Below are positions 1 through 64,000 of a stretch of DNA of 64,000 nt, one piece after another. The notes below the pieces were generated by a model. It saw only the letters and a program-made list of their open reading frames with translations. It was not told the origin of the DNA and ran no database searches. Source of the DNA: Eledone cirrhosa (lineage: Eukaryota); assembly GCA_964016885.1 (NCBI GenBank), contig OZ024741.1:409820001-409884000 (forward strand), written 5' to 3'. Each line of letters begins with the position of its first letter. Position 1 is the first letter of the stretch. The position numbers and the translations under genes are program-made.

Positions 1-1280
1 TATCTGGTTTACAATAGGTACACTGTATCCCTGTGTATATCAAGTTTACTATAGGTACACTGCATCCCTGTGTATATCTGGTTTATAATAAGTAAACTGT
101 CTCCCTGGGTATATCTGGTTTACATTAGGTACACTGTATCCCAGTGTATATCAGGTTTACAATAGGTACACTGTATCCCTGCTGTATATCTGGTTTACAA
201 TAGGTACTCTGTATCTCAGTGTATATCTGGTTTACAATAGGTACACTGTATCCCTGTGTATATCTGGTTTACAATAAGTACACTGTATCCCTGTGTATAT
301 CTGGTTTACAATAGGTACACTGTATCCCTGGGTATATCGGGTTTATAATAGGTACACTGTATCACTGTGTATATCTGGTTTACAATAGGTACACTGTATC
401 CCAGTGTGTATCTGGTTTACAATAGGTACACTGTATACCTGTGTATATCAGGTTTACAATAGGTACACTGTATCTCAGTGTATATCTGGTTTACAATAGG
501 TACACTGTATCCCAGTGTATATCTGGTTTACGATAGGTACACTGTATCCCTGTGTATATCAGGTTTACAATAGGTACACTGTATCCCAGTATATATCAGG
601 TTTACAATAGGTACACTGTATCCCAGTGTATATCAGGTTTACAATAGGTACACAGTATCTCTGTATATCTGGTTTACAATAGGTACACTGTCTCCCTGTG
701 TATATCTGGTTTACAATAGGTACACTGTATCCCTGTGTATCTGGTTTACAATAGGTACACTGTATCCCTGGGTATATCTGGTTTACAATAGGTACACTGT
801 ATCCCAGTGTATATCTGGTTTACAATAGGTACACCGTATCCCTGTGTATGTCAGGTTTACAATAGGTCCACTGTATCCCTGTGTATCTGGTTTACAATAG
901 GTACACTGTATCCCTGTGTATATCTGGTTTACAATAGGTACACTGTATCCCTGGGTATATCAGGTTTACAATAGGTACACTGAATCCCTGTGTATATCTG
1001 GTTTACAATAGGTACACTGTATCCCTGGGTATATCTGGTTTACGATAGGTATACTGTATCCCTGTGTATATTTGGTTTACAATAGGTACACTGTATCCCA
1101 GTGTATATCAGGTTTACAATAGGTACACTGCATCCCTGTGTATATCTGGTTTATAATAAGTACACTGTCTCCCTAGGTATACCTGGTTTACATTAGGTAC
1201 ACTGTATCCCAGTGTATATCAGGTTTACAATAGGTACACTGTATCCCTGTGTATCTGGTTTACAATAGGTACACTGTATC
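1..1280. repeat. 37-bp satellite tandem array, left of the LINE insertion (continues beyond window start)
   Basis: Head-to-tail copies of TATATCTGGTTTACAATAGGTACACTGTATCCCTGTG with period 37 (TATC at 1 and 38), with 35- and 38-bp length variants. Confidence 0.98.
1273..1280 (+). repeat. Target-site duplication, left copy (ACTGTATC)
   Basis: The same 8-mer flanks the other end of the element at 3356-3363. Uninterrupted paralogous monomers (5858-5865, 9353-9360, 14353-14360) carry it once. Confidence 0.85.
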
Positions 1281-1299
1281 ATCATCATCATCATCATCA
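1278..1299 (-). repeat. (GAT)n / (ATC)7 3' tail of the LINE
   Basis: ATC x7 at 1278-1298 on the + strand; the first ATC is shared with the target site. Short tandem-repeat tails are characteristic of RTE, CR1 and L2 LINEs. Confidence 0.92.
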
Positions 1300-1307
1300 C
1301 CGTTTTA

Positions 1308-1340
1308 CGTCCGTTCTTCCACGCTAGCATGGGTTAGACG
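1308..1340 (-). other. Putative 3'-terminal RNA stem-loop of the LINE (RT recognition element)
   Basis: The sense RNA reads CGUCU-AAC-CCAUG-CUAG-CGUGG-AAGAAC-GGACG. This forms two 5-bp stems, each with one G-U wobble, ending about 8 nt before the (GAU)n tail. Confidence 0.65.
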
Positions 1341-1448
1341 GGTTGTCCTGTTGTGGGCAGTGTCTGGTCGGCTGACCATGCCTTGCTCATACAGGAACTG
1401 ATCTGGCTTGATTTCTACAGCTGGATGCCCTTCCTAACACCAACCTCA

Positions 1449-1543
1449 TTTACAGTGAGTGCTGGGTGCTTTTTCGTGGCGCCTACACGTCCACTTTACA
1501 GTGTGGGCTGGGTGCTATTTTGCCGTGGCACCTCCACGACCAC
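1449..1543. repeat. Diverged ~46-49 bp tandem duplication within the LINE 3'UTR
   Basis: TTTACAGTGAGTGCTGGGTGCTTTTTCGTGGCGCCTACACGTCCAC (1449-1494) aligns with TTTACAGTGTGGGCTGGGTGCTATTTTGCCGTGGCACCTCCACGACCAC (1495-1543). A G13 run follows at 1552-1564. Confidence 0.8.
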
Positions 1544-1581
1544 CTTGCGGTGGGGGGGGGGGGGCATATTGTTTATATGCT

Positions 1582-3354
1582 TCAGCATGTACCCATGGGA
1601 GGTCGGGTACCCTGTATTACTGTGTGACGCCAGAAGTCACGGTCGTGTGTCATTGACTTTGAGAGGTGTAGTTGGGTAAGGTCGGCTTTTATCACCTCAT
1701 CCCAAGTCATCTTGGGTCTCCCCACTCCGCGGTTCCCATCAACTTCTAGTGCTCTGCACCTTTTTATGCAGCTGTCATCCTTCATACGCATCACATGTCC
1801 ATACCAGCGTAACCGCCTCTCCTGCACGCAGCATTTGATTCCTCTTATGCTCAGTCTCTCTCTCAATTCATTTATGCTTTGTCGTTCACGTATATTACTG
1901 TTACACATCCATCGGAGCATGCAGGCTTCGTTTCTCTCTAATCTACGTAAGTCTTCCACCTTCAGCGCCCAGGTCTCACTACCATGCAACATCGCTGTTC
2001 GGATACACGCATCATACAGTCTGCCTTTCATTCTGAGGGAGAAGCCTTTTGCAGCTAGCAGTGGTAGTAGTTCCCTAAACTTCTTCCATCCCGTTCTTAC
2101 CCTAGTTATTGTACTTTCTGAGCACCCATCTCCGTTGCTAATTCGGTCACCTAGGTAGCAGAAGCTGTCTACTGTTTCTACAGGGCCCTCCCAGAGATTG
2201 GTGGTACTTGTTTCCTGTGGCTGTTTGCTTGCTGTTTCAGCACAGCTGCTGCATGTGAATCCTACATTCTTAATTAAGCTTCCTGAGATCCCGCTACATC
2301 TCTTGTGTACCCATTGTTTGCATTTGGGGCAAAGAATGGAGTTCCTACCTACACCTTTCCTACATACTGAGCAAGGCCATTTCCCTGAGGGGATCTGGGT
2401 TCTGTTTTCTCGTCTACTTATAAGGACCTTAGTCTTTGTCATGTTGACTTTGAGGCCCTTTCTCTCTAGTCCCTGCTTCCAGGTTTGGAATTTATTCTCT
2501 AGTTCTACCATAGATTCAGCTATGAGTGCGAGGTCATCAGCATACAGGAGTTCCCATGGGCATCCGGTCTTAAACTCCTCCGTTATTGCCTGCAGGACTA
2601 TGATGAACAGGAGAGGGCTAAGAACAGAGCCCTGGTGGACCCCAACCTGTACGCTAAATTCCTCGCTATACTCATTGCCAATCCTAACTTTGCTGACTGC
2701 TCCCCTATACATGGCTTGTACCGCTTTCACAAGCCATTCATCTACTCCTAGTTTTCTAAGAGCCCACCAGATTACTGCACGTGGAACTCTGTCAAAGGCT
2801 TTCTCAAGGTCGACAAATGCCAAGTAGAGTGGCTTACTTTTAGCTAGGTACTTTTCCTGTAATTGCCTCACAAGGAAGAGCGCATCAGTGGTGCCTTTCC
2901 CTGGTACAAACCCAAATTGCATCTCGTCTATATTCACCCGGTCCCTAATCAGCTGTGCTATAACTCTTTCTGTTACTTTCATGACCTGGTCCATCAACTT
3001 TATACCTCTATAGTTTCCTCTATCTAGTGCATCGCCTTTACCTTTGTAGCAGTTGACAATGATGCTACTGCACCAATCTTTTGGTATGGCCCCCTCTAGT
3101 ATTACCTGGTTAACGATACGTGTGGTTATAGTGTGACCTACAGACCCAGATGCCTTCAGCATCTCGGCAGCTATACCCGATGGACCGGTTGCCTTCCCTA
3201 TCTTCATATCTCTGATTGCCTTACTTACTACGCTGCCGCTGACTTGTACTGCTGGTCCCTCTATAGGGTCTACGTGGGGTAGGGTCTCTTCTTCCCATGC
3301 ATTCTCCTCATTTAGTAATCTATCATAATGACTCTTCCATGCATCTTTCTTCTC
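1582..3354 (-). CDS. RTE-type reverse transcriptase (ORF2), N-terminally truncated, with an internal PHD finger; the ORF track calls 1582-3207 from an internal Met
   Basis: RT motifs in order: GKATGPSGI, YRGIKL, QFGF..GKGTTDA, FVDLEKAFDRV, GVHQGSVLSPLLF, YADD (2533-2544), GLKVN..KTKV, FCYLG. My manual translation upstream of 3207 stays open to the junction (EKKDAWKSHYDRLLNEENAWEEETLPHVDPIEGPAVQVSGSVVSKAIRD-MK), resembling the RTE EN-RT linker. Stop TGA at 1582-1584. Confidence 0.93.
   Translation of the reverse strand, partial: EKKDAWKSHYDRLLNEENAWEEETLPHVDPIEGPAVQVSGSVVSKAIRDMKIGKATGPSGIAAEMLKASGSVGHTITTRIVNQVILEGAIPKDWCSSIIVNCYKGKGDALDRGNYRGIKLMDQVMKVTERVIAQLIRDRVNIDEMQFGFVPGKGTTDALFLVRQLQEKYLAKSKPLYLAFVDLEKAFDRVPRAVIWWALRKLGVDEWLVKAVQAMYRGAVSKVRIGNEYSEEFSVQVGVHQGSVLSPLLFIIVLQAITEEFKTGCPWELLYADDLALIAESMVELENKFQTWKQGLERKGLKVNMTKTKVLISRRENRTQIPSGKWPCSVCRKGVGRNSILCPKCKQWVHKRCSGISGSLIKNVGFTCSSCAETASKQPQETSTTNLWEGPVETVDSFCYLGDRISNGDGCSESTITRVRTGWKKFRELLPLLAAKGFSLRMKGRLYDACIRTAMLHGSETWALKVEDLRRLERNEACMLRWMCNSNIRERQSINELRERLSIRGIKCCVQERRLRWYGHVMRMKDDSCIKRCRALEVDGNRGVGRPKMTWDEVIKADLTQLHLSKSMTHDRDFWRHTVIQGTRPPMGTC
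2242..2373 (-). other. PHD-type (C4-H-C3) zinc finger inserted in the RT domain
   Basis: CSVC-x10-CPKC-KQWV-H-KR-C-x14-CSSC, i.e. C-x2-C-x10-C-x2-C-x4-H-x2-C-x14-C-x2-C. It includes the W-x-H motif and an aromatic residue (F) two positions before the last Cys pair. Confidence 0.8.
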
Positions 3355-3355
3355 A

Positions 3356-3363
3356 ACTGTATC
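3356..3363 (+). repeat. Target-site duplication, right copy (ACTGTATC)
   Basis: ...TTCTCA|ACTGTATC|TCTGGGTATATCTGG, after which the satellite resumes in register with the left flank. Confidence 0.85.
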
Positions 3364-4358
3364 TCTGGGTATATCTGGTTTACAATAGGTACACTGTATC
3401 CCTGGGTATATCAGGTTTACAATAGGTACACTGTATCCCTGTGTATATCTGGTTTACAATAGGTACACTGTATCCATGTGTATATCTGGTTTACAATAGG
3501 TACACTGTATCCCTGTATATCAGGTTTACTATAGGTATACTGTATCCCTGTGTATATCTGGTTTACAATAGGTACACTGTATCCCTGTGTGTATCTTGTT
3601 TACAATAGGTACACTGTATCCCTGGGTATATCGGGTTTATAATAGGTACACTGTATCCCTGTGTATCTGGTTTACAATAGGTACACTGTATCCCTGGGTA
3701 TATCTGGTTTACAATAGGTACACTGTATCCCTGGGTATATCAGGTTTACAATAGGTACACTGTATCCCTGTGTATATCTGGTTTACAATAGGTACACTGT
3801 ATCCATGGGTATATCTGGTTTACAATAGGTACACTGTATCCCTGTATATCAGGTTTACTATAGGTACACTGTATCCCTGTGTATATCTGGTTTACAATAG
3901 GTACACTGTATCCCAGTGTATATCTGGTTTACAATAGGTACACTGTATCCCTGGGTATATCGGGTTTATAATAGGTACACTGTATCACTGTGTATATCTG
4001 GTTTACAATAGGTACACTGTATCCCAGTGTGTATCTGGTTTACAATAGGTACACTGTATACCTGTGTATATCAGGTTTACAATAGGTACACTGTATCCCT
4101 TTGGTATATCTGGTTTACAATAGGTACACTGTATCCCTGTGTATATCAGGTTTACAATAGGTACACTGTATCCATGGGTATATCTGGTTTACAATAGGTA
4201 CACTGTATCCCTGTGTATATCTGGTTTACAATAGGTACACTGTATCCCTGGGTATATCAGGTTTACAATAGGTACACTGAATCCTTGTGTATATCTGGTT
4301 TACAATAGGTACACTGTATCCTTGGGTATATCTGGTTTACAATAGGTACACTGTATCC

Positions 4359-7300
4359 CTGTGTATATCAAGTTTACTATAGGTACACTGCATCCCTGTG
4401 TATATCTGGTTTATAATAAGTACACTGTCTCCCTGGGTATATCTGGTTTACATTAGGTACACTGTATCCCAGTGTATATCAGGTTTACAATAGGTACACT
4501 GTATCCCTGCTGTATATCTGGTTTACAATAGGTACTCTGTATCTCAGTGTATATCTGGTTTACAATAGGTACACTGTATCCCTGTGTATATCTGGTTTAC
4601 AATAAGTACACTGTATCCCTGTGTATATCTGGTTTACAATAGGTACACTGTATCCCTGGGTATATCTGGTTTACAATATGTACACTGTATCCCTGGGTAT
4701 ATCTGGTTTACAATAGGTACACTGTATCCCTGTATATCAGGTTTACTATAGGTACACTGTATCCCTGTGTATATCTGGTTTACAATAGGTACACTGTATC
4801 CCTGTGTATATCTGGTTTACAATAGGTACACTGTATCCCTGGGTATATCGGGTTTATAATAGGTACACTGTATCACTGTGTATATCTGGTTTACAATAGG
4901 TACACTGTATCCCAGTGTGTATCTGGTTTACAATAGGTACACTGTATACCTGTGTATATCAGATTTACAATAGGTACACTGTATCTCAGTGTATATCTGG
5001 TTTACAATAGGTACACTGTATCCCAGTGTATATCTGGTTTACGATAGGTACACTGTATCCCTGTGTATATCAGGTTTACAATAGGTACACTGTATCCCAG
5101 TATATATCAGGTTTACAATAGGTACACTGTATCCCAGTGTATATCAAGTTTACAATAGGTACACAGTATCGCTGTATATCTGGTTTACAATAGGTACACT
5201 GTCTCCCTGTGTATATCTGGTTTACAATAGGTACACTGTATCCCTGTGTATCTGGTTTACAATAGGTACACTGTATCCCTGGGTATATCTGGTTTACAAT
5301 AGGTACACTGTATCCCAGTGTATATCTGGTTTACAATAGGTACACCGTATCCCTGTGTATGTCAGGTTTACAATAGGTCCACTGTATCCCTGTGTATCTG
5401 GTTTACAATAGGTACACTGTATCCCTGTGTATATCTGGTTTACAATAGGTACACTGTATCCATGGGTATATCTGGTTTACAATAGGTACACTGTATCCCA
5501 GTGTGTTTCAGGTTTACAATAGGTACACTGTATCCCTGGGTATATCAGGTTTACAATAGGTACACTGAATCCCTGTGTATATCTGGTTTACAATAGGTAC
5601 ACTGTATCCCTGGGTATATCTGGTTTACGATAGGTACACTGTATCCCTGTGTATATTTGGTTTACAATAGGTACACTGTATCCCAGTGTATATCAGGTTT
5701 ACAATAGGTACACTGCATCCCTGTGTATATCTGGTTTATAATAAGTACACTGTCTCCCTAGGTATACCTGGTTTACATTAGGTACACTGTATCCCAGTGT
5801 ATATCAGGTTTACAATAGGTACACTGTATCCCTGTGTATCTGGTTTACAATAGGTACACTGTATCCCTGGGTATATCTGGTTTACAATAGGTACACTGTA
5901 TCCCTGGGTATATCAGGTTTACAATAGGTACACTGTATCCCTGTGTATATCTGGTTTACAATAGGTACACTGTATCCATGTGTATATCTGGTTTACAATA
6001 GGTACACTGTATCCCTGTATATCAGGTTTACTATAGGTATACTGTATCCCTGTGTTTATCTGGTTTACAATAGGTACACTGTATCCCTGTGTATATCTTG
6101 TTTACAATAGGTACACTGTATCCCTGGGTATATTCGGGTTTATAATAGGTACACTGTATCCCTGTGTATCTGGTTTACAATAGGTACACTGTATCCCTGG
6201 GTATATCTGGTTTACAATAGGTACACTGTATCCCTGGGTATATCAGGTTTACAATAGGTACACTGTATCCCTGTGTATATCTGGTTTACAATAGGTACAC
6301 TGTATCCATGGGTATATCTGGTTTACAATAGGTACACTGTATCCCTGTATATCAGGTTTACTATAGGTACACTGTATCCCTGTGTATATCTGGTTTACAA
6401 TAGGTACACTGTATCCCAGTGTATATCTGGTTTACAATAGGTACACTGTATCCCTGGGTATATCGGGTTTATAATAGGTACACTGTATCACTGTGTATAT
6501 CTGGTTTACAATAGGTACACTGTATCCCAGTGTGTATCTGGTTTACAATAGGTACACTGTATACCTGTGTATATCAGGTTTACAATAGGTACACTGTATC
6601 TCAGTGTATGTCTGGTCTACAATAGGTACACTGTATCCCAGTGTATATCTGGTTTACAATAGGTACACTGTATCCCTGTGTATATCAGGTTTACTATAGG
6701 TACACTGTATCCCTGTGTATATCTGGTTTTCAATAGGTACACTGTATCCTTGTGTTATATCTGGTTTACAATAGGTACACTGTATCCCTGTGTATATCTG
6801 GTTTACAATAAGTACACTGTATCTCTGGGTATATCTGGTTTACAATAGGTACACTGTATCCCTGTGTATATCAAGTTTACAATAGGTACACTGTATCCCT
6901 GTGTATATCAAGTTTACAATAGGTACACTGTATCCCTGTGTATATCTGGTTTACAATAGGTACACTGTATCCCTGTATATCAGGTTTACAATAGGTACAC
7001 TGTATCCCTGTGTATCTGGTTTACAATAGGTACACTGTATCCCTGGGTATATCAGGTTTACAATAGGTACACTGTATTCCAGTATATATCTGGTTTACAC
7101 TAGGTACACTGTATACCTGGGTATATCTGGTTTACAATAGGTACACTGAATCCCTGTATATCTGGTTTACAATAGGTACACTGTATCCCAGTGTATATCT
7201 GATTTACAATAGGTACACTGTATCCCTGTGTATATCTAGTTTACAATAGGTACACTGTATCCCTGTGTATATCTGGTTTACAATAGGTACACTGTATCCC

Positions 7301-10300
7301 TGTGTATATCTAGTTTACAATAGGTACACTGTACCACTGTGTATATCTGGTTTACAATAGGTACACTGAATCCCTGTATATCTGGTTTACAATAGGTACA
7401 CTGTATCCCTGTGTATATCAGGTTTACAATAGGTACACTGTATCCCTGTGTACATCTGGTTTACAATAGGTACACTGTATCCCAGTGAGTATCTGGTTTA
7501 CAATAGGTACACTGTATACCTGTGTATATCAGGTTTACTATAGGTACACTGTATCCCTGTGTATATCTGGTTTTCAATAGGTACACTGTATCCTTGTGTT
7601 ATATCTGGTTTACAATAGGTACACTGTATCCCTGTGTATATCTGGTTTACAATAAGTACACTGTATCCCTGGGTATATCTGGTTTACAATAGGTACACTG
7701 TATCCCTGTGCATATCAGGTTTACAATAGCTACCCTGTATCCCAGTATATATCTGGTTTACAATAGGTACACTGTATCCCAGTGTGTATCAGGTTTACAA
7801 TAGGTACACTGTATCACTGTATATATCTGGTTTTCAATAGGTACACTGTATCTCTGTGTATATCAAGTTTACTATAGGTACACTGCATCCCTGTGTATAT
7901 CTGGTTTATAATAAGTACACTGTCTCCCTGGGTATATCTGGTTTACATTAGGTACACTGTATCCCAGTGTATATCAGGTTTACAATAGGTACACTGTATC
8001 CCTGCTGTATATCTGGTTTACAATAGGTACTCTGTATCTCAGTGTATATCTGGTTTACAATAGGTACACTGTATCCCTGTGTATATCTGGTTTACAATAA
8101 GTACACTGTATCCCTGTGTATATCTGGTTTACAATAGGTACACTGTATCCCTGGGTATATCTGGTTTACAATATGTACACTGTATCCCTGGGTATATCTG
8201 GTTTACAATAGGTACACTGTATCCCTGTATATCAGGTTTACTATAGGTACACTGTATCCCTGTGTATATCTGGTTTACAATAGGTACACTGTATCCCTGT
8301 GTATATCTGGTTTACAATAGGTACACTGTATCCCTGGGTATATCGGGTTTATAATAGGTACACTGTATCACTGTGTATATCTGGTTTACAATAGGTACAC
8401 TGTATCCCAGTGTGTATCTGGTTTACAATAGGTACACTGTATACCTGTGTATATCAGATTTACAATAGGTACACTGTATCTCAGTGTATATCTGGTTTAC
8501 AATAGGTACACTGTATCCCAGTGTATATCTGGTTTACGATAGGTACACTGTATCCCTGTGTATATCAGGTTTACAATAGGTACACTGTATCCCAGTATAT
8601 ATCAGGTTTACAATAGGTACACTGTATCCCAGTGTATATCAAGTTTACAATAGGTACACAGTATCGCTGTATATCTGGTTTACAATAGGTACACTGTCTC
8701 CCTGTGTATATCTGGTTTACAATAGGTACACTGTATCCCTGTGTATCTGGTTTACAATAGGTACACTGTATCCCTGGGTATATCTGGTTTACAATAGGTA
8801 CACTGTATCCCAGTGTATATCTGGTTTACAATAGGTACACCGTATCCCTGTGTATGTCAGGTTTACAATAGGTCCACTGTATCCCTGTGTATCTGGTTTA
8901 CAATAGGTACACTGTATCCCTGTGTATATCTGGTTTACAATAGGTACACTGTATCCATGGGTATATCTGGTTTACAATAGGTACACTGTATCCCAGTGTG
9001 TTTCAGGTTTACAATAGGTACACTGTATCCCTGGGTATATCAGGTTTACAATAGGTACACTGAATCCCTGTGTATATCTGGTTTACAATAGGTACACTGT
9101 ATCCCTGGGTATATCTGGTTTACGATAGGTACACTGTATCCCTGTGTATATTTGGTTTACAATAGGTACACTGTATCCCAGTGTATATCAGGTTTACAAT
9201 AGGTACACTGCATCCCTGTGTATATCTGGTTTATAATAAGTACACTGTCTCCCTAGGTATACCTGGTTTACATTAGGTACACTGTATCCCAGTGTATATC
9301 AGGTTTACAATAGGTACACTGTATCCCTGTGTATCTGGTTTACAATAGGTACACTGTATCCCTGGGTATATCTGGTTTACAATAGGTACACTGTATCCCT
9401 GGGTATATCAGGTTTACAATAGGTACACTGTATCCCTGTGTATATCTGGTTTACAATAGGTACACTGTATCCATGTGTATATCTGGTTTACAATAGGTAC
9501 ACTGTATCCCTGTATATCAGGTTTACTATAGGTATACTGTATCCCTGTGTATATCTGGTTTACAATAGGTACACTGTATCCCTGTGTATATCTTGTTTAC
9601 AATAGGTACACTGTATCCCTGGGTATATTCGGGTTTATAATAGGTACACTGTATCCCTGTGTATCTGGTTTACAATAGGTACACTGTATCCCTGGGTATA
9701 TCTGGTTTACAATAGGTACACTGTATCCCTGGGTATATCAGGTTTACAATAGGTACACTGTATCCCTGTGTATATCTGGTTTACAATAGGTACACTGTAT
9801 CCATGGGTATATCTGGTTTACAATAGGTACACTGTATCCCTGTATATCAGGTTTACTATAGGTACACTGTATCCCTGTGTATATCTGGTTTACAATAGGT
9901 ACACTGTATCCCAGTGTATATCTGGTTTACAATAGGTACACTGTATCCCTGGGTATATCGGGTTTATAATAGGTACACTGTATCACTGTGTATATCTGGT
10001 TTACAATAGGTACACTGTATCCCAGTGTGTATCTGGTTTACAATAGGTACACTGTATACCTGTGTATATCAGGTTTACAATAGGTACACTGTATCTCAGT
10101 GTATGTCTGGTCTACAATAGGTACACTGTATCCCAGTGTATATCTGGTTTACAATAGGTACACTGTATCCCTGTGTATATCAGGTTTACTATAGGTACAC
10201 TGTATCCCTGTGTATATCTGGTTTTCAATAGGTACACTGTATCCTTGTGTTATATCTGGTTTACAATAGGTACACTGTATCCCTGTGTATATCTGGTTTA

Positions 10301-11324
10301 CAATAAGTACACTGTATCTCTGGGTATATCTGGTTTACAATAGGTACACTGTATCCCTGTGTATATCAAGTTTACAATAGGTACACTGTATCCCTGTGTA
10401 TATCAAGTTTACAATAGGTACACTGTATCCCTGTGTATATCTGGTTTACAATAGGTACACTGTATCCCTGTATATCAGGTTTACAATAGGTACACTGTAT
10501 CCCTGGGTATATCAGGTTTACAATAGGTACACTGTATTCCAGTATATATCTGGTTTACACTAGGTACACTGTATCCCTGGGTATATCTGGTTTACAATAG
10601 GTACACTGAATCCCTGTATATCTGGTTTACAATAGGTACACTGTATCCCAGTGTATATCTGATTTACAATAGGTACACTGTATCCCTGTGTATATCTAGT
10701 TTACAATAGGTACACTGTATCCCTGTGTATATCTGGTTTACAATAGGTACACTGTATCCCTGTGTATATCTAGTTTACAATAGGTACACTGTACCACTGT
10801 GTATATCTGGTTTACAATAGGTACACTGAATCCCTGTATATCTGGTTTACAATAGGTACACTGTATCCCTGTGTATATCAGGTTTACAATAGGTACACTG
10901 TATCCCTGTGTACATCTGGTTTACAATAGGTACACTGTATCCCAGTGAGTATCTGGTTTACAATAGGTACACTGTATACCTGTGTATATCAGGTTTACTA
11001 TAGGTACACTGTATCCCTGTGTATATCTGGTTTTCAATAGGTACACTGTATCCTTGTGTTATATCTGGTTTACAATAGGTACACTGTATCCCTGTGTATA
11101 TCTGGTTTACAATAAGTACACTGTATCCCTGGGTATATCTGGTTTACAATAGGTACACTGTATCCCTGTGCATATCAGGTTTACAATAGCTACCCTGTAT
11201 CCCAGTATATATCTGGTTTACAATAGGTACACTGTATCCCAGTGTGTATCAGGTTTACAATAGGTACACTGTATCACTGTATATATCTGGTTTTCAATAG
11301 GTACACTGTATCTCTGTGTATATC
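4359..11324. repeat. ~3.5-kb tandem duplication inside the array (about 4359-7853 / 7854-11324)
   Basis: Rare variants recur at offset 3495: AGATTT 4961/8456, GTGTGTTTCA 5501/8996, TATTCGGG 6131/9626. The offset becomes 3460 after loss of a 35-bp monomer (GTACCACTG 7331/10791). Confidence 0.85.
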
Positions 11325-14300
11325 TAGTTTACAATAGGTACACTGAATCCCTGTCTATATCTGGTTTACAATAGGTACACTGTATCCCTGGGTATATCTG
11401 ATTTACAATAGTTACACTGTATCCCCGTGTATATCAAGTTTACAATAGGTACACTGTATCCCTGTGTATATCTGGTTTACAATAGGTACACTGTATCCCT
11501 GTATATCAGGTTTACAATAGGTTCACTGTATCCCTGTGTATCTGGTTTACAATAGGTACACTGTATCCCTGGGTATATCAGGTTTACAATAGGTACACAG
11601 TATCCTGATGTATATCTGGTTTACAATAGGTACACTGTATTCCAGTATATATCTGGTTTACACTAGGTACACTGTATCCCTGGGTATATCTGGTTTACAA
11701 TAGGTACACTGAATCCCTGTATATCTGGTTTACAATAGGTACACTGTATCCCAGTGTATATCTGATTTACAATAGGTACACTGTATCCCTGTGTATATCT
11801 AGTTTACAATAGGTACACTGTATCCCTGTGTATATCTGGTTTACAATAGGTACACTGTATCCCTGTGTATATCTAGTTTACAATAGGTACACTGTATCCC
11901 TGTGTATATCTGGTTTACAATAGGTACACTGAATCCCTGTATATCTGGTTTACAATAGGTACACTGTATCCCTGTGTATATCAGGTTTACAATAGGTACA
12001 CTGTATCCCTGTGTACATCTGGTTTACAATAGGTACACTGTATCCCAGTGAGTATCTGGTTTACAATAGGTACACTGTATACCTGTGTATTTCAGGTTTA
12101 CAATAGGTACACTGTATCTCAGTGTATATCAGGTTTGCAATAGGTACACAGTATCCCAGTGTATATCAGGTTTACAATAGGTACACAGTATCGCTGTATA
12201 TCTGGTTTACAATAGGTACACTGTCTCCCTGTGTATATCTGGTTTACAATAGGTACACTGTATCCCTGGGTATATCGGGTTTATAATAGGTACACTGTAT
12301 CACTGTGTATATCTGGTTTACAATAGGTACACTGTATCCCAGTGTGTATCTGGTTTACAATAGGTACACTGTATCCCTGTGTATATCAGGTTTACAATAA
12401 GTACACTGTATCCCTGTGTATCTGGTTTACAATAGGTACACTGTATCCCTGTGTATATCAGGTTTACTATAGGTACACTGTATCCCTGTGTATATCTGGT
12501 TTACAATAGGTACACTGTATCCCTGGGTATATCAGGTTTACAATAGGTACACTGAATCCCTGTGTATATCTGGTTTACAATAGGTACACTGTATCCCTGG
12601 GTATATCTGGTTTACGATAGGTACACTGTATCCCTGTGTATATTTGGTTTACAATAGGTACACTGTATCCCAGTGTATATCAGGTTTACAATAGGTACAC
12701 TGCATCCCTGTGTATATCTGGTTTATAATAAGTACACTGTCTCCCTAGGTATACCTGGTTTACATTAGGTACCCTGTATCCCAGTGTATATCAGGTTTAC
12801 AATAGGTACACTGTATCCCTGTGTATCTGGTTTACAATAGGTACACTGTATCCCTGTGTATATCAAGTTTACTATAGGTACACTGCATCCCTGTGTATAT
12901 CTTGTTTATAATAAGTACACTGTCTCCCTGGGTATATCTGGTTTACATTAGGTACACTGTATCCCAGTGTATATCAGGTTTACAATAGGTACACTGTATC
13001 CCTGCTGTATATCTGGTTTACAATAGGTACTCTGTATCTCAGTGTATATCTGGTTTACAATAGGTACACTGTATCCCTGTGTATATCTGGTTTACAATAA
13101 GTACACTGTATCCCTGTGTATATCTGGTTTACAATAGGTACACTGTATCCCTGGGTATATCTGGTTTACAATATGTACACTGTATCCCTGGGTATATCTG
13201 GTTTACAATAGGTACACTGTATCCCTGTATATCAGGTTTACTATAGGTACACTGTATCCCTGTGTATATCTGGTTTACAATAGGTACACTGTATCCCTGT
13301 GTATATCTGGTTTACAATAGGTACACTGTATCCCTGGGTATATCGGGTTTATAATAGGTACACTGTATCACTGTGTATATCTGGTTTACAATAGGTACAC
13401 TGTATCCCAGTGTGTATCTGGTTTACAATAGGTACACTGTATACCTGTGTATATCAGGTTTACAATAGGTACACTGTATCTCAGTGTATATCTGGTTTAC
13501 AATAGGTACACTGTATCCCAGTGTATATCTGGTTTACGATAGGTACACTGTATCCCTGTGTATATCAGGTTTACAATAGGTACACTGTATCCCAGTATAT
13601 ATCAGGTTTACAATAGGTACACTGTATCCCAGTGTATATCAAGTTTACAATAGGTACACAGTATCGCTGTATATCTGGTTTACAATAGGTACACTGTCTC
13701 CCTGTGTATATCTGGTTTACAATAGGTACACTGTATCCCTGTGTATCTGGTTTACAATAGGTACACTGTATCCCTGGGTATATCTGGTTTACAATAGGTA
13801 CACTGTATCCCAGTGTATATCTGGTTTACAATAGGTACACCGTATCCCTGTGTATGTCAGGTTTACAATAGGTCCACTGTATCCCTGTGTATCTGGTTTA
13901 CAATAGGTACACTGTATCCCTGTGTATATCTGGTTTACAATAGGTACACTGTATCCATGGGTATATCTGGTTTACAATAGGTACACTGTATCCCTGTGTA
14001 TATCTGGTTTACAATAGGTACACTGTATCCCTGGGTATATCAGGTTTACAATAGGTACACTGAATCCCTGTGTATATCTGGTTTACAATAGGTACACTGT
14101 ATCCCTGGGTATATCTGGTTTACGATAGGTACACTGTATCCCTGTGTATATTTGGTTTACAATAGGTACACTGTATCCCAGTGTATATCAGGTTTACAAT
14201 AGGTACACTGCATCCCTGTGTATATCTGGTTTATAATAAGTACACTGTCTCCCTAGGTATATCTGGTTTACATTAGGTACACTGTATCCCGGTGTATATC

Positions 14301-17300
14301 AGGTTTACAATAGGTACACTGTATCCCTGTGTATCTGGTTTACAATAGGTACACTGTATCCCTGGGTATATCTGGTTTACAATAGGTACACTGTATCCCT
14401 GGGTATATCAGGTTTACAATAGGTACACTGTATCCCTGTGTATATCTGGTTTACAATAGGTACACTGTATCCATGTGTATATCTGGTTTACAATAGGTAC
14501 ACTGTATCCCTGTATATCAGGTTTACTATAGGTATACTGTATCCCTGTGTATATCTGGTTTACAATAGGTACACTGTATCCCTGTGTATATCTTGTTTAC
14601 AATAGGTACACTGTATCCCTGGGTATATCGGGTTTATAATAGGTACACTGTATCCCTGTGTATCTGGTTTACAATAGGTACACTGTATCCCTGGGTATAT
14701 CTGGTTTACAATAGGTAGACTGTATCCCTGGGTATATCAGGTTTACGATACGTACACTGTATCCCTGTGTATATCTGGTTTACAATAGGTACACTGTATC
14801 CATGGGTATATCTGGTTTACAATAGGTACACTGTATCCCTGTATATCAGGTTTACTATAGTTACACTGTATCCCTGTGTATATCTGGTTTACAATAGGTA
14901 CACTGTATCCCAGTGTATATCTGGTTTACAATAGGTACACTGTATCCCTGGGTATATCGGGTTTATAATAGGTACACTGTATCACTGTGTATATCTGGTT
15001 TACAATAGGTACACTGTATCCCAGTGTGTATCTGGTTTACAATAGGTACACTGTATACCTGTGTATATCAGGTTTACAATAGGTACACTGTATCTCAGTG
15101 TATGTCTGGTCTACAATAGGTACACTGTATCCCAGTGTATATCTGGTTTACAATAGGTACACTGTATCCCTGTGTATATCAGGTTTACTATAGGTACACT
15201 GTATCCCTGTGTATATCTGGTTTTCAATAGGTACACTGTATCCTTGTGTTATATCTGGTTTACAATAGGTACACTGTATCCCTGTGTATATCTGGTTTAC
15301 AATAAGTACACTGTATCCCTGGGTATATCTGGTTTACAATAGGTACACTGTATCCCTGTGCATATCAGGTTTACAATAGCTACCCTGTATCCCAGTATAT
15401 ATCTGGTTTACAATAGGTACACTGTATCCCAGTGTGTATCAGGTTTACAATAGGTACACTGTATCACTGTATATATCTGGTTTTCAATAGGTACACTGTA
15501 TTTCTTTTTTATATCTAGTTTACAATAGGTACACTGAATCCCTGTCTATATCTGGTTTACAATAGGTACACTGTATCCCTGTGTATATCTGGTTTTCAAT
15601 AGGTACACTGTATCCTTGTGTTATATCTGGTTTACAATAGGTACACTGTATCCCTGTGTATATCAAGTTTACAATAGGTACACTGTATCCCTGTGTATAT
15701 CAAGTTTACAATAGGTACACTGTATCCCTGTGTATATCTGGTTTACAATAGGTACACTGTATCCCTGTATATCAGGTATACAATAGGTACACTGTATCCC
15801 TGTGTATCTGGTTTACAATAGGTACACTGTATCCCTGGGTATATCAGGTTTACAATAGGTACACAGTATCCTGATGTATATCTAGTTTACAATAGGTACA
15901 CTGTATCCCTGTGTATATCTGGTTTTCAATAGGTACACTGTATCCCTGTGTATATCTAGTTTACAATAGGTACACTGTATCACTGTGTATATCTGGTTTA
16001 CAATAGGTACACTGAATCCCTGTATATCTGGTTTACAATAGGTACACTGTATCCCTGTGTATATCAGGTTTACAATAGGTACACTGTATCCCTGTGTACA
16101 TCTGGTTTGCAATAGGTACACTGTATCCCAGTGAGTATCTGGTTTACAATAGGTACACTGTATACCTGTGTATATCAGGTTTACTATAGGTACACTGTAT
16201 CCCTGTGTATATCTGGTTTTCAATAGGTACACTGTATCCTTGTGTTATATCTGGTTTACAATAGGTACACTGTATCCCTGTGTATATCTGGTTTACAATA
16301 AGTACACTGTATCCCTGGGTATATCTGGTTTACAATAGGTACACTGTATCCCTGTGCATATCAGGTTTACAATAGCTACCCTGTATCCCAGTATATATCT
16401 GGTTTACAATAGGTACACTGTATCCCAGTGTGTATCAGGTTTACAATAGGTACACTGTATCACAGTATATATCTGGTTTTCAATAGGTACACTGTATCTC
16501 TGTGTATATCTAGTTTACAATAGGTACACTGAATCCCTGTCTATATCTGGTTTACAATAGGTACACTGTATCCCTGGGTATATCTGGTTTACAATAGTTA
16601 CACTGTATCCCTGTGTATATCAAGTTTACAATAGGTACACTGTATCCCTGTGTATATCAAGTTTACAATAGGTACACTGTATCCCTGTGTATATCTGGTT
16701 TACAATAGGTACACTGTATCCCTGTATATCAGGTTTACAATAGGTACACTGTATCCCTGTGTATCTGGTTTACAATAGGTACACTGTATCCCTGGGTATA
16801 TCAGGTTTACAATAGGTACACAGTATCCTGATGTATATCTGGTTTACAATAGGTACACTGTATTCCAGTATATATCTGGTTTACACTAGGTACACTGTAT
16901 CCCTGGGTATATCTGGTTTACAATAGGTACACTGAATCCCTGTATATCTGGTTTACAATAGGTACACTGTATCCCAGTGTATATCTGATTTACAATAGGT
17001 ACACTGTATCCCTGTGTATATCTAGTTTACAATAGGTACACTGTATCCCTGTGTATATCTGGTTTACAATAGGTACACTGTATCCCTGTGTATATCTAGT
17101 TTACAATAGGTACACTGTATCCCTGTGTATATCTGGTTTACAATAGGTACACTGAATCCCTGTATATCTGGTTTACAATAGGTACACTGTATCCCTGTGT
17201 ATATCAGGTTTACAATAGGTACACTGTATCCCTGTGTACATCTGGTTTACAATAGGTACACTGTATCCCAGTGAGTATCTGGTTTACAATAGGTACACTG

Positions 17301-20300
17301 TATACCTGTGTATTTCAGGTTTACAATAGGTACACTGTATCTCAGTGTATATCAGGTTTACAATAGGTACACAGTATCCCAGTGTATATCAGGTTTACAA
17401 TAGGTACACAGTATCGCTGTATATCTGGTTTACAATAGGTACACTGTCTCCCTGTGTATATCTGGTTTACAATAGGTACACTGTATCCCTGGGTATATCG
17501 GGTTTATAATAGGTACACTGTATCACTGTGTATATCTGGTTTACAATAGGTACACTGTATCCCAGTGTGTATCTGGTTTACAATAGGTACACTGTATCCC
17601 TGTGTATATCAGGTTTACAATAGGTACACTGTATCCCTGTGTATCTGGTTTACAATAGGTACACTGTATCCCTGTGTATATCAGGTTTACTATAGGTACA
17701 CTGTATCCCTGTGTATATCTGGTTTACAATAGGTACACTGTATCCCTGGGTATATCAGGTTTACAACAGGTACACTGAATCCCTGTGTATATCTGGTTTA
17801 CAATAGGTACACTGTATCCCTGGGTATATCTGGTTTACGATAGGTACACTGTATCCCTGTGTATATTTGGTTTACAATAGGTACACTGTATCCCAGTGTA
17901 TATCAGGTTTACAATAGGTACACTGCATCCCTGTGTATATCTGGTTTATAATAAGTACACTGTCTCCCTAGGTATACCTGGTTTACATTAGGTACCCTGT
18001 ATCCCAGTGTATATCAGGTTTACAATAGGTACATTGTATCCCTGTGTATCTGGTTTACAATAGGTACACTGTATCCCTGGGTATATCTGGTTTACAATAG
18101 GTACACTGTATCCCTGGGTATATCAGGTTTACAATAGGTACACTGTATCCCTGTGTATATCTGGTTTACAATAGGTACACTGTATCCATGGGTATATCTG
18201 GTTTACAATAGGTACACTGTATCCCTGTATATCAGGTTTACTATAGGTATACTGTATCCCTGTGTATATCTGGTTTACAATAGGTACACTGTATCCCTGT
18301 GTATATCTTGTTTACAATAGGTACACTGTATCCCTGGGTATATCGGGTTTATAATAGGTACACTGTATCCCTGTGTATCTGGTTTACAATAGGTACACTG
18401 TATCCCTGGGTATATCTGGTTTACAATAGGTAAACTGTATCCCGGTATATCAGGTTTACTATAGGTACACTGTATCCCTGTGTATATCTGGTTTACAATA
18501 GGTACACTGTATCCCAGTGTATATCTGGTTTACAATAGGTACACTGTATCCCTGGGTATATCGGGTTTATAATAGGTACACTGTATCACTGTGTATATCT
18601 GGTTTACAATAGGTACACTGTATCCCAGTGTGTATCTGGTTTACAATAGGTACACTGTATACCTGTGTATATCAGGTTTACAATAGGTACACTGTATCTC
18701 AGTGTATGTGTGGTCTACAATAGGTACACTGTATCCCAGTGTATATCTGGTTTACAATAGGTTCACTGTATCCCTGTGTATATCAGGTTTACTATAGGTA
18801 CACTGTATCCCTGTGTATATCTGGTTTTCAATAGGTACACTGTATCCTTGTGTTATATCTGGTTTACAATAGGTACACTGTATCCCTGTGTATATCTGGT
18901 TTACAATAAGTACACTGTATCCCTGGGTATATCTGGTTTACAATAGGTACACTGTATCCCTGTGCATATCAGGTTTACAATAGCTACCCTGTATCCCAGT
19001 ATATATCTGGTTTACAATAGGTACACTGTATCCCAGTGTGTATCAGGTTTACGATAGGTACACTGTATCACTGTATATATCTGGTTTTCAATAGGTACAC
19101 TGTATCTCTGTGTATATCTAGTTTACAATAGGTACACTGAATCCCTGTCTATATCTGGTTTACAATAGGTACACTGTATCCCTGGGTATATCTGGTTTAC
19201 AATAGTTACACTGTATCCCTGTGTATATCAAGTTTACAATAGGTACACTGTATCCCTGTGTATATCAAGTTTACAATAGGTACACTGTATCCCTGTGTAT
19301 ATTTGGTTTACAATAGGTACACTGTATCCCTGTATATCAGGTTTACAATAGGTACACTGTATCCCTGTGTATCTGGTTTACAATAGGTACACTGTATCCC
19401 TGGGTATATCAGGTTTACAATAGGTACACTGTATCCTGATGTATATCTGGTTTACAATAGGTACACTGTATTCCAGTATATATCTGGTTTACACTAGGTA
19501 CACTGTATCCCTGGGTATATCTGGTTTACAATAGGTACACTGAATCCCTGTATATCTGGTTTACAATAGGTACACTGTATCCCAGTGTATATCTGATTTA
19601 CAATAGGTACACTGTATCCCTGTGTATATCTGGTTTACAATAGGTACACTGTATCCCTGTGTATATCTAGTTTACAATAGGTACACTGTATCCCTGTGTA
19701 TATCTGGTTTACAATAGGTACACTGTATCCCTGTGTATATCTAGTTTACAATAGGTACACTGTATCCCTGTGTATATCTGGTTTACAATAGGTACACTGA
19801 ATCCCTGTATATCTGGTTTACAATAGGTACACTGTATCCCTGTGTATATCAGGTTTACAATAGGTACACTGTATCCCTGTGTACATCTGGTTTACAATAG
19901 GTACACTGTATCCCAGTGAGTATCTGGTTTACAATAGGTACACTGTATACCTGTGTATATCAGGTTTACAATAGGTACACTGTATCTCAGTGTATATCAG
20001 GTTTACAATTGGTACACAGTATCCCTGTGTATATCAGGTTTACAATAGGTACACAGTATCGCTGTATATCTGGTTTACAATAGGTACACTGTCTCCCTGT
20101 GTATATCTGGTTTACAATAGGTACACTGTATCCCTGGGTATATCGGGTTTATAATAGGTACACTGTATCACTGTGTATATCTGGTTTACAATAGGTACAC
20201 TGTATCCCAGTGTGTATCTGGTTTACAATAGGTACACTGTATCCCTGTGTATATCAGGTTTACAATAGGTACACTGTATCCCTGTGTATCTGGTTTACAA

Positions 20301-23300
20301 TAGGTACACTGTATCCCAGTGTATATCTGGTTTACAATAGGTACACTGTATGCCTGTGTATATCAGGTTTACTATAGGTACACTGTATCCCTGTGTATAT
20401 CTGGTTTTCAATAGGTACACTGTATCCTTGTGTTATATCTGGTTTACAATAGGTACACTGTATCCCTGTGTATATCTGGTTTACAATAAGTACACTGTAT
20501 CCCTGGGTATATCTGGTTTACAATAGGTACACTGTATCCCTGTGCATATCAGGTTTACAATAGCTACCCTGTATCCCAGTATATATCTGGTTTACAATAG
20601 GTACACTGTATCCCAGTGTGTATCAGGTTTACAATAGGTACACTGTATCACTGTATATATCTGGTTTTCAATAGGTACACTGTATCTCTGTGTATATCTA
20701 GTTTACAATAGGTACACTGAATCCCTGGGTATATCTGGTTTACAATAGGTAAACTGTATCCCTGTGTATATCAAGTTTACAATAGGTATACTGTATCCCT
20801 GTGTATATCAAGTTTACAATAGGTACACTGTATCCCTGTGTATATCTGGTTTACAATAGGTACACTGTATCCCTGTATATCAGGTTTACAATAGGTACAC
20901 TGTATCCCTGTGTATCTGGTTTACAATAGGTACACTGTATCCCTGGGTATATCTGGTTTACAACAGGTACACTGTATCCCTGGGTATATCAGGTTTACAA
21001 TAGGTACACTGTATCCTGATGTATATCTGGTTTACAATAGGTACACTGTATTCCGGTATATATCTGGTTTACACTAGGTACACTGTATCCCTGGGTATAT
21101 CTGGTTTACAATAGGTACACTGAATCCCTGTATATCTGGTTTACAATAGGTACACTGTATCCCCGTGTATATCTGGTTTACAATAGGTACACTGTATCCC
21201 TGTGTATATCTGGTTTACAATAGGTACACTGTATCCCTGTGTATATCTAGTTTACAATAGGTACACTGTATCCCTGGGTATATCAGGTTTACAATAGGTA
21301 CACTGTATCCCTGTGTATATCTGGTTTACAATAGGTACACTGTATCCATGGGTATATCTGGTTTACAATAGGTACACTGTATCCCTGTATATCAGGTTTA
21401 CTATAGGTATACTGTATCCCTGTGTATATCTGGTTTACAATAGGTACACTGTATCCCTGTGTATATCTTGTTTACAATAGGTACACTGTATCCCTGGGTA
21501 TATCGGGTTTATAATAGGTACACTGTATCCCTGTGTATCTGGTTTACAATAGGTACACTGTATCCCTGGGTATATCTGGTTTACAATAGGTACACTGTAT
21601 CCCTGGGTATATCAGGTTTACAATAGGTACACTGTATCCCTGTGTATATCTGGTTTACAATAGGTACACTCTATCCATGGGTATATCTGGTTTACAATAG
21701 GTACACTGTATCTCAGTGTATGTCTGGTCTACGATAGGTACACTGTATCCCAGTGTGTATCAGGTTTACTATAGGTACACTGTATCCCTGTGTATATCTG
21801 GTTTTCAATAGGTACACTGTATCCTTGTGTTATATCTGGTTTACAATAGGTACACTGTATCCTTGTGTTATATCTGGTTTACAATAGGTACACTGTATCC
21901 CTGTGTATATCTGGTTTACAATAAGTACACTGTATCCCTGGGTATATCTGGTTTACAATAGGTACACTGTATCCCTGTGCATATCAGGTTTACAATAGCT
22001 ACCCTGTATCCCAGTATATATCTGGTTTACAATAGGTACACTGTATCCCAGTGTGTATCAGGTTTACGATAGGTACACTGTATCACTGTATATATCTGGT
22101 TTTCAATAGGTACACTGTATCTCTGTGTATATCTAGTTTACAATAGGTACACTGAATCCCTGTCTATATCTGGTTTACAATAGGAACACTGTATCCCTGG
22201 GTATATCTGGTTTACAATAGTTACACTGTATCCCTGTGTATATCAAGTTTACAATAGGTACACTGTATCCCTGTGTATATCAAGTTTACAATAGGTACAC
22301 TGTATCCCTGTGTATATCTGGTTTACAATAGGTACACTGTATCCCTGTATATCAGGTTTACAATAGGTACACTGTATCCCTGTGTATCTGGTTTACAATA
22401 GGTACACTGTATCCCTGGGTATATCAGGTTTACAATAGGTACACTGTATCCTGATGTATATCTGGTTTACAATAGGTACACTGAATCCCTGTATATCTGG
22501 TTTACAATAGGTACACTGTATCCCAGTGTATATCTGATTTACAATAGGTACACTGTATCCCTGTGTATATCTGGTTTACAATAGGTACACTGTATCCCTG
22601 TGTATATCTAGTTTACAATAGGTACACTGTATCCCTGTGTATATCTGGTTTACAATAGGTACACTGTATCCCTGTGTATATCTAGTTTACAATAGGTACA
22701 CTGTATCCCTGTGTATATCTGGTTTACAATAGGTACACTGAATCCCTGTATATCTGGTTTACAATAGGTACACTGTATCCCTGTGTATATCAGGTTTACA
22801 ATAGGTACACTGTATCCCTGTGTACATCTGGTTTACAATAGGTACACTGTATCCCAGTGAGTATCTGGTTTACAATAGGTACACTGTATACCTGTGTATA
22901 TCAGGTTTACAATAGGTACACTGTATCTCAGTGTATATCAGGTTTACAATTGGTACACAGTATCCCTGTGTATATCAGGTTTACAATAGGTACACAGTAT
23001 CGCTGTATATCTGGTTTACAATAGGTACACTGTCTCCCTGTGTATATCTGGTTTACAATAGGTACACTGTATCCCTGGGTATATCGGGTTTATAATAGGT
23101 ACACTGTATCACTGTGTATATCTGGTTTACAATAGGTACACTGTATCCCAGTGTGTATCTGGTTTACAATAGGTACACTGTATCCCTGTGTATATCAGGT
23201 TTACAATAGGTACACTGTATCCCTGTGTATCTGGTTTACAATAGGTACACTGTATCCCAGTGTATATCTGGTTTACAATAGGTACACTGTATCCCTGTGT

Positions 23301-26300
23301 ATATCAGGTTTACTATAGGTACACTGTATCCCTGTGTATATCTGGTTTTCAATAGGTACACTGTATCCTTGTGTTATATCTGGTTTACAATAGGTACACT
23401 GTATCCCTGTGTATATCTGGTTTACAATAAGTACACTGTATCCCTGGGTATATCTGGTTTACAATAGGTACACTGTATCCCTGTGCATATCAGGTTTACA
23501 ATAGCTACCCTGTATCCCAGTATATATCTGGTTTACAATAGGTACACTGTATGCCAGTGTGTATCAGGTTTACAATAGGTACACTCTATCACTGTATATA
23601 TCTGGTTTTCAATAGGTACACTGTATCTCTGTGTATATCTAGTTTACAATAGGTACACTGAATCCCTGTCTATATCTGGTTTACAATAGGTACACTGTAT
23701 CCCTGGGTATATCTGGTTTACAATAGGTACACTGTATCCCTGTGTATATCAAGTTTACAATAGGTATACTGTATCCCTGTGTATATCAAGTTTACAATAG
23801 GTACACTGTATCCCTGTGTATATCTGGTTTACAATAGGTACACTGTATCCCTGTATATCAGGTTTACAATAGGTACACTGTATCCCTGTGTATCTGGTTT
23901 ACAATAGGTACACTGTATCCCTGGGTATATCTGGTTTACAACAGGTACACTGTATCCCTGGGTATATCAGGTTTACAATAGCTACACTGTATCCTGATGT
24001 ATATCTGGTTTACAATAGGTACACTGTATTCCAGTATATATCTGGTTTACACTAGGTACACTGTATCCCTGGGTATATCTGGTTTACAATAGGTACACTG
24101 AATCCCTGTATATCTGGTTTACAATAGGTACACTGTATCCCAGTGTATATCTGGTTTACAATAGGTACACTGTATCCCTGTGTATATCTGGTTTACAATA
24201 GGTACACTGTATCCCTGTGTATATCTAGTTTACAATAGGTACACTGTATCCCTGGGTATATCAGGTTTACAATAGGTACACTGTATCCCTGTGTATATCT
24301 GGTTTACAATAGGTACACTGTATCCATGGGTATATCTGGTTTACAATAGGTACACTGTATCCCTGTATATCAGGTTTATTATAGGTATACTGTATCCCTG
24401 TGTATATCTGGTTTACAATAGGTACACTGTATCCCAGTGTATATCTGGTTTACAATAGGTACACTGTATCCCTGTGTATATCAGGTTTACTATAGGTACA
24501 CTGTATCCCTGTGTATATCTGGTTTTCAATAGGTACACTGTATCCTTGTGTTATATCTGGTTTACAATAGGTACACTGTATCCCTGTGTATATCTGGTTT
24601 ACAATAAGTACACTGTATCTCTGGGTATATCTGGTTTACAATAGGTACACTGTATCCCTGTGTATATCAAGTTTACAATAGGTACACTGTATCCCTGTGT
24701 ATATCAAGTTTACAATAGGTACACTGTATCCCTGTGTATATCTGGTTTACAATAGGTACACTGTATCCCTGTATATCAGGTTTACAATAGGTACACTGTA
24801 TCCCTGGGTATATCAGGTTTACAATAGGTACACTGTATTCCAGTATATATCTGGTTTACACTAGGTACACTGTATCCCTGGGTATATCTGGTTTACAATA
24901 GGTACACTGAATCCCTGTATATCTGGTTTACAATAGGTACACTGTATCCCAGTGTATATCTGATTTACAATAGGTACACTGTATCCCTGTGTATATCTAG
25001 TTTACAATAGGTACACTGTATCCCTGTGTATATCTGGTTTACAATAGGTACACTGTATCCCTGTGTATATCTAGTTTACAATAGGTACACTGTACCACTG
25101 TGTATATCTGGTTTACAATAGGTACACTGAATCCCTGTATATCTGGTTTACAATAGGTACACTGTATCCCTGTGTATATCAGGTTTACAATAGGTACACT
25201 GTATCCCTGTGTACATCTGGTTTACAATAGGTACACTGTATCCCAGTGAGTATCTGGTTTACAATAGGTACACTGTATACCTGTGTATATCAGGTTTACT
25301 ATAGGTACACTGTATCCCTGTGTATATCTGGTTTTCAATAGGTACACTGTATCCTTGTGTTATATCTGGTTTACAATAGGTACACTGTATCCCTGTGTAT
25401 ATCTGGTTTACAATAAGTACACTGTATCCCTGGGTATATCTGGTTTACAATAGGTACACTGTATCCCTGTGCATATCAGGTTTACAATAGCTACCCTGTA
25501 TCCCAGTATATATCTGGTTTACAATAGGTACACTGTATCCCAGTGTGTATCAGGTTTACAATAGGTACACTGTATCACTGTATATATCTGGTTTTCAATA
25601 GGTACACTGTATCTCTGTGTATATCTAGTTTACAATAGGTACACTGAATCCCTGTCTATATCTGGTTTACAATAGGTACACTGTATCCCTGGGTATATCT
25701 GATTTACAATAGTTACACTGTATCCCCGTGTATATCAAGTTTACAATAGGTACACTGTATCCCTGTGTATATCTGGTTTACAATAGGTACACTGTATCCC
25801 TGTATATCAGGTTTACAATAGGTTCACTGTATCCCTGTGTATCTGGTTTACAATAGGTACACTGTATCCCTGGGTATATCAGGTTTACAATAGGTACACA
25901 GTATCCTGATGTATATCTGGTTTACAATAGGTACACTGTATTCCAGTATATATCTGGTTTACACTAGGTACACTGTATCCCTGGGTATATCTGGTTTACA
26001 ATAGGTACACTGAATCCCTGTATATCTGGTTTACAATAGGTACACTGTATCCCAGTGTATATCTGATTTACAATAGGTACACTGTATCCCTGTGTATATC
26101 TAGTTTACAATAGGTACACTGTATCCCTGTGTATATCTGGTTTACAATAGGTACACTGTATCCCTGTGTATATCTAGTTTACAATAGGTACACTGTATCC
26201 CTGTGTATATCTGGTTTACAATAGGTACACTGAATCCCTGTATATCTGGTTTACAATAGGTACACTGTATCCCTGTGTATATCAGGTTTACAATAGGTAC

Positions 26301-29300
26301 ACTGTATCCCTGTGTACATCTGGTTTACAATAGGTACACTGTATCCCAGTGAGTATCTGGTTTACAATAGGTACACTGTATACCTGTGTATTTCAGGTTT
26401 ACAATAGGTACACTGTATCTCAGTGTATATCAGGTTTGCAATAGGTACACAGTATCCCAGTGTATATCAGGTTTACAATAGGTACACAGTATCGCTGTAT
26501 ATCTGGTTTACAATAGGTACACTGTCTCCCTGTGTATATCTGGTTTACAATAGGTACACTGTATCCCTGGGTATATCGGGTTTATAATAGGTACACTGTA
26601 TCACTGTGTATATCTGGTTTACAATAGGTACACTGTATCCCAGTGTGTATCTGGTTTACAATAGGTACACTGTATCCCTGTGTATATCAGGTTTACAATA
26701 AGTACACTGTATCCCTGTGTATCTGGTTTACAATAGGTACACTGTATCCCTGTGTATATCAGGTTTACTATAGGTACACTGTATCCCTGTGTATATCTGG
26801 TTTACAATAGGTACACTGTATCCCTGGGTATATCAGGTTTACAATAGGTACACTGAATCCCTGTGTATATCTGGTTTACAATAGGTACACTGTATCCCTG
26901 GGTATATCTGGTTTACGATAGGTACACTGTATCCCTGTGTATATTTGGTTTACAATAGGTACACTGTATCCCAGTGTATATCAGGTTTACAATAGGTACA
27001 CTGCATCCCTGTGTATATCTGGTTTATAATAAGTACACTGTCTCCCTAGGTATACCTGGTTTACATTAGGTACCCTGTATCCCAGTGTATATCAGGTTTA
27101 CAATAGGTACACTGTATCCCTGTGTATCTGGTTTACAATAGGTACACTGTATCCCTGTGTATATCAAGTTTACTATAGGTACACTGCATCCCTGTGTATA
27201 TCTTGTTTATAATAAGTACACTGTCTCCCTGGGTATATCTGGTTTACATTAGGTACACTGTATCCCAGTGTATATCAGGTTTACAATAGGTACACTGTAT
27301 CCCTGCTGTATATCTGGTTTACAATAGGTACTCTGTATCTCAGTGTATATCTGGTTTACAATAGGTACACTGTATCCCTGTGTATATCTGGTTTACAATA
27401 AGTACACTGTATCCCTGTGTATATCTGGTTTACAATAGGTACACTGTATCCCTGGGTATATCTGGTTTACAATATGTACACTGTATCCCTGGGTATATCT
27501 GGTTTACAATAGGTACACTGTATCCCTGTATATCAGGTTTACTATAGGTACACTGTATCCCTGTGTATATCTGGTTTACAATAGGTACACTGTATCCCTG
27601 GGTATATCGGGTTTATAATAGGTACACTGTATCACTGTGTATATCTGGTTTACAATAGGTACACTGTATCCCAGTGTGTATCTGGTTTACAATAGGTACA
27701 CTGTATACCTGTGTATATCAGGTTTACAATAGGTACACTGTATCTCAGTGTATATCTGGTTTACAATAGGTACACTGTATCCCAGTGTATATCTGGTTTA
27801 CGATAGGTACACTGTATCCCTGTGTATATCAGGTTTACAATAGGTACACTGTATCCCAGTATATATCAGGTTTACAATAGGTACACTGTATCCCAGTGTA
27901 TATCAAGTTTACAATAGGTACACAGTATCGCTGTATATCTGGTTTACAATAGGTACACTGTCTCCCTGTGTATATCTGGTTTACAATAGGTACACTGTAT
28001 CCCTGTGTATCTGGTTTACAATAGGTACACTGTATCCCTGGGTATATCTGGTTTACAATAGGTACACTGTATCCCAGTGTATATCTGGTTTACAATAGGT
28101 ACACCGTATCCCTGTGTATGTCAGGTTTACAATAGGTCCACTGTATCCCTGTGTATCTGGTTTACAATAGGTACACTGTATCCCTGTGTATATCTGGTTT
28201 ACAATAGGTACACTGTATCCATGGGTATATCTGGTTTACAATAGGTACACTGTATCCCTGTGTATATCTGGTTTACAATAGGTACACTGTATCCCTGGGT
28301 ATATCAGGTTTACAATAGGTACACTGAATCCCTGTGTATATCTGGTTTACAATAGGTACACTGTATCCCTGGGTATATCTGGTTTACGATAGGTACACTG
28401 TATCCCTGTGTATATTTGGTTTACAATAGGTACACTGTATCCCAGTGTATATCAGGTTTACAATAGGTACACTGCATCCCTGTGTATATCTGGTTTATAA
28501 TAAGTACACTGTCTCCCTAGGTATATCTGGTTTACATTAGGTACACTGTATCCCGGTGTATATCAGGTTTACAATAGGTACACTGTATCCCTGTGTATCT
28601 GGTTTACAATAGGTACACTGTATCCCTGGGTATATCTGGTTTACAATAGGTACACTGTATCCCTGGGTATATCAGGTTTACAATAGGTACACTGTATCCC
28701 TGTGTATATCTGGTTTACAATAGGTACACTGTATCCATGTGTATATCTGGTTTACAATAGGTACACTGTATCCCTGTATATCAGGTTTACTATAGGTATA
28801 CTGTATCCCTGTGTATATCTGGTTTACAATAGGTACACTGTATCCCTGTGTATATCTTGTTTACAATAGGTACACTGTATCCCTGGGTATATCGGGTTTA
28901 TAATAGGTACACTGTATCCCTGTGTATCTGGTTTACAATAGGTACACTGTATCCCTGGGTATATCTGGTTTACAATAGGTAGACTGTATCCCTGGGTATA
29001 TCAGGTTTACGATACGTACACTGTATCCCTGTGTATATCTGGTTTACAATAGGTACACTGTATCCATGGGTATATCTGGTTTACAATAGGTACACTGTAT
29101 CCCTGTATATCAGGTTTACTATAGTTACACTGTATCCCTGTGTATATCTGGTTTACAATAGGTACACTGTATCCCAGTGTATATCTGGTTTACAATAGGT
29201 ACACTGTATCCCTGGGTATATCGGGTTTATAATAGGTACACTGTATCACTGTGTATATCTGGTTTACAATAGGTACACTGTATCCCAGTGTGTATCTGGT

Positions 29301-32300
29301 TTACAATAGGTACACTGTATACCTGTGTATATCAGGTTTACAATAGGTACACTGTATCTCAGTGTATGTCTGGTCTACAATAGGTACACTGTATCCCAGT
29401 GTATATCTGGTTTACAATAGGTACACTGTATCCCTGTGTATATCAGGTTTACTATAGGTACACTGTATCCCTGTGTATATCTGGTTTTCAATAGGTACAC
29501 TGTATCCTTGTGTTATATCTGGTTTACAATAGGTACACTGTATCCCTGTGTATATCTGGTTTACAATAAGTACACTGTATCCCTGGGTATATCTGGTTTA
29601 CAATAGGTACACTGTATCCCTGTGCATATCAGGTTTACAATAGCTACCCTGTATCCCAGTATATATCTGGTTTACAATAGGTACACTGTATCCCAGTGTG
29701 TATCAGGTTTACAATAGGTACACTGTATCACTGTATATATCTGGTTTTCAATAGGTACACTGTATTTCTTTTTTATATCTAGTTTACAATAGGTACACTG
29801 AATCCCTGTCTATATCTGGTTTACAATAGGTACACTGTATCCCTGTGTATATCTGGTTTTCAATAGGTACACTGTATCCTTGTGTTATATCTGGTTTACA
29901 ATAGGTACACTGTATCCCTGTGTATATCAAGTTTACAATAGGTACACTGTATCCCTGTGTATATCAAGTTTACAATAGGTACACTGTATCCCTGTGTATA
30001 TCTGGTTTACAATAGGTACACTGTATCCCTGTATATCAGGTATACAATAGGTACACTGTATCCCTGTGTATCTGGTTTATAATAGGTACACTGTATCCCT
30101 GGGTATATCAGGTTTACAATAGGTACACAGTATCCTGATGTATATCTAGTTTACAATAGGTACACTGTATCCCTGTGTATATCTGGTTTTCAATAGGTAC
30201 ACTGTATCCCTGTGTATATCTAGTTTACAATAGGTACACTGTATCACTGTGTATATCTGGTTTACAATAGGTACACTGAATCCCTGTATATCTGGTTTAC
30301 AATAGGTACACTGTATCCCTGTGTATATCAGGTTTACAATAGGTACACTGTATCCCTGTGTACATCTGGTTTGCAATAGGTACACTGTATCCCAGTGAGT
30401 ATCTGGTTTACAATAGGTACACTGTATACCTGTGTATATCAGGTTTTCAATAGGTACACTGTATCCTTGTGTTATATCTGGTTTACAATAGGTACACTGT
30501 ATCCCTGTGTATATCTGGTTTACAATAAGTACACTGTATCCCTGGGTATATCTGGTTTACAATAGGTACACTGTATCCCTGTGCATATCAGGTTTACAAT
30601 AGCTACCCTGTATCCCAGTATATATCTGGTTTACAATAGGTACACTGTATCCCAGTGTGTATCAGGTTTACAATAGGTACACTGTATCACAGTATATATC
30701 TGGTTTTCAATAGGTACACTGTATCTCTGTGTATATCTAGTTTACAATAGGTACACTGAATCCCTGTCTATATCTGGTTTACAATAGGTACACTGTATCC
30801 CTGGGTATATCTGGTTTACAATAGTTACACTGTATCCCTGTGTATATCAAGTTTACAATAGGTACACTGTATCCCTGTGTATATCAAGTTTACAATAGGT
30901 ACACTGTATCCCTGTGTATATCTGGTTTACAATAGGTACACTGTATCCCTGTATATCAGGTTTACAATAGGTACACTGTATCCCTGTGTATCTGGTTTAC
31001 AATAGGTACACTGTATCCCTGGGTATATCAGGTTTACAATAGGTACACAGTATCCTGATGTATATCTGGTTTACAATAGGTACACTGTATTCCAGTATAT
31101 ATCTGGTTTACACTAGGTACACTGTATCCCTGGGTATATCTGGTTTACAATAGGTACACTGAATCCCTGTATATCTGGTTTACAATAGGTACACTGTATC
31201 CCAGTGTATATCTGATTTACAATAGGTACACTGTATCCCTGTGTATATCTAGTTTACAATAGGTACACTGTATCCCTGTGTATATCTGGTTTACAATAGG
31301 TACACTGTATCCCTGTGTATATCTAGTTTACAATAGGTACACTGTATCCCTGTGTATATCTGGTTTACAATAGGTACACTGAATCCCTGTATATCTGGTT
31401 TACAATAGGTACACTGTATCCCTGTGTATATCAGGTTTACAATAGGTACACTGTATCCCTGTGTACATCTGGTTTACAATAGGTACACTGTATCCCAGTG
31501 AGTATCTGGTTTACAATAGGTACACTGTATACCTGTGTATTTCAGGTTTACAATAGGTACACTGTATCTCAGTGTATATCAGGTTTACAATAGGTACACA
31601 GTATCCCAGTGTATATCAGGTTTACAATAGGTACACAGTATCGCTGTATATCTGGTTTACAATAGGTACACTGTCTCCCTGTGTATATCTGGTTTACAAT
31701 AGGTACACTGTATCCCTGGGTATATCGGGTTTATAATAGGTACACTGTATCACTGTGTATATCTGGTTTACAATAGGTACACTGTATCCCAGTGTGTATC
31801 TGGTTTACAATAGGTACACTGTATCCCTGTGTATATCAGGTTTACAATAGGTACACTGTATCCCTGTGTATCTGGTTTACAATAGGTACACTGTATCCCT
31901 GTGTATATCAGGTTTACTATAGGTACACTGTATCCCTGTGTATATCTGGTTTACAATAGGTACACTGTATCCCTGGGTATATCAGGTTTACAACAGGTAC
32001 ACTGAATCCCTGTGTATATCTGGTTTACAATAGGTACACTGTATCCCTGGGTATATCTGGTTTACGATAGGTACACTGTATCCCTGTGTATATTTGGTTT
32101 ACAATAGGTACACTGTATCCCAGTGTATATCAGGTTTACAATAGGTACACTGCATCCCTGTGTATATCTGGTTTATAATAAGTACACTGTCTCCCTAGGT
32201 ATACCTGGTTTACATTAGGTACCCTGTATCCCAGTGTATATCAGGTTTACAATAGGTACATTGTATCCCTGTGTATCTGGTTTACAATAGGTACACTGTA

Positions 32301-35300
32301 TCCCTGGGTATATCTGGTTTACAATAGGTACACTGTATCCCTGGGTATATCAGGTTTACAATAGGTACACTGTATCCCTGTGTATATCTGGTTTACAATA
32401 GGTACACTGTATCCATGGGTATATCTGGTTTACAATAGGTACACTGTATCCCTGTATATCAGGTTTACTATAGGTATACTGTATCCCTGTGTATATCTGG
32501 TTTACAATAGGTACACTGTATCCCTGTGTATATCTTGTTTACAATAGGTACACTGTATCCCTGGGTATATCGGGTTTATAATAGGTACACTGTATCCCTG
32601 TGTATCTGGTTTACAATAGGTACACTGTATCCCTGGGTATATCTGGTTTACAATAGGTAAACTGTATCCCGGTATATCAGGTTTACTATAGGTACACTGT
32701 ATCCCTGTGTATATCTGGTTTACAATAGGTACACTGTATCCCAGTGTATATCTGGTTTACAATAGGTACACTGTATCCCTGGGTATATCGGGTTTATAAT
32801 AGGTACACTGTATCACTGTGTATATCTGGTTTACAATAGGTACACTGTATCCCAGTGTGTATCTGGTTTACAATAGGTACACTGTATACCTGTGTATATC
32901 AGGTTTACAATAGGTACACTGTATCTCAGTGTATGTGTGGTCTACAATAGGTACACTGTATCCCAGTGTATATCTGGTTTACAATAGGTTCACTGTATCC
33001 CTGTGTATATCAGGTTTACTATAGGTACACTGTATCCCTGTGTATATCTGGTTTTCAATAGGTACACTGTATCCTTGTGTTATATCTGGTTTACAATAGG
33101 TACACTGTATCCCTGTGTATATCTGGTTTACAATAAGTACACTGTATCCCTGGGTATATCTGGTTTACAATAGGTACACTGTATCCCTGTGCATATCAGG
33201 TTTACAATAGCTACCCTGTATCCCAGTATATATCTGGTTTACAATAGGTACACTGTATCCCAGTGTGTATCAGGTTTACGATAGGTACACTGTATCACTG
33301 TATATATCTGGTTTTCAATAGGTACACTGTATCTCTGTGTATATCTAGTTTACAATAGGTACACTGAATCCCTGTCTATATCTGGTTTACAATAGGTACA
33401 CTGTATCCCTGGGTATATCTGGTTTACAATAGTTACACTGTATCCCTGTGTATATCAAGTTTACAATAGGTACACTGTATCCCTGTGTATATCAAGTTTA
33501 CAATAGGTACACTGTATCCCTGTGTATATTTGGTTTACAATAGGTACACTGTATCCCTGTATATCAGGTTTACAATAGGTACACTGTATCCCTGTGTATC
33601 TGGTTTACAATAGGTACACTGTATCCCTGGGTATATCAGGTTTACAATAGGTACACTGTATCCTGATGTATATCTGGTTTACAATAGGTACACTGTATTC
33701 CAGTATATATCTGGTTTACACTAGGTACACTGTATCCCTGGGTATATCTGGTTTACAATAGGTACACTGAATCCCTGTATATCTGGTTTACAATAGGTAC
33801 ACTGTATCCCAGTGTATATCTGATTTACAATAGGTACACTGTATCCCTGTGTATATCTGGTTTACAATAGGTACACTGTATCCCTGTGTATATCTAGTTT
33901 ACAATAGGTACACTGTATCCCTGTGTATATCTGGTTTACAATAGGTACACTGTATCCCTGTGTATATCTAGTTTACAATAGGTACACTGTATCCCTGTGT
34001 ATATCTGGTTTACAATAGGTACACTGAATCCCTGTATATCTGGTTTACAATAGGTACACTGTATCCCTGTGTATATCAGGTTTACAATAGGTACACTGTA
34101 TCCCTGTGTACATCTGGTTTACAATAGGTACACTGTATCCCAGTGAGTATCTGGTTTACAATAGGTACACTGTATACCTGTGTATATCAGGTTTACAATA
34201 GGTACACTGTATCTCAGTGTATATCAGGTTTACAATTGGTACACAGTATCCCTGTGTATATCAGGTTTACAATAGGTACACAGTATCGCTGTATATCTGG
34301 TTTACAATAGGTACACTGTCTCCCTGTGTATATCTGGTTTACAATAGGTACACTGTATCCCTGGGTATATCGGGTTTATAATAGGTACACTGTATCACTG
34401 TGTATATCTGGTTTACAATAGGTACACTGTATCCCAGTGTGTATCTGGTTTACAATAGGTACACTGTATCCCTGTGTATATCAGGTTTACAATAGGTACA
34501 CTGTATCCCTGTGTATCTGGTTTACAATAGGTACACTGTATCCCAGTGTATATCTGGTTTACAATAGGTACACTGTATGCCTGTGTATATCAGGTTTACT
34601 ATAGGTACACTGTATCCCTGTGTATATCTGGTTTTCAATAGGTACACTGTATCCTTGTGTTATATCTGGTTTACAATAGGTACACTGTATCCCTGTGTAT
34701 ATCTGGTTTACAATAAGTACACTGTATCCCTGGGTATATCTGGTTTACAATAGGTACACTGTATCCCTGTGCATATCAGGTTTACAATAGCTACCCTGTA
34801 TCCCAGTATATATCTGGTTTACAATAGGTACACTGTATCCCAGTGTGTATCAGGTTTACAATAGGTACACTGTATCACTGTATATATCTGGTTTTCAATA
34901 GGTACACTGTATCTCTGTGTATATCTAGTTTACAATAGGTACACTGAATCCCTGGGTATATCTGGTTTACAATAGGTAAACTGTATCCCTGTGTATATCA
35001 AGTTTACAATAGGTATACTGTATCCCTGTGTATATCAAGTTTACAATAGGTACACTGTATCCCTGTGTATATCTGGTTTACAATAGGTACACTGTATCCC
35101 TGTATATCAGGTTTACAATAGGTACACTGTATCCCTGTGTATCTGGTTTACAATAGGTACACTGTATCCCTGGGTATATCTGGTTTACAACAGGTACACT
35201 GTATCCCTGGGTATATCAGGTTTACAATAGGTACACTGTATCCTGATGTATATCTGGTTTACAATAGGTACACTGTATTCCGGTATATATCTGGTTTACA

Positions 35301-38300
35301 CTAGGTACACTGTATCCCTGGGTATATCTGGTTTACAATAGGTACACTGAATCCCTGTATATCTGGTTTACAATAGGTACACTGTATCCCCGTGTATATC
35401 TGGTTTACAATAGGTACACTGTATCCCTGTGTATATCTGGTTTACAATAGGTACACTGTATCCCTGTGTATATCTAGTTTACAATAGGTACACTGTATCC
35501 CTGGGTATATCAGGTTTACAATAGGTACACTGTATCCCTGTGTATATCTGGTTTACAATAGGTACACTGTATCCATGGGTATATCTGGTTTACAATAGGT
35601 ACACTGTATCCCTGTATATCAGGTTTACTATAGGTATACTGTATCCCTGTGTATATCTGGTTTACAATAGGTACACTGTATCCCTGTGTATATCTTGTTT
35701 ACAATAGGTACACTGTATCCCTGGGTATATCGGGTTTATAATAGGTACACTGTATCCCTGTGTATCTGGTTTACAATAGGTACACTGTATCCCTGGGTAT
35801 ATCTGGTTTACAATAGGTACACTGTATCCCTGGGTATATCAGGTTTACAATAGGTACACTGTATCCCTGTGTATATCTGGTTTACAATAGGTACACTCTA
35901 TCCATGGGTATATCTGGTTTACAATAGGTACACTGTATCTCAGTGTATGTCTGGTCTACGATAGGTACACTGTATCCCAGTGTGTATCAGGTTTACTATA
36001 GGTACACTGTATCCCTGTGTATATCTGGTTTTCAATAGGTACACTGTATCCTTGTGTTATATCTGGTTTACAATAGGTACACTGTATCCTTGTGTTATAT
36101 CTGGTTTACAATAGGTACACTGTATCCCTGTGTATATCTGGTTTACAATAAGTACACTGTATCCCTGGGTATATCTGGTTTACAATAGGTACACTGTATC
36201 CCTGTGCATATCAGGTTTACAATAGCTACCCTGTATCCCAGTATATATCTGGTTTACAATAGGTACACTGTATCCCAGTGTGTATCAGGTTTACGATAGG
36301 TACACTGTATCACTGTATATATCTGGTTTTCAATAGGTACACTGTATCTCTGTGTATATCTAGTTTACAATAGGTACACTGAATCCCTGTCTATATCTGG
36401 TTTACAATAGGAACACTGTATCCCTGGGTATATCTGGTTTACAATAGTTACACTGTATCCCTGTGTATATCAAGTTTACAATAGGTACACTGTATCCCTG
36501 TGTATATCAAGTTTACAATAGGTACACTGTATCCCTGTGTATATCTGGTTTACAATAGGTACACTGTATCCCTGTATATCAGGTTTACAATAGGTACACT
36601 GTATCCCTGTGTATCTGGTTTACAATAGGTACACTGTATCCCTGGGTATATCAGGTTTACAATAGGTACACTGTATCCTGATGTATATCTGGTTTACAAT
36701 AGGTACACTGAATCCCTGTATATCTGGTTTACAATAGGTACACTGTATCCCAGTGTATATCTGATTTACAATAGGTACACTGTATCCCTGTGTATATCTG
36801 GTTTACAATAGGTACACTGTATCCCTGTGTATATCTAGTTTACAATAGGTACACTGTATCCCTGTGTATATCTGGTTTACAATAGGTACACTGTATCCCT
36901 GTGTATATCTAGTTTACAATAGGTACACTGTATCCCTGTGTATATCTGGTTTACAATAGGTACACTGAATCCCTGTATATCTGGTTTACAATAGGTACAC
37001 TGTATCCCTGTGTATATCAGGTTTACAATAGGTACACTGTATCCCTGTGTACATCTGGTTTACAATAGGTACACTGTATCCCAGTGAGTATCTGGTTTAC
37101 AATAGGTACACTGTATACCTGTGTATATCAGGTTTACAATAGGTACACTGTATCTCAGTGTATATCAGGTTTACAATTGGTACACAGTATCCCTGTGTAT
37201 ATCAGGTTTACAATAGGTACACAGTATCGCTGTATATCTGGTTTACAATAGGTACACTGTCTCCCTGTGTATATCTGGTTTACAATAGGTACACTGTATC
37301 CCTGGGTATATCGGGTTTATAATAGGTACACTGTATCACTGTGTATATCTGGTTTACAATAGGTACACTGTATCCCAGTGTGTATCTGGTTTACAATAGG
37401 TACACTGTATCCCTGTGTATATCAGGTTTACAATAGGTACACTGTATCCCTGTGTATCTGGTTTACAATAGGTACACTGTATCCCAGTGTATATCTGGTT
37501 TACAATAGGTACACTGTATCCCTGTGTATATCAGGTTTACTATAGGTACACTGTATCCCTGTGTATATCTGGTTTTCAATAGGTACACTGTATCCTTGTG
37601 TTATATCTGGTTTACAATAGGTACACTGTATCCCTGTGTATATCTGGTTTACAATAAGTACACTGTATCCCTGGGTATATCTGGTTTACAATAGGTACAC
37701 TGTATCCCTGTGCATATCAGGTTTACAATAGCTACCCTGTATCCCAGTATATATCTGGTTTACAATAGGTACACTGTATGCCAGTGTGTATCAGGTTTAC
37801 AATAGGTACACTCTATCACTGTATATATCTGGTTTTCAATAGGTACACTGTATCTCTGTGTATATCTAGTTTACAATAGGTACACTGAATCCCTGTCTAT
37901 ATCTGGTTTACAATAGGTACACTGTATCCCTGGGTATATCTGGTTTACAATAGGTACACTGTATCCCTGTGTATATCAAGTTTACAATAGGTATACTGTA
38001 TCCCTGTGTATATCAAGTTTACAATAGGTACACTGTATCCCTGTGTATATCTGGTTTACAATAGGTACACTGTATCCCTGTATATCAGGTTTACAATAGG
38101 TACACTGTATCCCTGTGTATCTGGTTTACAATAGGTACACTGTATCCCTGGGTATATCTGGTTTACAACAGGTACACTGTATCCCTGGGTATATCAGGTT
38201 TACAATAGCTACACTGTATCCTGATGTATATCTGGTTTACAATAGGTACACTGTATTCCAGTATATATCTGGTTTACACTAGGTACACTGTATCCCTGGG

Positions 38301-38662
38301 TATATCTGGTTTACAATAGGTACACTGAATCCCTGTATATCTGGTTTACAATAGGTACACTGTATCCCAGTGTATATCTGGTTTACAATAGGTACACTGT
38401 ATCCCTGTGTATATCTGGTTTACAATAGGTACACTGTATCCCTGTGTATATCTAGTTTACAATAGGTACACTGTATCCCTGGGTATATCAGGTTTACAAT
38501 AGGTACACTGTATCCCTGTGTATATCTGGTTTACAATAGGTACACTGTATCCATGGGTATATCTGGTTTACAATAGGTACACTGTATCCCTGTATATCAG
38601 GTTTATTATAGGTATACTGTATCCCTGTGTATATCTGGTTTACAATAGGTACACTGTATCCC
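10113..38662. repeat. ~14.3-kb near-identical tandem duplication inside the array (about 10113-24413 / 24414-38662)
   Basis: Rare variants pair at offset 14301 (ATTTACAATAGTTAC 11401/25702), then 14264 (GTAGAC 14715/28979; TTTCTTTTTT 15501/29765; track ORFs 15882/30146), then 14227 (AGTGTATGTG 18701/32928). Confidence 0.9.
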
Positions 38663-41600
38663 TGTGTATATCTTGTTTACAATAGGTACACTGTATCCCT
38701 GGGTATATCGGGTTTATAATAGGTACACTGTATCCCTGTGTATCTGGTTTACAATAGGTACACTGTATCCCTGGGTATATCTGGTTTACAATAGGTACAC
38801 TGTATCCCTGGGTATATCAGGTTTACAATAGGTACACTGTATCCCTGTGTATATCTGGTTTACAATAGGTACACTCTATCCATGGGTATATCTGGTTTAC
38901 AATACGTAAACTGTATCCCTGTATATCAGGTTTACTATAGGTACACTGTATCCCTGTGTATATCTGGTTTACAATAGGTACACTGTATCCCAGTGTATAT
39001 CTGGTTTACAATAGGTACACTGTATCCCTGGGTATATCGGGTTTATAATAGGTACACTGTATCACTGTGTATATCTGGTTTACAATAGGTACACTGTATC
39101 CCAGTGTGTATCAGGTTTACTATAGGTACACTGTATCCCTGTGTATATCTGGTTTTCAATAGGTACACTGTATCCTTGTGTTATATCTGGTTTACAATAG
39201 GTACACTGTATCTCAGTGTATGTCTGGTCTACGATAGGTACACTGTATCCCAGTGTATATCTGGTTTACAATAGGTTCACTGTATCCCTGTGTATATCAG
39301 GTTTACTATAGGTACACTGTATCCCTGTGTATATCTGGTTTTCAATAGGTACACTGTATCCTTGTGTTATATCTGGTTTACAATAGGTACACTGTATCCC
39401 TGTGTATATCTGGTTTACAATAAGTACACTGTATCCCTGGGTATATCTGGTTTACAATAGGTACACTGTATCCCTGTGCATATCAGGTTTACAATAGCTA
39501 CCCTGTATCCCAGTATATATCTGGTTTACAATAGGTACACTGTATCCCAGTGTGTATCAGGTTTACGATAGGTACACTGTATCACTGTATATATCTGGTT
39601 TTCAATAGGTACACTGTATCTCTGTGTATATCTAGTTTACAATAGGTACACTGTATCCCTGTGTATATCAAGTTTACAATAGGTACACTGTATCCCTGTG
39701 TATATCAAGTTTACAATAGGTACACTGTATCCCTGTGTATATCTGGTTTACAATAGGTACACTGTATCCCTGTATATCAGGTTTACAATAGGTACACTGT
39801 ATCCCTGTGTATCTGGTTTACAATAGGTACACTGTATCCCTGGGTATATCAGGTTTACAATAGGTACACTGTATTCTGATGTATATCTGGTTTACAATAG
39901 GTACACTGAATCCCTGTATATCTGGTTTACAATAGGTACACTGTATCCCAGTGTATATCTGATTTACAATAGGTACACTGTATCCCTGTGTATATCTGGT
40001 TTACAATAGGTACACTGTATCCCTGTGTATATCTAGTTTACAATAGGTACACTGTATCCCTGTGTATATCTGGTTTACAACAGGTACACTGTATCCCTGT
40101 GTATATCTAGTTTACAATAGGTACACTGTATCCCTGTGTATATCTGGTTTACAATAGGTACACTGAATCCCTGTATATCTGGTTTACAATAGGTACACTG
40201 TATCCCTGTGTATATCAGGTTTACAATAGGTATACTGTATCCCTGTGTACATCTGGTTTACAATAGGTACACTGTATCCCAGTGAGTATCTGGTTTACAA
40301 TAGGTACACTGTATACCTGTGTATATCAGGTTTACAATAGGTACACTGTATCTCAGTGTATATCAGGTTTACAATTGGTACACAGTATCCCTGTGTATAT
40401 CAGGTTTACAATAGGTACACAGTATCGCTGTATATCTGGTTTACAATAGGTACACTGTCTCCCTGTGTATATCTGGTTTACAATAGGTACACTGTATCCC
40501 TGGGTATATCGGGTTTATAATAGGTACACTGTATCACTGTGTATATCTGGTTTACAATAGGTACACTGTATCCCAGTGTGTATCTGGTTTACAATAGGTA
40601 CACTGTATCCCTGTGTATATCAGGTTTACAATAGGTACACTGTATCCCTGTGTATCTGGTTTACAATAGGTACACTGTATCCCAGTGTATATCTGGTTTA
40701 CAATAGGTACACTGTATGCCTGTGTATATCAGGTTTACTATAGGTACACTGTATCCCTGTGTATATCTGGTTTTCAATAGGTACACTGTATCCTTGTGTT
40801 ATATCTGGTTTACAATAGGTACACTGTATCCCTGTGTATATCTGGTTTACAATAAGTACACTGTATCCCTGGGTATATCTGGTTTACAATAGGTACACTG
40901 TATCCCTGTGCATATCAGGTTTACAATAGCTACCCTGTATCCCAGTATATATCTGGTTTACAATAGGTACACTGTATGCCAGTGTGTATCAGGTTTACAA
41001 TAGGTATACTCTACCACTGTATATATCTGGTTTTCAATAGGTACACTGTATCTCTGTGTATATCTAGTTTACAATAGGTACACTGAATCCCTGTCTATAT
41101 CTGGTTTACAATAGGTACACTGTATCCCTGGGTATATCTGGTTTACAATAGGTACACTGTATCCCTGTGTATATCAAGTTTACAATAGGTATACTGTATC
41201 CCTGTGTATATCAAGTTTACAATAGGTACACTGTATCCCTGTGTATATCTGGTTTACAATAGGTACACTGTATCCCTGTATATCAGGTTTACAATAGGTA
41301 CACTGTATCCCTGTGTATCTGGTTTACAATAGGTACACTGTATCCCTGGGTATATCTGGTTTACAACAGGTACACTGTATCCCTGGGTATATCAGGTTTA
41401 CAATAGGTACACTGTATCCTGATGTATATCTGGTTTACAATAGGTACACTGTATTCCAGTATATATCTGGTTTACACTAGGTACACTGTATCCCTGGGTA
41501 TATCTGGTTTACAATAGGGACACTGAATCCCTGTATATCTGGTTTACAATAGGTACACTGTATCCCAGTGTATATCTGGTTTACAATAGGTACACTGTAT

Positions 41601-44600
41601 CCCTGTGTATATCTGGTTTACAATAGGTACACTGTATCCCTGTGTATATCTAGTTTACAATAGGTACACTGTATCCCTGTGTATATCTAGTTTACAATAG
41701 GTACACTGTATCCCTGTGTATATCTGGTTTACAATAGGTACACTGAATCCCTGTATATCTGGTTTACAATAGGTACACTGTATCCCTGTGTATATCAGGT
41801 TTACAATAGGTACACTGTATCCCTGTGTACATCTGGTTTACAATAGGTACACTGTATCCCTGTGTATATCAGGTTTACAATAGGTACACTGCATCCCTGG
41901 GTATATTTGGTTTACAATAGGTACACTGTATTCCTGTGTATATCAGGTTTATGATAGGTACACTGTATCCCTGTGTATATCAGGTTTACGATAGGTACAC
42001 TGTATCCCTGTGTATATCAGGTTTACTATAGGTACACTGTATCCCTGTGTATATCTGGTTTACAATAGGTACACTGTATCCCAGTATATATCTGGTTTAC
42101 AATAGGTACACTGTATCCCAGTGTGTATCAGGTTTACAATAGGTACACTGTATCCCTGTGTATCTGGTTTACAATAGGTACACTGTATCCCTGGGTATAT
42201 CTGGTTTACAACAGGTACACTGTATCCCTGGGTATATCAGGTTTACAATAGCTACACTGTATCCTGATGTATATCTGGTTTACAATAGGTACACTGTATT
42301 CCAGTATATATCTGGTTTACACTAGGTACACTGTATCCCTGGGTATATCTGGTTTACAATAGGTACACTGAATCCCTGTATATCTGGTTTACAATAGGTA
42401 CACTGTATCCCAGTGTATATCTGGTTTACAATAGGTACACTGTATCCCTGTGTATATCTGGTTTACAATAGGTACACTGTATCCCTGTGTATATCTAGTT
42501 TACAATAGGTACACTGTATCCCTGGGTATATCAGGTTTACAATAGGTACACTGTATCCCTGTGTATATCTGGTTTACAATAGGTACACTGTATCCATGGG
42601 TATATCTGGTTTACAATAGGTACACTGTATCCCTGTATATCAGGTTTATTATAGGTATACTGTATCCCTGTGTATATCTGGTTTACAATAGGTACACTGT
42701 ATCCCTGTGTATATCTTGTTTACAATAGGTACACTGTATCCCTGGGTATATCGGGTTTATAATAGGTACACTGTATCCCTGTGTATCTGGTTTACAATAG
42801 GTACACTGTATCCCTGGGTATATCTGGTTTACAATAGGTACACTGTATCCCTGGGTATATCAGGTTTACAATAGGTACACTGTATCCCTGTGTATATCTG
42901 GTTTACAATAGGTACACTCTATCCATGGGTATATCTGGTTTACAATACGTAAACTGTATCCCTGTATATCAGGTTTACTATAGGTACACTGTATCCCTGT
43001 GTATATCTGGTTTACAATAGGTACACTGTATCCCAGTGTATATCTGGTTTACAATAGGTACACTGTATCCCTGGGTATATCGGGTTTATAATAGGTACAC
43101 TGTATCACTGTGTATATCTGGTTTACAATAGGTACACTGTATCCCAGTGTGTATCAGGTTTACTATAGGTACACTGTATCCCTGTGTATATCTGGTTTTC
43201 AATAGGTACACTGTATCCTTGTGTTATATCTGGTTTACAATAGGTACACTGTATCTCAGTGTATGTCTGGTCTACGATAGGTACACTGTATCCCAGTGTA
43301 TATCTGGTTTACAATAGGTTCACTGTATCCCTGTGTATATCAGGTTTACTATAGGTACACTGTATCCCTGTGTATATCTGGTTTTCAATAGGTACACTGT
43401 ATCCTTGTGTTATATCTGGTTTACAATAGGTACACTGTATCCCTGTGTATATCTGGTTTACAATAAGTACACTGTATCCCTGGGTATATCTGGTTTACAA
43501 TAGGTACACTGTATCCCTTTGCATATCAGGTTTACAATAGCTACCCTGTATCCCAGTATATATCTGGTTTACAATAGGTACACTGTATCCCAGTGTGTAT
43601 CAGGTTTACGATAGGTACACTGTATCACTGTATATATCTGGTTTTCAATAGGTACACTGTATCTCTGTGTATATCTAGTTTACAATAGGTACACTGTATC
43701 CCTGTGTATATCAAGTTTACAATAGGTACACTGTATCCCTGTGTATATCAAGTTTACAATAGGTACACTGTATCCCTGTGTATATCTGGTTTACAATAGG
43801 TACACTGTATCCCTGTATATCAGGTTTACAATAGGTACACTGTATCCCTGTGTATCTGGTTTACAATAGGTACACTGTATCCCTGGGTATATCAGGTTTA
43901 CAATAGGTACACTGTATCCTGATGTATATCTGGTTTACAATAGGTACACTGAATCCCTGTATATCTGGTTTACAATAGGTACACTGTATCCCAGTGTATA
44001 TCTGATTTACAATAGGTACACTGTATCCCTGTGTATATCTGGTTTACAATAGGTACACTGTATCCCTGTGTATATCTAGTTTACAATAGGTACACTGTAT
44101 CCCTGTGTATATCTGGTTTACAACAGGTACACTGTATCCCTGTGTATATCTAGTTTACAATAGGTACACTGTATCCCTGTGTATATCTGGTTTACAATAG
44201 GTACACTGAATCCCTGTATATCTGGTTTACAATAGGTACACTGTATCCCTGTGTATATCAGGTTTACAATAGGTATACTGTATCCCTGTGTACATCTGGT
44301 TTACAATAGGTACACTGTATCCCAGTGAGTATCTGGTTTACAATAGGTACACTGTATACCTGTGTATATCAGGTTTACAATAGGTACACTGTATCTCAGT
44401 ATATATCAGGTTTACAATTGGTACACAGTATCCCTGTGTATATCAGGTTTACAATAGGTACACAGTATCGCTGTATATCTGGTTTACAATAGGTACACTG
44501 TCTCCCTGTGTATATCTGGTTTACAATAGGTACACTGTATCCCTGGGTATATCGGGTTTATAATAGGTACACTGTATCACTGTGTATATCTGGTTTACAA

Positions 44601-46180
44601 TAGGTACACTGTATCCCAGTGTGTATCTGGTTTACAATAGGTACACTGTATCCCTGTGTATATCAGGTTTACAATAGGTACACTGTATCCCTGTGTATCT
44701 GGTTTACAATAGGTACACTGTATCCCAGTGTATATCTGGTTTACAATAGGTACACTGTATGCCTGTGTATATCAGGTTTACTATAGGTACACTGTATCCC
44801 TGTGTATATCTGGTTTTCAATAGGTACACTGTATCCTTGCGTTATATCTGGTTTACAATAGGTACACTGTATCCCTGTGTATATCTGGTTTACAATAAGT
44901 ACACTGTATCCCTGGGTATATCTGGTTTACAATAGGTACACTGTATCCCTGTGCATATCAGGTTTACAATAGCTACCCTGTATCCCAGTATATATCTGGT
45001 TTACAATAGGTACACTGTATGCCAGTGTGTATCAGGTTTACAATAGGTATACTCTATCACTGTATATATCTGGTTTTCAATAGGTACACTGTATCTCTGT
45101 GTATATCTAGTTTACAATAGGTACACTGAATCCCTGTCTATATCTGGTTTACAATAGGTACACTGTATCCCTGGGTATATCTGGTTTACAATAGGTACAC
45201 TGTATCCCTGTGTATATCAAGTTTACAATAGGTATACTGTATCCCTGTGTATATCAAGTTTACAATAGGTACACTGTATCCCTGTGTATATCTGGTTTAC
45301 AATAGGTACACTGTATCCCTGTATATCAGGTTTACAATAGGTACACTGTATCCCTGTGTATCTGGTTTACAATAGGTACACTGTATCCCTGGGTATATCT
45401 GGTTTACAACAGGTACACTGTATCCCTGGGTATATCAGGTTTACAATAGGTACACTGTATCCTGATGTATATCTGGTTTACAATAGGTACACTGTATTCC
45501 AGTATATATCTGGTTTACACTAGGTACACTGTATCCCTGGGTATATCTGGTTTACAATAGGGACACTGAATCCCTGTATATCTGGTTTACAATAGGTACA
45601 CTGTATCCCAGTGTATATCTGGTTTACAATAGGTACACTGTATCCCTGTGTATATCTGGTTTACAATAGGTACACTGTATCCCTGTGTATATCTAGTTTA
45701 CAATAGGTACACTGTATCCCTGTGTATATCTAGTTTACAATAGGTACACTGTATCCCTGTGTATATCTGGTTTACAATAGGTACACTGAATCCCTGTATA
45801 TCTGGTTTACAATAGGTACACTGTATCCCTGTGTATATCAGGTTTACAATAGGTACACTGTATCCCTGTGTACATCTGGTTTACAATAGGTACACTGTAT
45901 CCCTGTGTATATCAGGTTTACAATAGGTACACTGCATCCCTGGGTATATTTGGTTTACAATAGGTACACTGTATTCCTGTGTATATCAGGTTTATGATAG
46001 GTACACTGTATCCCTGTGTATATCAGGTTTACGATAGGTACACTGTATCCCTGTGTATATCAGGTTTACTATAGGTACACTGTATCCCTGTGTATATCTG
46101 GTTTACAATAGGTACACTGTATCCCAGTATATATCTGGTTTACAATAGGTACACTGTATCCCAGTGTGTATCAGGTTTAC
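38083..46180. repeat. 4043-bp tandem duplication inside the array (about 38083-42125 / 42126-46180)
   Basis: Offset 4043 for AATACGTAAA 38901/42944, ACAATAGGGA 41511/45554 and ATGATAGG 41951/45994. Confidence 0.85.
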
Positions 46181-49100
46181 GATAGGTACACTGTATCACT
46201 GTATATATCTGGTTTTCAATAGGTACACTGTATCTCTGTGTATATCTAGTTTACAATAGGTACACTGAATCCCTGTCTATATCTGGTTTACAATAGGAAC
46301 ACTGTATCCCTGGGTATATCTGGTTTACAATAGTTACACTGTATCCCTGTGTATATCAAGTTTACAATAGGTACACTGTATCCCTGTGTATATCAAGTTT
46401 ACAATAGGTACACTGTATCCCTGTGTATATCTGGTTTACAATAGGTACACTGTATCCCTGTATATCAGGTTTACAATAGGTACACTGTATCCCTGTGTAT
46501 CTGGTTTACAATAGGTACACTGTATCCCTGGGTATATCAGGTTTACAATAGGTACACTGATCCTGATGTATATCTGGTTTACAATAGGTACACTGTATTC
46601 CAGTATATATCTGGTTTACACTAGGTACACTGTATCCCTGGGTATATCTGGTTTACAATAGGTACACTGAATCCCTGTATATCTGGTTTACAATAGGTAC
46701 ACTGTATCCCTGTGTATATCAGGTTTACAATAGGTACACTGTATCCCTGTGTACATCTGGTTTACAATAGGTACACTGTATCCCAGTGAGTATCTGGTTT
46801 ACAATAGGTACACTGTATACCTGTGTATATCAGGTTTACAATAGGTACACTGTATCTCAGTGTATATCAGGTTTACAATTGGTACACAGTATCCCTGTGT
46901 ATATCAGGTTTACAATAGGTACACAGTATCGCTGTATATCTGGTTTACAATAGGTACACTGTCTCCCTGTGTATATCTGGTTTACAATAGGTACACTGTA
47001 TCCCTGGGTATATCGGGTTTATAATAGGTACACTGTATCACTGTGTATATCTGGTTTACAATAGGTACACTGTATCCCAGTGTGTATCTGGTTTACAATA
47101 GGTACACTGTATCCCTGTGTATATCAGGTTTACAATAGGTACACTGTATCCCTGTGTATCTGGTTTACAATAGGTACACTGTATCCCAGTGTATATCTGG
47201 TTTACAATAGGTACACTGTATGCCTGAGTATATCAGGTTTACTATAGGTACACTGTATCCCTGTGTATATCTGGTTTTCAATAGGTACACTGTATCCTTG
47301 TGTTATATCTGGTTTACAATAGGTACACTGTATCCCTGTGTGTATCAGGTTTACAATAGGTACACTGTATCACTGTATATATCTGGTTTTCAATAGGTAC
47401 ACTGTATCTCTGTGTATATCTAGTTTACAATAGGTACACTGAATCCCTGTCTATATCTGGTTTACAATAGGTACACTGTATCCCTGGGTATATCTGGTTT
47501 ACAATAGGTACACTGTATCCCTGTGTATATCAAGTTTACAATAGGTATACTGTATCCCTGTGTATATCAAGTTTACAATAGGTACACTGTATCCCTGTGT
47601 ATATCTGGTTTACAATAGGTACACTGTATCCCTGTATATCAGGTTTACAATAGGTACACTGTATCCCTGTGTATCTGGTTTACAATAGGTACACTGTATC
47701 CCTGGGTATATCTGGTTTACAATAGGTACACTGTATCCCTGTGTATATCTAGTTTACAATAGGTACACTGTATCCCTGTGTATATCTAGTTTACAATAGG
47801 TACACTGTATCCCTGTGTATATCTGGTTTACAATAGGTACACTGAATCCCTGTATATCTGGTTTACAATAGGTACACTGTATCCCTGTGTATATCAGGTT
47901 TACAATAGGTACACTGTATCCCTGTGTACATCTGGTTTACAATAGGTACACTGTATCCCTGTGTATATCAGGTTTACAATAGGTACACTGCATCCCTGGG
48001 TATATTTGGTTTACAATAGGTACACTGTATTCCTGTGTATATCAGGTTTATGATAGGTACACTGTATCCCTGTGTATATCAGGTTTACGATAGGTACACT
48101 GTATCCCTGTGTATATCAGGTTTACTATAGGTACACTGTATCCCTGTGTATATCTGGTTTACAATAGGTACACTGTATCCCAGTATATATCTGGTTTACA
48201 ATAGGTACACTGTATCCCAGTGTGTATCAGGTTTACGATAGGTACACTGTATCACTGTATATATCTGGTTTTCAATAGGTACACTGTATCTCTGTGTATA
48301 TCTAGTTTACAATAGGTACACTGAATCCCTGTCTATATCTGGTTTACAATAGGAACACTGTATCCCTGGGTATATCTGGTTTACAATAGTTACACTGTAT
48401 CCCTGTGTATATCAAGTTTACAATAGGTACACTGTATCCCTGTGTATATCAAGTTTACAATAGGTACACTGTATCCCTGTGTATATCTGGTTTACAATAG
48501 GTACACTGTATCCCTGTATATCAGGTTTACAATAGGTACACTGTATCCCTGTGTATCTGGTTTACAATAGGTACACTGTATCCCTGGGTATATCAGGTTT
48601 ACAATAGGTACACTGATCCTGATGTATATCTGGTTTACAATAGGTACACTGTATTCCAGTATATATCTGGTTTACACTAGGTACACTGTATCCCTGGGTA
48701 TATCTGGTTTACAATAGGTACACTGTATCCCAGTGAGTATCTGGTTTACAATAGGTACACTGTATACCTGTGTATATCAGGTTTACAATAGGTACACTGT
48801 ATCTCAGTGTATATCAGGTTTACAATTGGTACACAGTATCCCTGTGTATATCAGGTTTACAATAGGTACACAGTATCGCTGTATATCTGGTTTACAATAG
48901 GTACACTGTCTCCCTGTGTATATCTGGTTTACAATAGGTACACTGTATCCCTGGGTATATCGGGTTTATAATAGGTACACTGTATCACTGTGTATATCTG
49001 GTTTACAATAGGTACACTGTATCCCAGTGTGTATCTGGTTTACAATAGGTACACTGTATCCCTGTGTATATCAGGTTTACAATAGGTACACTGTATCCCT

Positions 49101-52100
49101 GTGTATCTGGTTTACAATAGGTACACTGTATCCCAGTGTATATCTGGTTTACAATAGGTACACTGTATGCCTGTGTATATCAGGTTTACTATAGGTACAC
49201 TGTATCCCTGTGTATATCTGGTTTTCAATAGGTACACTGTATCCTTGTGTTATATCTGGTTTACAATAGGTACACTGTATCCCTGTGTGTATCAGGTTTA
49301 CAATAGGTACACTGTATCACTGTATATATCTGGTTTTCAATAGGTACACTGTATCTCTGTGTATATCTAGTTTACAATAGGTACACTGAATCCCTGTCTA
49401 TATCTGGTTTACAATAGGTACACTGTATCCCTGTGTATATCAAGTTTACAATAGGTATACTGTATCCCTGTGTATATCAAGTTTACAATAGGTACACTGT
49501 ATCCCTGTGTATATCAGGTTTACAATAGGTACACTGTATCCCTGTGTATCTGGTTTACAATAGGTACACTGTATCCCTGGGTATATCTGGTTTACAACAG
49601 GTACACTGTATCCCTGGGTATATCAGGTTTACAATAGGTACACTGTATCCTGATGTATATCTGGTTTACAATAGGTACACTGTATTCCAGTATATATCTG
49701 GTTTACACTAGGTACACTGTATCCCTGGGTATATCTGGTTTACAATAGGTACACTGAATCCCTGTATATCTGGTTTACAATAGGTACACTGTATCCCAGT
49801 GTATATCTGGTTTACAATAGGTACACTGTATCCCTGTGTATATCTGGTTTACAATAGGTACACTGTATCCCTGTGTATATCTGGTTTACAATAGGTACAC
49901 TGTATCCATGGGTATATCTGGTTTACAATAGGTACACTGTATCCCTGTATATCAGGTTTATTATAGGTATACTGTATCCCTGTGTATATCTGGTTTACAA
50001 TAGGTACACTGTATCCCTGTGTATATCTTGTTTACAATAGGTACACTGTATCCCTGGGTATATCGGGTTTATAATAGGTACACTGTATCCCTGTGTATCT
50101 GGTTTACAATAGGTACACTGTATCCCTGGGTATATCTGGTTTACAATAGGTACACTGTATCCCTGGGTATATCAGGTTTACAATAGGTACACTGTATCCC
50201 TGTGTATATCTGGTTTACAATAGGTACACTCTATCCATGGGTATATCTGATTTACAATACGTAAACTGTATCCCTGTATATCAGGTTTACTATAGGTACA
50301 CTGTATCCCTGTGTATATCTGGTTTACAATAGGTACACTGTATCCCAGTGTATATCTGGTTTACAATAGGTACACTGTATCCCTGGGTATATCGGGTTTA
50401 TAATAGGTACACTGTATCACTGTGTATATCTGGTTTACAATAGGTACACTGTATCCCAGTGTGTATCAGGTTTACTATAGGTACACTGTATCCCTGTGTA
50501 TATCTGGTTTTCAATAGGTACACTGTATCCTTGTGTTATATCTGGTTTACAATAGGTACACTGTATCTCAGTGTATGTCTGGTCTACGATAGGTACACTG
50601 TATCCCAGTGTATATCTGGTTTACAATAGGTTCACTGTATCCCTGTGTATATCAGGTTTACTATAGGTACACTGTATCCCTGTGTATATCTGGTTTTCAA
50701 TAGGTACACTGTATCCTTGTGTTATATCTGGTTTACAATAGGTACACTGTATCCCTGTGTATATCTGGTTTACAATAAGTACACTGTATCCCTGGGTATA
50801 TCTGGTTTACAATAGGTACACTGTATCCCTGTGCATATCAGGTTTACAATAGCTACCCTGTATCCCAGTATATATCTGGTTTACAATAGGTACACTGTAT
50901 CCCAGTGTGTATCAGGTTTACGATAGGTACACTGTATCACTGTATATATCTGGTTTTCAATAGGTACACTGTATCTCTGTGTATATCTAGTTTACAATAG
51001 GTACACTGAATCCCTGTCTATATCTGGTTTACAATAGGAACACTGTATCCCTGGGTATATCTGGTTTACAATAGTTACACTGTATCCCTGTGTATATCAA
51101 GTTTACAATAGGTACACTGTATCCCTGTGTATATCAAGTTTACAATAGGTACACTGTATCCCTGTGTATCTGGTTTACAATAGGTACACTGTATCCCAGT
51201 GTATATCTGGTTTACAATAGGTACACTGTATGCCTGTGTATATCAGGTTTACTATAGGTACACTGTATCCCTGTGTATATCTGGTTTTCAATAGGTACAC
51301 TGTATCCTTGTGTTATATCTGGTTTACAATAGGTACACTGTATCCCTGTGTGTATCAGGTTTACAATAGGTACACTGTGTCACTGTATGTATCTGGTTTT
51401 CAATAGGTACACTGTATCTCTGTGTATATCTAGTTTACAATAGGTACACTGAATCCCTGTCTATATCTGGTTTACAATAGGTACACTGTATCCCTGGGTA
51501 TATCTGGTTTACAATAGGTACACTGTATCCCTGTGTATATCAAGTTTACAATAGGTATACTGTATCCCTGTGTATATCAAGTTTACAATAGGTACACTGT
51601 ATCCCTGTGTATATCTGGTTTACAATAGGTACACTGTATCCCTGTATATCAGGTTTACAATAGGTACACTGTATCCCTGTGTATCTGGTTTACAATAGGT
51701 ACACTGTATCCCTGGGTATATCTGGTTTACAACAGGTACACTGTATCCCTGGGTATATCAGGTTTACAATAGGTACACTGTATCCTGATGTATATCTGGT
51801 TTACAATAGGTACACTGTATTCCAGTATATATCTGGTTTACACTAGGTACACTGTATCCCTGGGTATATCTGGTTTACAATAGGTACACTGAATCCCTGT
51901 ATATCTGGTTTACAATAGGTACACTGTATCCCAGTGTATATCTGGTTTACAATAGGTACACTGTATCCCTGTGTATATCTGGTTTACAATAGGTACACTG
52001 TATCCCTGTGTATATCTGGTTTACAATAGGTACACTGTATCCATGGGTATATCTGGTTTACAATAGGTACACTGTATCCCTGTATATCAGGTTTATTATA

Positions 52101-55100
52101 GGTATACTGTATCCCTGTGTATATCTGGTTTACAATAGGTACACTGTATCCCTGTGTATATCTTGTTTACAATAGGTACACTGTATCCCTGGGTATATCG
52201 GGTTTATAATAGGTACACTGTATCCCTGTGTATCTGGTTTACAATAGGTACACTGTATCCCTGGGTATATCTGGTTTACAATAGGTACACTGTATCCCTG
52301 GGTATATCAGGTTTACAATAGGTACACTGTATCCCTGTGTATATCTGGTTTACAATAGGTACACTCTATCCATGGGTATATCTGATTTACAATACGTAAA
52401 CTGTATCCCTGTATATCAGGTTTACTATAGGTACACTGTATCCCTGTGTATATCTGGTTTACAATAGGTACACTGTATCCCAGTGTATATCTGGTTTACA
52501 ATAGGTACACTGTATCCCTGGGTATATCGGGTTTATAATAGGTACACTGTATCACTGTGTATATCTGGTTTACAATAGGTACACTGTATCCCAGTGTGTA
52601 TCAGGTTTACTATAGGTACACTGTATCCCTGTGTATATCTGGTTTTCAATAGGTACACTGTATCCTTGTGTTATATCTGGTTTACAATAGGTACACTGTA
52701 TCTCAGTGTATGTCTGGTCTACGATAGGTACACTGTATCCCAGTGTATATCTGGTTTACAATAGGTTCACTGTATCCCTGTGTATATCAGGTTTACTATA
52801 GGTACACTGTATCCCTGTGTATATATGGTTTTCAATAGGTACACTGTATCCTTGTGTTATATCTGGTTTACAATAGGTACACTGTATCCCTGTGTATATC
52901 TGGTTTACAATAAGTACACTGTATCCCTGGGTATATCTGGTTTACAATAGGTACACTGTATCCCTGTGCATATCAGGTTTACAATAGCTACCCTGTATCC
53001 CAGTATATATCTGGTTTACAATAGGTACACTGTATCCCAGTGTGTATCAGGTTTACGATAGGTACACTGTATCACTGTATATATCTGGTTTTCAATAGGT
53101 ACACTGTATCTCTGTGTATATCTAGTTTACAATAGGTACACTGAATCCCTGTCTATATCTGGTTTACAATAGGAACACTGTATCCCTGGGTATATCTGGT
53201 TTACAATAGTTACACTGTATCCCTGTGTATATCAAGTTTACAATAGGTACACTGTATCCCTGTGTATATCAAGTTTACAATAGGTACACTGTATCCCTGT
53301 GTATATCTGGTTTACAATAGGTACACTGTATCCCTGTATATCAGGTTTACAATAGGTACAATGTATCCCTGTGTATCTGGTTTACAATAGGTACACTGTA
53401 TCCCTGGGTATATCAGGTTTACAATAGGTACACTGTATCCTGATGTATATCTGGTTTACAATAGGTACACTGAATCCCTGTATATCTGGTTTACAATAGG
53501 TACACTGTATCCCAGTGTATATCTGATTTACAATAGGTACACTGTATCCCTGTGTATATCTGGTTTACAATAGGTACACTGTATCCCTGTGTATATCTAG
53601 TTTACAATAGGTACACTGTATCCCTGTGTATATCTGGTTTACAATAGGTACACTGTATCCCTGTGTATATCTAGTTTACAATAGGTACACTGTATCCCTG
53701 TGTATATCTGGTTTACAATAGGTACACTGAATCCCTGTATATCTGGTTTACAATAGGTACACTGTATCCCTGTGTATATCAGGTTTACAATAGGTACACT
53801 GTATCCCTGTGTACATCTGGTTTACAATAGGTACACTGTATCCCAGTGAGTATCTGGTTTACAATAGGTACACTGTATACCTGTGTATATCAGGTTTACA
53901 ATAGGTACACTGTATCTCAGTGTATATCAGGTTTACAATTGGTACACAGTATCCCTGTGTATATCAGGTTTACAATAGGTACACAGTATCGCTGTATATC
54001 TGGTTTACAATAGGTACACTGTCTCCCTGTGTATATCTGGTTTACAATAGGTACACTGTATCCCTGGGTATATCGGGTTTATAATAGGTACACTGTATCA
54101 CTGTGTATATCTGGTTTACAATAGGTACACTGTATCCCAGTGTGTATCTGGTTTACAATAGGTACACTGTATCCCTGTGTATATCAGGTTTACAATAGGT
54201 ACACTGTATCCCTGTGTATCTGGTTTACAATAGGTACACTGTATCCCAGTGTATATCTGGTTTACAATAGGTACACTGTATCCCTGTGTATATCAGGTTT
54301 ACTATAGGTACACTGTATCCCTGTGTATATCTGGTTTTCAATAGGTACACTGTATCCTTGTGTTATATCTGGTTTACAATAGGTACACTGTATCCCTGTG
54401 TATATCTGGTTTACAATAAGTACACTGTATCCCTGGGTATATCTGGTTTACAATAGGTACACTGTATCCCTGTGCATATCAGGTTTACAATAGCTACCCT
54501 GTATCCCAGTATATATCTGGTTTACAATAGGTACACTGTATGCCAGTGTGTATCAGGTTTACAATAGGTACACTCTATCACTGTATATATCTGGTTTTCA
54601 ATAGGTACACTGTATCTCTGTGTATATCTAGTTTACAATAGGTACACTGAATCCCTGTCTATATCTGGTTTACAATAGGTACACTGTATCCCTGGGTATA
54701 TCTGGTTTACAATAGGTACACTGTATCCCTGTGTATATCAAGTTTACAATAGGTATACTGTATCCCTGTGTATATCAAGTTTACAATAGGTACACTGTAT
54801 CCCTGTGTATATCTGGTTTACAATAGGTACACTGTATCCCTGTATATCAGGTTTACAATAGGTACACTGTATCCCTGTGTATCTGGTTTACAATAGGTAC
54901 ACTGTATCCCTGGGTATATCTGGTTTACAACAGGTACACTGTATCCCTGGGTATATCAGGTTTACAATAGGTACACTGTATCCTGATGTATATCTGGTTT
55001 ACAATAGGTACACTGTATTCCAGTATATATCTGGTTTACACTAGGTACACTGTATCCCTGGGTATATCTGGTTTACAATAGGGACACTGAATCCCTGTAT

Positions 55101-58100
55101 ATCTGGTTTACAATAGGTACACTGTATCCCAGTGTATATCTGGTTTACAATAGGTACACTGTATCCCTGTGTATATCTGGTTTACAATAGGTACACTGTA
55201 TCCCTGTGTATATCTAGTTTACAATAGGTACACTGTATCCCTGTGTATATCTGGTTTACAATAGGTACACTGAATCCCTGTATATCTGGTTTACAATAGG
55301 TACACTGTATCCCTGTGTATATCAGGTTTACAATAGGTACACTGTATCCCTGTGTACATCTGGTTTACAATAGGTACACTGTATCCCTGTGTATATCAGG
55401 TTTACAATAGGTACACTGCATCCCTGGGTATATTTGGTTTACAATAGGTACACTGTATTCCTGTGTATATCAGGTTTATGATAGGTACACTGTATCCCTG
55501 TGTATATCAGGTTTACGATAGGTACACTGTATCCCTGTGTATATCAGGTTTACTATAGGTACACTGTATCCCTGTGTATATCTGGTTTACAATAGGTACA
55601 CTGTATCCCAGTATATATCTGGTTTACAATAGGTACACTGTATCCCAGTGTGTATCAGGTTTACGATAGGTACACTGTATCACTGTATATATCTGGTTTT
55701 CAATAGGTACACTGTATCTCTGTGTATATCTAGTTTACAATAGGTACACTGAATCCCTGTCTATATCTGGTTTACAATAGGAACACTGTATCCCTGGGTA
55801 TATCTGGTTTACAATAGTTACACTGTATCCCTGTGTATATCAAGTTTACAATAGGTACACTGTATCCCTGTGTATATCAAGTTTACAATAGGTACACTGT
55901 ATCCCTGTGTATATCTGGTTTACAATAGGTACACTGTATCCCTGTATATCAGGTTTACAATAGGTACACTGTATCCCTGTGTATCTGGTTTACAATAGGT
56001 ACACTGTATCCCTGGGTATATCAGGTTTACAATAGGTACACTGTATCCTGATGTATATCTGGTTTACAATAGGTACACTGTATTCCAGTATATATCTGGT
56101 TTACACTAGGTACACTGTATCCCTGGGTATATCTGGTTTACAATAGGTACACTGAATCCCTGTATATCTGGTTTACAATAGGTACACTGTATCCCTGTGT
56201 ATATCAGGTTTACAATAGGTACACTGTATCCCTGTGTACATCTGGTTTACAATAGGTACACTGTATCCCAGTGAGTATCTGGTTTACAATAGGTACACTG
56301 TATACCTGTGTATATCAGGTTTACAATAGGTACACTGTATCTCAGTGTATATCAGGTTTACAATTGGTACACAGTATCCCTGTGTATATCAGGTTTACAA
56401 TAGGTACACAGTATCGCTGTATATCTGGTTTACAATAGGTACACTGTCTCCCTGTGTATATCTGGTTTACAATAGGTACACTGTATCCCTGGGTATATCG
56501 GGTTTATAATAGGTACACTGTATCACTGTGTATATCTGGTTTACAATAGGTACACTGTATCCCAGTGTGTATCTGGTTTACAATAGGTACACTGTATCCC
56601 TGTGTATATCAGGTTTACAATAGGTACACTGTATCCCTGTGTATCTGGTTTACAATAGGTACACTGTATCCCAGTGTATATCTGGTTTACAATAGGTACA
56701 CTGTATGCCTGTGTATATCAGGTTTACTATAGGTACACTGTATCCCTGTGTATATCTGGTTTTCAATAGGTACACTGTATCCTTGTGTTATATCTGGTTT
56801 ACAATAGGTACACTGTATCCCTGTGTATATCTGGTTTACAATAAGTACACTGTATCCCTGGGTATATCTGGTTTACAATAGGTACACTGTATCCCTGTGC
56901 ATATCAGGTTTACAATAGCTACCCTGTATCCCAGTATATATCTGGTTTACAATAGGTACACTGTATGCCAGTGTGTATCAGGTTTACAATAGGTACACTC
57001 TATCACTGTATATATCTGGTTTTCAATAGGTACACTGTATCTCTGTGTATATCTAGTTTACAATAGGTACACTGAATCCCTGTCTATATCTGGTTTACAA
57101 TAGGTACACTGTATCCCTGGGTATATCTGGTTTACAATAGGTACACTGTATCCCTGTGTATATCAAGTTTACAATAGGTATACTGTATCCCTGTGTATAT
57201 CAAGTTTACAATAGGTACACTGTATCCCTGTGTATATCTGGTTTACAATAGGTACACTGTATCCCTGTATATCAGGTTTACAATAGGTACACTGTATCCC
57301 TGTGTATCTGGTTTACAATAGGTACACTGTATCCCTGTGTATATCTGGTTTTCAACAGGTACACTGTATCCCTGGGTATATCTAGTTTACAATAGGTACA
57401 CTGTATCCCTGTGTATATCTGGTTTACAATAGGTACACTGAATCCCTGTATATCTGGTTTACAATAGGTACACTGTATCCCTGTGTATATCAGGTTTACA
57501 ATAGGTACACTGCATCCCTGGGTATATTTGGTTTACAATAGGTACACTGTATTCCTGTGTATATCAGGTTTATGATAGGTACACTGTATCCCTGTGTATA
57601 TCAGGTTTACGATAGGTACACTGTATCCCTGTGTATATCAGGTTTACTATAGGTACACTGTATCCCTGTGTATATCTGGTTTACAATAGGTACACTGTAT
57701 CCCAGTATATATCTGGTTTACAATAGGTACACTGTATCCCAGTGTGTATCAGGTTTACGATAGGTACACTGTATCACTGTATATATCTGGTTTTCAATAG
57801 GTACACTGTATCTCTGTGTATATCTAGTTTACAATAGGTACACTGAATCCCTGTCTATATCTGGTTTACAATAGGAACACTGTATCCCTGGGTATATCTG
57901 GTTTACAATAGTTACACTGTATCCCTGTGTATATCAAGTTTACAATAGGTACACTGTATCCCTGTGTATATCAAGTTTACAATAGGTACACTGTATCCCT
58001 GTGTATATCTGGTTTACAATAGGTACACTGTATCCCTGTATATCAGGTTTACAATAGGTACACTGTATCCCTGTGTATCTGGTTTACAATAGGTACACTG

Positions 58101-61100
58101 TATCCCTGGGTATATCAGGTTTACAATAGGTACACTGTATCCTGATGTATATCTGGTTTACAATAGGTACACTGTATTCCAGTATATATCTGGTTTACAC
58201 TAGGTACACTGTATCCCTGGGTATATCTGGTTTACAATAGGTACACTGAATCCCTGTATATCTGGTTTACAATAGGTACACTGTATCCCTGTGTATATCA
58301 GGTTTACAATAGGTACACTGTATCCCTGTGTACATCTGGTTTACAATAGGTACACTGTATCCCAGTGAGTATCTGGTTTACAATAGGTACACTGTATACC
58401 TGTGTATATCAGGTTTACAATAGGTACACTGTATCTCAGTGTATATCAGGTTTACAATTGGTACACAGTATCCCTGTGTATATCAGGTTTACAATAGGTA
58501 CACAGTATCGCTGTATATCTGGTTTACAATAGGTACACTGTCTCCCTGTGTATATCTGGTTTACAATAGGTACACTGTATCCCTGGGTATATCGGGTTTA
58601 TAATAGGTACACTGTATCACTGTGTATATCTGGTTTACAATAGGTACACTGTATCCCAGTGTGTATCTGGTTTACAATAGGTACACTGTATCCCTGTGTA
58701 TATCAGGTTTACAATAGGTACACTGTATCCCTGTGTATCTGGTTTACAATAGGTACACTGTATCCCAGTGTATATCTGGTTTACAATAGGTACACTGTAT
58801 GCCTGTGTATATCAGGTTTACTATAGGTACACTGTATCCCTGTGTATATCTGGTTTTCAATAGGTACACTGTATCCTTGTGTTATATCTGGTTTACAATA
58901 GGTACACTGTATCCCTGTGTATATCTGGTTTACAATAAGTACACTGTATCCCTGGGTATATCTGGTTTACAATAGGTACACTGTATCCCTGTGCATATCA
59001 GGTTTACAATAGCTACCCTGTATCCCAGTATATATCTGGTTTACAATAGGTACACTGTATGCCAGTGTGTATCAGGTTTACAATAGGTACACTCTATCAC
59101 TGTATATATCTGGTTTTCAATAGGTACACTGTATCTCTGTGTATATCTAGTTTACAATAGGTACACTGAATCCCTGTCTATATCTGGTTTACAATAGGTA
59201 CACTGTATCCCTGGGTATATCTGGTTTACAATAGGTACACTGTATCCCTGTGTATATCAAGTTTACAATAGGTATACTGTATCCCTGTGTATATCAAGTT
59301 TACAATAGGTACACTGTATCCCTGTGTATATCTGGTTTACAATAGGTACACTGTATCCCTGTATATCAGGTTTACAATAGGTACACTGTATCCCTGTGTA
59401 TCTGGTTTACAATAGGTACACTGTATCCCTGTGTATATCTGGTTTTCAACAGGTACACTGTATCCCTGGGTATATCTAGTTTACAATAGGTACACTGTAT
59501 CCCTGTGTATATCTGGTTTACAATAGGTACACTGAATCCCTGTATATCTGGTTTACAATAGGTACACTGTATCCCTGTGTATATCAGGTTTACAATAGGT
59601 ACACTGTATCCCTGTGTACATCTGGTTTACAATAGGTACACTGTATCCCAGTGAGTATCTGGTTTACAATAGGTACACTGTATACCTGTGTATATCAGGT
59701 TTACAATAGGTACACTGTATCTCAGTGTATATCAGGTTTACAATTGGTACACAGTATCCCTGTGTATATCAGGTTTACAATAGGTACACAGTATCGCTGT
59801 ATATCTGGTTTACAATAGGTACACTGTCTCCCTGTGTATATCTGGTTTACAATAGGTACACTGTATCCCTGGGTATATCGGGTTTATAATAGGTACACTG
59901 TATCACTGTGTATATCTGGTTTACAATAGGTACACTGTATCCCAGTGTGTATCTGGTTTACAATAGGTACACTGTATCCCTGTGTATATCAGGTTTACAA
60001 TAGGTACACTGTATCCCTGTGTATCTGGTTTACAATAGGTACACTGTATCCCAGTGTATATCTGGTTTACAATAGGTACACTGTATGCCTGTGTATATCA
60101 GGTTTACTATAGGTACACTGTATCCCTGTGTATATCTGGTTTTCAATAGGTACACTGTATCCTTGTGTTATATCTGGTTTACAATAGGTACACTGTATCC
60201 CTGTGTATATCTGGTTTACAATAAGTACACTGTATCCCTGGGTATATCTGGTTTACAATAGGTACACTGTATCCCTGTGCATATCAGGTTTACAATAGCT
60301 ACCCTGTATCCCAGTATATATCTGGTTTACAATAGGTACACTGTATGCCAGTGTGTATCAGGTTTACAATAGGTACACTCTATCACTGTATATATCTGGT
60401 TTTCAATAGGTACACTGTATCTCTGTGTATATCTAGTTTACAATAGGTACACTGAATCCCTGTCTATATCTGGTTTACAATAGGTACACTGTATCCCTGG
60501 GTATATCTGGTTTACAATAGGTACACTGTATCCCTGTGTATATCAAGTTTACAATAGGTATACTGTATCCCTGTGTATATCAAGTTTACAATAGGTACAC
60601 TGTATCCTTGTGTATATCTGGTTTACAATAGGTACACTGTATCCCTGTATATCAGGTTTACAATAGGGACACTGTATCCCTGTGTATCTGGTTTACAATA
60701 GGTACACTGTATCCCTGGGTATATCTGGTTTACAACAGGTACACTGTATCCCTGGGTATCTCAGGTTTACAATAGGTACACTGTATCCTGATGTATATCT
60801 GGTTTACAATAGGTACACTGTATTCCAGTATATATCTGGTTTACACTAGGTACACTGTATCCCTGGGTATATCTGGTTTACAATAGGGACACTGAATCCC
60901 TGTATATCTGGTTTACAATAGGTACACTGTATCCCAGTGTATATCTGGTTTACAATAGGTACACTGTATCCCTGTGTATATCTGGTTTACAATAGGTACA
61001 CTGTATCCCTGTGTATATCTAGTTGACAATAGGTACACTGTATCCCTGTGTATATCTAGTTTACAATAGGTACACTGTATCCCTGTGTATATCTGGTTTA

Positions 61101-64000
61101 CAATAGGTACACTGAATCCCTGTATATCTGGTTTACAATAGGTACACTGTATCCCTGTGTATATCAGGTTTACAATAGGTACACTGTATCCCTGTGTACA
61201 TCTGGTTTACAATAGGTACACTGTATCCCTGTGTATATCAGGTTTACAATAGGTACACTGCATCCCTGGGTATATTTGGTTTACAATAGGTACACTGTAT
61301 TCCTGTGTATATCAGGTTTATGATAGGTACACTGTATCCCTGTGTATATCAGGTTTACGATAGGTACACTGTATCCCTGTGTATATCAGGTTTACTATAG
61401 GTACACTGTATCCCTGTGTATATCTGGTTTACAATAGGTACACTGTATCCCAGTATATATCTGTTTTACAATAGGTACACTGTATCCCAGTGTGTATCAG
61501 GTTTACGATAGGTACACTGTATCACTGTATATATCTGGTTTTCAATAGGTACACTGTATCTCTGTGTATATCTAGTTTACACTAGGTACACTGAATCCCT
61601 GTCTATATCTGGTTTACAATAGGAACACTGTATCCCTGGGTATATCTGGTTTACAATAGTTACACTGTATCCCTGTGTATATCAAGTTTACAATAGGTAC
61701 ACTGTATCCCTGTGTATATCAAGTTTACAATAGGTACACTGTATCCCTGTGTATATCTGGTTTACAATAGGTACACTGTATCCCTGTATATCAGGTTTAC
61801 AATAGGTACACTGTATCCCTGTGTATCTGGTTTACAATAGGTACACTGTATCCCTGGGTATATCAGGTTTACAATAGGTACACTGTATCCTGATGTATAT
61901 CTGGTTTACAATAGGTACACTGTATTCCAGTATATATCTGGTTTACACTAGGTACACTGTATCCCTGGGTATATCTGGTTTACAATAGGTACACTGAATC
62001 CCTGTATATCTGGTTTACAATAGGTACACTGTATCCCTGTGTATATCAGGTTTACAATAGGTACACTGTATCCCTGTGTACATCTGGTTTACAATAGGTA
62101 CACTGTATCCCAGTGAGTATCTGGTTTACAATAGGTACACTGTATACCTGTGTATATCAGGTTTACAATAGGTACACTGTATCTCAGTGTATATCAGGTT
62201 TACAATTGGTACACAGTATCCCTGTGTATATCAGGTTTACAATAGGTACACAGTATCGCTGTATATCTGGTTTACAATAGGTACACTGTCTCCCTGTGTA
62301 TATCTGGTTTACAATAGGTACACTGTATCCCTGGGTATATCGGGTTTATAATAGGTACACTGTATCACTGTGTATATCTGGTTTACAATAGGTACACTGT
62401 ATCCCAGTGTGTATCTGGTTTACAATAGGTACACTGTATCCCTGTGTATATCAGGTTTACAATAGGTACACTGTATCCCTGTGTATCTGGTTTACAATAG
62501 GTACACTGTATCCCAGTGTATATCTGGTTTACAATAGGTACACTGTATGCCTGTGTATATCAGGTTTACTATAGGTACACTGTATCCCTGTGTATATCTG
62601 GTTTTCAATAGGTACACTGTATCCTTGTGTTATATCTGGTTTACAATAGGTACACTGTATCCCTGGGTATATCTGGTTTACAATAGGTACACTGTATCCC
62701 TGTGCATATCAGGTTTACAATAGCTACCCTGTATCCCAGTATATATCTGGTTTACAATAGGTACACTGTATCCCAGTGTGTATCAGGTTTACAATAGGTA
62801 CACTGTATCACTGTATATATCTGGTTTTCAATAGGTACACTGTATCTCTGTGTATATCTAGTTTACAATAGGTACACTGAATCCCTGTCTATATCTGGTT
62901 TACAATAGGTACACTGTATCCCTGGGTATATCTGGTTTACAATAGGTACACTGTATCCCTGTGTATATCAAGTTTACAATAGGTATACTGTATCCCTGTG
63001 TATATCAAGTTTACAATAGGTACACTGTATCCCTGTGTATATCTGGTTTACAATAGGTACACTGTATCCCTGTATATCAGGTTTACAATAGGTACACTGT
63101 ATCCCTGTGTATCTGGTTTACAATAGGTACACTGTATCCCTGGGTATATCTGGTTTACAACAGGTACACTGTATCCCTGGGTATATCAGGTTTACAATAG
63201 GTACACTGTATCCTGATGTATATCTGGTTTACAATAGGTACACTGTATTCCAGTATATATCTGGTTTACACTAGGTACACTGTATCCCTGGGTATATCTG
63301 GTTTACAATAGGTACACTGAATCCCTGTATATCTGGTTTACAATAGGTACACTGTATCCCAGTGTATATCTGGTTTACAATAGGTACACTGTATCCCTGT
63401 GTATATCTGGTTTACAATAGGTACACTGTATCCCTGTGTATATCTAGTTTACAATAGGTACACTGTATCCCTGGGTATATCAGGTTTACAATAGGTACAC
63501 TGTATCCCTGTGTATATCTGGTTTACAATAGGTACACTGTATCCATGGGTATATCTGGTTTACAATAGGTACACTGTATCCCTGTATATCAGGTTTACTA
63601 TAGGTATACTGTATCCCTGTGTATATCTGGTTTACAATAGGTACACTGTATCCCTGTGTATATCTTGTTTACAATAGGTACACTGTATCCCTGGGTATAT
63701 CGGGTTTATAATAGGTACACTGTATCCCTGTGTATCTGGTTTACAATAGGTACACTGTATCCCTGGGTATATCTGGTTTACAATAGGTACACTGTATCCC
63801 TGGGTATATCAGGTTTACAATAGGTACACTGTATCCCTGTGTATATCTGGTTTACAATAGGTACACTCTATCCATGGGTATATCTGGTTTACAATAGGTA
63901 AACTGTATCCCTGTATATCAGGTTTACTATAGGTACACTGTATCCCTGTGTATATCTGGTTTACAATAGGTACACTGTATCCCAGTGTATATCTGGTTTA

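Follow-up and report, generated by a model that had tools for sequence, protein, structure and literature searches.

The locus described here raises the question of whether a PHD finger lies inside the reverse transcriptase (RT) of an RTE-type LINE and, if so, what it might contribute there. The window, by which we mean the whole 64-kb stretch of DNA that was analyzed, is filled by a satellite with a 37-bp unit (Tandem Repeats Finder) that is broken by a single 2,075-bp insert on the minus strand, at 1281-3355. This insert is a 5′-truncated copy of an RTE-type LINE (Table 1). Its ORF remnant comprises about 590 codons of the RT part and, apart from two substitutions, equals intact copies elsewhere in the genome over aa 450-1039. 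The first three bases of the duplication at the 3′ end of the element, read on the element strand, extend the tail repeat. The 46-bp tandem duplication in the 3′ UTR has one more unit in some other copies, e.g. L039.

Table 1. Positions of features in the 64-kb window
Feature	Position	Strand	Remark
37-bp host satellite	3356..64000, also 1-1280		~1650 copies
8-bp target-site duplication, copy at element 3′ end	1273..1280		
(GAT)n 3′ tail	1281..1299	-	
3′ UTR, 282 bp	1300..1581	-	contains 46-bp tandem duplication (1449-1543)
Remnant of the endonuclease-RT ORF (1039 aa when intact), covering aa 450-1039	1582..3354	-	endonuclease lost by 5′ truncation
RT motif 7 strand (VETVDSFCYLG)	2149..2181	-	
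C-terminal linker of insert	2200..2241	-	variable, low confidence
PHD finger core, C777-C820 of intact ORF (C4HC3)	2242..2373	-	
W-x-H-K-R-C	2296..2313	-	near-invariant Trp at Pygo1 W366 position, then basic patch
Conserved G-V-G-x-N-S-I loop and strand	2335..2355	-	V, S and I at Pygo1 V350, A356 and I357 positions
Conserved SGK[WYF]P lead-in	2374..2388	-	aromatic residue aligned with Pygo1 Y341
N-terminal linker of insert	2389..2415	-	begins at the aligned R2 6a loop position
RT motif 6 end (KGLKVNMTKTKVL)	2422..2460	-	aligns to R2Bm up to L666
RT catalytic YADD	2533..2544	-	
8-bp target-site duplication, copy at 5′ truncation point	3356..3363		

The initial annotation had described a 44-aa module of the form C-x2-C-x10-C-x2-C-x4-H-x2-C-x14-C-x2-C between the KTKV and FCYLG motifs, and this module is indeed present in frame. 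It matched the Pfam PHD profile (PF00628) with an E-value of 2.2e-8 and a score of 34.4 bits, against a curated cut-off of 24. The RING, C1 and zinc-ribbon models of Pfam all remained below their own cut-offs on the module, and a RING, C1 or FYVE identity was rejected, as these models were either below cut-off or absent from the list of matches. The linker between RT motifs 6 and 7 is as unusually long as had been supposed: from KT to FxYLG it spans 89 aa here versus 26 aa in both PHD-less RTs used for comparison, which come from one fish protein (P0089), and the insert adds 63 residues at this point. Its flanking sequences agree with those given in the initial annotation. Their description as flexible-looking fits the two linkers (pLDDT 71 and 56; column conservation 0.42 and 0.33) but not the SGK[WYF]P lead-in, which is conserved and belongs to the domain. 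An AlphaFold2 model of the intact protein, built from a 120-row alignment, had a mean pLDDT of 89.7, with 77-91 in the finger. Folded alone, the module reached 83-92 across its core at an overall pTM of 0.56, a model value which suggests that the finger would not be rigidly docked. When the isolated module was searched with Foldseek, the rows listed were PHD-containing chains (Pygo, BAZ2B, BPTF and TAF3), with an rmsd of 2.2 Å to Pygo1, BPTF and TAF3; the best E-value was 0.014 and none was at or below 0.001. The confident core and the PHD fold matches bear out the predicted cross-brace. A chance resemblance or artefact is excluded by the Pfam score, the fold and conservation in the family, and the module is thereby confirmed as a PHD finger of the canonical C4HC3 type that lies within the RT encoded by an RTE-type ORF.

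We provisionally call the element RTE-type, on the basis of its anatomy and C-terminal motifs. A longest-ORF scan of 20 full-length copies found in every one a single frame of about 1040 aa that encodes an AP endonuclease and an RT, with no ORF1. Pfam assigned EEP and RVT_1 to the ORF protein, whose model spans residues 6-1063 of L1 ORF2p with the L1-type C-terminal domain missing; no conserved CCHC motif was found in it downstream of the thumb. The window copy has the RTE hallmarks of a 282-bp 3′ UTR, a microsatellite tail, 5′ truncation and an 8-bp duplication, and target-site duplications were seen in 71 of 93 analysable copies. The element thus resembles the RTE clade (Bov-B, RTE-1 and plant RTEs) in its single endonuclease-RT ORF without a C-terminal cysteine-rich domain and in its short 3′ UTR, as well as in its microsatellite tail, its 5′ truncation and a nick between T and A with tail microhomology (signature in PMC6007223 and PMC13295347). 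It differs from the clade in the 63-aa PHD insert in its RT, in duplications of 4-8 bp, and in a strong preference for (AT)n with only a weak T excess at −10/−11.

Several further features of the copies were observed. Both background DNA and the surroundings of copies repeatedly contain short elements that are 83-95% identical to the 3′ UTR of the LINE and end in a comparable (GAT)n tail (in the 5′ flanks of L022, L026 and L031, and at L041, L057 and L060); they are likely to be SINE-like or non-autonomous partners. Upstream of the ORF, the 5′ UTR (L025, L027, L029 and L038) contains a variable count of tandem monomers, which resemble monomer-type LINE promoters, together with larger internal duplications. 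At the 5′ junctions of L096 and L115, the truncated element starts with a tandem repeat of its first 15-30 bases, which suggests that reverse transcription ended with slippage or re-priming. At L037, L163 and L189 element copies lie head-to-tail, one inserted beside or into another.

The LINE family is very young and abundant in its own genome (3.0 Gb). All 150 scored matches, drawn from 79,992 first-look candidates (a number distinct from the copy number), were 99-100% identical. The 117 young copies compared with the window copy had a median DNA identity of 99.5%, and all 117, chosen by best score, encode an identical PHD. Two older subfamilies, at ~75% and ~62% protein identity, also retain the finger; together with the young copies they rule out a one-off capture of the PHD by the window copy. 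A search with a PHD-less query, in which the top 30 of 150 own-genome matches were translated, revealed no separate PHD-less family among them, and at these 30 loci we saw only single decayed copies (L121, L122, L123, L126 and L136) with differing PHD deletions, none of them shared. Among homologues ranked by likeness to a PHD-bearing query, from which the share of all RTEs with a PHD is therefore not derivable, the finger was present in 119 of the 120 best long proteins (all but P0089) and in 119 of 120 from a second search. All eight zinc ligands were conserved in 120/120 aligned full-length proteins with P0089 left out, a conservation that is inflated because the query included the PHD. The strict spacing pattern held in 112 of 121 sequences, query included, and 8 further sequences had one or two extra residues. 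When representatives at 50% identity were taken, 63 of 150 covered both flanking motifs, and these comprised 51 intact patterns, 11 decayed fingers and one deletion. Carriers include Hydractinia symbiolongicarpus, Branchiostoma floridae and the catfish Neoarius graeffei; the PHD insert is a family trait, kept in relatives from cnidarian to fish. Public Pfam annotation already places RVT_1 plus PHD on many relatives. In a tree, 41 PHD-bearing RT cores stood apart from two PHD-less RTs with a support of 0.82, although, with both outgroups taken from one fish protein, this tree is too sparse to establish that the insert arose once. Full PHD-bearing RTE proteins were also encountered in bacterial genome bins (P0098 and P0460; Terriglobia and Thiodiazotropha), where they are probably host DNA carried over.

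The location of the finger may hint at what it does. Alignment of the RT with R2Bm extends to L760, which corresponds to R2Bm L666, and the PHD insert begins three residues on, at R763. In R2Bm, residues 672-677 form the 6a loop, which recognizes bases located upstream of the nick; nicking is blocked when the loop is deleted, and 6a was predicted to occur in R2 alone (PMC10499050). Three additional structures, from vertebrate R2, likewise show 6a entering or wedging into upstream target DNA (PMC12180492, PMC12222951). Judged by the sequence alignment on the N-terminal side, the insert appears to be equivalent in position to 6a, and since 6a meets target DNA, the finger would occupy a site that faces the target. 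Like 6a of R2Bm, R2Tg and R2Pm, the insert separates RT motifs 6 and 7 and does so at the corresponding place in the alignment. The two differ in that 6a is a short loop, which recognizes bases at a single rDNA site, whereas the insert is a whole folded zinc finger. Our preferred reading, to which we assign a probability of roughly 45%, is that the PHD finger, on its tether, clamps target DNA or a nucleosome upstream of the nick regardless of sequence, acting mainly through its basic surface. The position at the R2 6a site, the basic charge, the loss of acidic residues, the missing L1 C-terminal domain, a pTM compatible with a tether, and the restriction of PHD loss to decayed deletion copies among the top 30 own-genome matches all speak for such a clamp. 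Against it, the finger is of the canonical type and is conserved best along the histone groove (conservation of 0.73 in the pocket half, 773-805, and 0.46 in 806-820, with 0.76 in the RT core), while a 2018 review covers two DNA-binding PHD fingers, both of them atypical C3HC2H domains without histone-binding residues (PMC6222470). The solved structures nearest to our finger, in sequence as in fold, are those of H3K4-methyl readers, no upstream motif was found at −19 to −27 in a small sample of 26 non-microsatellite sites, and the PHD-less RTE relatives (P0089) transposed without a finger.

The foremost alternative is a Pygopus-type histone reader that binds H3K4me1/2/3 and biases insertion to open, active chromatin. 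By sequence, the closest solved structures are Pygo2/Pygo1 and PHF13, and some relatives score as Pfam PHD_Pygo. Five of the seven positions of the Pygo1 H3K4me pocket, as defined in PMC2726290, are retained: W797 (Pygo1 W366) in 119/120, an aromatic residue at 775 (Y341) in 116/120, V784 (V350) in 111/120, S/A788 (A356) in 118/120 and I/V789 (I357) in 116/120. The Trp is also found in 76 of 77 more distant relatives. The equivalents of Pygo D352 and E360 are not acidic, however; position 792 is T/S/V/G, the loop is shortened, and E360 is required for H3K4me3 binding in Pygo (PMC2726290). Compared with the Pygopus PHD, to which it is closest in solved sequence and fold and with which it shares the W, aromatic, V, A/S and I pocket positions, the finger has shorter loops, is net basic and lacks the long HD1-binding loop 2. 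Its composition has a median of 9 basic and 2 acidic residues, with a net charge of +2 to +11 (median +7) in 120/120 proteins and +1 to +11 in the 77 more distant relatives, and K800 and K/R801 occur in 99/120 and 109/120. A reader thus has to reconcile the loss of both acidic pocket residues and a charge of about +7 with a basic ligand, and the pocket conservation is itself inflated by the PHD-containing query. Among transposase cross-brace fingers, the basic PHD-like finger of piggyBac binds DNA and the acidic finger of Pgm binds H3 (PMC8086355). The evidence from the surface is therefore mixed: the intact cage, as predicted from the alignment, would argue for a methyl-lysine ligand, and the lost acids, basic charge and position for nucleic acid. 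Because the acids are absent, the finger is strongly basic and the site is that of 6a, DNA binding is at least as likely as histone reading, and we hold the histone-reader proposal to be rather doubtful.

We consider it improbable that the groove instead holds another ligand, such as the element RNA, a host protein or some basic stretch of the ORF protein itself. This single-ORF element has no ORF1 chaperone (20/20 copies), the small-residue loop G-V-G-x-N-S and the invariant Trp could hold a phosphate or a base, and the insert site adjoins the primer-grip strand; yet nothing points to a specific partner, and in R2 the loop found here is turned toward target DNA and not toward RNA.

Insertion sites were analyzed in 120 young copies, 117 of them from C1, taken as a non-random set from the best-scoring list; the 3′ end was readable in 117 and the flank unmasked in 116. 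Of these 116 flanks, 50 adjoin (AT)n, 9 satellite and 57 other DNA. Among 3000 background positions from twenty 10-kb blocks of C1, 151 (5%) adjoin (AT)n and 354 (12%) satellite, the latter a rough figure that comes from 3 of the 20 blocks; among positions after AT, (AT)n was found in 488/3000. The enrichment for (AT)n is ~9-fold, or 2.6-fold with this control for microhomology, and a first pass with 74 copies gave the same pattern. It is unlikely that the element created the (AT)n flanks after insertion, as (AT)n borders the element on either side in 32 of 39 such copies. All 9 copies in satellite (L028, L032, L038, L067 and L087-L091) lie, in both orientations, in one 18-bp array at C1 ~7.5-9.1 Mb that is rich in ATAT/ATGT and is a possible local hot spot. 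That the finger steers insertions to satellite heterochromatin in the manner of a chromodomain, as the initial annotation had proposed from a copy within a 64-kb satellite and as the nine clustered copies might suggest, is very improbable, given that 9/116 young copies adjoin satellite versus 354/3000 in the background and that the pocket resembles readers of H3K4 methylation, a mark of open chromatin.

At 26 other sites, the duplication was 4-8 bp in 24, began with AT in 16, was preceded by T in 15, and had T at −10 in 16 (overall T 38%). Of the 93 analysable copies, 22 showed no duplication, and matches of 4 bp could be fortuitous. A nick between T and A, an upstream T stretch and pairing of tail and target are published RTE features (PMC6007223, PMC13295347), so the (AT)n bias need not stem from the finger; likewise, as the 30 translated loci of 150 held no PHD-less control family, the preference is not assignable to the PHD.

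Under the clamp reading, we envisage that the endonuclease nicks between T and A within AT-rich DNA and that the (GAT)n RNA tail then anneals to the freed primer over 1-3 bases. Projecting from the palm at the R2 6a/upstream-duplex site, the finger would steady the complex on its target and so do the work that R2 assigns to its N-terminal zinc finger/Myb domains and L1 to its C-terminal cysteine-rich domain, all of which are missing here. In addition, the aromatic pocket that the finger has retained may weakly contact the methylated H3K4 tail of a neighbouring nucleosome. Real fold, conservation and kept cage residues make a role in target engagement plausible. The earlier idea of a reader domain that tethers target-primed reverse transcription (TPRT) to chromatin retains these three features in its favor and loses the targeting of satellite and heterochromatin.

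Kapitonov and Jurka reportedly noted PHD domains in ORF1 of CR1/L2 elements in 2003. The initial annotation had likewise placed PHD domains in CR1/L2-type ORF1, which agrees with PMC4120745. Those fingers are also LINE-encoded, but they lie in ORF1 or the N-terminus of ORF2, outside the RT, and the same source calls the structure of ORF2 highly constrained. The Chlamys Penelope-like elements do have a PHD finger inserted within a retroelement RT; they are, however, another element class, in algal hosts, and the insert lies either between RT2a and RT3 or in the endonuclease (PMC8557442). Accessory DNA- or chromatin-binding modules are also represented by the C-terminal cross-brace finger of piggyBac, the chromodomains of chromoviruses and CopiaMBD (PMC8086355, and PMC6673714, where chromatin-reading modules of LTR elements are discussed), but these are on transposases or integrases and not within an RT palm. 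The portions covered of a paper on the octopus element RTE-2_OV mention a C2H2 finger and no PHD, and those of PMC9115989, PMC3849965, PMC13708176 and PMC9004415 hold no description of a PHD in an RTE RT. We found none in the open full-text literature, a scope outside which lie Repbase, Dfam and subscription journals, which may note it. A PHD finger in the RT of RTE elements is thus real, conserved and apparently undescribed in the open literature covered.

How LINEs without a fixed target choose a site and hold on to it is poorly understood beyond L1 and R2. If the finger is a generic basic patch only, its interest is modest. A bolder picture, which we offer tentatively and judge to be on the unlikely side, is that an ancient, animal-wide LINE lineage carries an H3K4-methyl reader in its RT palm that grips both upstream DNA and a methylated tail and so couples TPRT to chromatin state. 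The site between motifs 6 and 7, called an R2-specific loop, accommodates an entire zinc-finger domain in an RTE-type lineage that is widespread. This family supplies a 50-residue domain amenable to tests, along with many intact, near-identical young copies. RTE proteins serve as RNA-delivered gene-insertion tools (PMC13708176), and a natural RT site that tolerates a folded targeting domain is therefore of practical interest.
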